64,000 nucleotides of DNA from Desulfatiglandales bacterium (GTDB taxonomy: Bacteria; Desulfobacterota; DSM-4660; Desulfatiglandales; Desulfatiglandaceae): positions 1,024,001-1,088,000 of the forward strand of contig OY759599.1 in NCBI GenBank assembly GCA_963662465.1, written 5' to 3'. The position numbers and the translations under genes were made by a program. This document shows, one piece after another, positions 1 through 64,000 of the stretch (positions within the stretch are counted from its first letter, which is position 1; each line of letters opens with the position of its first letter). The notes under the pieces were generated by a model that worked only from the letters and a program-made list of their open reading frames with translations, did not search any database and was not told where the DNA came from.

Positions 1-1
1 T

Positions 2-3000
2 TTGAGCCTGGACGGGGGGTATCGAACGGAAATTGAGAAAGCGGATACGGACAATCCGGTCTATATCAACAAGCCCACCGATCTCGCTTATGTGATCTAT
101 ACATCCGGTTCCACCGGCCGGCCCAAAGGGGTCATGATCGAGCACCGGACCCTCATAAACCTGGTCTACGCCAACCGGAAACTTTTGCGGATCGACCCGG
201 AAACGAGGGTGTTGCAGTTTGCTTCCCCCGCCTTCGATGCTTCCGTCTGGGAAATTTTTCCGGCGTTGGCCTTTGGGGCGCCCCTGTTCATCGTCGATGA
301 TGCGACCCGAAAAAGCAGTGAAGCCTTAAGCGGTTATCTTCGCGACAACCGGGTATCGCTGGCGACCCTTCCGCCCGCGTATCTCCCCCTGATGCCGGAA
401 ATGGATCTTCCCCATCTGAAGACGCTGATCGTGGCCGGAGATGTGTGCGGCCCTCACCTGTTTGAACTCTGGGGGAAAAACCGGCGGATGATCAACGCTT
501 ACGGGCCCACCGAGAGTACGGTGTGCGCGACGCTTCATGAATTTGAAAGCGGAGACTCTCATGTCAACATCGGGGGGCCGATTCCGAACGTCAAGGTCTA
601 TATTCTGGATGGTTCGTTGCGGCCCGTGCCGGTGGGAACCGAGGGCGAACTGTATATCGGGGGAGAATGCCTGGCCCGGGGGTATTTCAACCGCCCGGAA
701 TTAACCGCGGAGCGCTTCATTCCAAACCCGTTCGCCGGGGGTGAAGACAAGGCGAACTCCCGGCTTTACAAAACCGGGGATCTGGCGCTGTGGCTTCCTC
801 GGGGGGAGATTGAATTTGTCGGGCGTAACGATTTCCAGGTGAAAATCCGGGGCTTCAGAATTGAACTGGGCGAGATCGAAAACCGGCTCACAAAATTTCC
901 GAAGATCGAGCAGTGCGTTGTCACGCTCCATGAAACGACTGGAAACAAGGATCTGTGCGCCTACTACGTTCAGAAAATACCGGAAGCGGATTCGGACCGG
1001 GAAGGGATGGGGGTCGCCGAATGGGAAAAGCTTTACGAAGATGTTTATATGCGGGAAGATTCCAATGAGATCAACACGTTCGATATCGAGGGCTGGAACA
1101 GCGCCTTTACCGGGAAGCCGATTCCGGAAAACGAGATGCGGGAATGGGTGGACACCACCGTGGAAAGGATTTTCGAATATCAACCGGAAAGGATTTTCGA
1201 AATCGGCTGCGGCAGCGGGCTCTTGATGTACCCGCTGCTGCCGTTCTGCACCCATTATACCGGCATCGATTTTTCCAATGAAGTCATTGGGCGACACCAG
1301 GCCGCGTTTCAAAAGCTGGGGATTCAAAATGCCGCGGTGGCTACCGCCCGGGCAGACGGGATCCGTCAGTCGGGCATCATCCATCCCGGCGAGGCCGACA
1401 CGGTGATTATCAATTCCGTTATCCAGTATTTCCCGAACGTGGCCTACCTGGAGTCGGTGATCGAGGATTCCCTGGACCTGGTCGAGTCCGGGCGCATCTT
1501 CATTGGTGATGTGAAAGACTACCGGTTGATCGCGGAATTTCATTGGACCTTGATCGAGCACCAGATGGCGCGAAGGGGAACCGTCGCCTTCGGTGACGAA
1601 CTCCAAAACGCGGTGGCGGCCTCCATGAAAAACGAGAAAGAATTGCTGGTGGCGCCTGAGTATTTTATCGAACTCTGCCGTAAATACCCGAAAATCACCG
1701 GGATCGAGCTGTTACCGAAACGCGGCCGGAGTCTTCACGAGATGAACTGCTACCGCTATGACGTGGTTCTGAAGGTCAATGCGCCCGGGGAAAAACTGGA
1801 CCTCCCCTGGCGGGACATTGCGGACCTTAAAAGGGAAATCGCCGGGGATTGTGAGTGTTTCGCCATCGCCGATTATCCCAACGTGAGAGTCCTGGACGTG
1901 TGCGGTTCCCCGGCCGCCTTACGGAAAACGGGAGACGCATCGGCGTCAAAAGAGGCGGATGATGCCGGGACAAAATACCTGGGCGTGGAGGATCTCCATG
2001 TATTGGCCGGGAAGAACGGTTACGCCCTGTATGTCGCGCTTTCCGCCGCCAAGGCCGCCTATGACCTGGTTTTCTTTCGGGCTCCCGTCACAAGGGCGGC
2101 TGTCGCAAACGCGCTTTCCGAGCGTTTTTTAAGCCGGACGACGGACCCGGGAATCGAACGCTATAATGTTCCCGCAACCGTTTCCCAGGACCGCATATCT
2201 CCCGTCAAATTGCGCAATTTTCTGGCGGAGGACCTGCCCGACTACATGATCCCGGCATTCTTTGTGGAATTGGAAAGCATGCCGCTCAATACCAGCGGCA
2301 AGATCGATCTGAAGGCCCTGCCGCATCCGGGGTCGGCGCTTTCGGCGGGAGACGAATATGTCCCCGCCCGAAACGAGACGGAAAAATTGATCTCGGGCAT
2401 CTGGTGCGACCTGCTGGGCCTTCCCCGGATAGGGGTGAAGGACAGTTTTTTCAATGTGGGCGGCAATTCCCTCAAGGTGATTCAGCTCTCCATGAAGATC
2501 ACCGCCAAGACCGGAAAGACGCTTTCGGCCCGGACCATCTTCATCAATGATACCGTGGAAAAGCAGGCCCGGATCCTCGACGAAATGGAAACAAAAAGGG
2601 TCGACGGAATCGGCCGGGCAGAAGGGAAGGACGACTACCCCATCATAAACGCCCAGGCCCGAATGGTCCTGGTCAGCAGGATCGATCCCGAAAACACCGC
2701 CTATAACGTTCCGTTATTTTACAAAACAAAAGACCGGATTGACCCGAATCGACTCAGGCGGGCGCTCAATGAGATCGTCAGGACTCAGGAATCGCTGAGG
2801 ACGTTTTTTATCGAGAAGGACGATGACATTCGCCAGAAAATTATTGATCATGCCGATTTCGAGATCGCGCTGGAGGAAAGAACAATTCCCGCGTCCGCCG
2901 TTGATGCGACCTTGACCGATTTTGTCCGCCCGTTCATTCTGGACCGGGCACCGCTCTGGCGGGTGGGCCTGTTCCGGGTGGAGAATGAGGCCTGCAACTA

Positions 3001-6000
3001 TCTCCTGTTCGATTTTCATCATGTCATCCTGGACGGACTTTCCGTGGGTCTTTTCCTGCGGTATCTGCAAGACGCTTACAAGGGTCTGGAACTTCCGGAG
3101 CCGGCGGCCCAGAGCAAGGACTATGCGGCGTTTCAAATCAAATTTCGGGATTCGGAAACATACCGGCAACAGGCGGCGTACTGGAAAGCGGAATTCGCGG
3201 GCGAGGTGCCGCTTCTCGAACTGCCCACGGACAAACCCAGGCCACTGGAGAAATCCTACCGCGGGAGCGGGCTGTCCGTGGAAGTGCCGACCCCGGTCCG
3301 GGAAGGCCTGAAAAAGCTGGAGCGGGAAACCGGCGCCACCCCCTTCATGATCATGTTCTCTGTTTTTAACATCCTGCTAAAGAAATACACCGGGCAAAAC
3401 GACCTGGTTGTGGGGGTACCTTCCTTTGGCCGAAAGCATGAAGATATCCTTTTTACCATCGGCATGTTCGTGGGAACGCTTCCGATTCGAAGCCAAATTC
3501 CGGAGGCGGCCACCGCGCTTGATTATATCCTGGCGCTGAAACAGAAAGTGGTGGACGCGGTCAGCAACGAGGACTATCCCCTGGAAGAACTGGTGGCGAG
3601 CCTCGATATGGATCGACAGTCCGGCCGCAATCCCCTCTTCGATGTCATGTTCGCTTTGTGGGAGGGAAGCGACCTGACCCTTGATCTCAACGGTCTCACG
3701 CTTACCAAGGTCCGGGAAGAAATTCGAACGGAAAAATTCGACCTGACCGCCTACGTATTTGAAGACGATGACCGCTCGGAGGTGTTTTTTACCTATGCCA
3801 CCGACCTGTTCGACAGAAGGACCATTGAACGCTTCAGCCGGCATTACCTGAACATTCTCTCGACCGTGGTAGCCGACCCGAACGTAGAGATCGACAGGAT
3901 CGGAATACTGAGTCCCTCCGAATACTTTCGAATCATGAAAGAGTGGAACCGAACCGAAGCCCCTTATCCCGGAAAAACCCTTCACGAACTTTTTGAAGAA
4001 CAGGTCCGGCGAACGCCCGAAAAGACCGCCCTGGTTTTTGTTGGGGAAAAAATGACGTACCGCGAACTGGATCACCGAGCCAACCGGGTCGCCCATTCGA
4101 TCCGGCGGGCGTACAGAAAGCGTTTTGAACGGGAATTGCCGGATGACGAAATGATCGGTATTTGTATCGACCGGAGTTTCGAGATGATCATAGGCGTCTT
4201 GGCGATCCTGAAGGCCGGTTCCGGTTACGTCCCCCTTGACATGGCGGATCCGGCGGAACGCATGACATTCAAGGTGGAGGACTGCGGCTGCCGGGTGGTC
4301 CTGACGGTTTCCGGTTTGGAAGACAAGTTCCATTTCTTCACGGACCGGGGCAATGTGTTGATTCCCATGGACAAAATAGGGGACCCATGGGAAAAAACGG
4401 TCGTGGTCCGTCCTGAAGCCGGGAGCACGGCGGAGAACCTGGCCTATGCCATCTATACGTCCGGTTCCACCGGCAAACCCAAGGGCATTATTCTGGAACA
4501 CAAGACCATCACCAATCTCGTTTCCTTCCAGATCAACCAGACCCATATTCCCTTTGACGGCCGGGTTCTGCAATACACGAACCTGACCTTTGACGTTTCA
4601 TTGCAGGAGATTTTCACCACCCTGCTCGCCGGTGGGACCCTGCACCTGATCAGAAAAGAATTGCGGCGGGATATCGGCGGGCTGCTGGATCACATGAGGG
4701 AAAACGAGATCGAGGTGCTGTTTTGTCCGCCCGCCCTGTTGAACCTGATTTTCACCACCCCGGAACTGGAAAACAATTTCCCCCGCAGTGTAAAGCATAT
4801 CATCGCCGCGGGCGAGCAACTGATCGTCAATAAGGGCTTGAAGCGCTTTCTCAGGGAGAACAGGGCCTTTTTGCACAATCATTACGGCCCTTCCGAAACC
4901 CATGTGGTCACCGCTCTGACCATCGGTCCCGACGACCCGCATATCCCCGATGTTCCTTCCATCGGAAAGCCGATTTCGAACACCTGTGCTTATATTCTCG
5001 ACCCGGGTATGATGCCCGTTCCCGTGGGTGTTCCGGGTGAACTCTACCTGGGGGGCGCCGGCCTGGCCCGGGGGTATCTCCGCCGACCGGAGCTGACGGC
5101 CGAGCGGTTCATCGAAAACCCTTTCGCCGACCATGCGGACTTGAAAACCAAAAGAAAACCAAGGCTCTACAAGACCGGTGACCTGGTAAAATGGCTTCAC
5201 GACGGGAATATCGTTTTTCTCGGGCGAAACGATTTTCAGGTGAAGATCCGGGGATTTCGGGTTGAGCTGGGCGAAATCGAAAGTCGGCTGAACGACCATC
5301 CCGGAATCGCCCAATGTATCGTGACAGCCACCGAAAAAGACCACGTCAACAGCATCTGCGCCTATTACACGATTAACCCAGCCGCCGGCGGAAACCGGCC
5401 CACCCGGGCGGAGCTGCGGGAATACCTGGACGATCTCCTGCCGGATTACATGGTGCCGGCCTTCCTGATTCCGTTGGACGAGATGCCCCTGAACGCCAAC
5501 GGGAAGATCAACCGAAAAGCCCTGCCCCCGCCGGACAGAGCCCCAATGGCCGACACTTATGTGCCGCCTGCCAGCGAGACGGAGAAATGCCTGGCGGAAA
5601 TCTGGGGAGAGGTTCTGAAAATCGATCAGATTGGCATTAACGACAATTTCTTCGACCTGGGGGGGCATTCCCTGAACGCCACCCTGGTGGTTTCCCGGAT
5701 TCACAAAAGGCTCCATGTGGATTGCACCATCAGGGCCCTGTTTGATTGCAAAACCATTTCGAAACTGGCGGCGCACATCGATTCGAAACAGTCCGAAGGG
5801 GTTACGCCCGGCATCGAAGTCGACAAAATCGATCGAACAAAACCCCTGCCCCTCTCCTCCGCCCAGGAAAGGCTCTGGTTTCTCGACCGCTACCAGGGCG
5901 GTAATAGCGCCCATTACAATATGCCCATCGCTTTCCGCGTTAAGGGGCCACTGGATGTTCCGGCACTGGAAAAGGCCTTTAACCTCATGATCGGGCGGCA

Positions 6001-9000
6001 CGAAAGCCTGCGGACGGTCTTTCGGGAAACCGAAAACGGTGAACCGTACCAGGAGATTCTCCCGAAAGGGATGGAAACGGAGATTTCCCTTCGGGTTGAA
6101 GCGGCGGCTGAATCCGCTTTGCCGGAGATCCTGACGCATGAAGCCCATTATGGTTTCGATCTGGCCAATGAGCAATTGTTCAGGGTACGCCTGTGGAGAA
6201 TCACCGGGACCGGGGATCATATCCTGCTGATCAACCAGCACCATATCATCAGCGACGGCTGGTCCATCGGGATCTTGTGCGCCGAACTGGCCGAATGGTA
6301 CGGCCATATTTCAAACGGACATGCGGTTGAACGGGTCGCACCGGAATATCAATACGCGGACTACGCCCTTTGGCAGAAAAAACACCTGGAAAGTGAAGGG
6401 GTCCGAAAAGGCCTCCAATACTGGAAAGGCCGGCTGTCCGGCGTGGAGGATTTGAATCTTCCCACGGACCGGCACAGGCCCCCTGTCTTCAGTCACCGGG
6501 GAAGCCATTTGAAATTTTCCCTGGATACCGGGTTGACCAAACGCTTAAGAGCGTTTGCCGGTGAAACCGACGCCACCCTGTACATGACCCTGCTTTGCGG
6601 GTTTTACATTCTTCTCAGCCGTTACACCCATCAGGATGATCTCGTCATCGGCACGCCCGTGGCCAACCGGCATCATGCCCAGTTCGAGGATATCATGGGG
6701 TTTTTTGTGAACACCCTTGCCCTGAGAATCAACGGTAAAGATTTGAGCGTTCGAAAACTGGCCGAACAGGTTCGAAAAACCAGTCTGGCGGCCTTCCAGC
6801 ACCAGGATGTGCCCTTGGACAAAATCTTGGATGAACTGGAGATCGAACGGGATCAAAGCAAAAATCCCCTGTTTCAAACCCTTTTCGCCCTGCAAAATGC
6901 GTCGGAAGTCGGCAACCTTCCCCTTCCCGGTCTGAATGTATGCCCGGTGGATATCGACTGCGGCGTTTCCAAGTTGGATCTGAGCCTCATGATGATGGAA
7001 TCCGGCGACCGAATGACGGGATTTCTGGAATTTTGCACCGACCTGTTCAACCCATCCACCATGGAACGGTTTATCCGCCATTTTCAGGTGATCCTCTTCG
7101 AGTTGACAAAACATGCGGAGCGGAAGATCTCGGAGTTGAAAATGCTGCCGGTAGAGGCGTATGACCGGATGATTTACCTCTGGAATGACACGGATGTGGA
7201 TTACGGCGATGACGTCACCATCCAGGCGTTGTTTGAGAAGGTCGCGGCTGAAAACCCGGATTCTACGGCGGTCGTGTTTGAAGGGGATCGCCTGAGCTAC
7301 CGGGAACTTAATGAACGGGCCAACCAGGTGGCCCGTATCATTCGGGAAAAATACCGGGCGGTCTGGAATGAAGACATAACTGGCGATACCCTCATCGGAC
7401 TCTACATGGAACGGGGGATCGACATGATCACCGGCATCCTGGGCATTCTGAAAGCGGGTGCCGCCTATGTGCCGTTCGATCCGGTGGATTCCGAAGATAG
7501 GCTGAAGTTCAAGATCGATGACTGCGAGTGCCGTATGGTCCTCACTTGTTCTTCATACAGCCGGGAGTTGTTGTTTCTGGCCGAAAGGGACATGCTCCCC
7601 TTGAGCTTGGACGCTTATCGGGGGGAGATGGAAAAAGCCCCGAAAACCAATCTCCCGCTCATGAACAAGCCCACGGATCTGGCCTATGTCATCTACACGT
7701 CCGGGTCCACGGGAAGACCCAAGGGGGTCATGATCGAGCACCGGACCTGTACCCAAATGATGTTGACCCAGAAAAAACGCTGCCGGGTTATGGAATTTTC
7801 CGACGCATTGCTGTTCGCTTCCATCTCTTTTGATGCCTCGGTCCTGGAGATATTCACCGCCCTGGCATCCGGCAAGGCGTTACATATCGCTTCTGAGGAA
7901 GTGAGGCGAAATCCCGAGGCCCTGGTGGAGCTGATTCAAAAAAACCGAATTGCGGTGGGCACACTGCCCCCGGCGGTGCTTGAGGTCATGCCGAAAACGG
8001 CGCTTTCGGAATTGAAAGTGCTGATCACCGCGGGGGACGTCTGTGAGCCGGAAGTCATGAACCAGTGGGCTCACAACCGGATGCTCATAAACGGTTACGG
8101 GCCCACCGAAAACACGGTGTGCTGCACCCTGCATGATTTCCAGCCGGGGGATTTAAACACCAACATCGGCAAACCCGTGGAAAACGTAAAAGTCTATGTC
8201 CTCGATTCCGGACTTCAGCCCGTGCCGGTGGGGGTCTTCGGGGAATTGCATATCGGCGGCCATAACCTGGCCCGGGGATATTTTAAACGCCCGGACCTGA
8301 CGGCCGAGCGTTTCATTCCAAACCCCTTTGCTTCCGCTGAAGATCGAAAAAATGGGGAGAATCTTCGGTTATACAAGACGGGCGACCTGGTGCGCTTTAT
8401 GGACAACGGTGAGATCGAGTTCGCGGGGCGGAACGATTTTCAGGTGAAAATCCGGGGCTATCGCATCGAACTGGGCGAGATTGAAAAACGGCTGGCGGAG
8501 CATCCCGCGGTGAGGCAGTGCATCGTGACCGCGCGGGGGAAAGACGCGGATAAGGCCGTGTGTGCTTATTTTACGCGGAGGCCTCGGGTAAGCGACAATT
8601 TTCGGGCGGACCCGGTGGGTGAGTTGAGAACGTTTCTGGCATCCAAGCTTTCCGATTACATGGTTCCGGCCTTTTTTATGGAACTGGATGAGATGCCTTT
8701 AAACACCAGCGGCAAGATCGACCGGAAACGGCTTCCCCCTCCGAAAGCCGACCTTGTTATCTCCGGAGAGCATGTGGCGCCGCGCTCGGAAACAGAGAAA
8801 AAAATTGCGGCCATCTGGCGGGAGATCGTGCGACTGGACAGAATCGGGGTCAAGGACGGTTTTTTTGCCGTTGGCGGAAATTCTCTCAATGCCGCACGGC
8901 TGGCGGCCCAGCTCGGCAGAGCCTTTCTTCGGCCCGTCCCGGTGGTGACGATTTTTCAGAAGCAGACCATCGAAGAACAAGCGGCTGAAATCGCGCGGTT

Positions 9001-9760
9001 GCTGGTAACGCCGGCGGAGGACCTGGTTTATCTTCGGAACCCGGAATCCTTCACCGGAACCCTGGTATTGTTTCCCCCGGGGTTTGCCGGGGCGGAGGTC
9101 TATTTTCAACTGATGGAAAAGTTGCATCCCGATATTCGGGTCATCGGGTTCAACAATCACTTCCTGAACAATCCCGCCGCCGATTCCGACGACGTGGCGG
9201 TTATCTTGAAGCGGTATATGGACCGCCTTCGATCCGAATTCGTGTGGGATGACGGGAAACCCGTTTGCCTGGGAGGCTGGTCCGTCGGGGGGAATACCAT
9301 TGTCTCCATGTTGAACCTGCTTGGAGGGTGCCCTGTCAAGCAACTGTTCCTGTTTGATGCCATCCTTTTTGAAGAAGGCGTGATGACATTCAGCAACAGC
9401 AGTCGCGAAGCCGGCTTAGACGACCCGGAGAACCACTTCCTGGCCGGTCTCAAAGAAGCCGGACTTTCCCGTGAAAGGATCGAATCCATCGTAAATCGGG
9501 TGGAAACATTTGCAACGTCCCTGGATTACCGGAAACAATCCACCCCCGCCGTCCTGTTCAAAGCCGGGTTGGAGGATTTGGGCGTCAGCGTCACGGATGC
9601 ATACTCCGGGTGGCGGAAATACTTGAGCCGGCTGGAGAAAATCGATATTGAAACGGTAAATCACTTTACCATTTTGAGCCGACCGGATTCCCTGGATATG
9701 ATCGCTCAGGAGATCAATCATGCATTTTGCAGAAGGGAGGGCAGTCTGGATATGGCATAA
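2..9760 (+). CDS. Non-ribosomal peptide synthetase, 5'-truncated by the window: A-(N-methyltransferase)-T, C-A-T, C-A-T, TE
   Basis: Three A domains (YTSGSTGxPKG, YGPT/SE, LYKTGDL). SAM motif EIGCGSG inserted in the C-terminal part of A1. T-domain serines GGNSL/GGHSL/GGNSL, C motifs HHVILDG and HHIISDGWS, TE GWSVGG. Confidence 0.97.
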   Translation: MSLDGGYRTEIEKADTDNPVYINKPTDLAYVIYTSGSTGRPKGVMIEHRTLINLVYANRKLLRIDPETRVLQFASPAFDASVWEIFPALAFGAPLFIVDDATRKSSEALSGYLRDNRVSLATLPPAYLPLMPEMDLPHLKTLIVAGDVCGPHLFELWGKNRRMINAYGPTESTVCATLHEFESGDSHVNIGGPIPNVKVYILDGSLRPVPVGTEGELYIGGECLARGYFNRPELTAERFIPNPFAGGEDKANSRLYKTGDLALWLPRGEIEFVGRNDFQVKIRGFRIELGEIENRLTKFPKIEQCVVTLHETTGNKDLCAYYVQKIPEADSDREGMGVAEWEKLYEDVYMREDSNEINTFDIEGWNSAFTGKPIPENEMREWVDTTVERIFEYQPERIFEIGCGSGLLMYPLLPFCTHYTGIDFSNEVIGRHQAAFQKLGIQNAAVATARADGIRQSGIIHPGEADTVIINSVIQYFPNVAYLESVIEDSLDLVESGRIFIGDVKDYRLIAEFHWTLIEHQMARRGTVAFGDELQNAVAASMKNEKELLVAPEYFIELCRKYPKITGIELLPKRGRSLHEMNCYRYDVVLKVNAPGEKLDLPWRDIADLKREIAGDCECFAIADYPNVRVLDVCGSPAALRKTGDASASKEADDAGTKYLGVEDLHVLAGKNGYALYVALSAAKAAYDLVFFRAPVTRAAVANALSERFLSRTTDPGIERYNVPATVSQDRISPVKLRNFLAEDLPDYMIPAFFVELESMPLNTSGKIDLKALPHPGSALSAGDEYVPARNETEKLISGIWCDLLGLPRIGVKDSFFNVGGNSLKVIQLSMKITAKTGKTLSARTIFINDTVEKQARILDEMETKRVDGIGRAEGKDDYPIINAQARMVLVSRIDPENTAYNVPLFYKTKDRIDPNRLRRALNEIVRTQESLRTFFIEKDDDIRQKIIDHADFEIALEERTIPASAVDATLTDFVRPFILDRAPLWRVGLFRVENEACNYLLFDFHHVILDGLSVGLFLRYLQDAYKGLELPEPAAQSKDYAAFQIKFRDSETYRQQAAYWKAEFAGEVPLLELPTDKPRPLEKSYRGSGLSVEVPTPVREGLKKLERETGATPFMIMFSVFNILLKKYTGQNDLVVGVPSFGRKHEDILFTIGMFVGTLPIRSQIPEAATALDYILALKQKVVDAVSNEDYPLEELVASLDMDRQSGRNPLFDVMFALWEGSDLTLDLNGLTLTKVREEIRTEKFDLTAYVFEDDDRSEVFFTYATDLFDRRTIERFSRHYLNILSTVVADPNVEIDRIGILSPSEYFRIMKEWNRTEAPYPGKTLHELFEEQVRRTPEKTALVFVGEKMTYRELDHRANRVAHSIRRAYRKRFERELPDDEMIGICIDRSFEMIIGVLAILKAGSGYVPLDMADPAERMTFKVEDCGCRVVLTVSGLEDKFHFFTDRGNVLIPMDKIGDPWEKTVVVRPEAGSTAENLAYAIYTSGSTGKPKGIILEHKTITNLVSFQINQTHIPFDGRVLQYTNLTFDVSLQEIFTTLLAGGTLHLIRKELRRDIGGLLDHMRENEIEVLFCPPALLNLIFTTPELENNFPRSVKHIIAAGEQLIVNKGLKRFLRENRAFLHNHYGPSETHVVTALTIGPDDPHIPDVPSIGKPISNTCAYILDPGMMPVPVGVPGELYLGGAGLARGYLRRPELTAERFIENPFADHADLKTKRKPRLYKTGDLVKWLHDGNIVFLGRNDFQVKIRGFRVELGEIESRLNDHPGIAQCIVTATEKDHVNSICAYYTINPAAGGNRPTRAELREYLDDLLPDYMVPAFLIPLDEMPLNANGKINRKALPPPDRAPMADTYVPPASETEKCLAEIWGEVLKIDQIGINDNFFDLGGHSLNATLVVSRIHKRLHVDCTIRALFDCKTISKLAAHIDSKQSEGVTPGIEVDKIDRTKPLPLSSAQERLWFLDRYQGGNSAHYNMPIAFRVKGPLDVPALEKAFNLMIGRHESLRTVFRETENGEPYQEILPKGMETEISLRVEAAAESALPEILTHEAHYGFDLANEQLFRVRLWRITGTGDHILLINQHHIISDGWSIGILCAELAEWYGHISNGHAVERVAPEYQYADYALWQKKHLESEGVRKGLQYWKGRLSGVEDLNLPTDRHRPPVFSHRGSHLKFSLDTGLTKRLRAFAGETDATLYMTLLCGFYILLSRYTHQDDLVIGTPVANRHHAQFEDIMGFFVNTLALRINGKDLSVRKLAEQVRKTSLAAFQHQDVPLDKILDELEIERDQSKNPLFQTLFALQNASEVGNLPLPGLNVCPVDIDCGVSKLDLSLMMMESGDRMTGFLEFCTDLFNPSTMERFIRHFQVILFELTKHAERKISELKMLPVEAYDRMIYLWNDTDVDYGDDVTIQALFEKVAAENPDSTAVVFEGDRLSYRELNERANQVARIIREKYRAVWNEDITGDTLIGLYMERGIDMITGILGILKAGAAYVPFDPVDSEDRLKFKIDDCECRMVLTCSSYSRELLFLAERDMLPLSLDAYRGEMEKAPKTNLPLMNKPTDLAYVIYTSGSTGRPKGVMIEHRTCTQMMLTQKKRCRVMEFSDALLFASISFDASVLEIFTALASGKALHIASEEVRRNPEALVELIQKNRIAVGTLPPAVLEVMPKTALSELKVLITAGDVCEPEVMNQWAHNRMLINGYGPTENTVCCTLHDFQPGDLNTNIGKPVENVKVYVLDSGLQPVPVGVFGELHIGGHNLARGYFKRPDLTAERFIPNPFASAEDRKNGENLRLYKTGDLVRFMDNGEIEFAGRNDFQVKIRGYRIELGEIEKRLAEHPAVRQCIVTARGKDADKAVCAYFTRRPRVSDNFRADPVGELRTFLASKLSDYMVPAFFMELDEMPLNTSGKIDRKRLPPPKADLVISGEHVAPRSETEKKIAAIWREIVRLDRIGVKDGFFAVGGNSLNAARLAAQLGRAFLRPVPVVTIFQKQTIEEQAAEIARLLVTPAEDLVYLRNPESFTGTLVLFPPGFAGAEVYFQLMEKLHPDIRVIGFNNHFLNNPAADSDDVAVILKRYMDRLRSEFVWDDGKPVCLGGWSVGGNTIVSMLNLLGGCPVKQLFLFDAILFEEGVMTFSNSSREAGLDDPENHFLAGLKEAGLSRERIESIVNRVETFATSLDYRKQSTPAVLFKAGLEDLGVSVTDAYSGWRKYLSRLEKIDIETVNHFTILSRPDSLDMIAQEINHAFCRREGSLDMA
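9621..9728 (+). repeat. 108-bp direct repeat, copy 1 (NRPS TE 3' end); copy 2 at 11381-11488
   Basis: Hand alignment gives 101/108 identical. Confidence 0.95.
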
Positions 9761-11034
9761 AGCGGCAGATTGATGATTTTGCCGTCTTGCTTGAAATTCA
9801 GGAGATTGGTCCGAAGCAAACGGTCCGGCCGAAACTGGGCGTCATAAGAGCGTAAACTTTTGCTCCTCGGATTGATACCGGCTTTAACCTCCAGGGGATA
9901 GATCCTGCCCGATAATTCGCAAAGAAAATCGAGCTCGCCTTTCCCGCCCCGGCTTCGCCAATAATAGAGCGGGTCGCGCAAATGGGCAACCATCTGTTGC
10001 GCCACATAGTTTTCCACAAAGGCTCCCTCGTATTCATTGAAAAGCCGTTTGCCGCGCACCAAAAGATCGATCGGTGCAGCAGCCATGGCGCCCAGCAACC
10101 CCACATCCAGGGCATAAATCTTGAAACAACTCCGGTCCGTATAATGGGACAGGGGATGTTTCGCGGTTTGCACAGCCTCCGCCCGGTAGATCAAATCGCA
10201 ATCCCTCAGCCAGGTCAGAGCGTTTTCAAATTCCCGCCCGCGAGCCCCCTTTTTGACGGCTGAAAAGACAAACTTTTTATTTTCCTTTGCAAGATGCCTG
10301 GGAATGGACTCCCAGATGAGGGTCAACTTGGGAATATCCGCCGCCGGTGCATGTTTTGCGAAATCGAAAACATAGGATCTAATGATCTCCGCTTGAATAT
10401 CCCGGACCGCCACTCCGCTGCGGTTTTCCGAGAACTGTTTCACGGCTTCCGGCATGCCTCCGACAAAATAGTACCGGCGAAGCAAGTCGATCAAATGGGT
10501 GTGAAACGCCTCGGTAACCGGCTCGATATTTTCAACTTGCTCAACCAGCATCCTGTACCTGGACTCTCCCATGGCATCCAGAAATTCCATAAAAGACATG
10601 GGGTAAAGGTAAAGGAAATTGACTTTCCCTACCGGAAAAGACCCTGGGCCTGCCAGCTTCACACCCAGGAGAGAACCGGCACCCGCCACATGAATCCCGT
10701 TTTTCTGTTCCTGAAAGTACTTCAGCGAAGCAAGGGCCCGGCCGCATGCCTGTATTTCGTCAAAAACCAGAAGATCCGACCCCGGTTCAATAAGGCAATT
10801 CAGATAGATGGAGAGTTCCGGTACGATTCGGTCCGGATTCAAATCCCGCTTGAAAAACTCCCCCAAAGAGGGATCCTCTTCAAAGTTGCAGTAGACGGTG
10901 TTCCTGTATTCATTGCGGCCGAATTCCTTCAGGATAAAGGTCTTTCCCGTTTGTCTGGCCCCTTGAAGCAGGACCGGTTTTCGTCTGGAAGAAGATTTCC
11001 AGCTCAGCAATTGCGCATAGATGTCTCTTTTCAT
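9718..11034 (-). CDS. AAA+ ATPase with DUF4143-type C-terminal domain
   Basis: Walker A GARQTGKT, Walker B LLVFDEIQ, GGMPE, C-terminal ELDF...LEVKAG. Probable start ATG 11034 (MKRDIY). Confidence 0.92.
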   Translation of the reverse strand: MKRDIYAQLLSWKSSSRRKPVLLQGARQTGKTFILKEFGRNEYRNTVYCNFEEDPSLGEFFKRDLNPDRIVPELSIYLNCLIEPGSDLLVFDEIQACGRALASLKYFQEQKNGIHVAGAGSLLGVKLAGPGSFPVGKVNFLYLYPMSFMEFLDAMGESRYRMLVEQVENIEPVTEAFHTHLIDLLRRYYFVGGMPEAVKQFSENRSGVAVRDIQAEIIRSYVFDFAKHAPAADIPKLTLIWESIPRHLAKENKKFVFSAVKKGARGREFENALTWLRDCDLIYRAEAVQTAKHPLSHYTDRSCFKIYALDVGLLGAMAAAPIDLLVRGKRLFNEYEGAFVENYVAQQMVAHLRDPLYYWRSRGGKGELDFLCELSGRIYPLEVKAGINPRSKSLRSYDAQFRPDRLLRTNLLNFKQDGKIINLPLYAISRLPSLLQNA

Positions 11035-11274
11035 AATGTCCGATACTGACAAAAATGGAATCAGACGTCAAGACATTCCGGCAAATTATGTGAAAAAGAA
11101 CACATAATTGGGATGTAAAACGTGATCAGGAACACAAAAAACAGCCAATATTCGCATATTGCGCACTGGGGGCAAAAAGGGCAATTTAGCGTCGAAAACA
11201 TCTAACTCGATTTTTAACATAAAGATATCAATTGGTTAATATTTTCAACCCATAGAGGGTACATCGGCTGTCAC

Positions 11275-11303
11275 TTGACACAATGGCTATTCCAAGCTAG
11301 GAT
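11275..11303 (+). promoter_or_regulatory. Putative sigma-70 promoter (TTGACA-17 bp-TAGGAT) upstream of the rsbW-like operon
   Basis: Perfect -35, 17-bp spacer, near-consensus -10. Confidence 0.55.
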
Positions 11304-11380
11304 GCAACCATAAATCAGAAGATCAACTTCCAGTCCAAACCCGAAATACTTCATTTTCCGCTCGCAACTCCAAACTCGAA

Positions 11381-11488
11381 ACTTGAGCTGGCTGGAGAAA
11401 ATCGATATTGAAACGGTAAATCACGATACCATTTTGAGCAGCCCGGACTCCCTGGATATGATCGCTCAGGAGCTCAATCATGCATTTT
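11381..11488 (+). repeat. 108-bp direct repeat, copy 2 (orphan copy of the NRPS 3' end, reading ...IAQELNHAFS-stop)
   Basis: Matches 9621-9728 and is followed by TCC TGA in the NRPS-equivalent frame. Confidence 0.95.
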
Positions 11489-11512
11489 CCTGATTTGCAG
11501 AATTTATCATCC

Positions 11513-11926
11513 ATGAAACAGAAACGTTTCCCCGCGGAGGCATCCCGCCTCAGGGAGATGATTCAGTTCATCAAGAAAGAATTATTGAGACTGGGGGTCC
11601 GGGACGATATCGGAAAACAGGTGCAGGTCATCGCGGAAGAAATCATTACAAACATTATCAACCACGGTTACGGCGGACAAAATGGCCTGAAGTCAGAGCA
11701 AACCATCCTGATCACCATCGCCCTCGATGAACAGAAACAGTTGCACCTGGAATTTATGGACCAGGGGAAGCATTTCAATATCACCGAGATGCGCGCGGAA
11801 CCGATGACGGAACCCCGGATCGGCGGATTGGGCGTATTTCTCATTCAGCGCCTGGCCGATGAATTATCTTATCGAAGGGAAAACGAAAACAATGTCCTCC
11901 AGGTGGTATTGAGAGATGTTCTCTAG
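11513..11926 (+). CDS. Anti-sigma factor / Ser-Thr kinase, RsbW-like (HATPase_c)
   Basis: EEIITNIINHGY, DQGKHFN, GGLGVFLI motifs. ATG 11513 preferred because the ORF-track start lies in the repeat. Confidence 0.88.
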   Translation: MKQKRFPAEASRLREMIQFIKKELLRLGVRDDIGKQVQVIAEEIITNIINHGYGGQNGLKSEQTILITIALDEQKQLHLEFMDQGKHFNITEMRAEPMTEPRIGGLGVFLIQRLADELSYRRENENNVLQVVLRDVL

Positions 11927-14099
11927 CAAAATGAATTTCCAAAAGAAAATACTGCTGGCGCTGCTGGTCCTGATATCGGGTCTTTTTGTGGCCTACCTGG
12001 CGGTGAACCTGATCCTGAATAACAAACAGAAAAAGGCTGGCGAGGTTTTATATGGGGATTATACCGATTATCTCACCCGGACTCTGGAGGCCGACAACCT
12101 GGAAAATGAAGCGGTATTTCTTCGGACCATCGCTGATTACGGCGTGTCGATCCTGAAAGAACCCAAAAATGATGTGGTACACGCTCAAATAGAGCTGGGA
12201 AAGTTCCTGGCCAGGTTCCGGAACAGTGTCTTTCTGACCGAGGAAGGAAGATCGGAAATCACCAAACGATATCTGGTTTTCGGACAACAGGCCCAGGGAG
12301 ATTCGAATGCGGACCAATACATGGTTTGGAACATGGCCGATTCCGCTGATGACAGACCGGACATCATTAAGGACGCGTTGTTTTTCACCTTGAACAGCCT
12401 GAAAATTTTAAAGCAGTCCAACAGCAGAATGATCAAATCGGTTTTCATCTATGACTCCGATGCCGCCTGCGTTGTCTATCCCGCTGGAAACCGGCGGTCG
12501 GCGCCTTCCCCTGGTGAACTGTTCCAAAGGTTTGATCAGGGTGCTTCCGAAAGCCCGCGGGAACAGAGACTGGAATATCTGAACAGCAACGGCGACCTTG
12601 TTATGGGCACACGGTTTTTCAGTCAGGGGGAACCGCGCTATGACTTCATCATCGGCGCCGTCATTGATTACCGGTATCTGGAGGAAAATATTTGTGCCTA
12701 TGCCTGGAAATGCAATGTGGACGCAACGATCTTGATCGACAGCAGGGGCAAGGTCATTTCCTGCAACTATCGTACTGTCATTCCGGAACTAACAGGCATG
12801 GAGGGCCGTTATCTCTCCGTCGATCCCGAAGGAAAGCCTGATCTGGGAATCGTTGACCCGGATTTACTCGGCAAAAATACCGAAGGCTTTTTCTCATTCG
12901 TATTACGGGGCAAGGAATTCTATGCGGCTTTTGCCAGTTCGCCGCGTTCGAACTGGAAGCTCTTGTTTGTTACGAGCACCGAAGAGGTTGATTCGCGTCT
13001 CGCGGCCATAAAAAAGCGTCTCCAAAAAACCCATTCCCGCTACCTGAATTCCCTGGAAGAGATGATGTTTCACAACCAGCTGGTATTATTGGTTGTCTTG
13101 GGAATCGTTTTTGTTTTCTTTCTGGTCATGAGCCTCTCCATTTCCAGGCGGCTGACGCGGTCCCTGGCCATATTGAACAACGGTGTAGATAGAATCAGCA
13201 GCGGTGACCTCCGTCACCGAATACCCGTTTTGAAAACCGGGGACGAAATTGAAAAGCTGATTTCGGCTTTCAACACCATGGTGGACCGAATCAACCGCTA
13301 TATTCAAGACCTCGCGGAAAGCATTCGGGCCAGGCAGGCGGTGGAATCCGACATCAAAATCGCGGCGGAGATTCAAGCCTCCATGCTCCCCCATCAATTG
13401 GATCTCGAAAACGCCACCAATGAGATCGGCCTTGAAGTGGCATCCTCCTTGATGCCATCGAAGCACATCGCCGGTGATTTTTATGATTATTTTCTGATCG
13501 ACGATAACCGGTTGTTTTTCGCAATTGGTGATGTGTCCGGCAAAGGTGTTCCCGCATCGCTTTTCATGGTGATGATTAGGACCCTGTTAAAAAAGGACGT
13601 CCTTGATCAGAAGGCTCCGCTGATAGACATATTGTACAATCTCAACACCGCTATCGCCCGGGACAATTATTCCTGCACGTTTGTGACGCTCTTCTGCGGT
13701 ATTCTGGATTTGACGACGGGCCGGATCGATTATGTGATCGCCGGTCACGACATGCCGATCATTGTTCGTGCCCGGGAAAACCGGGTAGAGTGTCCCGCGT
13801 CGCCCCGGCAAAGTACCATTCTGGGCGCCGTGGAAGAGGGGGTGCGGCTGGCGGAGGGAGGATTCAACCTGGAAACCAGCGACATGTTGGTTCTCTATAC
13901 CGACGGCGTTACGGAAGCCATGGACGAGAATAACAACCTGTGGGGACGGGATCGTCTGGTGGAAACCGTATCGGAGCATGCCACTGTTTCCGCCGAAAAC
14001 CTGATGGAGGTTATCAAAACCGGGATTGATGCCCATGCAGGGAAATCCGCGGGGCAGCATGACGATATCACCATTCTGGTTTTGAAACGGACCCGTTAG
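11916..14099 (+). CDS. Membrane sensor phosphatase, SpoIIE/RsbU-like (extracytoplasmic domain, HAMP, PP2C)
   Basis: Two TM segments, HAMP (GDEIEKL), GDFYD, IGDVSGKG, LYTDGVTEA, DDITIL. Confidence 0.93.
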   Translation: MFSSKMNFQKKILLALLVLISGLFVAYLAVNLILNNKQKKAGEVLYGDYTDYLTRTLEADNLENEAVFLRTIADYGVSILKEPKNDVVHAQIELGKFLARFRNSVFLTEEGRSEITKRYLVFGQQAQGDSNADQYMVWNMADSADDRPDIIKDALFFTLNSLKILKQSNSRMIKSVFIYDSDAACVVYPAGNRRSAPSPGELFQRFDQGASESPREQRLEYLNSNGDLVMGTRFFSQGEPRYDFIIGAVIDYRYLEENICAYAWKCNVDATILIDSRGKVISCNYRTVIPELTGMEGRYLSVDPEGKPDLGIVDPDLLGKNTEGFFSFVLRGKEFYAAFASSPRSNWKLLFVTSTEEVDSRLAAIKKRLQKTHSRYLNSLEEMMFHNQLVLLVVLGIVFVFFLVMSLSISRRLTRSLAILNNGVDRISSGDLRHRIPVLKTGDEIEKLISAFNTMVDRINRYIQDLAESIRARQAVESDIKIAAEIQASMLPHQLDLENATNEIGLEVASSLMPSKHIAGDFYDYFLIDDNRLFFAIGDVSGKGVPASLFMVMIRTLLKKDVLDQKAPLIDILYNLNTAIARDNYSCTFVTLFCGILDLTTGRIDYVIAGHDMPIIVRARENRVECPASPRQSTILGAVEEGVRLAEGGFNLETSDMLVLYTDGVTEAMDENNNLWGRDRLVETVSEHATVSAENLMEVIKTGIDAHAGKSAGQHDDITILVLKRTR

Positions 14100-14192
14100 A
14101 CGGCCTGTTTATGGAAACGGTTTTTTTGGGTGAGTCCTTAACATGGCACTGGGTTTCTCAGTGCGGGATAATAACTTGGAGGAAAATCTTAA

Positions 14193-14495
14193 ATGTCTTT
14201 TTCAATCAAGGAAGACGGTCGAAAAGTAGTCGTCGAAGTAACCGGTGAGTTTGACGCCATTCTGGCAAAAGAGGTTCAGAACGCACTGGAGAACTTGCGG
14301 GATCGGGAGATTGACGCGGTCGCGTTTGATTTTAAGAACACCACCCACATCGCCAGCTCCGGGCTTCGCGTGATCATTTTTGCCCGGGAGAGAATCAAGC
14401 CGGGAATACAGGTCTCTATCGTAGAGGCCCGGGATATCGTCCTGGATGTTATTAAGATGAGCGGCATCGATTCCTTCGTTACGCTGGTGGAATAG
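14193..14495 (+). CDS. STAS-domain anti-anti-sigma factor (RsbV-like)
   Basis: GEFDA, HIASSGLR phospho-Ser motif; GGAGG RBS. Confidence 0.9.
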   Translation: MSFSIKEDGRKVVVEVTGEFDAILAKEVQNALENLRDREIDAVAFDFKNTTHIASSGLRVIIFARERIKPGIQVSIVEARDIVLDVIKMSGIDSFVTLVE

Positions 14496-14658
14496 CAGCT
14501 CGACGGCTGTCTCAGTATCATGGGATAAATATTTGAACAGGGACAGACACGATCTATTCCTGTTCTTCCTCTTTCTTTCATGCCGTAGGGCATTTGCGTC
14601 TGAGCCCTTTGAAGCCTGCTTCGCCGGGCCGTTTCCAGTGTTGGGATATCGTGCATCG

Positions 14659-17600
14659 TTACTCTTGAATCAAAGCCAGAAGTTCCTCCGCGGATATTTT
14701 CCCGCTCAAGTCACTCCCCGCGAGCAGGTTGTCGGCCAGCTTTCGTTTGCGGCGATGCATTTGTACGATTTTTTCTTCCACCGTTCCCCGGGTCATCAGG
14801 CGATAAATGGTCACGGGCCTTCGCTGACCGATCCGATGGGCGCGATCCGATGCCTGATCCTCCACCGCCGGGTTCCACCAGGGATCCAGGTGAATCACAT
14901 AATCCGCGGCCGTCAGATTCAACCCCAGGCCTCCGGCTTTAAGACTGATCAAAAAGAGATCGCCATCTCCCGACTGAAAGCCGTGGATTTCCTTTTCTCT
15001 CTGGGGAGCGGGCGTGCCGCCGTCCAGGTAGCGGTAGTTGATGCGGACTTCATCCAGATATTTTCGAACAATGGCGAGATGCCCCACAAACTGGCTGAAA
15101 ACGAGGGCCTTGTGCCCACCGGCGATGAGCTCCTCTGTAATCTCGGAGAAGCGCGCCAGTTTGCTGCCGGCAATGGAGATCTCCGGGTTGACAAGCGTAC
15201 TGTGACAGCATGCCTGGCGCAGTTTTGTGATCTCCGCCAGTATTTTGAGATGCTTTTGGCCGCCATGGCGTTCATCATCTCCGGAGAGTCGCTCCAGCGC
15301 CTGTTGACGCAGGGCCTCATAAAAGGCCGTTTCCTCCCGGCTCAAATCGATTTCCAGCACAATCTCCGTGCGGGGGGGCAGCTCCTCCAGAACCTGGGCT
15401 TTGGTCCGGCGCAGGATAAACGGCTGAATCAGCCGCTTCAGGTCTTTTCCAGCCTGGGTATCCCCCTCTTTTTCAATGGGGATGGCAAAGGTCTTGTTGA
15501 AATGCTCCTGGGAGCCCAAAAGGCCGGGATTGATAAACTGAAAAAGATTCCACAATTCACCCAGGTGATTTTCAATGGGCGTTCCGGTGAGAATCAGCTT
15601 GAATGCACCGGTCAGCGCCATGGCGGCCCGGGATCTTTTTGTGGCGAAATTTTTGATGGCCTGGGCTTCATCCAAGACCACCATTTGCCAGGAGATTTCA
15701 GACAACATGGCGGCCACTTTTTTTTGTTGCATCAGGCCGTAACTACAGATGAGCACGTCAAAGCTGCCCGCATCTTCCAAAATCTTCCTTCGGTTGCTTT
15801 TGCCGAATAAAATGGGGTTCAGGGAAGGGGCAAAGCGGTTGGTTTCGGCAACCCAGTTGGCACAGACCGAAGTGGGAGCAATCACCAGTGAGGCGCCTTG
15901 CGGCGCGTGCTTTATGAGCATGGCCAGAGCCTGCATGGTTTTACCAATTCCCATGTCATCAGCCAGGCAGGCTCCCACGCCCCACGCGGACAAACAATTC
16001 ATCCAGTTGACCCCCTGCAGCTGATAATCACGCAATTCGGCGTTGAGGGTGGATGGGGCCGCCAACAGGGGATGGACCTGGCTTTGAAGTTTTGTAATGT
16101 GCGTTTTCCATGCCTTGTTGCTCCGCACGCTGTCGACTTCCTGAAAAAAGCCCTCTAAGGCAAAGGCCGCCAGGGGGTGGAACCGTACCCCTTTTCCATC
16201 TCTCACCGAATATCGTTCAAGGGCCTGAAGTCGTTTTCGAAATAGGTTGGTCAATGCAACGAATCGGTCCGGCTGGATTTCAATGAATCGGGTGGGACTG
16301 TTTTCAAGATATTCCAAAAGGCTGGTCATCTCCAGGGTCAAGTGTTCATCCACCACCACCTGCCCGGTTACGGCAAACCAGTCCTCTCCCCCGCTGATGT
16401 TGAGCCGGCAATGGTTAAAGGAGACTTGCCCCAGCAATTCAAAGGGTTTACCTTCCGGCCACTCCAGAACGATCCCTTCGGTTTCCGCCTGGACGCCCAG
16501 GTCCTGCATCAGCTCCAGTGCGTCTTCCACCACTGGGAAATACCACTCCCCCTGATTCTCTTCCCCGGCCGCAAGGGTCGGGCATTCATTGATCAACCGA
16601 TCCGTCCGCTTCCTTTCGGTTTCAAGGTCCCGGGTGGTTTTCATCTGAGTGCCGTTTACCCGGGAGATGACATTTTTTCCCTTTCCGCCGGGGGGATAGG
16701 CGGGCCCCGCTTCACCCAGGGGACGCACCGCCATGGACAGTTTCAATCCCCTTCCCAGGGGGGAGAGCTGCACATGCAGCGTTGAATCCGGTGGTACCTC
16801 TGAAACAATGTCACTGCCCCCTTCGATATCCGAGTGGATGGTGATATCCTTTGCCAGCGCATCGATCACCTGAACAATTTTATCTTTTGCGGATGTCGGA
16901 AATGAGGCTTCGCTCCCCAGAATATCGGCAATGGCCTGATATTTTGCGTCCGGTGATACCAGCTTGATTCGGGTGGGCGTCTCCTGTACCACCACATGGT
17001 TTCCCGCGAAATGACGTATGGGTTTGGGGGACAGGACAAAGGTAAAGCGGTCTTTTCCCGTTTTTGAAATGGTGAGTTCCGGTTTTCCATGAACCAGCTC
17101 CATTCGGGTGGCGCCATCGCTTGAAAAGAGATGGGGGTGCCCCACAACATCGGGCATATAATCGTCGTCAAAAATATATTCCACATTGGTGTAAAACCCA
17201 TCTTTGTAACTGTGTTCATAGATATGCCCGCAAATGTTCTTGTCCTGTTCCGTCAGGTAGGGAAATGTTCTGATCTCATTGCACAGCCGTTTCAAGGCGA
17301 TGGGACGACCTTTTGTCCAAACGCCCTTTGCATTTCTCTTCTGCTCCCTGGGGCTGATCTCACATTCGCCGTTATTGTGATAGGAAAGGAACCAGACCAT
17401 GCGTTGATCGTATTCTTTTTCGTGCGCTTTGACCCGCTTTTGGCAGGATGATCCGTCATTCAGGGCGAGCAGTGCATTCAGTGTATGCTCCCAGATTTGG
17501 GTCTCCCGGATGAGGTCCAGCAGGCAGGAAGTCGGCGTATTTTTGCCGGGTTGGGTCCCGGTTTTGGATAAACTTTGGACCAGGTGCTCAAGTTCTCCGG

Positions 17601-18882
17601 CAAACCAGATATATTGATTCTCTTTGGCAATTTTATGGAGTCTCTTGATGTTTTCAAGTTCTTTTTTGGCCTCTTCCCGATCCACCCAATAATAGCCAAA
17701 TAAGGTGAAAAAATTGGAGGTCAGTCCCGTGGTATCACTATAGGAACTGATCCAGACATAATGGCTGAGAATTTTATCCGCCCCCCTGGTATTGCCCCGA
17801 AGATAATCCAGAAGCCCGCCCAATACCTCAAATATGGTTTCAAAAGCGTATTCCTGACGCATTCCCATTGCCAGACACGTTCCGGCTTTTAGAAAGGTTT
17901 CATCACGCCCTTCCTTGATCAGGGCCAGGATATAAAACAAGCCCCCTAAACCGCTGAAAAAAACCTTCTCTTTGCCGTTTGTCTTTTTATTGAGCAGACC
18001 CAATGCCTTTTCATAAAATGTGATGGCCTGGGCCGTCTCCCCCTGACAAAAGGCCATCCACCCCTGAAGACACAAACTGTTTTCAAGGTGTTCGCTGTTT
18101 TTCCCATATTTTTCAAGCCATATGTTCAATCGATCCTGTTGACCGGTGAGCATCCATTTTTCCAACACCGCCGCCGCCAGATCCGGTTCACATTTTTGAG
18201 ACCCTTCCATGACAAGGGATTCCAGATAATCACCACGGGAATCACTTTGGCGCCAGCATGCGATATCATTTTGATAAGATTCTCCCAGAAGGCTTGTATG
18301 GATATCGGGCGGTAAGCGTCGAAACCAGACGGGATCAAAGGGATTGCAGCAGATCTGTTCCCACACCCTGGGAAGCGTCTCTTTGTCGGAAACCCGGGTT
18401 ATAAACCTTTTATAAAGCCCAATGGCCTTAGGCACCTTGTCCTGATAATAAAAAATCCGCATGCCGGCCACCAATTGATCCATGGACAGAAAGGGTTTCT
18501 GTGAAAAGCCCGCTTCCGTAAAATTCAGTATTCGCTGGAGGGTGCCGACCATGGCGGTAAATTTTTTGTCCGCGGCCATGTGCCGGGTCAGAACTTCAAC
18601 GTAACCCCGGTTCACCAGAAGGACGCTGCGGCTTTTTCCATTTAATAGATCGCCTTTCAGAAGCGTATCCAGTGGCCCGCGAAGGCGCTTGAACATGGCG
18701 TTTTTTGTGCCGGAATCAAAGTGCTGCCCGTCTTCCGTCTTGATGTCAAGGGCGACCAAACAGGCCAGTAACTGTGTCTGGGTCAATTTGGCATAGGCGA
18801 TGGAAAGAATTTGCAGAATCTTTTTTTCGAGAAACGGCAGAGCAGTGTATTCTTCTATAATAGTTGGCGTTTTTATCGACAT
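14659..18882 (-). CDS. SNF2/SWI2-family helicase with long N-terminal region
   Basis: LRDYQ, LADDMGIGKT, LDEAQAIKN, LTGTPIEN, SLKAGGLGLNL, QASDRAHRIGQ. Confidence 0.95.
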   Translation of the reverse strand: MSIKTPTIIEEYTALPFLEKKILQILSIAYAKLTQTQLLACLVALDIKTEDGQHFDSGTKNAMFKRLRGPLDTLLKGDLLNGKSRSVLLVNRGYVEVLTRHMAADKKFTAMVGTLQRILNFTEAGFSQKPFLSMDQLVAGMRIFYYQDKVPKAIGLYKRFITRVSDKETLPRVWEQICCNPFDPVWFRRLPPDIHTSLLGESYQNDIACWRQSDSRGDYLESLVMEGSQKCEPDLAAAVLEKWMLTGQQDRLNIWLEKYGKNSEHLENSLCLQGWMAFCQGETAQAITFYEKALGLLNKKTNGKEKVFFSGLGGLFYILALIKEGRDETFLKAGTCLAMGMRQEYAFETIFEVLGGLLDYLRGNTRGADKILSHYVWISSYSDTTGLTSNFFTLFGYYWVDREEAKKELENIKRLHKIAKENQYIWFAGELEHLVQSLSKTGTQPGKNTPTSCLLDLIRETQIWEHTLNALLALNDGSSCQKRVKAHEKEYDQRMVWFLSYHNNGECEISPREQKRNAKGVWTKGRPIALKRLCNEIRTFPYLTEQDKNICGHIYEHSYKDGFYTNVEYIFDDDYMPDVVGHPHLFSSDGATRMELVHGKPELTISKTGKDRFTFVLSPKPIRHFAGNHVVVQETPTRIKLVSPDAKYQAIADILGSEASFPTSAKDKIVQVIDALAKDITIHSDIEGGSDIVSEVPPDSTLHVQLSPLGRGLKLSMAVRPLGEAGPAYPPGGKGKNVISRVNGTQMKTTRDLETERKRTDRLINECPTLAAGEENQGEWYFPVVEDALELMQDLGVQAETEGIVLEWPEGKPFELLGQVSFNHCRLNISGGEDWFAVTGQVVVDEHLTLEMTSLLEYLENSPTRFIEIQPDRFVALTNLFRKRLQALERYSVRDGKGVRFHPLAAFALEGFFQEVDSVRSNKAWKTHITKLQSQVHPLLAAPSTLNAELRDYQLQGVNWMNCLSAWGVGACLADDMGIGKTMQALAMLIKHAPQGASLVIAPTSVCANWVAETNRFAPSLNPILFGKSNRRKILEDAGSFDVLICSYGLMQQKKVAAMLSEISWQMVVLDEAQAIKNFATKRSRAAMALTGAFKLILTGTPIENHLGELWNLFQFINPGLLGSQEHFNKTFAIPIEKEGDTQAGKDLKRLIQPFILRRTKAQVLEELPPRTEIVLEIDLSREETAFYEALRQQALERLSGDDERHGGQKHLKILAEITKLRQACCHSTLVNPEISIAGSKLARFSEITEELIAGGHKALVFSQFVGHLAIVRKYLDEVRINYRYLDGGTPAPQREKEIHGFQSGDGDLFLISLKAGGLGLNLTAADYVIHLDPWWNPAVEDQASDRAHRIGQRRPVTIYRLMTRGTVEEKIVQMHRRKRKLADNLLAGSDLSGKISAEELLALIQE

Positions 18883-19091
18883 GGGCGTTTTGTTCCTTTT
18901 TTTTTGATCGCAAGTTACAATCGTTGTCTCTTGATTTTGAAAAACATCTTATCCTATCGGTGCATTGCAATCAAGAAGGGTGACGGGGTGTCTTTTGCGG
19001 TGAAAGGGCGTGCGGAATATGGTATTGTTGTCCCCCTTAATGGATTCCAAAACATACGCACATCTGCCCATGCATCGATCCGTGGACCCGG

Positions 19092-19313
19092 TTCTGCGGT
19101 ATTCTGGATTTAACGACGGGCCGGATCGATTATGTGATCGCCGGTCACGACATGCCGATCATTGTTCGTGCCCGGGAAAACCGCATTGAGTGTCCCGCGT
19201 CGCCCCGGCAAAGTACCGTGCTGGGGGCCGTGGAAGAGGGGGTGCAGCTGGGGGAGGGAGCATTCGAGCTCAAAACCAGCGACATGTTGGTTCTCGATAC
19301 CGACGGCGTTACG
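19092..19313 (+). pseudogene. 222-bp diverged internal fragment of the SpoIIE phosphatase gene (copy of 13692-13913)
   Basis: Hand alignment gives about 207/222 identical; lacks the gene's start and end. Confidence 0.92.
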
Positions 19314-19332
19314 TTGGCTAAGGTAAAATAAC

Positions 19333-19392
19333 TGCAGCGCGACTTCAGTCCCACAAAAAAACGGGCACTGTGCGTCTAAAGTCGCACCTACA
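19333..19392. repeat. Degenerate inverted REP pair (same family as the MITE-internal REP, GTAGGTGCGACTTCAGTCGCAC)
   Basis: gcgacttcagtcccac ... gtgcgtctaaagtcgcacctac. Confidence 0.75.
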
Positions 19393-19452
19393 GCACGGGA
19401 TGAAACGCCGTTGGAGACAATGTCACGTTGGTTCGCGAAACGCCGGGAAGAT

Positions 19453-20979
19453 CTATCCGCTGGTATAAAAAACGGCAATGAGATAAACCTTGTAGAGATT
19501 GCCGCCATATTCCACCGTTTCCGTCACATTATCCCAGTCAACGGTTTCAATGGCCTTCCCCAGGGTGTAGGAATGGAGGAGATCGTCATCCTGCATCTGG
19601 CCGTAACCCGGAATAGATGACGTGGTGATGTAGTCCCCGGGCTCGATGGGGCCGTTGATGTTGCTGACCCAGACCCGACCTTCCCCCAGAGCGTTTATCG
19701 CGCCGAAACGTTCACCCGGTTCCGACGCATACCAGTGTTCCCTGGGAAGGGGGCCCTCGAAAACCACGGCCCCCATAACGGCCTTGTCTTTTGGTTTGGC
19801 GGAAAGCGTAACGGTCGGCAGGGTGGCGGAAAGGGATATTTCACCGTCTTTCTGTCTTCTGATTTCTGTTTTCCCGGTGACGGAAACAATCATTCCAGGT
19901 AGAATTTGCGCATCCAGTTCCTCTGAAAATTTTGCGTCATGGGCACCCGTAAATGACCCGTAGTTGGTGCCTTCTCCGTCAGCATAAAAATCATAGGCCT
20001 TTTTCCCTCCCGCCCCGTAAACACCCGTGCCAAAATCACTGGTTGCAATACCTCGAACCCCCCAGGCTGTAAGGCCTCCTGCAACACCGCAAACACCCGT
20101 GCCGTGATCAACAGTTGTAGTACCGTAAACGCCATAACCGGCGAAGCCTTCAGCCTTCCCGTAAACGCCATAGTTTGTTGTTAATCCCTGTTTGGTTGCA
20201 ATACCATAGACACCGATGCCCTCTTCTCCATGAGCCTCAAATTTACCGCCGTAATTTTCAACTTCCCCAGTGTTATGGGCAATACCATGAACACCGATGC
20301 CCTTTCCTCCATAGGCCTCAAATTTGCCGCCATAGTTAGAGGCATTACTATCCTCATTTGCGGCTACCCCATGGAACGCCATGCTGCTGGCCCCAGTGGC
20401 CGTACTCTTAACACCCCTGCTGGAACTGCCCGTGGTTACAGCGTATACGCCTATGCCGGTTTTTCCGTAAGCCGCAAAGGAACCACCCTTGTTGGTTACA
20501 TCTCCCTCGTTACTCGCCTCGCCGTAAACCGCTGCGCCGGAACTGCCGCTGGCCTTCCCGTATAACCCGCGGCCCACACCTCCGCTGGCTTCGCCGTATA
20601 CAGCAATACCATTCGTACCGCTGGCGAATCCGTGGACGCCGTGGCCTTCGGTTGCATTGGAACTGCCGTAAACCCCCCTGCCGTTAGTGCCGTCGCCCCT
20701 GGCGTAGACGCCCCAGCTGTAGTCGCCGTCCGTGTAAGCGTAAATCGCCCTGCCGATGCCGACTCTAAAAAAACCCGCATAACCAAACGTAGAATTGTTG
20801 TTTATACTGCTGATAATTGCGCCATTATGATCTAATCCTGTGACATTTCCGCTCAACCGCAAGGAGCCGGCGTTATCGGTAGTGGTGATGCCACCAGGTT
20901 CAATCTTCATTTCAGCATTTGATTCGGCGAAAAACAGAAAAAATGTCATGACGACAGCAACAATAATAGATTTTTTCAC
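19453..20979 (-). CDS. Exported Gly-rich repeat (beta-helix/fibre-like) protein with a C-terminal autoprocessing-chaperone-like domain
   Basis: GTG start 20979 after GAGGAGG; signal peptide (KKSIIVAVVMTFFLFFAESNA); many GVYG repeats; SFTGAH...ALGEGRVWV...GDYITTS...GQMQDDD tail. Confidence 0.7.
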   Translation of the reverse strand: MKKSIIVAVVMTFFLFFAESNAEMKIEPGGITTTDNAGSLRLSGNVTGLDHNGAIISSINNNSTFGYAGFFRVGIGRAIYAYTDGDYSWGVYARGDGTNGRGVYGSSNATEGHGVHGFASGTNGIAVYGEASGGVGRGLYGKASGSSGAAVYGEASNEGDVTNKGGSFAAYGKTGIGVYAVTTGSSSRGVKSTATGASSMAFHGVAANEDSNASNYGGKFEAYGGKGIGVHGIAHNTGEVENYGGKFEAHGEEGIGVYGIATKQGLTTNYGVYGKAEGFAGYGVYGTTTVDHGTGVCGVAGGLTAWGVRGIATSDFGTGVYGAGGKKAYDFYADGEGTNYGSFTGAHDAKFSEELDAQILPGMIVSVTGKTEIRRQKDGEISLSATLPTVTLSAKPKDKAVMGAVVFEGPLPREHWYASEPGERFGAINALGEGRVWVSNINGPIEPGDYITTSSIPGYGQMQDDDLLHSYTLGKAIETVDWDNVTETVEYGGNLYKVYLIAVFYTSG

Positions 20980-21132
20980 AGATTTTACCTCCTCATTTTT
21001 CAATTGGATTTTATCAGGGTTTAGAATTCTCCGGCATAAAGATGGAAATCCCAGCCCGCCCATTTGCACCCGTGTATAGCATATTGAAACGCCTGAGTCA
21101 CCTTCAAAACCCATCAGAATGTTCGGGTTTGA

Positions 21133-21420
21133 TCATTGTTCCGTCGCCGCGTGATAAACGGCCTCAACCCTTTTCAGAAACCGATCGGAATAAAGCCCGG
21201 TGGCGGATGAAAGGATAAAACCGCCATCGCGGTTCAGCAGACGCATTCGTTCCCTGAATGAGGAAAAATCCCGGGACGACAGCGCTTCGCTTTCCAGTAG
21301 CTCGCCTTCAATTCCTCCCATTAAACGGCCAGCGGGTATTGACATTCCTCGAATCGCCTGACGGGAAATTGTTTGAGAAGTAGGGACGGATCATCGACGT
21401 CGCGCAGTTCGAGGCCATGC
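21133..21420 (-). pseudogene. C-terminal fragment resembling the uroporphyrinogen-decarboxylase family
   Basis: MGGI...GGFILSSATGL ending; no intact 5' part. Confidence 0.4.
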
Positions 21421-21659
21421 GGCAATTTAGGGCACTTAAAGAGGGATTTCTCCCCGACTCGACAGCCGGGTACGATTTCGCATATCTGCGCATTCAGAGC
21501 GACTCCCCGGGGATAACGATTGAGGGTCACGACGGGGGTTATCCCGGTTCCACAACCTGAGTGGTGTACTGGATCGAGGGCGATACCTATATTTCGTTTA
21601 ACCTCAACGGCAGCGGGAGAAACGCGCTCGCCTCGTTCCTCATCCCGATCATCGAGTAT

Positions 21660-22280
21660 TTACGTACGCAAGTGTAAATTCAGCCGATTGAATGCTCCCA
21701 GCCTCGGGCGAGGCACTGCTGATGCCCCCCCCCGCGCGACCAGGGCATAGGTCTGGGGCCCTTTGGGCACGTTGTAACCGCTGATTCGGATGATGTAGGC
21801 GCCCACCTCCGGCGTGGGCAGCATCAGTCCCAGAACATTGTTGACCCGGTCAAAATTCGTTGAGGAAGGAATTCCCCTCACACCGGCAATAATCCAGCCC
21901 GTATCCTTTGATAACTCCCAGCCCGTGTCCGTTTTCCGGTAACTTCTCTGCTCTGAATTCCCTTCTTCAATGCCGATGAACTGGCTGGTGTCGTTTTTTT
22001 CAATGGCGATGTAAAAGTCCCCCTGGTTGATGACCACGCCCTCTATCCCCACGCTAATCAATTCGTCGGGAATAAATCTGAAGACCTTTTTTAAGAGGAC
22101 TGTGCCTGGGAGACCGTTAGGACCGTTGTCATCATACACCAGAAGCGTGACGTCCGAGAAATCACAGAAGCATTTCACATATACAAAAGCCACTGACTCA
22201 AGATGGGCCGGATAGCTCAAAGGGGTAAAACGAACGGCCATGCTGTCGGCGCTTTTGCGATAAGAAGAGTATGTGAACAC
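21660..22280 (-). pseudogene. Fragment including a subtilase (S8) C-terminal-like domain
   Basis: DRVNNV...GAYIIRISGYNVPKGPQTYALV resembles the C-terminal domain of KP-43-type subtilases; no catalytic domain. Confidence 0.45.
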
Positions 22281-22438
22281 TCGCTTTGGGTGTCAATAAA
22301 AATCCGAGCATACAGTCAATGATTTTAAGAGAAAAAAATGATACAGTAAGCAAAATTTGACAGTTTGATTCGCACGCAGTAAAAAAGACGTCTGAAATGT
22401 GACGAAAATGGCCTCAGCGGTGTATGGTATAGAAAAAG

Positions 22439-23011
22439 ATGGATAAAATGCATCCAACCGACGCAGTCTTGATCGAAAAATGCGTAAATGGCGAACGGGA
22501 TGCGTTTACGGAAATCGTAGAGCGGTATCAACACCGGATCTATTTTATGGCGCTGACCCGCATGAGAGATCGCCATGAGGCGGAAGATCTTGCGCAGGAA
22601 ACCTTTATCCAGGCCTACCGTAAACTGGCCGGATATGACCCGCAACGCAGCTTCAGGAACTGGCTGTTTGCTATCTGCACCAATTTGGGTAAAAACAAAT
22701 TGCGCAATCGTGCGAGGCGGCGCGAGGTGCATAAGCCACATCCTGAACGGGAGTCCGGCATAGCCCACCACCAGGATCATTCCCGAATTGACCTGATGGC
22801 CGCCCTTCATAAGATTCCGGAAAAACTTCGCGTCCCGCTGTTTTTAAAACACGTTGAAGGGTTTTCTTATCAAGAAATTTCCGCTGTTTTAAAAATCGGG
22901 ACCAGCGCCGCCAAAATGCGCGTACGAAGGGGGCGAGATCAACTGGTGCGACACCTGTCGGACTACCAACTCGATTCCACGGGCAATAAATTTGAAGACA
23001 CGGGAATCTAA
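22439..23011 (+). CDS. ECF RNA polymerase sigma factor
   Basis: Region 2 (AEDLAQETFIQAY, FRNWLFAI) and region 4 (GFSYQEIS...AKMRVRRGR). Confidence 0.93.
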   Translation: MDKMHPTDAVLIEKCVNGERDAFTEIVERYQHRIYFMALTRMRDRHEAEDLAQETFIQAYRKLAGYDPQRSFRNWLFAICTNLGKNKLRNRARRREVHKPHPERESGIAHHQDHSRIDLMAALHKIPEKLRVPLFLKHVEGFSYQEISAVLKIGTSAAKMRVRRGRDQLVRHLSDYQLDSTGNKFEDTGI

Positions 23012-23014
23012 AAC

Positions 23015-24331
23015 ATGAGGCAACACCACATGGAACACCGGGACAACGTGCTTCATAACCTATTGGATGCAAACCTCACACCGGAAACATCCGATTTACA
23101 GGGTCATGAAGCCGAACGGTATTCCCAATATACGGAAAGCCTGAAACAGCTTGAAGATCATCAAGAAAAAGCGCCCGATGATTTCATCGCTCAATTGATG
23201 GCGGCGCTTCCCCATAAGCCACGCCCCACTTGGCGTGACAAGGTGAAATCATTCTTGCCGGAGCGGCGTTTCTGGGCTGTGCCGGGGCTGGCGGGCGCAC
23301 TGGCCATGCTCGTTTTGCTGACGGGCTTTACCCTTTTCCGAAGCTCTCAGGACAACGATTATATACCGGTGGTTCTGGACCTGTATGCCCCATCCGCCAA
23401 ACAGGTGGAACTGGTGGGAACCTTTTCGGACTGGGCGCCGAAAACATTTTGCCTGAAGGGCCCGGATGCCGTTGGTTACTGGGCCATTGCCATTAAATTG
23501 CCGCCGGGAAGATATGAGTACGCTTTTCTGGTCAATGGATCACAACTGGTCCCGGACGACGACGGAGAAGCCCTTCGTCCCGACGGTTTTGGCCGCGAAA
23601 ACAATGTGCTCCTGGTCAGAAACACATTGAAATTGGACCAGAAGCATGGATTTGCCCCCCATGAATATGTCACCATCCCTAAACATGACTCTGACAGCCT
23701 AATCCTGGGCCTGCCTGATCGAGACCAGTGGATAGCGCTTCTCGATGGCGGCGTCTCTTCCGGTATTGAAAGGAAAACCATCGAAAATCTGTTGGAGCAT
23801 CTGGCAAGCGCCAACATCACGCCTGATCAAGCGAGAAATATCCTGGCGCCCTTATTTCAGGATGCACAGGGGCGAAATCATTCAGAACATATGTTTTTTA
23901 AAATCCACGAGTGTCTTTTAAAAAAGGCGCTTCCAGACACACTCAAATCCATGGTCCAAAACAGGTATGAGGCATTTAAGACAGCGAAAGCAATTCTGAC
24001 ACAAACAGGATACGGCGCATCGATGGGGGAAGATCCGACCCTGCTTAATGCAACGGCCTTTGCGCTGGAGGGAGGACAGGACCCGGCATTCCTTCGGGAG
24101 ATTTTAACAGCGGGCGCAGGTAAACCCTCCGACCGGATCGCCGACGTCATCGAAGCGGGAGAAATCCTGCACCATGCCGGGCTTTGGCCCGAAACGCTCA
24201 AATTAATCATGAAAGACGCCCTTCAGAAAGATCTCGAAAGCAGACAGATGAAACAGGCCACAAAGCGGATAAAGGAAAGACTCCGAAAAGGACTCGACCC
24301 GAAGACCATTCGGGATAACCTTTTGGGATAG
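23015..24331 (+). CDS. Putative anti-sigma factor: TM helix, CBM48/AMPK-beta-like glycogen-binding domain, helical C-terminus
   Basis: Starts 3 bp after the sigma gene; TM FWAVPGLAGALAMLVLLTGF; AKQVELVGTFSDW...LPPGRYEYAFLVNG...DGFG. Confidence 0.8.
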   Translation: MRQHHMEHRDNVLHNLLDANLTPETSDLQGHEAERYSQYTESLKQLEDHQEKAPDDFIAQLMAALPHKPRPTWRDKVKSFLPERRFWAVPGLAGALAMLVLLTGFTLFRSSQDNDYIPVVLDLYAPSAKQVELVGTFSDWAPKTFCLKGPDAVGYWAIAIKLPPGRYEYAFLVNGSQLVPDDDGEALRPDGFGRENNVLLVRNTLKLDQKHGFAPHEYVTIPKHDSDSLILGLPDRDQWIALLDGGVSSGIERKTIENLLEHLASANITPDQARNILAPLFQDAQGRNHSEHMFFKIHECLLKKALPDTLKSMVQNRYEAFKTAKAILTQTGYGASMGEDPTLLNATAFALEGGQDPAFLREILTAGAGKPSDRIADVIEAGEILHHAGLWPETLKLIMKDALQKDLESRQMKQATKRIKERLRKGLDPKTIRDNLLG

Positions 24332-24407
24332 ACAATGCCGGCGAAAAGCTGTTTTTTCTTTTGAAATCCCCTTCCCTAAAAACAAGAGCCATTGAACAGT
24401 CAACATC

Positions 24408-26622
24408 TTGGAAAATCAACCATCAACTATTCCAAACAATCGTGTGTATATGATGACGATGGCCGGTGGGATACTTGAACCCGTTGTTGAGAGTGCGCCC
24501 GATACCAATCAAAGCTGGGAGTACACACTTACCCTGGAGAACGTATCGGAAGAGGTACTCTGGTATTCAGACAGACCCGGGCGGGAATCCGGAAGGGAAA
24601 CAATGGAATTTTTTGTTCAAACCGTATGGCCGGAGGTTTATGTTGAAATCAACCCCAACGCCATCCTGGATGGGTGGATACCGCCAAATACGCTAAACGA
24701 TGGATTGTATTTAATTTTACGGGAACCTCAATATGATTCGGGAGCAAAGAAACTCACCTTCAATGTCACCCTGGAAAATTCCACAATGGATGATAACCAT
24801 CCAGAGCGCCCGATAATTTTTGAGGATATCAAGATCACCGTACTCAACAATAACGAGGACGGAAAAACAGATACTTATTCATTTGTTCAGGTGTCGCCCA
24901 TCGCCTATTTTGAGGAAACGGGAACAGCGGATGTATACAAGCTGTATTTAAACGATGTTTATCCGGAATCATTTTATCTGGCGGACGCACCGGACAGGTT
25001 TTCGTTTATCTATATACGGCGCTTTTCGAGCTGGCCTGGTCCAACCTCTTTGATGATTACCCACCAAACGCTTCCATGACTTCCTACACGGAAACCGGAG
25101 AACTCAAGGTACAGATCGTAACACTCGATAATCCCGTTTATGATGAGGAAAGCAATTTATTGACCTACAGGCAACCCTGTTGTACGGAAAGATTGAAAAC
25201 AAACAGCTACTGAGTTCACCCTCTCTCTTTATTGATGATGTGGGGACAGCAACCTGCGACCAACAAATGGGGGAAACGGGCTTTACCAAACGATTAACCG
25301 TCATTAACAACTGCGGCGAAAATACATGGCTCTATATGAAATATCCGGGCGCCGGTTCCATGCCCGAATAATGGGACTTCTGGAAAAAGTCGTCCGGTGG
25401 GGAAGAGGTTTGGACGGGAGGACAACCGGGGGTCGGCACGGGATATATCAGATCACAAATGAAGATCGGCGTACCCTATCACTTCTGTATTCCGGACAAA
25501 GGGGCCGCCAGCGGCAATTTCCAGATTTTCATGGAACCGTGCAAAAAAACAGGGGATGACTGTATGATCGGCACCATGGTGGGCAGTGACAGGAACGCGG
25601 TCAATACGCTATTTGAATTCACCTTTGGCTGTATGCCCGGTGTTCCCAAGACTTGTAAGCCATCAGAGACCAATTGTTGCTCCAAAAATCCTGTGGCGTC
25701 CACGGAAAACATCACCCCTGTGGACTGGTTCGACATCAGTGCCGTGGCAGGATTCACGGTTCCCATGTACCTGGAAGTCACAAACGCGCAAAAGCTCACA
25801 TGCGATGCCGCATCAAGCGATGCAAGCATGCTGGATATGGGGAGTTGTCCTTCCGAGAACAAACCATGGCCTGAAGGTTACGGCGCCACCATGGCGGCCG
25901 TAGACCCGGCGCCGGCAACCACTTGCAAAAAACCGGCCCCCACTCCCTCGGAACCAAATCCGAAGTACGGTACCTGCACCGGCAATGGGTATGCGCCGTG
26001 CCAAAATGATACGGACTGTACGGACGGGAATACGCAAATGAGAACAATCCTGAATTCGGGGTTCACCCTTTTGACCCAGGACGCTGACGGGTACCAGGGC
26101 TGCGCCTCTCCCTGTCAATATTTGACATCCCACGAACTGGGCGATCCTCCCAAGACCTGGAAAAGTCCCAGTGGCGATATTATGGGAGCCATGAGCGCTT
26201 CGGGCTATCTTCAGAATACACTCCCTTTGAACACGGCATGTTGGTATTGCTGTGCCGGCAAGGCAAGTGCCGATGCCCCCGGAATGGGCGGCATTCAGTG
26301 CGATAAAGGGCCGAACGGATCCGATCCCTCTGCACGATTTCTGCTGACGTTCTGCCCGGGAACGGCCACAGGGGCAAATTATCCATGGGCCACGGGAAGC
26401 AAACCCTATCTCAAAACCCAGGGGTGGAACTGGAAAAACGGCAAATGCACCGCAAGCAACAGCGGTGGCACTTACACATCGCTTTATGGGTGTCAGACAG
26501 CCAACCTAATGTACGAATGCAAAACCGTGTTGTCCGGCAGCGGTGATGTACACCACAAATTCTGTCTGCCGGTGGAAACCGGGGGACAGTCATACGATGC
26601 CTGCAAAATCAGCTGTTATTAG
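24408..26622 (+). pseudogene. Frameshifted gene for a thaumatin-like (TLP/GH64 superfamily) multidomain Cys-rich protein
   Basis: One protein runs across ORFs 24408-25079, 25180-25371 and 25459-26622, with frameshifts near 25015, 25170 and 25410-25440 and TAA at 25369. Thaumatin motifs LTVINNC, NTLFEFTF, DWFDISAVAGFTVPM, LTFCP. Confidence 0.7.
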
Positions 26623-26670
26623 GATGTGAGGGTGGAAGAACAGCGAAAATCACAACCGGTATTGCGATTT

Positions 26671-26840
26671 TCATGCTATCCTCCCCTTCTGAAGGAACAG
26701 GGCAACCCCCAAACAGATGGTCACCGCCAGAAAGCACAACAGGAAGGCCTCTTGATAGGCTACCACTGAGTAAACGCCTTCCACACTGCCACTACAACGG
26801 GGGCCCCATCGATCCGCCAAATAACCCACCAAGGGCTGCT
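26671..26840 (-). pseudogene. C-terminal fragment of an MFS-like membrane transporter
   Basis: QPLVGYLADRWG...AYQEAFLLCFLAVTICLGVALFL. Confidence 0.5.
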
Positions 26841-26850
26841 CAAGAGCATA

Positions 26851-26996
26851 TTTGATACGCTCAAATTCGTTAAGCGGCTTAAACAACCAGGCTGAAGCGC
26901 TTTCAGAAGCCTTTAAAGAATCACAGGAAACAACCATTAAGGACCTTGCAACCAAACAGGACATTGAATTTCTTCACCGCGACATGAAAGAACTTG
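26851..26996 (+). pseudogene. DUF1640/CCDC90-like coiled-coil gene fragment cut by the IS91-type element
   Basis: FDTLKFVKRL (frameshift) QAEALSEAFKE...LATKQDI...DMKEL, ending at the CTTG insertion site. Confidence 0.6.
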
Positions 26997-27301
26997 AAAG
27001 CATAGGCATTTCCATTTTTGATACGCCATATCAAATAGTTGTTGCAGTGATGGCATTAAATGTGTCAAAAAAAACACATTATGCATATGCCATCAAGCCA
27101 AAAAATTGATAAGGAAATTTTCCGGACGATTTTTATTGATCATTGGGAATCATTCAAAGATCATCATCCTGCATATGATAATTCTCAAGATGTTGTCGGA
27201 ATGCTCAAGTCCTATTTTAACAGCGGTGTGGTCGATAAACTTATTGATGAGCTGTGGAATATGCGGAAGGTAGAAAGCCCGCGCGTTAGCGCGCTAAGTT
27301 C
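26997..27301 (+). mobile_element. Miniature, internally deleted IS91-type element in tandem with the full copy
   Basis: Same ends as the full element (AAAGCATAGG... and GCGCGTTAGCGCGCTAAGTTC); interior stitched from pieces of the transposase gene; preceded by CTTG. Confidence 0.88.
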
Positions 27302-27364
27302 AAAGCATAGGAATTTCCATTTTTGATTTGGCATATCAAATAGTTGTTGCAGTGATGGCATTAA

Positions 27365-28699
27365 ATGTGTCAAAAAAAGCACATTATGCATATGCCATCA
27401 AACCAAAAAATTGATAAGGAGACTTTCCGGACGATTTTTATTGATCATTGGGAATCATTCAAAGAGCATCATCCAGGGTATGATAATTCGCAATATGAAG
27501 ATCCGGTTCAGAAAATGCTTGGTTGCGGCAAGGAAAGCGCCGGATATAGCGAGCACCGGTGTGTTTATTGCGGTGGTGATGTTCGCCGGATAGGTTTTAG
27601 TTGCAAGAGCTGTTTTTGTTTATCCTGCGCCAAGAAATATGTTGACGATTTTGTCAGTCAAGTGAGTAGGGTGCTTCATGGGGGCATGAATTACCGTCAC
27701 ATTGTTTTGACAATTCCCGAGCAACTGAGAATCGTTTTTTATAAGGCTCGAAATGATGGACGTTTGTTATCGGCTTTTATGAGATGCGGGTACGAATGTT
27801 TGGAGGATGTTGTCGGAACGGTTCTTCGGCGGAAACTGAAAATAGGAACGATCGTCGTTGTTCAAACGCATGGTCGATCCGGTCATTATAATCCGCATTT
27901 GCATATCATCATGACAAGCGGTGGGATAAATGAAGATCTGTGCGGTTGGTTTGATTTAAGGTTCTTCAAGTATGAGATTATACATAAGAAATGGCAGTAT
28001 CATCTATTCAGAATGCTCAAGTCCCATTTTAACAGCAGTGCGGTCGATAAACTTATTGATGAGCTGTGGAAAAAATACCCTAAAGGTTTGGTAGCCAATG
28101 TGAGCAAGGGTAATGTTCCTGAGACATGTGGGGGTCTGGCGCGATATTTGGCGAAATATGTTGCATCTCCTCCGATAGCTCTGAGACGGATAATCAGTTA
28201 TGATGGCCAATATGTTACCTATTGGTACAATGATCACATGACAAAATCCAGGAAGGTTGAAACCGTGGAAGTGGATGTTTTTATCGGTCGAATGGTTCAA
28301 CACATAATGCCCAAAGGGTTCCAGCGGGTTCGTTATTATGGGCTACAGGCTACGAAAACTTTTAAGAAATGGTCGGAAGTAATACGGAAAGGGATGAAGG
28401 CTTTGGGGCGTGGGATTAAAGGAACGTATCAAGTCGTAAAAGCGAAAAGATATCGAGAACGTTATAAGGAGATCAGCTCTCAAGATCCTTTTTTGTGTCG
28501 TTATTGTGGCCATGAAATGGTGCTATGGAAGATATGGCATCCAAAATATGGAGTTTTATATGACGAATATGAAAACATCAAAAACGACAGGTACGGCACG
28601 GTTACAGGACAAAATGACAGCGGGGGTGGAAGGCGAGGACTTCCCGTTCGGCCCTCCTCCGGAGGAATATCCTTACCGTTGTTCCCATTGCCGGCATGA
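27365..28699 (+). CDS. IS91-family transposase (Zn-binding domain plus Y2 HUH)
   Basis: SCKSCFCLSC, HIVLTIP, QTHG...NPHLHII (HUH), YLAKY (YxxxY), HIMPKGFQRVRYYG. Confidence 0.95.
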   Translation: MCQKKHIMHMPSNQKIDKETFRTIFIDHWESFKEHHPGYDNSQYEDPVQKMLGCGKESAGYSEHRCVYCGGDVRRIGFSCKSCFCLSCAKKYVDDFVSQVSRVLHGGMNYRHIVLTIPEQLRIVFYKARNDGRLLSAFMRCGYECLEDVVGTVLRRKLKIGTIVVVQTHGRSGHYNPHLHIIMTSGGINEDLCGWFDLRFFKYEIIHKKWQYHLFRMLKSHFNSSAVDKLIDELWKKYPKGLVANVSKGNVPETCGGLARYLAKYVASPPIALRRIISYDGQYVTYWYNDHMTKSRKVETVEVDVFIGRMVQHIMPKGFQRVRYYGLQATKTFKKWSEVIRKGMKALGRGIKGTYQVVKAKRYRERYKEISSQDPFLCRYCGHEMVLWKIWHPKYGVLYDEYENIKNDRYGTVTGQNDSGGGRRGLPVRPSSGGISLPLFPLPA

Positions 28700-28850
28700 A
28701 ATGAAGGTAAATGAAGCGATAATAGACGTCGAGATTGCAAAAGCAGAATATGAAGGAAGGAATGTGGAAGGCTTTATGCCCATTCTCGGTTGCCCTCAGT
28801 GCAATCGAGAAACAATGAAATATGCGCAAGGTAGAAAGCCCGCGCGTTAG
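28614..28850 (+). CDS. Small Zn-ribbon-like protein inside the IS91 element
   Basis: CSHC...CPQC; overlaps the transposase 3' end and stops in the terminal hairpin. Confidence 0.5.
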   Translation: MTAGVEGEDFPFGPPPEEYPYRCSHCRHEMKVNEAIIDVEIAKAEYEGRNVEGFMPILGCPQCNRETMKYAQGRKPAR

Positions 28851-29115
28851 CGCGCTAAGTTCACCAACGAAATATTTTTTGAGAGGAAGGCTTAGAAATA
28901 ATGGCTTTAATCATGAATTAAATAGGACCTTTTCTTCAGGGACAGCACCCCGAATGCGATTCTTTATGGTGCGTTCCCGAAACGATGGATAATTCGTTTA
29001 TTTTATAGGGAAAAATGAGTATCTCCTTGAGTCCATAGAAGGCTACGGGACAGAGCGGATTGCAAGGACGCTTCCTCGATTCCCTTGTCATGCTTAGAGA
29101 TAAAAGTGTTGAATT

Positions 29116-29727
29116 TTGAGTGAATACTCTTTTATAGCAATTGTTTATGATATCCTGCTATTTCCGTTTCTTTGGAATATACGTCACCAGGTGCTAAAAA
29201 TTGTCGCTGAGTTAAAACCGGAGCGAACAATCGATGTTTGCTGCGGTACGGGTAGTCAATTGCGCCTGTTAAAAAAATACGGATTTCATGGCGTCGGCAT
29301 CGATCGCTCGGAATCGATGTTAAAGATGGCGAAAAAGGGGAGAAATGCGCCGGATTGTTTTTTGAGGGATGCGACGGCCACCGATTTCGAGACCGAGACC
29401 TTTGATTTTGCCATGATCATCTTTTCCCTCCACGAAACGGGATGGAAGAATGCTCATGCTATATTGGATGAAACTCAAAGGATATTGAAACCGGGAGGAC
29501 ATGTAATGGTTGTGGATTATGCTTTGGGGAAAGGGGCTCCGAAGATGGCCGAACGTTTCATTGGCTGGATTGAGTTCTTAGCCGGGAAAAACCACCATCG
29601 AAATTTTATCCACTACAAACAGTCCGGCGGATTGAACGTGCTTCTCAGAAACAAATCGCTCTCCCCGGTATTTACAATCTACAAGGGTTACCGGAGCATT
29701 GTCTTAAAAGTCTTGAAAAAGGATTGA
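29116..29727 (+). CDS. Class I SAM-dependent methyltransferase (UbiE-like)
   Basis: IDVCCGTG, GID.SESML, FSLHE, RILKPGG. Confidence 0.9.
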   Translation: MSEYSFIAIVYDILLFPFLWNIRHQVLKIVAELKPERTIDVCCGTGSQLRLLKKYGFHGVGIDRSESMLKMAKKGRNAPDCFLRDATATDFETETFDFAMIIFSLHETGWKNAHAILDETQRILKPGGHVMVVDYALGKGAPKMAERFIGWIEFLAGKNHHRNFIHYKQSGGLNVLLRNKSLSPVFTIYKGYRSIVLKVLKKD

Positions 29728-29853
29728 CAAGGTACAAGAACTCCAACATTAAGAATACAGCCATAACCGAAATGGTCACGACATCAGGGTGTCTTGTCGA
29801 GCGACCTTACCTTGGTATTTGTCAGAGTTTTTCTTGCGTTTAACCGGGCTGGG

Positions 29854-30055
29854 TCACCTATATGGTTTAACTGCGTCATTAAAGAATTTAGCTATGATTT
29901 CATATCCTTTTGCATTAGGATGAATTCGATCGCTCATCAATTTTGGGTTGCCTATAATTCCTTTGTAGATATTGGGTATCAAAACAGCCCCAGTTTCTTC
30001 CGCAAGATTTTCATAGGCCTCACCAAAACCTTTGCCCCAGAAAGGGTAGTCAAAG
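29854..30055 (-). pseudogene. C-terminal fragment of an SGNH/GDSL arylesterase (not in the ORF track)
   Basis: Manual translation: ...YENLAEETGAVLIPNIYKGIIGNPKLMSDRIHPNAKGYEIIA...-stop, containing the DxxHPN block V motif. Confidence 0.7.
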
Positions 30056-30243
30056 AAGAATCCTCACTCCAAGCTTGAATTAGAATTCATACAACTCATG
30101 TGAAACCATTTGCCCTCACATTTGCTAGAATGGTGCAAATTTGACGTCGACAATTATGTGCAAACCTCCAAGTTATTATCGAGCCCCCTTGTTAGGGGGC
30201 TATCTGAGGCCGCCTGCTATGCGGAAGGCCCCCCCCCCTTAGA

Positions 30244-30570
30244 TTAAGGAATGTAAAAGTACTCAATGTTAGAAATCCCTCCGAGGCCTTCCTGGTTATA
30301 ACTCTGGATACCCACATAGAAACAGTCGCCTGAGACCAGCGTTGTACTAAAGGTATTTGTGTCTCCAAGCTCGATCTGTTCGCTCAATGGTGGCTCAAAA
30401 CGTGTGCCGCGTTCAACCTTTTTATAGAGCAAACAATAGCCATCTGCATCCGTAACCTTGGTCCAATCAAGTGTCAATGCTGTCCCTGAGTTGGTTAACG
30501 TCATCACGGGCGCCTTGGGGCCGCACCGGAAATAGGCAATCCCAATCCGCCGTCCCACAGGTGATGCCAT
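30244..30570 (-). pseudogene. Fibronectin type III-like domain fragment
   Basis: LTLDWTKVTDADGY...FYVGIQSYN...SN; 5' end lies next to the MITE. Confidence 0.5.
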
Positions 30571-30600
30571 TGTAGGGGATCACTGTGGCTGATTTTTTAT

Positions 30601-30755
30601 GGTTCATCGCGGATTAACGTGAAATCGCGCTTTGAGATTGTTTCAGTTCGGGTTGTAGGTGCGACTTCAGTCGCACAGGGTCGGCTTAATGTGCGACTGA
30701 AGTCGCACCTACAATCGGCTCAGAAGCCAAATCTCACGCGAATCCACGATGAGCC
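30601..30755 (+). mobile_element. 155-bp MITE, copy 1, with internal inverted REP pair
   Basis: TIRs GGTTCATCGCGGATT / AATCCACGATGAGCC; 8-bp TSD TTTTTTAT at 30593-30600 and 30756-30763. Confidence 0.93.
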
Positions 30756-30789
30756 TTTTTTATCAGGGTCAATCCGGATCACAAATTCA

Positions 30790-31162
30790 CTTAAGCCTAG
30801 ACTGAACAAGCCGAAACCATAAAGGTAAAGACTTCTTACCCCTCAGGGTATCCCCTGTTGGGGATTGTAGGGAATGAAGAAAGTGAAAAACAGACCATCT
30901 TATAGTTGTCACAGCGTACAAAAAAATTGTACCTTTGTCCCACAGATCGCAGCAGGCGCTGGGATACGTGGAAACCCTGGATGTACAAAATACTTTCAGT
31001 TTCAATGGCGACGACTTCGCATTCCCAGGAAAGGGCGCCCCGTGATTTTTGGAAAGTCTTATGTTGCCGAGATCGACGTCCCGTTCGATGAGATTGACGA
31101 AGGCTGTGTGGTGTCATTTGGGGATACTCTCCAATTTTTGATATAATGGTATTTTCATCCAT
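30790..31162 (-). pseudogene. Heavily degraded gene, possibly an HDOD-domain N-terminus
   Basis: MDENTIISKIGEYPQM...LVNLIERDVDL across frames; weak similarity only. Confidence 0.25.
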
Positions 31163-31212
31163 AAGGAAACCAATGAAGAAATTTACACTTTCCGGATTTC
31201 ACCACTTATCCG

Positions 31213-31692
31213 TTGTGGTATTGCCTGTTTCCAACATGGAAAAGAATTTCTGCTTCCGGTTTCTTCTTTTTTTGCTCATCCTTCTGTGTGTATGGGGCAA
31301 AAATCAATCTGAAGGGAAGAGATGTTATTTCCCACTGTCGGCAGGCCAGGGTGCGAATCGGGGTTTATAAAAGAAGCGCTTTGGAATACTATCTCCGTCA
31401 GTGGTTTCCAAAAGCAGAAGCCGTACCTTACGATAATTTTACTGACCAGGTGCAGGCGCTGCTGAACGGGGAGATTTATTTTGTGATGGATGATGAACTT
31501 GAAGTCGTTCATTACCTGAAAGCCCACCCCGAACTGACCCTGCGATTGGAGGCCATTGTGCTTCCAAACCTTCAGGACCTTATTGCCATCGCCGTGTCCC
31601 CAGACAGTCCCAATCTTCTGGCGCTGTTGAATCTGCTGATCCAATACCGCGACATACCACGACGCATGAAGGATATGCAATCCCTTCGATAG
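31213..31692 (+). pseudogene. C-terminal half of an amino-acid ABC substrate-binding (family 3) protein
   Basis: RIGV...FPKAEAVPY...ALLNGEI...IAIAVSPDSPNLLALLN; N-terminal lobe missing. Confidence 0.6.
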
Positions 31693-32152
31693 GAATACAT
31701 GCAATGTTGAAAAATATCGTGTCACGTGAAGGGTAACAGGGGAAACGGTATGAGCCGGTCTGAACCGGTATTGCCATTCTTATTCTGGTTCAATGCACGG
31801 CAGTATTCAATCCCGTCGTAAAAATGATACAGCTTTTCGGGGCCTGCGCTACCACTGCCGTTATTTGTTCCCGGCGACTTGAAAATACTAGTGTTGACGT
31901 AACGGATAGGCACTGAATAAGGGCTCATACGCCCCCAAGCGCACGGGGCGTGAGGAGGGGCGAAGGGTGAACGCTCAAGAAGAGGGGAATCGCACTCGAT
32001 AAGGCCTTTGATTCTGTTCAAGTTCTCCGAAAAATTAAACAATCACGTTAAAAGTGTGCTAAAATGATTGGAATATAAAAAAAAGGCCTTCACAAAGGTC
32101 CAAGCGGACTAAGAAATTTCCGTTTTAACACCCTATAAGGAGATTATCCCCA

Positions 32153-33343
32153 ATGAAAATAGTTATTCCTGTTTTCTCCGTTTTTACCGCTCTCCTCTGT
32201 CCCCTGTTCTTGTCTTGCAGCGACGATAACAGCGGTCATAACTTTAATGCCCTATATGATTTGAGGCCTCTTTCCAGGGCGTTTGAGGTATTCGGCACGG
32301 AATTTAAGAGTCGAGATCCTCAAATGATTCACCGGAGGTACCCTAGGCATGCCCTCATCCGATCAGAACGGGAACCGGCGCCGATTTCCCTTGGCTCCCT
32401 GTCCGAGGAATCCGGCAGCATCGAAGAAATCAATGTGTTTGAATACGGGAGCAACGCCCATTTGTATTGGACAACGGCAACCGGAAAAGACGGCCTCGGA
32501 AATACCATCTCAACTGCAACGCAGACGCTTGATGTTTCGGGTTTTCCCACGCGGTCCTTTTGGTACGACGTTTCCGGAAACTTCAAGTACGCCTACGATT
32601 ATACATATGACGAAACCCTTTATTTAAGGACTTCCATTATCTGCTACCTTGAGGACCCCACCGACAACCCGGATGCCGGAAGAGATTTTGAAAGAACGAT
32701 TATGTGGAACAAAGATGGCATACTCACAACCCGTACATTCGTTGACTATGATTCCAACGGGTTTAAACGCTATGAATATAAATGGCGATCCGCAACACCG
32801 AAGAATTCCTTGAGAGGCACGGGCGGCATCGGCTATGATGAATACTATCGGGAATATGAGGCGGGTATGTTAACCTATCAGGAGGAAACTACGTTTGATT
32901 CGGATGCATACCCCGTAACCATGCGCACAGACTATAACGGCGATGAAACTTATGAGGAGACCTATTCCGCAGTGACTTCAAAAACAGTAGAGGGATATCT
33001 TGAATCGGTTATTTGGAGCGAAGAGGGCTCGGACAATCAGAAGTGGAAGACAACGTTTGCTTACGATGACGATGGGCTCCTAAAGACCACCAAACATTAT
33101 GATTTTGTTGAAGATGCATTCGTCCTGGATACAATCGTTACGGATGTGTGGTACAAAAACCCCGTCAATGGACCCACGGGCGGAATTGGTGTTTATTTCG
33201 AGTCGGATGAAGAAGGAAATCCCGTGAGCGACTACGAATCAGTCGACTGGACCGCATCCCAAAAGACGCATCATTATTTTTCTTACCCGGGAGAAGAAGC
33301 CTTTCGAATCGTGGAATCCCTGGAGAGAATCCGGCTTCAATGA
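32153..33343 (+). CDS. Hypothetical acidic lipoprotein, Tyr/Asp-rich beta strands
   Basis: AGGAG RBS; lipobox-like FLSC; repeated YD-like motifs. Confidence 0.75.
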   Translation: MKIVIPVFSVFTALLCPLFLSCSDDNSGHNFNALYDLRPLSRAFEVFGTEFKSRDPQMIHRRYPRHALIRSEREPAPISLGSLSEESGSIEEINVFEYGSNAHLYWTTATGKDGLGNTISTATQTLDVSGFPTRSFWYDVSGNFKYAYDYTYDETLYLRTSIICYLEDPTDNPDAGRDFERTIMWNKDGILTTRTFVDYDSNGFKRYEYKWRSATPKNSLRGTGGIGYDEYYREYEAGMLTYQEETTFDSDAYPVTMRTDYNGDETYEETYSAVTSKTVEGYLESVIWSEEGSDNQKWKTTFAYDDDGLLKTTKHYDFVEDAFVLDTIVTDVWYKNPVNGPTGGIGVYFESDEEGNPVSDYESVDWTASQKTHHYFSYPGEEAFRIVESLERIRLQ

Positions 33344-33718
33344 TTCTAATCGGTGGCACTGGGATATTTGTGAAACGGATATCCTGTTTTCGATTCTTCC
33401 ATCCCTTTTACGACCAGCTAAAATTTCTTGAACGGAATTCCGATGCCGAGCCGATTCCTCACAAAGCGCACCACCATCCTGACGCCCAAGCAGTATAGGG
33501 AGGACAGAACCCGGCATTCCTCCGGGAAATTTTAACTGCGGGCACCGGCAAAAATCTTCTGTTCCATTTCCAATCCCAATCCCATTCCCATAAAGGAGGC
33601 AGCAGAAAAACTTGCTATAGGGAAGAAGAAAGCGTAGCGCTTGACCGGGTCGGACCAAGCTACTCGTTTGATATCAAAGAGTTATTATCTCGCAACGAAA
33701 ATGTTCCCCTCAATCTTT

Positions 33719-35566
33719 TTATTTTGGCACAACAATCCTTACGCCCTTGTCAAAGAGTTTCCGTAGGATCACCAAGTGGTCAGGGTCTCGAAAATAATCG
33801 TACACACTTCGGGCTGTTTCCGGTCCAATATCAGGGATGACGTTCAAATCGCCCTCTGAGGCCATTTCCAGGTTTTCGAGACTCCCGAAATGGCTTGCCA
33901 GCTTGTGAGCGGCCTGTTCGCCAACGTGACGAATGCCCAAAGCATATAAAAAGCGTTCCAGCGTCGGACGTCTGCTTTGCTCAATAGCCCGCAGAATATT
34001 TTGCGCCGACTTGTCCCCCATGCCTTCCAGAGAGGCAAGTTGCTTCCGGGTCAACCCATAGAAATCGCTCATATCCTGAAGCAGTCCTGCCTGAACAAGT
34101 TGTAGCATCAATTTTGGGCCGACACCCCTGATATTCATCCCTTGCCGTGACACAAAATGTTCGAACCCCGCCATCTGTTTGGCCGGACAGAGAGGATTTC
34201 CGCAGCGATAGACGGCACCCCCGTCCTGATGGACCACAGGACTGCCGCACATCGGACACTGCTGGGGAAATACGAAGGGTTGTTCGGTTCCCGCGCGCCG
34301 CGACGGAATCACTTTCACAATATCGGGGATCACATCGCCGGCCCTTTCCACAAGCACCGTATCGCCGATGCGGATGTCTTTACGCGCGATCTCTCCATGA
34401 TTGTGCAAGCCGACCCGGCTGACTCGGACATCGCCTATTTCCACCGGCTCAAGAACAGCCACGGGCGTCAGCGCCCCGGTACGGCCCACTTGAATCTGAA
34501 TATCTTTCACGGTGGTGGTCGCCTGTTTCGGGGGAAATTTATACGCGATCGCCCAGCGTGGCGCCTCGGTGGTATTCCCCAACGCTTCCTGCCGGCGCAG
34601 GTGATTGACCTTCACCACCACACCGTCGATCTCGTAGGGGAGCAATCCCCGCCTGTTCTTCAAATCCTGAAACTGTTCGATCACCTCATCCATACCGTGA
34701 CAGATACGATTGAGCGGATTCACGCGCAACCCGACCCGTTTGAAATAGCCCAGTTTCTCGCAGTGAGTGACAAATTGCAGCCCTTCCACCGTTCCTGACC
34801 CGTAGAAGAAGGCATTCAGGCATCGCTGCGCCGTAACACCCGGATCTTTCTGCCGCATAGCGCCTGCCGCCGCATTTCTCGGATTTGCAAACAACTCTTC
34901 CCCGTTGTAACCCCGTTTCTCGTTTAACGCCGCAAACGCTTTCTTGTCCATATACACTTCACCCCGCACTTCCAGGCGGGCAGGAAAAACCCCTTGTTCC
35001 TGTTTCATCAGTTTGAGCGGAATGGCGCGGATGGTTTTTACATTCCCAGTGACATCTTCTCCGATAACACCATCCCCCCTGGTGGAACCCCCGGTCAAAA
35101 TTCCGTTTTCGTACACCACTTCTATCGCAATTCCATCGATTTTCGGTTCAAAAACATATTCTATCTCCCCGTGGCTGCACAGCAAATCTTTCAACCGCTT
35201 ATCGAAGTTACGCATGTCCTCTTCATTCCGCGCCTTTGCCAGACTCAACATGGGAACGGTGTGCGCAACCGTTCTAAACTCACCTGAGGCCACAGCGCCC
35301 ACGCGCTGGGTCGGTGAATCCGGCGTAATCCATTCCGGGTGTTCCTTTTCCAGGGTTTTCAGGCGCTGCACCAAACGATCATATTCGCCATCGGAGATCA
35401 CCGGGTTGTTGTCCACGTAATAGCGCTTGTTGTGATACTGGATTACTTCTCGCAGTGTTTCCATTTCCAACCGCAATTGCGCCAAATTTGCTGATGTCTG
35501 CGCAAGGCTGAGCGAAGTGAAGAACAGCAGAATGAGAAGCGTGGCAGTCGTAACGAGTCGTTTCAT
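33719..35566 (-). CDS. ligA: NAD+-dependent DNA ligase (LigA-type) with N-terminal signal-peptide-like segment and no BRCT domain
   Basis: YHNKRYY...ISDGEYD, EPKIDG, EVRGEV, DGVVVK, PRWAIAYKF, CPMC...C...C Zn finger, HhH repeats; ends directly after the HhH region. Confidence 0.93.
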   Translation of the reverse strand: MKRLVTTATLLILLFFTSLSLAQTSANLAQLRLEMETLREVIQYHNKRYYVDNNPVISDGEYDRLVQRLKTLEKEHPEWITPDSPTQRVGAVASGEFRTVAHTVPMLSLAKARNEEDMRNFDKRLKDLLCSHGEIEYVFEPKIDGIAIEVVYENGILTGGSTRGDGVIGEDVTGNVKTIRAIPLKLMKQEQGVFPARLEVRGEVYMDKKAFAALNEKRGYNGEELFANPRNAAAGAMRQKDPGVTAQRCLNAFFYGSGTVEGLQFVTHCEKLGYFKRVGLRVNPLNRICHGMDEVIEQFQDLKNRRGLLPYEIDGVVVKVNHLRRQEALGNTTEAPRWAIAYKFPPKQATTTVKDIQIQVGRTGALTPVAVLEPVEIGDVRVSRVGLHNHGEIARKDIRIGDTVLVERAGDVIPDIVKVIPSRRAGTEQPFVFPQQCPMCGSPVVHQDGGAVYRCGNPLCPAKQMAGFEHFVSRQGMNIRGVGPKLMLQLVQAGLLQDMSDFYGLTRKQLASLEGMGDKSAQNILRAIEQSRRPTLERFLYALGIRHVGEQAAHKLASHFGSLENLEMASEGDLNVIPDIGPETARSVYDYFRDPDHLVILRKLFDKGVRIVVPK

Positions 35567-35689
35567 CAGGAAGGACCGTTTGATTGGTTCATAAAGGTCT
35601 CCCACCTTCGCCCTTCGCTGCACATGGATGGTGAAGGTTTTGGCGCTGCTTTGGTGTGCAACGACAATTACACTTCCCCCTGCTCCCGG

Positions 35690-35750
35690 GCGAACCTGAT
35701 AAGGCTTTGCTTGGTTGCCTTCTTTCTGCAAATTGACCTTCTCTATGGCA
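35690..35750 (-). pseudogene. Short fragment resembling the C-terminus of a HicA-like toxin
   Basis: EKVNLQKEGNQAKPYQVR motif. Confidence 0.45.
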
Positions 35751-35778
35751 CCATCCTTTCAATTTCATTCACCAACAT

Positions 35779-36318
35779 TTACTCTACAACAGGCTGAGTC
35801 TGCTCTGTTAATTTCTGTTGCAGCCAGAGATTTACCAGCGTATCAACCTTCACACCACGCCGACGCGCTTGCTTTTCCACGGATGTCAGCAAGTCTAACT
35901 CAATCGGCATAGCACATGTGATTACAAACTCAACATCAGGCGCATCGGGGTTGTCAACGTCTGTAAAGTCGTGAGTATCCCAGTACTCTCCCATCTTCTT
36001 CAGTGAATCCGCTTTTGAAATACTGCTTAATTTATTTGCGGCATAAGTCTTTTGCTCCTTCTTGCTCATGTCACGTACACTAATAATGATTGCTGTTTTT
36101 GTTTCGGGTTTATAAACAAAAAATACTGATAAATATCGTCCACCAAAGCTCTGTCCAAAACCAGCATACACATCATTCCCTTCAGTATGACCTTTCTCAG
36201 CAAATCGAATACGAGGCTTACTGAGCAAAACTTGACGTACTTCTCGTACTGTTACATGATGTCTGGATTCAAGTTTATCTTCAATGTAATCAGGACAAAC
36301 GATGTAGTGAATTTGCAT
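35779..36318 (-). CDS. BrnT-like toxin fused in frame to a CopG/BrnA-like antitoxin
   Basis: N-half ...GRYLSVFFVYK...IISVRDM; C-half EYWDTHDFTD...ARRRGV...LVNLWLQQKL. Confidence 0.75.
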   Translation of the reverse strand: MQIHYIVCPDYIEDKLESRHHVTVREVRQVLLSKPRIRFAEKGHTEGNDVYAGFGQSFGGRYLSVFFVYKPETKTAIIISVRDMSKKEQKTYAANKLSSISKADSLKKMGEYWDTHDFTDVDNPDAPDVEFVITCAMPIELDLLTSVEKQARRRGVKVDTLVNLWLQQKLTEQTQPVVE

Positions 36319-36410
36319 ATCATTTTAATCCTTTCGTGGCTCGGTTAGCTCAGGGACGGGCCTATCTTCATTGGCTGAAACGATGATCATGGCCATCTTT
36401 TCGCTCTTGC

Positions 36411-36872
36411 CATGAGTGGCTCTTAGCTACAATCCCCTTTTTGACTATGAAAACGACCATATAGGCCGAAAATAGGACCTTGTTTTCATCATATTATCAA
36501 TCATCCTAAATTGTTAGCTTGGTCCGACCCGAGCTCAATATAATGTCTTGAGCAATTTCTTCACAGAAATATGTCCGACAAATAAAGCCCGATTATACGA
36601 TTTTGATTTGAATAATTCATTCATTGTTTTGAAATCATCATTAGAGGTCTCGATCCAATGATTCTTTATCTTTTCAATGTCGTTGTGATTCATTTCTTGT
36701 TTTGTCAATTGATATTCACCTAACCCGGAATATAATGTCTTTTCACTCTTCCCATGGGTAGTCCCTGGCTATAATATCCCATTTTTGACTATGAAAACAA
36801 TCATATAGGGCGGAAATTGGTCCCCTTTTTCATCCTATTGCCAATCATTCTATCTGGTCAGCTTGGCCCGAC
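36411..36872. repeat. Two imperfect ~120-bp direct repeats (about 36411-36530 and 36752-36872)
   Basis: Shared TTTTGACTATGAAAAC...CATATAGG...TTTTCATC...CAATCAT...AGCTTGG.CCGAC. Confidence 0.8.
36535..36693 (-). pseudogene. HEPN-domain gene 5' fragment
   Basis: Manual translation: MNHNDIEKIKNHWIETSNDDFKTMNELFKSK (frameshift) YNRALFVGHISVKKLLKTLY. Confidence 0.6.
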
Positions 36873-37333
36873 AACTTTTTGAAATCCCGCCTGGCCTTGC
36901 GTTCGCACAGCCCGGCCCCAAAACGGTTGGGAAAATCAGCGGTCCTAATCCGTTCTCCTGCTGACCGGGCATTTAAGATAACATTTTGCCCTTCGTTGGT
37001 TTTGATAGTAGCCCAGTAAGCCTGAATTCTTTCGTCGCCTACTTTTCGTAAGGATGAATCGTCTTCAATCCAACCATGAAATGATTGTGGCACTGGTTGA
37101 AGATTTCAGAATGTACCCCAGTCCTTTCATCTATGACTTCGCTTAACGATTCGCAGATTTCGGTTAATGATTTCTTAATGATTTTCAAGCCGGTCACTAA
37201 ATTTAACGATTCCCTCCTCGAAACACATACCGCGTACCCCGCCCTTTACCGACGACCCCACCCCACATGCAGGATTACCTTTGACATTAGCTCCTGCCAA
37301 ATACAAGTTAGCAGTATTTATCGCGATATCTGA

Positions 37334-37978
37334 CTATTGAGTCAGGCTTTTCATGAAGCCACAATCAAGCACATTATCATTACCATAAAACTTGAAATTT
37401 AAGGTATCACCAACCTGTCGAACAGAAATAACCCCGTTTGTAGCATTATTATCAAGACAATAGTAACCATAAACAAGATTGATTGAAAGAATTTGGCCCC
37501 AAATAGCACTTTCCCAACCATTAATTTGATCTATTCCTGCACTTGTTAAGAGAGATTCATAAGGATGGCCAACAATTTTTCCAGTAACAAAGCTTGCCAA
37601 CCAAGAACTATTGCCACTCTTACACTCAAAAAACCATTCCGTCCGACCATCAAATAAAGCAGATCCTTTTAGTGTACAATCACTGCCATACGTACCTGAG
37701 GTCAATCCTTCAACAAAATTGCCGTTTACACCATGCAAAGATTTAAGATAAACAATCTGTTCTTGTAAATCGGTAACCCCCTGTTCCAGATTGGTGATGG
37801 CAGTACTGTTTTCTGTTGCTTTGGTTGTTTGTAGGGTACCATCAGGAAATTGAATACCCTGATCTGTTAAGCGAGTGCCAGCATCTATTACAGGCGCTGT
37901 AAAGATTATTACCACAAATGAAAACAGCGCCAACAACGAAACACCTTTTCCGTAGATAAATCTGCCAATGATTGCCAT
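37334..37978 (-). CDS. Hypothetical exported protein with GIQFPDGT motif and short coiled coil
   Basis: AAGGAG RBS; signal-peptide-like N-terminus; lower GC than its surroundings. Confidence 0.7.
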   Translation of the reverse strand: MAIIGRFIYGKGVSLLALFSFVVIIFTAPVIDAGTRLTDQGIQFPDGTLQTTKATENSTAITNLEQGVTDLQEQIVYLKSLHGVNGNFVEGLTSGTYGSDCTLKGSALFDGRTEWFFECKSGNSSWLASFVTGKIVGHPYESLLTSAGIDQINGWESAIWGQILSINLVYGYYCLDNNATNGVISVRQVGDTLNFKFYGNDNVLDCGFMKSLTQ

Positions 37979-38185
37979 GTTTTTATCTCCTTTCATTTTT
38001 TAGAATATGAGCCTCTTGCAAAATGCTAACTGAGGCTGTAAGTTTTACTGGAAGTTTTTCGGGAGAGCCAAAGAGCGTGGCTGTTGGAGCAGTTTTGGTC
38101 AACTTTCCGGGTTTGATGACGATTTTTGGACATACTCCACCCTCGTCTTCAGTGATATACACTAAAACGTAGGGTTATAAGGAAG

Positions 38186-39325
38186 CTATGTGACGAGGCG
38201 TAGCAGTTGATCTGCTGTGAGGGCCAGGATTCCGAACATCAAGTGGGCCATCACTTTGACATGCCCTCGCACACGAACATTTTTGCCCTCGAATTCATCT
38301 TTCAGTCGACCGTTCACCCTTTCAACATTGGAACGTTCGTTGTAACGACGGTCCTCGGGCATCTCAAAGTTAATAACTTTGAGCCGTTTGGCTTCCCACT
38401 TCAGCTCCTCCTTCAGTTTTGTGTTTCTGCGGGGATTGATGTCTATAATCGGCACGTGGCCGATGGACTGACTGTGTTCCCTAATGATGGGGGCGTCATA
38501 GGCCGAGTCCATTAGGTCATACAAGTTCGTGACCCTTGTCCGAGATATCTCTGCCAGGGGTAAGGCTACTTGACTGTCATGCAGTGAGGCTGATGTCAGA
38601 ATGCAACTGACAGGAATATGACCGTCGGCTGCGTCAATGTGCAACTTATAACCAATCCAACTCTCCATGTATCCTTTGCTATTCTTCTTGGTTCCGACAT
38701 CGCAGGCATTGGGAAGGTCGTCCAACATCTCTTCCAAACACATCTCTTTCTGTCGCTCAAGGCGCGTAGGCTCACTAATTTTCTCTTCTTCTTTCTTTGT
38801 TCGACCGCGCTTCTTCTTCGGCTTATTCTCAGCCACAATTTCTTTTTTCGCCGGCTTTTCACGGCCCTCTATCTCTGTCGAATCTCGTGAAATGTGCCCA
38901 ACTATCACATTGGACACCGTCCCATTTATCATCGCTTCATGCACTCGTGTGGGTAATTGGGTCATAGAAAACTCGGCAAATGCCCTTGAAAAGGTCGATT
39001 CACTGGGAATATCCCGACCCTTTTCCCATCCGCAGATTCGCAAAAGCTTCTGGTCGCTTGACAATCTATCCAGCAAATATCGGGTTGTCGGCATATTGTA
39101 TACGGCCTTTGCTACAAAAGCCCGAGCTATAGCTGCCCGTTCTTTACGATTCCGCCCAGGCAATCCGCTCATACACGGGACAAATTCTTCTATCCTTATA
39201 AGTTCCAATATGCCGACAAGTAAACGCTGTTTTGCACTTAACTCCCCAACTATGTCTTCGATCCACGGAAAAAGGTCCATCTGCACTCGATACCAATATT
39301 GCGAAATATTCTCCAAAAAACCCAT
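38186..39325 (-). CDS. DDE transposase
   Basis: PSESTFSRAF, RDST, WIGYKLH, MDSAYD, YNERSNVERVNGRLK; GGAGG RBS before ATG 39325. Confidence 0.93.
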   Translation of the reverse strand: MGFLENISQYWYRVQMDLFPWIEDIVGELSAKQRLLVGILELIRIEEFVPCMSGLPGRNRKERAAIARAFVAKAVYNMPTTRYLLDRLSSDQKLLRICGWEKGRDIPSESTFSRAFAEFSMTQLPTRVHEAMINGTVSNVIVGHISRDSTEIEGREKPAKKEIVAENKPKKKRGRTKKEEEKISEPTRLERQKEMCLEEMLDDLPNACDVGTKKNSKGYMESWIGYKLHIDAADGHIPVSCILTSASLHDSQVALPLAEISRTRVTNLYDLMDSAYDAPIIREHSQSIGHVPIIDINPRRNTKLKEELKWEAKRLKVINFEMPEDRRYNERSNVERVNGRLKDEFEGKNVRVRGHVKVMAHLMFGILALTADQLLRLVT

Positions 39326-39410
39326 ATTCGAGCGACCTCCGATCCAAAACACCTTAACTTCCGAAACAGATGTAACTACACACAATTATTACGCTAAGTC
39401 AATAAAATAT

Positions 39411-39621
39411 CAGTAATTCTCATCATGGCTGTGGATTTTCAATCGGGTTCCCCCGTTCTTCGTGGGAACGGTTGTTGGGACGCTCTGGGTCCTGTATCAA
39501 ACCCTCATAGGGTTGAAGGAAACAAAATTCACGCAGGGCGCAGAGCGTCCAGATGTAGTTTCCTACGCAAAACGTGGGGAAGCGGAATGAGGAACTGCTG
39601 ATCTCAAAATGAGAATTGCTG
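39411..39621. mobile_element. Putative second MITE type nested in the IS end region, with degenerate REP-like hairpins
   Basis: 13-bp TIRs CAGTAATTCTCAT / ATGAGAATTGCTG (1 mismatch); internal GTTCCC..GTGGGAAC and GGACGCTCTG..CAGAGCGTCC; no clear TSD. Confidence 0.55.
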
Positions 39622-39658
39622 AGAAAAGATCAACGCAAATGTATTTTGCAAGAGGCTC

Positions 39659-40705
39659 AATACTTCTTCTTCAATTTCCTCCCTGTTCTCCGTTGATTTC
39701 TGGAGCATCATTTTCAAAGCCATATTCGCTTGTTCAAGAAGTTCTGTTTTAGATTCAAGTTCCCTCTGGCTCATCGTGGATTCGCGTGAGATTTGGCTTC
39801 TGAGCCGATTGTAGGTGCGACTTCAGTCGCACATTAAGCCGACCCTGTGCGACTGAAGTCGCACCTACAGCCCGAACCGAAACAATCTCAAAGCGCGATT
39901 TCACGTTAATCCGCGATGAACCTTCCCTCTTTCCTCGTTCAAGTTTTTTAACAGATTCGATTTCTTTTGTGATGTCCTTCCCATAGACCGCCAGTTGAAT
40001 GACTTTCCCCGTATTGTCAAATATGGGATACACATTGCTGTCAAAAATGGTCTTTCCTCTCTTATCCGTAAACTGGGAGGGTTTTCCTGTTTTAATGACC
40101 CTGTCAAGCTTGGGTTTCCTGGATTTGGCCAGTTCCATGGGCATGATATCATAGACGCATTTGCCGATAAATTCCTCAATATCCATTCCAAATTTTTTGG
40201 CCACGATGGAATTACCGGCAAGAACCGTCCCGTCAAAATCCAGCAACGCCATGCTGTCGGTGGGAGCATTTAAGAGGGCTTTTAACTGCTGGTTTGAAGT
40301 CTCAAGTTCCGACAACACCTCGGCGTATGCCTTTTTCAGTCGATCCTCAATTTTCTTTTTATGAAAGGCAATCTCTATAGACGCTTTGATTTCAGCCGGT
40401 TCAAAAGGTTTCAGAAGATACCCATGGGGCTCCACATTTATCGCCCGCTGAACAATTTCATCGTTCCCATAGCCGGTCACAAAAACGACAGCGCAATCGA
40501 TCGACCCCATGATTATTTCAGCAGCTTTGGTTCCATCGATTCCTCCCGGCATGACAATGTCCATCAAGATCACATCAGGCTTCAGTTCGGCCGCCATTTC
40601 GACAGCTTCTTCACCGGAACCGACAACCCCTACAACCTCGTAATCCAAGTCCAGTGCAATCTCTTCGAGTTCTTCTAAGATGATATAGTCATTATCAACA
40701 ATCAT
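39659..40705 (-). pseudogene. Receiver-PAS regulator interrupted by a MITE and truncated by the IS
   Basis: REC (DVILMDI, YLLKPF) and PAS domains. Removing the MITE plus one TSD restores ...RGKRE-LESKTELLEQANMALKMMLQK...EEEV up to the IS end. Confidence 0.85.
39768..39922 (-). mobile_element. 155-bp MITE, copy 2 (inverted relative to copy 1)
   Basis: 2 differences from copy 1; 8-bp TSD TTCCCTCT at 39760-39767 and 39923-39930. Confidence 0.93.
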
Positions 40706-40808
40706 TATCTTGAGCGTTCTTTAAGACCTCTGATTCTGCTGACATCACGAATAGTTGCCTGTTAATGATACATCTGCCAGTCTTCTATCAGTCCAAAATA
40801 ATGGCACT

Positions 40809-40836
40809 GTAGAGACAAGGCATGCCTTGTCTCTAC
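40809..40836. repeat. Perfect 28-bp palindrome, GTAG-type REP
   Basis: GTAGAGACAAGGCATGCCTTGTCTCTAC. Confidence 0.85.
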
Positions 40837-40882
40837 TTTCTCCTCCATTTGCGCGGTTGCAGCTGGTGAAAACCTGTCGGCG

Positions 40883-42025
40883 CTACAGGATATCCCCTGC
40901 CCATAATGCTTCAAGAAACATCTGCCATGGCAGAACTTCCAACGTGGAATTCAGCCTTTTGGGTTCCTTTTCCAATGAAACAATAATCGTCCGTTTTACG
41001 GCATGTTCCTCCAACAGCGCCTTCAGGCCTCTTGTATGACCCTCATGTACTCTCCGGGTCCCTTTGACCTCTATCGCCACATTCATGTCGCCCAGAATGA
41101 AGTCTACCTCAAAACCGGTGCTGGTTCGCCAGTAGCGGATATCAAGCTCAGGATTTCGGTAGGCTTGGTAGGCCTTAAGCTCCATCAGAATATAGTGTTC
41201 AAAGGAATGGCCGAACTCGGAAGTGCCGGCTTTGGGCATGCGACGGGCCAGATAATTAGACACCCCAACATCAAAAAGATAGAATTTTTCAGTTTCAATC
41301 AGGCGCCTTCTATTTGCCTTTCGCCACGGTGATACCCTGAATCCTAACAGGGTATCTTCCAAAATCTGAAAATAGTTTTTCACAACCTTGGCGCTGACGC
41401 CTGTTTCCCTGCCAACATTGGTGTAGTTCAGCAATTCACCGGAAGTCAGTGCGGCAACCCGCAGAAATTCGGAAAATGCGGGGATGTTCTGAGTAACGGC
41501 CTCTGTTGCGATTTCTTCTTTCAGATAGTCCGCCACGTAGGATCTGAGGTCCCGAACAGGATCAGGAGACAGGAAATGGGGAGGCAGGAGGCCTGAAATA
41601 AAGACCTGTTCCAAATCAAAGCCTTCTGTTTCAATCCAGGCGAGAGGGGCCATCACATATCGCCAGGCTCGGCCGGCAAGGAGATTGGCGTGTCCCCGTC
41701 TCAGCTTACGGGCACTTGATCCTGTCATGATGAAAGAAATTCCGGTGTTCTCAATCAGCCAATGGATTTCGTTGAGCAGATCGGGAACCATTTGAATTTC
41801 GTCAATGACAATAAACCCTTCATGGCCCTGATAACGCTCACGCAGCAGTGACGGGTGTGACGCATAGTCGGCAAACAGGTCCGTCTTGAGCAGATCGATT
41901 AGAACTGCATCGGGAAAACGCTGATTGACCCAATAGGTTTTGCCTGTTCTGCGAGGACCCCAAAGGAAAGCGGAACGATTAGGCGGCAATTCAATATTCA
42001 GGAGTCTGTCTTTGATAATTTTCAT
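40883..42025 (-). CDS. AAA+ ATPase with DUF4143-type domain
   Basis: GPRRTGKT, IVIDEIQ, TGSSARKL, EVDF...IEVK. Confidence 0.92.
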   Translation of the reverse strand: MKIIKDRLLNIELPPNRSAFLWGPRRTGKTYWVNQRFPDAVLIDLLKTDLFADYASHPSLLRERYQGHEGFIVIDEIQMVPDLLNEIHWLIENTGISFIMTGSSARKLRRGHANLLAGRAWRYVMAPLAWIETEGFDLEQVFISGLLPPHFLSPDPVRDLRSYVADYLKEEIATEAVTQNIPAFSEFLRVAALTSGELLNYTNVGRETGVSAKVVKNYFQILEDTLLGFRVSPWRKANRRRLIETEKFYLFDVGVSNYLARRMPKAGTSEFGHSFEHYILMELKAYQAYRNPELDIRYWRTSTGFEVDFILGDMNVAIEVKGTRRVHEGHTRGLKALLEEHAVKRTIIVSLEKEPKRLNSTLEVLPWQMFLEALWAGDIL

Positions 42026-42443
42026 ATGTTGGCAATATTATCCGGATAATATTGCATGTCAAGTCAAAAATTCCCCGAGACCCATTCCCATCATTTCCAA
42101 TCGGCATAAAATGCATTGACAATAACCCATAACCTAATTAGAATGCTTGAGATTCTCGGCAAGAAGCCGGTACGCGTCATAAGCGCAGCGCAGTCCACAA
42201 TAGAATACGGATTATCACATTTCAGCCATGAAGGCGATCCCCCCTTACTTGTAAGAAGGTGTGCTTTTATGGCTTTTTTTTGCGTTTTAATCCCCGGAAA
42301 TCCGACCCATGACCGGAACTTTAAATGCTTTGAAAAAACAAGATAATCAGCATAACAACGGAAATTCATTGGTAAAACAACTTAAAACTTAAAACCTGAA
42401 ACTTACAACCGCGGCTTGCCGCTTTAGAACTAAGGAGACGCTG

Positions 42444-44048
42444 ATGGATCAATTATCAAAAAAGGTGTTTCGATTCATTCATTTTTGGGTTCTCATCCTG
42501 TGCGGATTGCTGCTTTTGCCGTCTGGTGTTTGGGCGCAAAATCAGGCAAAGAGCATCCGAATTGCGGACGGCAAAGGAGACTGGGGTTATCCCAATCCCT
42601 ATCAACATTATCCCAGGGGGGCCGGGTTTTTGAGAATGGCCTGGGTTTTCGACACCCTGGTCTGGAAAGACGACAAGGGTGATATTCCGGCCCTGGCCAA
42701 ATCATGGCGATACGATCCCGAGACCCTGAGCTTCATTTTTAAACTCCAGGAAGGGGTTTTGTGGCATGACGGAAAACCCTTTACCGCGGGGGATGTGGTG
42801 TTCACCATTGAATACTTCAAAAAACATCCCTACCAGTGGGCAAGCGTGGATCAAGTGGCCGGCGCCGAGGCCCTGGGACCCCATGAGGTATCCATCAAGC
42901 TCAAGGGACCCTATGCGCCTTTCATGACCTACATCGGGGGGACCATGCCCATCATTCCCCAACATATCTGGGAAAAAGTGGATGATCCGAAAAGGTATCA
43001 TGCGCCGGAGGCTTACATCGGATGCGGCCCCTTCAAATTCGTGGATTTTGACAATGCCAAGGGGACATACCTCTATGAGGCCAATGAGAATTATTACCTA
43101 GGAAAACCCGCCGTCGATCGGTTGATCTACATCAAAGCCAAAAACCCTTTGATGACCCTTTTGAGTGGAAAGGCGGATCTGGTGAACATCAAACCCGATA
43201 TGGCCAAGCCACTGGAAAAAAAGGGGATGGTGATTTTGGAAAATCCAAGGGGCTGGAACAAAAAGTTGATGATCAACCATCAAAAACCACCCCTGAACGA
43301 CAAACGCTTTCGAAAGGCCCTGGCCTATGCCATCGATCAGCAGGAGATTATTGACAAGGCCCACAGGGGTTTCGGGTCCCCCGCTTCCTTTGGACTACTT
43401 TCCCCCGATCACCCGTTTTTTAATCCCGAAACGCCTAAGTACCCACACAATCCGAAACGGGCCGAGGAAATCCTGGTTTCACTGGGATATCAAAAAAACA
43501 AAGGCGGATATTTTGAAAAAAACGGTGTTTCCTTGAAACTGGAAGTGCTGGCCTCGAACATCACCGTGGCGGGGCAATCCACATCGGATCGGGATGGCGA
43601 GGTGCTGAAAAAACAGCTTCAGGATGTCGGCATCCAGGTGGACCTGGTGAACCTTGAGCAGGCCACGGCGGATTCAAAGGTCAGAAACTGGGATTTTGAT
43701 CTGACCATCACGGGGCATGGGGGTCTGCTGGGAGACCCCATGATTCTGGACCTCATGATCAGCCCCAAACTTGCGGGTTCCGTCAATTCCGCCCGTTACG
43801 GGGGCAACCAGGCGCTTCTTGAACTGTTGACATCCCAAATGACGGAAATGGACTTGCAAAAGCGAAAAGAACTGGTATACAAAATACAGGAAATTTACGC
43901 CGATGAACTTCCGGCCATCTCGCTCTATTACCCGGCCTCCATGACAGCCTATAACCCTAAAGCAGGGATCGTGTGGTATTACACCAAGGGGGGGATTGCC
44001 CTGGGCATCCCCATCGCGCAAAACAAGATGAGTCTCATTCAACCGTAA
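42444..44048 (+). CDS. ABC transporter substrate-binding protein, family 5 (peptide/nickel)
   Basis: Signal peptide, WHDGKPFTAGDVVFT, GCGPFK, FRKALAYAID; AAGGAG RBS. Confidence 0.93.
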   Translation: MDQLSKKVFRFIHFWVLILCGLLLLPSGVWAQNQAKSIRIADGKGDWGYPNPYQHYPRGAGFLRMAWVFDTLVWKDDKGDIPALAKSWRYDPETLSFIFKLQEGVLWHDGKPFTAGDVVFTIEYFKKHPYQWASVDQVAGAEALGPHEVSIKLKGPYAPFMTYIGGTMPIIPQHIWEKVDDPKRYHAPEAYIGCGPFKFVDFDNAKGTYLYEANENYYLGKPAVDRLIYIKAKNPLMTLLSGKADLVNIKPDMAKPLEKKGMVILENPRGWNKKLMINHQKPPLNDKRFRKALAYAIDQQEIIDKAHRGFGSPASFGLLSPDHPFFNPETPKYPHNPKRAEEILVSLGYQKNKGGYFEKNGVSLKLEVLASNITVAGQSTSDRDGEVLKKQLQDVGIQVDLVNLEQATADSKVRNWDFDLTITGHGGLLGDPMILDLMISPKLAGSVNSARYGGNQALLELLTSQMTEMDLQKRKELVYKIQEIYADELPAISLYYPASMTAYNPKAGIVWYYTKGGIALGIPIAQNKMSLIQP

Positions 44049-44100
44049 ACCGGCAACCGTAAACCGTGAACGGTTACAGCTGAAGTTCCAAAACGCAAAA

Positions 44101-44121
44101 TGGCTACAGTAGGTGTAGTCA
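44101..44121. promoter_or_regulatory. Imperfect palindrome, candidate activator (bEBP) site
   Basis: TGGCTACA-N5-TGTAGTCA, about 200 bp upstream of the sigma-54 motif. Confidence 0.4.
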
Positions 44122-44320
44122 AACACAACGTCAACTTAACCCCTTCATAATATTATAATTTTAATGGATATTTTTTCTGCCGGTTTTGATGTGTAGCAAT
44201 AATGTTTATGAGCATCCCCTTTCCCGGCGGGTTTAAGCCTTTCTTTCCTCTATATCTATAACTCAAAATAAATGTGTGATTTCGCATAGTTACTTAACCC
44301 TGTCTGATTCTCCTGATTTT

Positions 44321-44337
44321 CCGGCATTACCATTGCA
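44321..44337 (+). promoter_or_regulatory. Putative sigma-54 (-24/-12) promoter for the gcvH-like/hdr/nuo operon
   Basis: CCGGCATTACCATTGCA = GG-N10-GC with GGCA and TTGCA context. Confidence 0.65.
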
Positions 44338-44485
44338 GTATCTCCGTATGTAATACATCGTCAGACGCACCACCTTCATTTCGAGAACGGACCACTCTCA
44401 TTGTTTCAGCTTCCGTCCGTTGCTACTGACGGTCTAAAAGTTTAGATGTCCGGCAAATAACAGCCCACCCAAAGGAGACCTTACC

Positions 44486-45808
44486 ATGAGACCAGATAAT
44501 TACTCCGACGGAAACAACATTGAAAAGGTGGCAGGGTTCCAGGTCCTTGAAAACCCATGCGTTTGGATGCGAGCGGGCGTGGTCAATTTCCGCATCTGCG
44601 AAAACCGTTACGACTGTGTCAACTGTGATTTTGATCGTAGCATGAGAAGGGCCATGACGGCGCAAGCGCCCCCGAAAGGGCGTGCGGCGCAGTTGGGCTG
44701 GGCCCGTGAGATGCGTCTAAAATATACGGGCGTCTTTAAGCCGTGTCGCTATTTTCTGACGGGAAAGCTGGGTCCGCCGGGACGATGCGAAAGGGATTAT
44801 GACTGTGATGGTTGCCCTATTGATATGATGTTGGGCTACCAACCCTTAACAACGGCCATTACCGAAGCGGAAAGCGCCCTGAAAGTCGAAGTAAGGCCCG
44901 AAATCCGGAATTCAGAACATTCCGGAAAGGAATGCATTTGGATGCGGGCAGGCGTGGTCAATTTTCACCTGTGCGAAAGCGATTACGATTGTTACCATTG
45001 CCTGTTCGATAGAAATATGCGCGAGGCCATGACCGCCCAATCGCCTTCTCAGGTCGAGGCAACATCATTATCTTGGGAAGATCGAATACAAAGCAGATTT
45101 GAAACCCTTGGCAACGAGTGCATTTACTTCATGGCCGGCCGAATTGATACACCAAAGGTTTGCCTTCAAAATTATGCATGTTTCTCTTGTCCGGTTCACC
45201 AAAAGCTGGCCGACCCAAACCGTGTCGCACCGATCCCCTTACACCCACCAAGCGTCCAAATGTCTTCCGGGTTCAGAGTCGCCGATGGTTATTATTATCA
45301 TTACGGCCACAGCTGGGTGCATGTCATTCACGGGGGATGCGTACGGATTGGGATCGATGATTTTATGGCAAAAGTATTCGGTCGGGCAAAACGAATTGAT
45401 TTGCCGCCAAATGACACGCCATTAAAACAGGGACACGTGGGATGGGTGTTGGCCCGAAACGGCCACAGGGCGCCCGTTCAATCACCCCTTTCAGGAAAGG
45501 TTCTGGCGGTTAATCGAAAAGTCCTCGATGATCCCGGTCAAATTCATGAAGATCCCTATGAAAACGGCTGGTTGTTCCACCTGGAACCTTCATTCCTGAG
45601 GCAGGAGTCTCAGATGCTCTATTCTGGAAAAACAAGCCGGCAATGGATTGAAAGAGAACATCAGGGGCTTCTCCAATTGATGGGACCCGAATATGAACGA
45701 TTGGCAGCCACGGGGGCGGAAACCATCGGAGACCTGTTTGGCGCCTGCCCCGAGTTGGGATGGACCCGGCTGGTGCAGCAATTTTTACGCACCGGCGAAA
45801 AAAAATAA
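44486..45808 (+). CDS. Cys-rich repeat protein with C-terminal GcvH-like domain lacking the lipoyl lysine
   Basis: Two CxWMRAGVVNFxxCExxYDCxxCxFD repeats, each followed by a second four-Cys block; then YYHYGHSW..RIGIDDF..SPLSGKVLAVN..DPYENGWL. Confidence 0.88.
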   Translation: MRPDNYSDGNNIEKVAGFQVLENPCVWMRAGVVNFRICENRYDCVNCDFDRSMRRAMTAQAPPKGRAAQLGWAREMRLKYTGVFKPCRYFLTGKLGPPGRCERDYDCDGCPIDMMLGYQPLTTAITEAESALKVEVRPEIRNSEHSGKECIWMRAGVVNFHLCESDYDCYHCLFDRNMREAMTAQSPSQVEATSLSWEDRIQSRFETLGNECIYFMAGRIDTPKVCLQNYACFSCPVHQKLADPNRVAPIPLHPPSVQMSSGFRVADGYYYHYGHSWVHVIHGGCVRIGIDDFMAKVFGRAKRIDLPPNDTPLKQGHVGWVLARNGHRAPVQSPLSGKVLAVNRKVLDDPGQIHEDPYENGWLFHLEPSFLRQESQMLYSGKTSRQWIEREHQGLLQLMGPEYERLAATGAETIGDLFGACPELGWTRLVQQFLRTGEKK

Positions 45809-45862
45809 CATCAACGGAAATTGCCAAAATTTTAAACCTGCAATGACATAGGGGAGAACGCC

Positions 45863-46258
45863 ATGAGAAGAGAAACCACCGGTTCCGTTCTGGTTGTGGG
45901 GGGAGGGATTGCCGGGATGCAGTCCGCTCTGGATCTTGCCAACTCAGGATATTACGTATACCTATTAGAAAAGAGCCCATCCATCGGGGGGGCCATGGCG
46001 CAGCTGGACAAGACCTTTCCCACCAACGACTGCGCCATGTGAATCATTTCTCCTAAACTGGTCGAGGTCGGCCGGCACTTGAACATTGAACTGATCACCT
46101 ATTCGGATCTGGAATCCGTGGAAGGATCCGCTGGGAATTTCAAAGTAAAAATCAAAAAACGCGCTCGAAGCATTGACATGAGCCGCTGCACCGGATGCGG
46201 CAGTTGCATTGAGCATTGTCCGGTAACCCATCAGGCAGTTAACTTCGGCCAGGCATAA
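45863..46258 (+). CDS. Short HdrA N-terminal module, putative selenoprotein (131 aa, Sec60); missing from the ORF track
   Basis: [17 protein letters not shown]...[15 protein letters not shown](46040-46042)[12 protein letters not shown]...[17 protein letters not shown]-like hairpin follows. Confidence 0.88.
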
Positions 46259-46333
46259 CCGCATTAAACGGCGAACGACGCACCAAAAATGGCTTAAACC
46301 GCGGCTTGCCGCTTTCATGGAGTTTTTTCTAAA

Positions 46334-46855
46334 ATGAATGAAACCCATCCCATTCTAAATGATGCTCCTTTGGCCATCGATTATCTGGCCTTGGACCGGC
46401 TGGTGGAGGAGAGGTTTAACAACGACAAAGAAAACCTGATTATGATCCTTCAGGCCATTCAGGCCCAATACAATTATCTTCCACAACCTACACTGGCTTA
46501 TCTTTCCGAAAAAATAGAAATTCCCCTGAGCCGTATTTACGGAGTGGCCACCTTTTACAGCACCTTCAGCCTTGAACCCCGAGGGAAAAACATCATCAGC
46601 ATCTGCCTGGGCACCGCCTGTCATGTGCGGGGCGCCGGGAGGGTGCTGGAACGGATTGAAGACATCTTGCACGTGGAAAACGGAGAAACCACCGAGGATG
46701 GGTTGTTTACCCTGGAATCAGTTCGGTGCATCGGTTGTTGCAGTCTGGGCCCGGTGGTCAAAATAAATGAAGATGTGCATGGCCGAATCGCTTCGGAGAA
46801 CCTGACGCAGATTCTGAATCATTACGGGGAATCCAAAATAAAACAGGGCGGATGA
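46334..46855 (+). CDS. NuoE-like [2Fe-2S] subunit
   Basis: GVATFY, CLGTACH, CIGCC. Confidence 0.93.
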   Translation: MNETHPILNDAPLAIDYLALDRLVEERFNNDKENLIMILQAIQAQYNYLPQPTLAYLSEKIEIPLSRIYGVATFYSTFSLEPRGKNIISICLGTACHVRGAGRVLERIEDILHVENGETTEDGLFTLESVRCIGCCSLGPVVKINEDVHGRIASENLTQILNHYGESKIKQGG

Positions 46856-46856
46856 C

Positions 46857-48758
46857 ATGAAGATTCAGCAAATAACGGATATAGATGAAATAGGCCGTCA
46901 TCAAAAGGAAATTCTTTATTTTCCCGAAGTCCTCACCGTCAATATGGGAATGGCGTCCTGCGGCATTGCGGCCGGCGCCGATAAAACCTTTGGGCGGGCC
47001 GCAGCCGAATTCGGTGAAAGCAAGGATATTCAGCTTCGAAAAACCGGTTGTCTGGGGTTTTGCGAAATGGAGCCCCTGGTGGAAATCTTTAAAAAAGGCG
47101 CTCCCAGGATTGTTTATAAAAACGTCACACAAGATAAAATCGCGGATATCATCAGCGGGTATTCGGAGGGCCGGTTTGACAAAAAACAGATACTGGGACA
47201 GATGCGCGATCCCCGGTCCCTGCTGGAAACGGAAGACCCGAATCCCCTTGAAGGCGTTGAACCCGTTCCGGATATCCCCATTCTGGAAGACATTCCGTTT
47301 TATAAACAGCAGATCAAGATCGCTTTACGCAACTGCGGTTACATTGACCCCGAGCGTATTGAAGAGTACATGGCCAAAGGCGGCTACAAGGCGTTTCTTT
47401 TGGCCCTCAAAGCCGATGCGCCTAAAAGCATTATCGCCGCCATCAAGGACTCGGGGCTGCGGGGGCGGGGGGGCGGCGGTTTTCCAACGGGGGCCAAATG
47501 GGAGAGTTGCGCGGCCCATGAGGGAGAACGCTTTATCATCTGCAACGCCGACGAGGGAGACCCCGGAGCCTACATGGATCGCAGCATCCTGGAAGGGGAT
47601 CCCCATTCCATTATTGAAGGCATGCTCATCGCGGGTCTGGCCATCGGCGCCAACAGCGGATTTCTCTATGTGCGAAACGAATATCCCCTGGCCGTGAAAC
47701 GGCTGGTCACGGCAATACGCCAGGCCACGGGTTACGGTCTTTTGGGGCACAACATCGCGGGTTCCAATTTTTCCTTTGAGATAAAAATATCCACCGGCGC
47801 GGGGGCCTTTGTTTGTGGTGAATCAACGGCGCTGATGGCTTCCCTTGAAGGGGAAGTGGGTCGTCCCAGGGCCAAATACATCCATACGGCGGAAAAAGGA
47901 TTTCGGGATAGCCCCTCCAACCTGAACAACGTGGAAACCTATGCCAATGTGCCGGCCATCCTATTAAAAGGCGCCGAATGGTTCTCCCAATTGGGAACCG
48001 ACAATAGCAAAGGAACAAAAGTATTCAGCCTGGTGGGCAAAATCAAAAATACGGGTCTCGTGGAAGTGCCCATGGGGACCAGCCTGCGCAGCATTATCTA
48101 TGACATGGGGGGCGGAATTCCCAAAAAGAAAGTCTTCAAGGCCGTGCAGACCGGCGGCCCTTCGGGGGGCTGTATTCCGGACCAATTTTTGGATCTGGGG
48201 GTTGACTTTGATGCCTTGAAAAAGGTGGGGTCCATCATGGGGTCCGGCGGCATGATCGTCATGGACCAGGATACCTGCATGGTGGACGTGGCCCGGTATT
48301 TCCTGGATTTTCTCAAGGAGGAATCCTGTGGCCAGTGCAACCCCTGCCGGGAAGGGATTAAACGGATGCTGGAAGTGCTGACTCGCATCTGCGATGGAGA
48401 AGGCCGGGAAGGAGACATTGAACTGCTGCAAGAGTTGGGCGGCATGGTCCGGAAGTTTTCTCTCTGCGGCCTGGGCACTTCGGCCCCCAATCCGGTGTTG
48501 ACCACCATCCGTTATTTCAGGGACGAGTATGAGGCCCATATTCGGGACAAAAAATGTCCGGCCGGGGTTTGCAAAACCCTGTTTCATTACGAAATTGACG
48601 AAAACGCCTGCACCGGTTGCCGGCTGTGCGCCCTCAAATGCCCCCAGGAAGCCATTACCGGAGAAAAGAAAAAACCCCATCAGCTGGCGCAGGAAAAATG
48701 CATCAAGTGCGGCATCTGTTATGAGGTGTGCAAATTTGGCGCGATTGTAATTGCTTAG
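46857..48758 (+). CDS. NuoF/HydB-like NADH-binding FMN subunit with C-terminal 2x[4Fe-4S]
   Basis: GLRGRGGGGFPTG, CNADEGDPG, GAGAFVCGE, ESCGQCNPCREG, two CxxCxxCxxxC motifs. Confidence 0.95.
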   Translation: MKIQQITDIDEIGRHQKEILYFPEVLTVNMGMASCGIAAGADKTFGRAAAEFGESKDIQLRKTGCLGFCEMEPLVEIFKKGAPRIVYKNVTQDKIADIISGYSEGRFDKKQILGQMRDPRSLLETEDPNPLEGVEPVPDIPILEDIPFYKQQIKIALRNCGYIDPERIEEYMAKGGYKAFLLALKADAPKSIIAAIKDSGLRGRGGGGFPTGAKWESCAAHEGERFIICNADEGDPGAYMDRSILEGDPHSIIEGMLIAGLAIGANSGFLYVRNEYPLAVKRLVTAIRQATGYGLLGHNIAGSNFSFEIKISTGAGAFVCGESTALMASLEGEVGRPRAKYIHTAEKGFRDSPSNLNNVETYANVPAILLKGAEWFSQLGTDNSKGTKVFSLVGKIKNTGLVEVPMGTSLRSIIYDMGGGIPKKKVFKAVQTGGPSGGCIPDQFLDLGVDFDALKKVGSIMGSGGMIVMDQDTCMVDVARYFLDFLKEESCGQCNPCREGIKRMLEVLTRICDGEGREGDIELLQELGGMVRKFSLCGLGTSAPNPVLTTIRYFRDEYEAHIRDKKCPAGVCKTLFHYEIDENACTGCRLCALKCPQEAITGEKKKPHQLAQEKCIKCGICYEVCKFGAIVIA

Positions 48759-48760
48759 GA

Positions 48761-48866
48761 GCTGTTAGCCGTTAGCTATTAGCAGCCCACTAGTCCAGAG
48801 TGAACGCCATAGGGCCTAAGGGCTAATGCTGACAGCTAAACCTAATTTCTAACAGCTAACAGCTAA
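48761..48866. repeat. Inverted arrays of degenerate heptamers (GCTGTTA / TAACAGC)
   Basis: gctgttagccgttagctattagc ... ctaacagctaacagctaa. Confidence 0.7.
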
Positions 48867-48877
48867 GAGGACGAGCC

Positions 48878-51800
48878 ATGGTAAAATTTACGATCAATGA
48901 CAAGGAAGTGTATGGAGAGGAAGGCCAATATATCCTCGACGTGGCCAAAAAGGCCGGCATTGAAATTCCCACCCTCTGCCATCATGAAGCCCTGGAACCC
49001 GCGGGCATGTGTAGATTATGCACCGTTGAACTCTTTGACGGGCGCAGAACCAAATTTGTGACCGCTTGCAACTATCCCATCTGGGAAGGGATGGAAGTTT
49101 TTACGGATACCGAATCCATCATCGAGGGCCGTAAACTCATTGTGGAGCTACTGCTGGCCCGGTGTCCCGATGTGCCGGTGATTAAAGACCTGGCCCAAAA
49201 ATACGGCATTTCAAAGCCCCGGTTTTTGGAAGAGGGTGATGATTGCATTCTCTGCGGCCTTTGTGTTCGCATGTGCGAAAAGGTGGGCAACAGTGCCATC
49301 AGCTTCACGGGCCGCGGGGTAGAGATGAAGGTGGATACGCCTTTTTCCGTGCAGACCGAATTCTGTATGGGGTGTGGGGCGTGTGCCTCGGTCTGTCCCA
49401 CCGGGCATATCAAACTTGAAGACATTGCCAGACATCAGGTGAAACCCATTCCATCGGAATACGACATGGGCCTGAAAGGCCGCAAGCCCATTTACGTGCC
49501 CTATGCCCAGGCGATCCCCAATACGCCCGTTATTGACCGGGACATGTGCATGCATTTCAAGACCGGCGCTTGCCAGGTATGTACGGAATTCTGCGGGGTA
49601 GATGCCATTGATCATATGCAGCAGGACGAAACCATTGAACTGGAAGTGGGTTCCATTATTCTGGCCCCCGGATTTCAACCTTTTGACCCCTCCAGGCTGA
49701 CCCATTACGGATACGGTCGGCATTCCAATGTGATGACATCAATGGAGCTTGAGCGCATTCTGTCCGCCTCCGGACCCACCCTGGGTCATCTCACGCGGCC
49801 TTCCGATGGGGGGGAACCCAAGAAGATTGCCTGGATCCAGTGCGTGGGAAGCCGGGAAGAGAACCGCTGCAATCACGGATATTGTTCTTCCGTATGTTGC
49901 ATGTACGCCATTAAGGAGGCGGTCATCGCCAAGGAGCATGCGGCCGGCGATCTCGATTGCGCTATTTTTTTCATGGACATGCGCACGGGGGAAAAAGAGT
50001 TTGACCGGTATTTCATACGCGCACGGGATGAAATGGGTGTACGGTTCATCCGTTCGCGCATTCATAGCATTGACAAGAAGCCCAATGGTTCTGAAGACCT
50101 TCAAATTACCTATGTGTCGGAAGACGGGCATCGCAAGATGGAATTGTTTGATATGGCCGTGCTTTCCATTGGCCTTGAACCTTCGGAAAGTCTTCCTGAA
50201 TTGGCGTCCACATTGCAAATTGAGCTGGATGCGGACGGCTTTGTGAAAACCCAGGGAGAGATGCCCACCGAAACCACCCGCCGGGGCGTTTTTTCCTGCG
50301 GCGCCGCCTGTGGTCCCAAAGATATCCCCCAGTCCGTGGTAGATGCCTCAGCATCGGCCGCGGCTTCTGCCGTGCTTCTGGTCGATTCTCGAAATACACG
50401 GGTGCGGAAAAAGGAATATCCTGAAGAGAGGCTCATAACCGCGGAAAAGCCTCGCATCGGCGTGTTTGTCTGCCATTGCGGCATCAATATCAGCAGTGTG
50501 GTGGATGTTCCCGCCGTGCGGGATTATGCAAAAACCCTTCCCGGCGTAGTCCATGTGGCGGACAATCTATTTACCTGCAGTCAGGATACACAGCTTTCCA
50601 TACAGAAGACGATTCGAGAAAAGGGCCTGAACCGGGTGGTGGCGGCGGCATGCACGCCCCGCACCCACGAACCCCTGTTTCAAGAGACCCTTCGGGAGGC
50701 CGGGTTGAACCCCTATCTCTTTGAATTTGCAAATATTCGAGATCAGGATGCCTGGGTGCATAAAAATGATCCCGAGGCGGCCACGGAAAAGGCCATGGAC
50801 CTGGTGCGTATGGCGGTCTCAAAGGCGGCATTGCTGGAACCCATCCAACCGCTGGCCCTGGAAGTTTGTCCGACGGCCCTCGTGGTGGGCGGCGGCATCG
50901 CCGGCATGAATGCGGCACTCAACTTGGGGGATCAAGGATTTTACACCTACCTGGTGGAGAAAAATGAGCAGCTTGGGGGCCAGGCGCGAAACCTCTCTCA
51001 AACCTGGAAGATTGCTGATGCACAAAAATACCTGGCCCAATTATGCCGTAAGGTTTTAAACCAAGCCAACATCGAAGTGTTGACCGGCGCTGAGATTAAA
51101 AATGTTATGGGCTTTGTGGGGAATTTCAGGACCACCCTCAACCATAAAGGAGGTGAAAAGACATTAAATCATGGCGTCGTCGTTCTGGCCACCGGAGGCC
51201 ATGCCTTTGAGACGCGGGAATACCTTCGCGGCCAAAGCGATCGGGTCACCTGCTGGCACGAATTGACGGATCTCTTTACAAAGGAGCCCGAGCGCCTGGA
51301 AAAGGCCGATACGGTTGCGTTCATCCAGTGTGTGGGATCCCGTGAGCCAAAACGTCCTTACTGCTCTAAAATCTGTTGCACCGCCTCGATTCTGCAGGCC
51401 ATTGGGTTAAAAAAACAGAAACCGAGTTTGAATGTATATATCCTGTATCGGGAAATTCGAACCCCCGGCCAACGGGAACACCTGTATCGGGAAGCCCGTT
51501 CCCTGGGCGTGGTGTTCATCCGCTATACGCTGGATCATAAACCGGTGGTAACACAGGTTTATGATGGCTATGAAGAAAAATTGAATATTCTGGTGAAAGA
51601 TCGCATCCTGGGGTTGCCCCTTAGCATCAGGGCGGATTATGTGAATCTGGCGACCGCCATTTTGCCCGAAGCGCACCAGGCATTGGCACAATTTCTCAAA
51701 GTGCCGTTAAATGAAGACGGCTTTTTTATGGAGGCCCACGTAAAACTGCGGCCGGTTGATTTTTCTTCCGACGGCGTATTTGTCTGCGGTCTGGCCCATT

Positions 51801-52726
51801 ATCCAAAATCCCTCGAAGAATCCATCTCCCAGGCCCAGGCCGCCGCCATGCGGGCCGCCGGCGTGTTGGCCCGAAAAACCATTTCCGTGGAACCCATCAT
51901 CAGCGTGGTGGATCAGACCCGATGCGTGGGTTGCGGCCTGTGTGAAGCAACTTGCGCCTTCGGCGCTATTCGGCTGGTCGCGATTTCGGAAAAAGGATAC
52001 CGGGCCGAAAATAATCCGGCCCTGTGTAAAGGATGTGGGCTTTGCGCGGCATCGTGCCCTCAAAAGGCCATCGACATGATGCATTATCGCGACCGGCAAT
52101 TCCACGCGGCCATTGATGCGGGGGGCCTTACCGCACGCCGGTTCAAAACAAAACGCGCGCAACAAGCCGAAATCGACGCTTTCAAAGTCGTTTCAGGATA
52201 TCAATTGGCCGATGATCGCTACTATCATCGGGGCCACAGCTGGGTTCGCCTTGAGCGCGGCGGCCGCGTCAAAGTGGGAATGGATGATTTCATGGCCAGA
52301 ACATTTGGACAGGCTAAAAAATTCCTGTTGCCTGAAAAAGGCGCAATTCTGGGGCAAGACCGGAAGGGTTTTGCCTTCAGGCGTAACGGCCATTCAGCAA
52401 CAGTTTTATCTCCCGTGACGGGAAAAGTTTTTTATGTGAACCGAAAAGCCCTGGAAAACCCTGAACTCATACACCTGGATCCTTACGGCGAAGGCTGGCT
52501 TTTAATTCTGGACCCCCTGATTCTGAGAATGGATTTGAGCCATCTCTACAAAAAAGAGCAGAGTATCAATTGGCTGGAAGACGAAAACCGAAAACTCCTG
52601 GGACTTCTGGGTCCGGAGTATGAAAAACTGGCAGCCACAGGTGCCGCCCCGCTACCGGATTTGTTTGGAAACTTTCCCGAAATCGGATGGGATAATCTGG
52701 TCAAGACGTTTTTGCACAGCAGCTAG
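48878..52726 (+). CDS. Fusion: NuoG-like Fe-S N-terminus, HdrA lacking its own N-terminus, C-terminal GcvH-like domain
   Basis: [25 protein letters not shown]; two HdrA-type blocks ([28 protein letters not shown]); GcvH-like [26 protein letters not shown] from about 52181. Confidence 0.9.
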
Positions 52727-52751
52727 TCTAACCCCTACCTTGGAGGAACAC

Positions 52752-53519
52752 ATGAACGACACATTCGAACCAAAGATACTGGCCTTTCTATGTAACTGGT
52801 GCGCCTATGCGGGGGCCGATCTCGCCGGCGTATCACGGCTCCAATATCCCTCCGGTATACGGGTCATCCGCACCATGTGCTCGGGCCGGGTGGACCCACT
52901 CTTTGTGCTGAAGGGGTTAAGTTCCGGTTTTGACAGCGTTCTGGTCAGCGGTTGACACATCGGCGAATGCCATTACCTGTATGGTAATGTTCATCTGGCC
53001 AGACACCTGGAAGTGGTTGAATATCTCCTGGATTTATCGGGTATTGGACGTGAACGCATGGGGCTGAAGTGGATCAGCGCCGCGGAAGGAAAAGAGTTTG
53101 CCGAGTATGTCAAGGAATTCAGCGATAAAACCAGAAGCCTGGGGCCCTTTAACGCGGACAGGTATGGCCTTGAACTGGCCGCCTGTGAACGGGCCCTGGA
53201 CTCGCCGAGGTTGCGATGGCTCATGGGAATGGAAATCCAGCTGACTGAAAAGGAAAATGTTTTTCACGAAAAAATTGAAAAAGCCCGTTATACCGAGCTG
53301 CTTCAAAAGGCGGGTGTTTCAGAATATGAAAAGGCATTAATTGGGGAATCCCTCAAAGACGGCCCTCTTTCGGTCAGGGAGATCGCCTTAAAAACCGGTC
53401 TTTCGGTCCATTGCGTGTCGTCCCGGCTGGGTGAACTGGAGCGTCTCCATCAGGCGGAACTGGGTCAATATCAGGCGTATGTCCCCCTGTTTGCCAATTC
53501 GGCCGTAACGATGACCTGA
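52752..53519 (+). CDS. mvhD: MvhD/FlpD-like [2Fe-2S] putative selenoprotein (Sec68) with C-terminal winged-HTH-like extension
   Basis: [33 protein letters not shown](52953-52955)-HIGECHY, in frame with ORF 53013-53519 (WISAAEG); hairpin CATTACC-TGTAT-GGTAATG downstream. Confidence 0.9.
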
Positions 53520-53597
53520 CCCCAAAAGAAGGCCGAGGTTGAATCTGTTTTATACCCCGGGATAGCGCAATGACGCATATGCGAAACGGAGGAAAAA

Positions 53598-56500
53598 ATG
53601 CCCCTTAAAATAGATCATGAAAAAGTGGGCGCCGTTATGGTGATCGGCGCCGGCATCGCCGGCATGCAGGCGGCCCTGGATCTGGCGGGCGCGGGTTACT
53701 ATGTTCACCTGTTGGATCGTTCGCCCAGCATTGGCGGCATGATGGCCCAGTTGGACAAGACCTTCCCCACCAATGACTGCGCCATGTGAATTATTTCTCC
53801 CAAACTGGTCGAGGTCGGCCGGCATTTGAATATCAATATCATTACGAATTCGGAAGTGGAAGCCCTGGAAGGGGTCCCGGGGAATTTTTCAGTCAAGCTC
53901 AAGAATTATCCACGCGCCATTGATCCTGACAAATGCACCGGGTGCGGACAATGCAGCCAGGCATGTCCGGTGACGGCCATCAATGAATTTAATTGCGGCC
54001 TGGATCTCAGAGCCGCCACCTACATTCAATACGCCCAGGCCGTGCCCCTCGCCTACGCCATTGACCGGGAGGTCTGTATCGGATGCGGATTGTGCCAGAA
54101 AATTTGTCTGGCCGGGGCTGTTTGTTATGATGAGCAACCCAGAAAAACCCAACTGGCGGTGGGGGCGTTGGTGCTGGCCATGGGGATGGAAGTTTTTGAC
54201 GCCGCAACCCTTGAGGCATACAGCTATTCAAAATCCCCCAATATTGTAACCAGCCTTGAGTTTGAACGTATTTTAAGCGCCTCCGGGCCATATGCGGGGC
54301 ATCTCACCCGGCCCTATGACCGGGAAGAACCGCAAAAAATTGCATGGTTGCAATGTGTCGGGTCCCGCAGCCAGAATGGGGGCCATCCCTATTGTTCCTC
54401 GGTCTGCTGCATGTACGCCATTAAGGAAGCGGTTATCTCTAAGGAGCATGCCCGCGGCGATCTCGATGCCGCCATATTTTTTATGGATATGCGCACCTGC
54501 GGGAAGGATTTTGAAGAATACTACCACCGCGCCGAATATGAACACGGCGTCCGGTTTATCCGGTCACGGGTTCACAGCGTGAATCCGGTGGGAGACGGGG
54601 ACCTGGAAATTGATTATGTGGATGAAAAAGGGCGCTGCAGAACGGAAATTTTCAACCTGGTGGTATTGTCCGTTGGATTTCAGGTGGGAATGGAAACCGT
54701 CCAACTGGCCCATCGTCTGGGCGTTGAACTGGATCACTACCATTTTGTCCGGACGGGCAGTTTTCAGCCGGTGAGTACGAATCGTCCCGGGGTTTATGTT
54801 TGCGGTACCCTTCAGAGTCCCAAGGATATCCCCCAGTCGGTCATGGAAGCCTCCGCCGCCGCCGCGGCCGCAAGCACCCTCTTGAGCGACAGACGCTGGT
54901 CCCAAACCCGGACCCAGACCATGCCCCCGGAAACCAACGTTTTCGGCGAACCACCCCGCATCGGCGTTTTTGTATGTCAGTGCGGCATTAATATCGGTGG
55001 CATTGTCAACATCCCCGAAGTCGTGGCATACGCTCGATCACTCCCCCATGTGGTGTACACGGAAGACAACCTCTACACCTGTTCCCAGGATACACAGGTT
55101 AAAATGTCACAGGTCATTCGTGAGCAGGGCATCAACCGGGTGGTGGTAGCCGCTTGTACGCCCAAAACCCATGAACCCCTGTTCCAGGAAACATTGCAAA
55201 ACGCGGGACTTAACAAGTACCTGTTTGAGATGGCCAACATTCGGAACCAGGATTCCTGGGTACACAGCCGTCATCCGAATCTTGCCACTGAAAAAGCCAA
55301 GGATCTCATCCGAATGGCCGTTGCCAAGGCAGCCCTCCTTGAAGCCCTGCCCGAGATCGAACTGGATCTGAATCCGGTATCCCTGGTTATCGGCGGCGGC
55401 GTGGCGGGTATGACCGCGGCGAAAAATCTGGCTGAACAGGGATATGTCGTCCATCTGGTGGAGCGGTCCCATATCCTTGGCGGCCAGGCCAACAACCTTT
55501 TCAAAACATGGCAGGGGGAAGACATTCAGGGATTTCTCCAAACCCTCATTCAAAGTGTTGAAAACAATCCCCTGATTCATTTGCACCGGTCCACGGAGTT
55601 AACCCGGGTCGATGGCTTTGTGGGCAATTTTCAATCGGTGTTGACCCCTTCCCATGGGGAGGCGATCCACCTGGACCATGGCATCGCCATTGTTGCCACG
55701 GGGGGGAAAGAGTTTAAGCCCTCAAGCTATCTTTATGGGCAGGATCCACGGGTGCTCACCCAGCTGGAACTGGATAGAAAATTCATCGAGAAGGATCTGG
55801 ATCCGGCAAAAATCGCCACGGCCGTCTTTGTGCAATGCGTTGGCAGCCGCGAACCGGAGCGCCCTTATTGCAGTCGCGTGTGCTGCACCCACACACTGGG
55901 AAACGCCCTGGAGCTGAAACAACGCAATCCTCAGATGAGCATTTTCGTATTGTATCGGGATCTCAGGACCTACGGGAAAAGAGAAGATCTTTATCTCCGC
56001 GCCCGAAAAGAAGGCATTGTTTTCATACGATACGATCTGGAAGATAAACCGACGGTTGCATCCGGGGAAAAGACCCTCGAAATTATTGCGCCGGATCCCA
56101 TTCTGGAAAAACCCATCAGAATTGAAACAGATTTGCTGATCCTGGCAACGGCCATAGTGCCGGAGCCGGAAGGGGCATTGGCCAATTTTTTCAAAATTCC
56201 CGTCAACGATCAGGGATTCTTTATTGAAGCCCATGCCAAACTGCGACCGGTTGATTTTGCCACCGAAGGGGTTTTCCTCTGCGGCCTGGCCCATTACCCC
56301 AAATCACTGGATGAAAGCATTGCGCAAGCCCTGGCCGCCGCCTCCCGGGCATCCGGGCTGCTGGCTTCGGGCAAGGTCTCCATCAGCGGCACGGTCGCCC
56401 AGGTCAATCCTCGATGGTGCTCCCGATGTGGTGTTTGCGAAAACATCTGCCCCTTCAACGCCCCTTCCCTTGCCGAAGACGGACCGGCTGAAATCAATGC

Positions 56501-56609
56501 CGTACTTTGCAAGGGGTGCGGCTTGTGCATCGCATCGTGTCGCAGCGGCGCCATTCACCTGAAAGGATTTGATGAATCGCAGATTATGGCCATGATCGGT
56601 CAGGTTTAA
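53598..56609 (+). CDS. hdrA: Heterodisulfide reductase subunit A-like flavoprotein with two FAD modules, putative selenoprotein (1003 aa, Sec64)
   Basis: ORFs 53598-53789 and 53826-56609 share a frame and are joined through TGA 53787-53789 in NDCAM-U-IISPK; two GxGxxG and two CVGSR blocks; ferredoxin motifs. Confidence 0.93.
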
Positions 56610-57450
56610 AAACCAATGGTCCATTCGCGTGGATCTGGCGTTGGCGCGCCACAACCTGGGATTTCCGGTCATTTTCCCCATTGTGCGCATTTCCGAAAAT
56701 AAGGATCTTTCCAGCCGACTGCCTTGCGACAGCCTGCCCATCAAAGCTGATCTCAGGTCGTCTCTTGTTATAGAGGATTCCCGACTCAAAAGGCGGGTTC
56801 ACAGCAGGCCGATTAATGAATACTGCTTTTCAGAAAGGTTCTGCGAGCCCTCTTTCCCCATATAGAGGTTCGTCAGTTTTTGGCTCATTCGGTCTCGGGA
56901 GAACTCTTGGTGCCTCATCCTTCCATGCCACATTTCCCAAGATTTCGTAAAACTGCCGGATGAATTGTTTCGTTCTGAGGGAAACCTTCCATAGGAAGGA
57001 TGATATAGGAAGTCTTCACTTTTGGATTAACAATCTGAAAATGGCGCGACCACAAAATGTAGTGGTCTCAAACATTTGCCGAAAGCGGTTTTCAAATACG
57101 GACCGGATGTAATATGTGGTACGTATATCAACACTTTAGCCACCTGATGTATGTTGGATTACCCATTTTATGTAATCCAGAAAACTGCCAATTTCATGCA
57201 TCGATCGGCACCGATTTCGCTCCCCTCCCAATGATGGTATCACAACTATTCGACTACGATAAATCGGTTGAGATATCATTCCGAACGAACAGCATTCTGA
57301 AATCAACAAAACTGGTGGGGAGGTGGTGATCCCGTGCTAGAAGCCACCTGACGATTTTATTTAATTGGTGACAGGCCAATCCTGCCGTCAAAAGGACTGT
57401 GTAATCCGTAACCGTCCCTCCCCATATTTCCTCTGTTGATCTAATAGACG

Positions 57451-58752
57451 TCAACTTTTCAATTTCTTTATCATTGAACGCAGTTCTTCGATCTCAGCCT
57501 GTTGTTTCTTAAGTTGTTTCTCAAATTGATGTTGTTGCTCCTTCATGAGGTTTTTCTGGTCCTGATTTTCAGTCTTCAACTCCTTAACAGCTTCAACGAG
57601 CACGGCCGTGAGTTTGGTATAGGACACGCCCTTGAACCCATTCGCATCCTCGGAAACCAGTTCCGGTATGGTTTTTTCCACATCTTGAGCTACAAGCCCG
57701 ATATGCTTTCCATTTTCAAAACCTGCGTTCGGAAATGCATTTTTTTTCCATTCGTAGGTAACTCCCTGAAGGCTGGCCACCTTTTCCAGGGAAGATTTCA
57801 GGGGCTGAATATTTTGTTTCCATCTCTGGTCTGAACTGCTGTAGCTGGCGGTTGCTCTGAAGGCACCGTTTATCACTACGTTTCGAGTTTCAAAGTCACC
57901 CCAGATGAGCGGTTCGGCATCATTGGAATTATGGATATAGAGTTTGTTGCTCCCGGTTTCACTATATCCGGCGCTTTTCCCCAAGAAAACGTTTCCCGAA
58001 CCCGTTGCATTACTATATCCGGCAGAGTGTCCGATAAATGTATTATAGTCGCCACTGGTATGTTGGTGCCCATTCGAAGTACCCAGAAAAACATTGCCAC
58101 TTGCATTGGCATTTTGGTATCCTGAATGGTATCCGAGAAAAACATTCGAACTCCCTAGTAGGTTGCCTTCTCCCGCGGATTTGCCAAGAAAGACATTATA
58201 AGTGCCTCCTGTACTATCATAGCCCGCGTAAGCACCCACAAATGTGTTGTTGTTGGATGTGTTGTCATGTCCTGCATTAGACCCTAGAAAAGTATTAAAG
58301 TCACCGCTTACATTGGTTCGCCCCGAAAGTCGTCCCAAAAAGGTGTTGTCATATCCTGTGGTGTTGTGATTACCTGAACTTGAACCCAGAAAGGTATTGT
58401 TGTTTCCTTGATTTAAATATCCGGCATAATACCCCATTGCAATGACACTGCTTCCTGTGTTGCCACGCCCAGCATAGTATCCCATAAAGCAGTTGGCCGA
58501 GGTCGTATTGTTTCTTCCTGAATCTGCGCCGTAAAAAGAGTTTTGGCTTCCAGTACTGCTGGCACCTGCATTCATACCGTAGTAAGTGTTGCTGTCGATT
58601 TCCGAACCACGAATTTCAATTGTAGCGTCCTCTATGGTTTTTGCAGCGTTAGTTGTTCCAACGGGTTTGGTTTCTGTTTCTTCCTCCGCAAAGAGATTTC
58701 CAGCACAGAACAGAAATGCCAAAAGGATTGAAACGAGGATAGATTTTTTCAT
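57451..58752 (-). CDS. Exported fibre/adhesin-like protein: 14-residue NTFLG repeats, peptidase S74-type intramolecular chaperone, coiled coil
   Basis: Signal peptide; AGGAGG RBS; GxxNTFLGxxAG repeats; SSDQRWKQNI...IGLVAQDVE..PELV...LVEAVKEL. Confidence 0.88.
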   Translation of the reverse strand: MKKSILVSILLAFLFCAGNLFAEEETETKPVGTTNAAKTIEDATIEIRGSEIDSNTYYGMNAGASSTGSQNSFYGADSGRNNTTSANCFMGYYAGRGNTGSSVIAMGYYAGYLNQGNNNTFLGSSSGNHNTTGYDNTFLGRLSGRTNVSGDFNTFLGSNAGHDNTSNNNTFVGAYAGYDSTGGTYNVFLGKSAGEGNLLGSSNVFLGYHSGYQNANASGNVFLGTSNGHQHTSGDYNTFIGHSAGYSNATGSGNVFLGKSAGYSETGSNKLYIHNSNDAEPLIWGDFETRNVVINGAFRATASYSSSDQRWKQNIQPLKSSLEKVASLQGVTYEWKKNAFPNAGFENGKHIGLVAQDVEKTIPELVSEDANGFKGVSYTKLTAVLVEAVKELKTENQDQKNLMKEQQHQFEKQLKKQQAEIEELRSMIKKLKS

Positions 58753-59708
58753 TTTTTATCCCTCCTAAAAGTTAACAAGTCTCGAAGATTATAAATGCTC
58801 ATCTAAACCTAATGAAGGGTAAAAAAATTAAGTCTGTTTGTCAAGGTCTATGAGCAGGAAGATTTTGTTCAACCCCATTCAGTCAATAGTATCAGATAGT
58901 TTATGGAAAAACTGATCAAACGTCTCCGGATGATGTATGTAATGGGCAAGAGTTGCCTCAATCCGGGGGTTAACAGTGCTGATCAAATTGTGACATTTTT
59001 GAGAATCCCTATCGCATTGTTTACGTTAGAGGAATTGTTTCTGAATGTTTTTTTAATTCAGGTTAATATATGGGTCTTATTTCGTTCATGTTCCTTACGT
59101 TCTTTGGGGAGAATATTTCCTCTAATTTGAAAAAATTCCAGCCTTACCTTGACTCACTTTTTATGCAAAAACAAAAAATATCGAAAAGATCGAAAAAGTT
59201 GTGATATCATCAAATCAGAGGGCTTGAACGAACGTTGAGATTGATTCAGTACCTCAAGTCTTGCGTTGGTTGCATAAATTGAGAATATCTGATTTTTTTT
59301 TACATGTCAAAAACCTACAATGTGCCTTATGTATCTTAGATTGTCACCGCCGGATTGCTGTAGTCACAGTCAAAAGCCCAACGACCACAATATATATGGG
59401 TGGCTATACTTTTGTTTAAACGGTCCCGGAAGAAGTGTACTTCGGCCTTGATTATCCTTTCGGTCATTTTCCTTCCAGGTTTAAATGAACACGGCCTATT
59501 ATCTGTTATCCCCGCAGGACAGTATAAGCCCCATCGGGGTGACAGACAGTCGCTCGGCAATTCATTGCCGATTGGCTGGAACGATGATCAAGGTCCAAAA
59601 TTCCAAGTTGCGGCAACCTGGCATGAATTTTAGGCATGCCTTGAGGGTGGGGATGTTTGACTGCTGCTTCTATTCCGCTTAAGTTGATGGGGAGGCTACA
59701 TGTATCTC

Positions 59709-59884
59709 AGGCCTGAAGGGCCGTGACATATCAACCCAGGGCAACGCCCTGGGAAAAGGTTGCAAGGGTTGTTGAGCCCTGTAAGGGCGTGACATACCGC
59801 TTCAGGGCTGGATCAGAAAGGTATCAATTTAGTCGCGAAGCTCTAAGAGTCCGCCCTTTGCCGGGCAGACACACAGGTCTGCCC
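59709..59884. repeat. Cluster of REP-like hairpins
   Basis: GGCCTGAAGGGCC, CCCAGGGCAACGCCCTGGG, GCCCTGTAAGGGC, GGGCAGACACACAGGTCTGCCC. Confidence 0.7.
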
Positions 59885-59918
59885 TTAAAAGCAATATCGA
59901 CGTTGGCCGAAAGGATGA

Positions 59919-60803
59919 TCAAGACTGTTGTTTCATTCTCAGAAGAACGTCGTCAACCGTGCCATTGAAAGGCCCGGGGTTTTCCAGTTTAATGGATGCC
60001 AGCGCTGCTGCGAATTTCAAGGAATCCAAAGCATTGTGATCCATTCTGCGACAAAGATAGGCGCTAAAAGTGGTATCCCCCCTTCCGGTTCTTGACAAAA
60101 CATGCCGGTTTGAGAACTTTTCAAAATAGGTTTTCCCGCCGTATCGCAGGAGTACGCCGTCCGATCGCGTGATGAGGGTTTCCCGGCTGCCCCATTCTTC
60201 CAGAATCAAAGCGGCTTTTTCCAGATTGTCAGTTCCCGTGAGCAATTTGGCTTCCATCACATCCAGCTTAACTTTTTCAGCGATGGTCAGGATCTCCTTC
60301 TTTTGTGGGGCATCCCGTAACTGAATCTTCTGCGTGACGGGATCCAGGAAGCGTACGGATCCCTGCATATCAATGGAAAGGCGATGCCCCTTTTCATTCA
60401 GGGTTTTCACGAGATTAAAATTGAAATCCTCACCGGTAACGGGGCATAAGTGAATAAGCTGGGCATTAATTTCGGGCATTTCTTCAAAAGTGATAGGGCC
60501 TGCACTCTTTTCCTGATATATTTCACGAAGATCCATGTTTTTAGATGGATGCGTTATTGTCAGCCGAGTGGTTTCCGTAGCTGGAAGCGCGAATACCGCC
60601 ACGCCCTTTTCTGTTAGAGGCGTAATAAATGATGCCTCATTTTTTGCAAATTTGGTGACCAATGCCGTCCGTTTTCCGATAGCGGCTGCCGTCATGGCAG
60701 CAAAAAATACCGCGCCACCCGAAGTATTCTTGGGTGTTCCTTCAAAGGGAACGATATGATTAAGGGACATATGGCCGATAAAGACAATGTCATACAATTT
60801 CAC
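59919..60803 (-). CDS. PfkB-family carbohydrate kinase
   Basis: GG motif, IDMQG, RTGRGDT; GTG start after AAGGAG. Confidence 0.88.
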   Translation of the reverse strand: MKLYDIVFIGHMSLNHIVPFEGTPKNTSGGAVFFAAMTAAAIGKRTALVTKFAKNEASFITPLTEKGVAVFALPATETTRLTITHPSKNMDLREIYQEKSAGPITFEEMPEINAQLIHLCPVTGEDFNFNLVKTLNEKGHRLSIDMQGSVRFLDPVTQKIQLRDAPQKKEILTIAEKVKLDVMEAKLLTGTDNLEKAALILEEWGSRETLITRSDGVLLRYGGKTYFEKFSNRHVLSRTGRGDTTFSAYLCRRMDHNALDSLKFAAALASIKLENPGPFNGTVDDVLLRMKQQS

Positions 60804-60934
60804 GGTTACTCCTTGTCTGCATATAACAATATGAAATAAATAAAAAAATTGGCTCTTCATGTTTTTTTAAAAAGAGACTTTATCTCAGGCAAAAAGGAAT
60901 TGCAAATGATATCGATTTAATTTGATCTGACTCC

Positions 60935-62482
60935 TTAAGGCTTGGACGCGAGAAGCGTCATGGTGATGGAAAAACCGTGCGGTGACAGGTTTTTTGCATG
61001 GACGGTCCCGCCACAGGCCTGAACGCAGGTCTTTACAATGGCAAGCCCCAGGCCTACCCCCCCGCTCTTGCGGTTTCGTGCAGCCTCCGGCCGATAAAAG
61101 GGTTCGAACAGGCGACCAATGGAAGCTTCGGGAACGCCGGGGCCATGGTCGGTTATGGCGATCAGGACTTTGTCGCTGTCCCTTTGGGCCGTGATCTCAA
61201 TGGGTCCTTCATGGCCGGCGTATCGCACGGCGTTCCTCAAAACGTTTGAAAGGGCCCGGCGAAGCAGGCCATCAACGGCCCACACGGAAATGTCCTCATC
61301 CACATGGTTCACAATCGTCACTTCCTTGCCCCCTTCCCGTTCCATGCATGCAAGGATTGCGGGCAGCAGGGGGACGGTTGCGGCCGCCACTCTGTCAGAA
61401 CCGATTTCGGCCCTGGTGAAGCTCAACAGTTCGTTGATCAGGTTGGACATGTGGTGGACTTCCTCTGAAATGTCCTTTAGACGCTCCAGATCTTCCCCTT
61501 TCAAGCGTTGTTCGAAAATACCTAAGCCCAGTGCCATGCGCGCAATGGGAGAGGCCAGTTCATGGGCCATGTCGCCCAGAAATCGTTTCTGCCCCATAAT
61601 ATGGGTTTCCAACTGACCCGACATGTGATTGATGGCCGCACCGAGTCTTCCGATTTCATCGGCCCTTTGTTCTTTAACATGGATATTGAAATTGCCCCGT
61701 GCGATTTCTTCGGCCACTTGGGTGATACGGACAATGGGCCGGGTGATGCTTTTGACCAGGGGAATCCATAAAAGGATGGACACCGCCAGCACAATGCCCG
61801 CCAGCAACAGCCACGGCACAGGGTTGAAAAACAGGCCGTTTCCGGTGATGGATGGGGAAGCGGCCAACAGAAAGAGGGTTATGGGTGGTTCTTGACGACG
61901 ATCTCGAAAAGGAAACGGCACCGAGGCCCAGTAGCGGGTAGGATTCGAGGTTCGCAACAGGTAAGTGAAACGAAGTTCTTCGGGCGGCGGCAGGGGAGGC
62001 ATGGGAAAACGGCCGACGGCCGTATTCTCCCGGGAGGCAAAGGATGGCGGTCCCGGGTGTTTCGGGGGGCCGCCGGGGGCAGGCCGTCTACCGTGACCGG
62101 ACGGGGGATGTGGAGGAAGTTGGTGTACCGACTTAAGATTGCTCTCGCTTCGGTGCAGGGCATCGGTTACCCCGGCCGGAATCATGCGATTGGCCCCCGC
62201 CAGTATCCGTCCATCCGACCGGCAGAGAAGAAGTTCCAGATCATAGGCTTTTCCGAACCGCTTAAGGATCGAACCCCACTCATAGTAGTCCGAGTCATAG
62301 AGTTCCCGAAGGATCACCTGTCCCAGGCCCTTCCCCTGACCCCCGAGGCCGCTGATCAGGGCGGATTCTGCCCGAAACCGGAAATCCAGGTTGAAAATCC
62401 CGGCCACGATCCCGATTAACAATACCAGGCTCATGAGGAACCAGAGGAGAATTTTCAGAAAAAGGGAACGTCTGGGGTTCAT
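60935..62482 (-). CDS. Sensor histidine kinase (CpxA-like; HAMP-HisKA-HATPase) with Pro-rich extracytoplasmic loop
   Basis: AHELASP, NVLRNAVRY, DHGPGV, GGVGLGLAI. Confidence 0.95.
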   Translation of the reverse strand: MNPRRSLFLKILLWFLMSLVLLIGIVAGIFNLDFRFRAESALISGLGGQGKGLGQVILRELYDSDYYEWGSILKRFGKAYDLELLLCRSDGRILAGANRMIPAGVTDALHRSESNLKSVHQLPPHPPSGHGRRPAPGGPPKHPGPPSFASRENTAVGRFPMPPLPPPEELRFTYLLRTSNPTRYWASVPFPFRDRRQEPPITLFLLAASPSITGNGLFFNPVPWLLLAGIVLAVSILLWIPLVKSITRPIVRITQVAEEIARGNFNIHVKEQRADEIGRLGAAINHMSGQLETHIMGQKRFLGDMAHELASPIARMALGLGIFEQRLKGEDLERLKDISEEVHHMSNLINELLSFTRAEIGSDRVAAATVPLLPAILACMEREGGKEVTIVNHVDEDISVWAVDGLLRRALSNVLRNAVRYAGHEGPIEITAQRDSDKVLIAITDHGPGVPEASIGRLFEPFYRPEAARNRKSGGVGLGLAIVKTCVQACGGTVHAKNLSPHGFSITMTLLASKP

Positions 62483-63192
62483 GATGATGTCTCATTCAAA
62501 GGGGGTATGAAAAGATATCCAACCCTGCGTACTGTGCGGATGAATCGGGGGTTTTTGGGGGTATCGCCCAGTTTTCCGCGCAAGGAGGAGATATGCATGT
62601 CAATGGACCGGTCAAACACATCGAAATTCCGGTCGGCCACCACATCCAGAAGCTGTTCACGGCTCAAGGCCCTTCCCCTGGCCTTTGCCAGACACTGTAG
62701 GAGCTGGTATTCAATGGGCGTCAGATCAAGACGATTTCCGTCTAAAAAGGCTTCATGGGCGTCCTCGTTGAGATGTAGGCTTCCGAAGCACAACTCAGTT
62801 TTTTTCGGCACGTCCGGCGTTATTTGGGACCGTCTGATCACCGAACGGAGACGGGCCAGCAGTTCACGCGTTGAAAAGGTTTTGGGCAGGTAGTCGTCGG
62901 CTCCCATCTCAAGCCCCACGATCCGGTCGGTTTCGTCTCCCCGGGAGGTCAGCATCAGGACCGGAACAAGGGATTCGGCGCGCAATTGTCTGAGTAATTC
63001 GAATCCGTCCATTTCCGGCAGCATTACGTCCAGGATGACTGCATGATAGTCTTTTCCAAGTGCTTTTTTAAGGCCTTCCGTTCCGGTGTGTGCGCTCTCC
63101 ACTTCATACCCCATGGCGCCGAGATATTCCCGTATCAGCCGACATAACTTCTCATCATCATCAATAATCAATATCCGCTCACCGCCGCTCAT
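62479..63192 (-). CDS. OmpR/CpxR-family response regulator
   Basis: IIDDD, LDVMLP, GADDYLPK, DRSIDMHISSLR, IRTVRRVGY. Confidence 0.95.
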   Translation of the reverse strand: MSGGERILIIDDDEKLCRLIREYLGAMGYEVESAHTGTEGLKKALGKDYHAVILDVMLPEMDGFELLRQLRAESLVPVLMLTSRGDETDRIVGLEMGADDYLPKTFSTRELLARLRSVIRRSQITPDVPKKTELCFGSLHLNEDAHEAFLDGNRLDLTPIEYQLLQCLAKARGRALSREQLLDVVADRNFDVFDRSIDMHISSLRGKLGDTPKNPRFIRTVRRVGYLFIPPLNETSS

Positions 63193-63255
63193 GATATTCC
63201 CCCCTGACGTTTTAGAAACCAGGATACCTTGAAATGTAATGTTATGAGAACCTTT

Positions 63256-63276
63256 TTTACAAAACATTTACAAAAC
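63256..63276. promoter_or_regulatory. Tandem TTTACAAAAC repeat (11-bp period), candidate OmpR/CpxR-type box
   Basis: Reverse strand reads GTAAA-N6-GTAAA, between two divergent regulators. Confidence 0.55.
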
Positions 63277-63470
63277 CTTGAAAAATTACTCAAACGGATT
63301 TTACAAGCAGTTGATCGATTGAAGCAAATGAAAACGGCAATAATTGACGGTATTGTTAAGCTTTTATAAAGTTGATTGCATCGTTGTTACGAATGGTATA
63401 AATAACAGGGTGTTGAATTGTTGAAGAGGTGGACACAAGGGTGAGACATGGAGAAACCAACTTGTCAAAC

Positions 63471-64000
63471 ATGAAAATTCTGATTGTCGATGATGATAAA
63501 AGACTGTGCGGACTTGTGGCGGACTACCTGGAGCCCATGGGGTATGCGGTAAAAAAAGCCCATAACGGGCCGGAAGGACTGAAAATGATCCTTGAGGGGG
63601 ACTTCCATGCGGTTATCCTGGACGTGATGATGCCGCAAATGGACGGATTCGAGGTGTTAAAACGAGTGCGCAAGGAATCCGACATACCGGTTTTGATGCT
63701 GACGGCCCGAGGTGATGAGACGGACAGAATCGTAGGGCTTGAGTTGGGAGCGGATGATTATTTACCCAAGACCTTTTCTTCACGGGAGCTTTTGGCGCGT
63801 CTTCGTGCGGTCACGCGCCGATATGACGTATCCGAACGCAGGGCCGCGGATTCTGGTAACATATTGATATTCGGCAGTTTGCAAATCGAGAAAGAGTCCC
63901 GAACCGTTCGTATGGATGACAAAACCCTGAACCTGACCCCTCTCGAATACGATTTATTGACGAGTCTTGCCGATTCCGCCGGACGGGTTCTGACGCGGGA
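63471..64000 (+). CDS. Second OmpR/CpxR-family response regulator, 3'-truncated by the window (not in the ORF track)
   Basis: MKILIVDDDKRLCGLVADYLEPMGY...LDVMMPQMDG...GADDYLPKTFSSRELLARLR. Confidence 0.93.
   Translation, partial: MKILIVDDDKRLCGLVADYLEPMGYAVKKAHNGPEGLKMILEGDFHAVILDVMMPQMDGFEVLKRVRKESDIPVLMLTARGDETDRIVGLELGADDYLPKTFSSRELLARLRAVTRRYDVSERRAADSGNILIFGSLQIEKESRTVRMDDKTLNLTPLEYDLLTSLADSAGRVLTR

Follow-up and report, generated by a model that had tools for sequence, protein, structure and literature searches.

What is the H-protein fold of the glycine cleavage system doing, twice, in an operon of anaerobic redox subunits, each time without its lipoyl lysine? We addressed this question in a Desulfatiglandales bacterium, within a window of 64,000 nucleotides (the whole stretch of DNA analysed), and in relatives of the genes concerned. 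The Lys-less H-protein-fold domain, which is GcvH-like and followed by a C-terminal tail, is hereafter named GL.

An operon of redox subunits with two GL domains

All features lie on the + strand. Gene A (44486..45808, 440 aa) encodes four 4-Cys units, a GL domain and the C-terminal tail. Its Cys region (44558..45190) consists of four C-x12/13-C-x5-C-x2-C units, and the positions of the 16 Cys, all invariant in 22 two-module homologues, suggest that it binds metal. The fold of this module was predicted with a pLDDT of 80. Foldseek returned no structural relative at E≤0.001, VIA-align none among 48,161 chains at Z≥2, and comparison with the Atlas only unnamed clusters (score 0.76); this lack of matches does not imply a new fold. 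GL domain A and its tail span 45254..45805, with the hairpin RNGH at 45455 and the tail motif at 45701. Downstream come an N-terminal piece of HdrA (45863..46258, 131 aa) with an in-frame TGA (46040-46042), likely a selenocysteine codon (tRNA-Sec and selB are present in the genome), a NuoE-like subunit (46334..46855) and a NuoF-like subunit (46857..48758). Gene B (48878..52726, 1282 aa) then joins a NuoG-like Fe-S N-terminus to the rest of HdrA and to GL domain B with its tail (52178..52723; RNGH at 52382, tail motif at 52628). It is followed by an MvhD/BamF-like protein of 255 aa (52752..53519; in-frame TGA at 52953-52955; FlpD, 159 bits) and by a second HdrA (53598..56609; in-frame TGA at 53787-53789). 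The MvhD/BamF-like protein also has a weak HTH_24 match (E 0.0075).

A tandem-type HdrA, a long Sec-bearing MvhD and NuoE/F/G-like parts are common to this operon and to the BamE/F/G/H/I module of class II benzoyl-CoA reductase, as described in the accessible part of bioRxiv 10.64898/2026.04.10.717634, which makes no mention of a GL domain for that module. The operon differs in having no bamBC, bamD or hdrBC, and in its hdrA being split by nuoEF. A BamB gene was seen in L003, near a third GL paralogue.

Another comparison is with LbpA of sHdr sulfur oxidation. Like GL, LbpA is an H-like protein whose genes accompany Hdr-like ones, frequently as two copies in a cluster. According to the accessible parts of the sources, its lipoyl Lys is strictly conserved (PMC6067878), and ligase and radical-SAM genes are present in its clusters (PMC6067878; bioRxiv 10.64898/2026.10.01.755906). 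GL, in contrast, has no lipoyl Lys, the window holds no ligase or radical-SAM genes, and regulators accompany GL genes.

Loss of the lipoyl lysine

RNGH starts at residue 324 of gene A and at residue 1169 of gene B. The original prediction, based on an ungapped hand alignment, placed a Gly at the lipoyl-Lys site of both domains, and this is borne out: three phmmer alignments of domain A with solved H proteins run without gaps across the hairpin and set the Gly opposite the Lys of ESVKA. In the AlphaFold model of domain A, strands 318-324 and 327-332 are connected by the turn N325-G326, Asn-Gly being a frequent hairpin turn. The assignment of G326 to the Lys position combines sequence alignment with these predicted strands, the Foldseek output giving no residue-level alignment. 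With this model, Foldseek ranks 1 to 19 were H proteins, at target TM 0.80-0.91.

Both domains score above the Pfam GCV_H cut-off of 22.2 (A, 69.5 bits; B, 60.0 bits), and both miss the NCBIfam GcvH cut-offs (PRK01202, 66 bits for A and 54 for B against 117; TIGR00527, 50 for each against 116). Gene A is also below GcvH_rel_desulf (NF045810, 26.9 bits for a cut-off of 150) and not_gcvH (TIGR03077, 51.1 for 144), two models absent among the matches listed for gene B. GL thus shares a predicted fold with GcvH (PF01597; PDB 1dxm, 1onl, 3ab9), at 23-29% identity, but is set apart from it by the missing Lys, a tail of ~50 residues, Cys modules or fusions, the lack of gcvP or ligase nearby, and its NCBIfam scores. 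The tail is indeed common to both copies, whose gap-free alignment of 181 residues, tail included, shows 50% identity (E 4e-66) and which come out as sister paralogues in a quick tree.

That these are not glycine-cleavage H proteins, as had been proposed, is supported by the loss of Lys here and in most relatives; the rare tip lysines do not occur in an E-x-x-K context (0/6). Concerning the genes said to be missing from the window, absence of gcvP and of a ligase was confirmed (no tblastn match with GcvP1, GcvP2, LplA or LipS2), while for GcvT the statement is limited to no similar ORF having been noticed. Outside the window, the same genome has a true gcvH-gcvP cluster and, at G000:C1:2.795 Mb, a Lys-bearing H-like gene accompanied by ligase-like and LipS2-like genes.

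RNGH itself did not hold up as a family signature. It is found in 29 of 120 close homologues, 4 of 15 HdrA fusions and 1 of 150 distant representatives, and was rejected as a conserved ligand motif. At the tip, the top 120 of 313 homologues have G in 55, D in 28, N in 10, E in 9, S in 4, K in 4 and another residue in 10. Because the tip is variable, the suggestion that a different ligand is bound at RNGH is unsupported as it was worded. As judged from these alignments, what is kept across the GL family is the loss of the lysine, not its replacement by RNGH.

The family was detected in 69 of 301 Desulfobacterota genomes and 42 of 301 Bacteroidota genomes, and its profile at E≤1e-30 collects 1,061 clusters at 50% identity, whose members were not individually checked. 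A tally of 119 of 151 genomes was set aside as a family count, its threshold being possibly loose enough to admit true GcvH, and a related-locus search gave 20 loci, mostly ordinary gcvH. Among openly accessible papers listed by literature searches, none was found on an H domain lacking Lys in this genetic setting. Many annotations as “glycine cleavage system H” or “lipoate-binding” are probably wrong.

A sigma54 promoter motif and a regulator cassette

Promoters read by sigma54 are defined by conserved -24 and -12 elements. Upstream of gene A, such a motif is present in the form GG-N10-GC (44323..44336, +), and RpoN is encoded in the genome. The motif was found upstream of 48 of 82 GL genes versus 4 of 355 other genes; for the same 82 genes, the shuffled mean was 0.4 and the reverse strand gave 1. 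A candidate activator half-site (44192..44197, +), located 131 bases 5' of the -24 element, was recognised by recurrence of its hexamer, which 15 of the 18 promoters in the clade, and 16 of the 55 overall, carry at -113 to -131, versus 4 of 526 promoter cores of the genome (own included), with the reservation that it was chosen by eye from the very promoter sequences in which it was counted. IHF-like sites are not position-specific (24/55 near the promoter versus 27/55 in an upstream control zone). Two RNA runs had shares of just 0.12 and 0.05, with contigs mostly less than 90% alike, and are unsuitable for showing transcription.

Genes for an archaemetzincin, a sigma54 response regulator and a histidine kinase occur together near GL in 63 of 77 loci. 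The trio is complete in 34 of 37 order-picked and 29 of 40 phylum-picked stretches of up to 20 kb, loci that were hand-picked for long contigs and come from related, hence not independent, genomes. As background, among 409 tiles of the genome under study, 2 contain an archaemetzincin, 45 a regulator of this type and 107 a kinase. In an independent genome-level test on one sample of 301 genomes, an archaemetzincin is encoded in 65 of 69 genomes with GL versus 50 of 232 without, and it lies at most 10 kb from GL in 54 of the 69. Kinase, regulator and protease genes directly follow the operon in 5 of 7 retrieved relatives that carry it. Their best matches in our genome form one intact trio outside the window (G000:C1:5277780-5281560), with a regulator 70-75% identical. 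The cassette kinases have sensor domains of their own (PAS, GAF, HAMP); for a glycine-rich N-terminal kinase domain, no significant solved relative was found (best E 0.4).

What is new about GL is this context: the cassette, the sigma54 promoter motif and the fusions described below.

Possible roles: adaptor, dock, tag or carrier

In 9 of 20 Bacteroidota loci, GL is fused to a receiver domain; the gene directly follows the kinase, and in 8 of these loci the fusions come in pairs. Pfam finds both domains in 5 of 5 submitted proteins, and the phospho-Asp motif is present in 16 of 17. One further protein joins a periplasmic-binding-protein domain to GL. The cassette, the sigma54 motif and the receiver-GL fusions argue for a function in regulation over simple docking. 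We rate as an even bet the model in which GL is a non-lipoylated protein-binding adaptor that couples anaerobic redox complexes to two-component, sigma54-dependent control. Sequence, Lys loss, purifying selection, gene linkage, fusions and promoter motif are its observed basis, to which a predicted fold is added; from these we infer binding, its partners, metal content, the direction of the signal and the role of the protease. The fusions of GL to redox subunits, detailed below, also speak for the adaptor model. So does the pattern of conservation: the hairpin tip varies, yet H1117, H1120, W1122, D1136, D1137, F1138 and the Gly-Gly of the tail are each retained by 113-123 of 123 rows. In this model, the operon would be activated at the promoter at 44323 by the kinase and sigma54 activator of the trio. 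The protein encoded by gene A, carrying cysteine modules that likely bind metal, would come into contact with the GL domain on HdrA or on a regulator. It would then either signal in what state the complex is or modulate it, proteolysis by the archaemetzincin being the likely reset. Circuits such as HupUV-HupT-HupR/HoxBCJA and PspA-PspF, in which a kinase or sigma54 activator receives feedback from a redox protein or from the product of the operon's first gene, may be alike in logic; homology is not claimed.

Several points weigh against this adaptor model. The regulator trio is not in the window, and the first gene of a sigma54 operon near regulators would suit any regulated subunit. In 6 of 40 phylum-picked loci, none of the three cassette genes is present. 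The fusion argument is borrowed from another phylum, since no GL-receiver fusion was seen in Desulfobacterota, and at the 9 receiver-GL loci the sigma54 motif was not found and an archaemetzincin occurs just once. Finally, GL need not be the sensor, because the kinases carry their own sensor domains.

The strongest competitor, although we consider it rather unlikely, is that GL serves structure alone, as a docking or accessory domain by which the Cys-rich protein, an additional subunit for metal or electrons, would be attached to HdrA or to complexes of the Hmc kind, with regulators acting on transcription only. Recurrent fusion to redox subunits speaks for it. HdrA-GL fusions form 15 clusters and fall in two separate lineages, a single clade being rejected (p-AU 0.0003, in a test on 60 of 123 rows, with the fusion group set by length, run after the quick tree had been seen). 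A GL is also fused to a cytochrome with an HmcD-like anchor (P0264). Among relatives, though not in the window, GL proteins with HmcD-like membrane N-termini adjoin HmcB/HmcC-like genes of the Hmc type (NF045712-NF045715); the HmcD model matched one of four submitted membrane-anchored (HmcD-type or other) GL proteins just under the cut-off, the HmcD-like N-terminus scoring 33.1 bits for 34. HdrA or NrfD is found in 26 of 37 and 29 of 40 stretches, and NrfD in 19 of 20 loci. However, docking leaves the receiver-GL fusions unexplained, and 11 of 37 order-picked loci have GL with neither HdrA nor NrfD, many GL genes having regulators and no redox gene. Moreover, in the accessible text on the solved BCRII complex (bioRxiv 10.64898/2026.04.10.717634), no subunits other than BamB-I are described and “lipo” is absent. 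A possible variant, already proposed in the original prediction, is that domains A and B pair with each other and so dock the Cys-rich protein on HdrA. This would fit the frequent pairing of GL genes, the tandem GL-GL protein P0136 and the sister relation of A and B; a complex prediction scored 0.00 with controls likewise unfolded, and has no weight for or against binding.

It is improbable that GL is instead a maturation or turnover tag, whose tail loop would be the recognition or cleavage site of the archaemetzincin, the Cys-rich protein assisting Fe-S/flavin complexes as a chaperone or as an adaptor in quality control. Archaemetzincin linkage is tight and HExxH is intact in 54 of 54 enzymes. 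A similar tail motif is also found alone in membrane proteins of 72-102 aa adjoining GL genes (5/6 shown). Yet 8 of 9 receiver-GL loci have no archaemetzincin in the stretch, cleavage is hypothetical, and the tail of fused HdrA is not known to be processed.

Somewhat less probable still is a carrier function, with another small ligand, a metal or a covalent group held in a conserved His/Asp patch. H1117, H1120, D1136 and D1137 are nearly invariant, and 117 of 120 close homologues have an Arg two positions ahead of the tip. Against this, the tip varies, the Arg is present in 90 of 123 rows once the set is widened, the second His and first Asp occur in true H proteins too and may be structural, and no modifying enzyme accompanies the cassette.

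That the domains are H proteins in decay, or H proteins that still receive lipoate, can practically be dismissed despite the Pfam GCV_H match, the fold and the lipoylation genes of the genome, given the Gly at the lipoyl site, the dN/dS of 0.17 (A) and 0.145 (B) relative to L004, which indicates purifying selection similar to that on HdrA (0.13) and NuoF (0.11), and the off-hairpin position of the column richest in Lys (73/123 rows), which has an Arg in domain B.

The adaptor model can be extended, tentatively, to a wider claim: a lipoyl-carrier fold may have become a signalling domain that has gone unrecognised, with pairs of GL connecting two-component/sigma54 regulators by feedback to electron-bifurcating or membrane-bound redox complexes across three or more phyla. 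One member of the pair would sit on the complex, the other with a cysteine metal module or a phospho-receiver, and the archaemetzincin would reset the link. If true, this signalling reading would give bacterial archaemetzincins a physiological role. Little is known about how anaerobes adjust Hdr-type bifurcating complexes and Hmc-like membrane complexes, in expression and in activity, to their redox state, and the cassette supplies testable parts for it: promoter, kinase, activator, protease and adaptor domain.

The two GL domains of the window

The two GL domains, i.e. H-protein-fold domains lacking the lipoyl lysine and extended by a C-terminal tail, carry their RNGH motifs as originally predicted, at 45455 in gene A (440-aa ORF, 44486-45808) and at 52382 in gene B (1282-aa ORF, 48878-52726). 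Domains A and B are 50% identical over 181 residues, ungapped and tail included. In H proteins, the Lys of ESVKA carries lipoate. A Gly faces it here, as had been claimed from a hand alignment and was borne out for domain A by phmmer, which aligned its hairpin without gaps to solved structures. In the AlphaFold model of gene A, the GL domain has a pLDDT of 80-98 per block, N325-G326 sits between predicted strands 318-324 and 327-332, and Foldseek matches the modelled domain A to H proteins. Pfam assigns both domains to GCV_H, and neither reaches the NCBIfam GcvH cut-offs; with a Gly at the tip, they fail GcvH membership, in agreement with the proposal that they are not glycine-cleavage H proteins. 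LbpA membership fails as well, since a strictly conserved Lys defines that group (PMC6067878; bioRxiv 10.64898/2026.10.01.755906).

Besides a third GL gene, the genome encodes a true gcvH-gcvP cluster and, away from it, an H-like gene that does bear the Lys and has lipoate-ligase-like and LipS2-like neighbours (L002:7126-9828). A second, near-identical gcvH copy is followed only by a short gcvP fragment (own genome, G000:C1:4709812-4710681).

The operon and its promoter

The operon comprises, in order, gene A, an HdrA N-piece (131 aa), nuoE, nuoF, gene B (the remaining HdrA between a NuoG-like N-terminus and GL), MvhD (255 aa) and a second HdrA. The N-piece has an in-frame TGA, MvhD and the second HdrA also contain TGA, and the genome encodes tRNA-Sec and selB. 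Most likely, nuoEF-nuoG' was inserted into hdrA, in the window genome and in its closest relative (L004), because hdrA is contiguous through the TGA in 7/7 fetched relatives having the A and HdrA-GL pair (two of them near-identical). This putative insertion splits hdrA at 45863-48877, and plain ORF calling misses the 131-aa TGA-containing piece. Parts of the operon are similar to class II benzoyl-CoA reductase BamE-I, as described in a preprint (bioRxiv 10.64898/2026.04.10.717634), but bamBC, bamD and hdrBC are missing from it.

Gene A contains four C-x12/13-C-x5-C-x2-C units, whose 16 Cys are all invariant in 22 aligned two-module homologues, and no known structure matches these units. At six loci (L065, L068, L071, L072, L076, L131), GL genes adjoin separate ORFs of 75-142 aa whose products cluster with GL proteins; the one sequence inspected, from L131, is a Cys module only. 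Other ORFs of the window encode an NRPS-like protein (3252 aa, 2-9760), two transposase-like proteins called by eye (27365-28699 and 38186-39385) and a protein containing repeats and a Peptidase_S74 domain (57451-58752).

A GG-N10-GC motif, which we take from its consensus to be of sigma54 type, lies at 44323-44336, 163 bases upstream of gene A. Of the 82 GL genes whose leader is free, 48 have the strict motif in front of them, versus 4/355 other genes of the same loci; shuffling the bases gave a mean of 0.4 and at most 3, and the opposite strand gave 1. A hexamer, selected after the sequences had been inspected, is found at -113 to -131 in 15/18 promoters of the window clade, 16/55 overall, versus 4 of the genome's 526 motif sites. 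IHF-like sites are seen near the promoter in 24/55 cases and in an upstream control zone in 27/55. The genome encodes an RpoN-box protein.

A regulatory cassette beside GL genes

GL-centred stretches were hand-picked, long contigs being favoured: 37 from the first match set (three flanking extensions left uncounted), 40 from a phylum search and 20 from a Bacteroidota search. An archaemetzincin, a sigma54 response regulator and a histidine kinase occurred together in 34/37 and 29/40 stretches, as detected by profiles derived from these same loci, and 6/40 had none of the three. Of 409 20-kb tiles of the own genome, 2 contain the protease, 45 this type of regulator and 107 a kinase. In an independent NCBIfam model search of the 301 genomes of the window's phylum also scanned for GL, related ones not being independent, archaemetzincin was found in 65/69 GL genomes versus 50/232 others, and within 10 kb of GL in 54 of the 69. 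The redox partner differs among loci: HdrA in 26/37 and 16/40 stretches, NrfD/HmcC-like in 13/40 and 19/20.

Kinase, regulator and protease directly follow the operon in 5/7 relatives having it. They are absent from the window, and the best own-genome matches form one intact trio (G000:C1:5277780-5281560), with 70-75% identity to the relatives for the regulator, 52-56% for the kinase and 46-52% for the protease. This orphan trio is orthologous to that behind the relatives' operon and adjoins integrated-element-like genes. The third GL paralogue (L001 and L003; G000:C1:5046000-5082000) is divergent from protease, regulator and kinase; downstream of it are nuoEF-like genes, hdrCBA and metVF as well as a gene for BamB, which scores 1266 bits against 4z3w, and on its other side are two CxxCxxCC-type genes. 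HdrA-type cassette kinases (L062:16276-16695 and relatives) have a glycine-rich Rossmann-like N-terminal domain without Pfam match, possibly a nucleotide sensor; in Hmc-type ones, a membrane sensor bears a CxxCH motif. The cassette is reminiscent, by analogy only, of HupUV-HupT-HupR and PspA-PspF.

Fusions, conservation and role of GL

In a quick tree, window domains A and B are sister groups (support 84) inside a clade of support 99, and therefore likely arose by local duplication. HdrA-GL fusions form 15 clusters, and a second lineage of them has an HdrA-MvhD-molybdopterin-binding architecture; a single origin of both was rejected (p-AU 0.0003, 60 of 123 rows). GL is also fused to HmcD-like anchors, a cytochrome, a periplasmic binding domain or a second GL (P0136). 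P0142 (1391 aa) combines three tandem H-like domains with FAD-linked oxidase and CCG domains. Receiver-GL fusions occur at 9/20 Bacteroidota loci, paired in 8 and directly downstream of a kinase, and Pfam confirmed 5/5 proteins examined. One scheme for all GL loci is disfavoured, since these nine have no sigma54 motif and only one has the protease, and no receiver fusion was found in Desulfobacterota.

As GL is fused to redox subunits or phospho-receivers depending on the lineage, with a kinase adjoining in both, we give about an even chance to its being a protein-interaction adaptor between a redox complex and its regulators; its partners, metal and signal direction are what we infer. Plain docking of an accessory subunit, to which the redox fusions might also belong, is a clearly weaker though tenable reading. 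Small membrane proteins (72-102 aa) adjoining GL genes share with the GL tail a T-x-x-D-G-G type end motif (L151:7892-8197, L152:10995-11261, L153:8410-8658, L154:8778-8993, L156:4600-4872), and the two examined have no Pfam match. This sharing suggests that the motif may by itself be a docking or cleavage peptide. That GL is a protease or maturation tag is improbable.

It is slightly less probable still that GL carries another ligand. At the tip, the best 120 of 313 homologues have G (55), D (28), N (10), E (9), S (4), K (4) or another residue (10). RNGH, highlighted in the original prediction, is not kept: it occurs in 29 of these 120, in 4/15 HdrA fusions and, of the best 150 distant representatives, in a single one, and is ruled out as a conserved feature by this variable tip. 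H1117, H1120, W1122, D1136, D1137, F1138, the tail Gly-Gly, W1271 and F1278 are kept in 111-123 of 123 rows. A lipoylated or decayed GL deserves hardly any credence: the 6 tip lysines among the best 150 distant representatives all lack an E-x-x-K context, and purifying selection acts on both window domains (dN/dS versus L004 of 0.17 and 0.145; HdrA 0.13, NuoF 0.11).

The GL profile matches 69/301 genomes of the window's phylum (E<=1e-40), 42/301 of the phylum to which a Bacteroidota record belongs (E<=1e-32) and a Stahlbacteria record; 1,061 representatives of 50% identity clusters score E<=1e-30. Databases label these proteins as glycine-cleavage H or lipoate-binding. No account of the family or cassette was found in a search of titles and opening lines of abstracts in the open literature. 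GL is a real, widespread and mis-annotated domain family, and the regulatory cassette around it is apparently undescribed so far.
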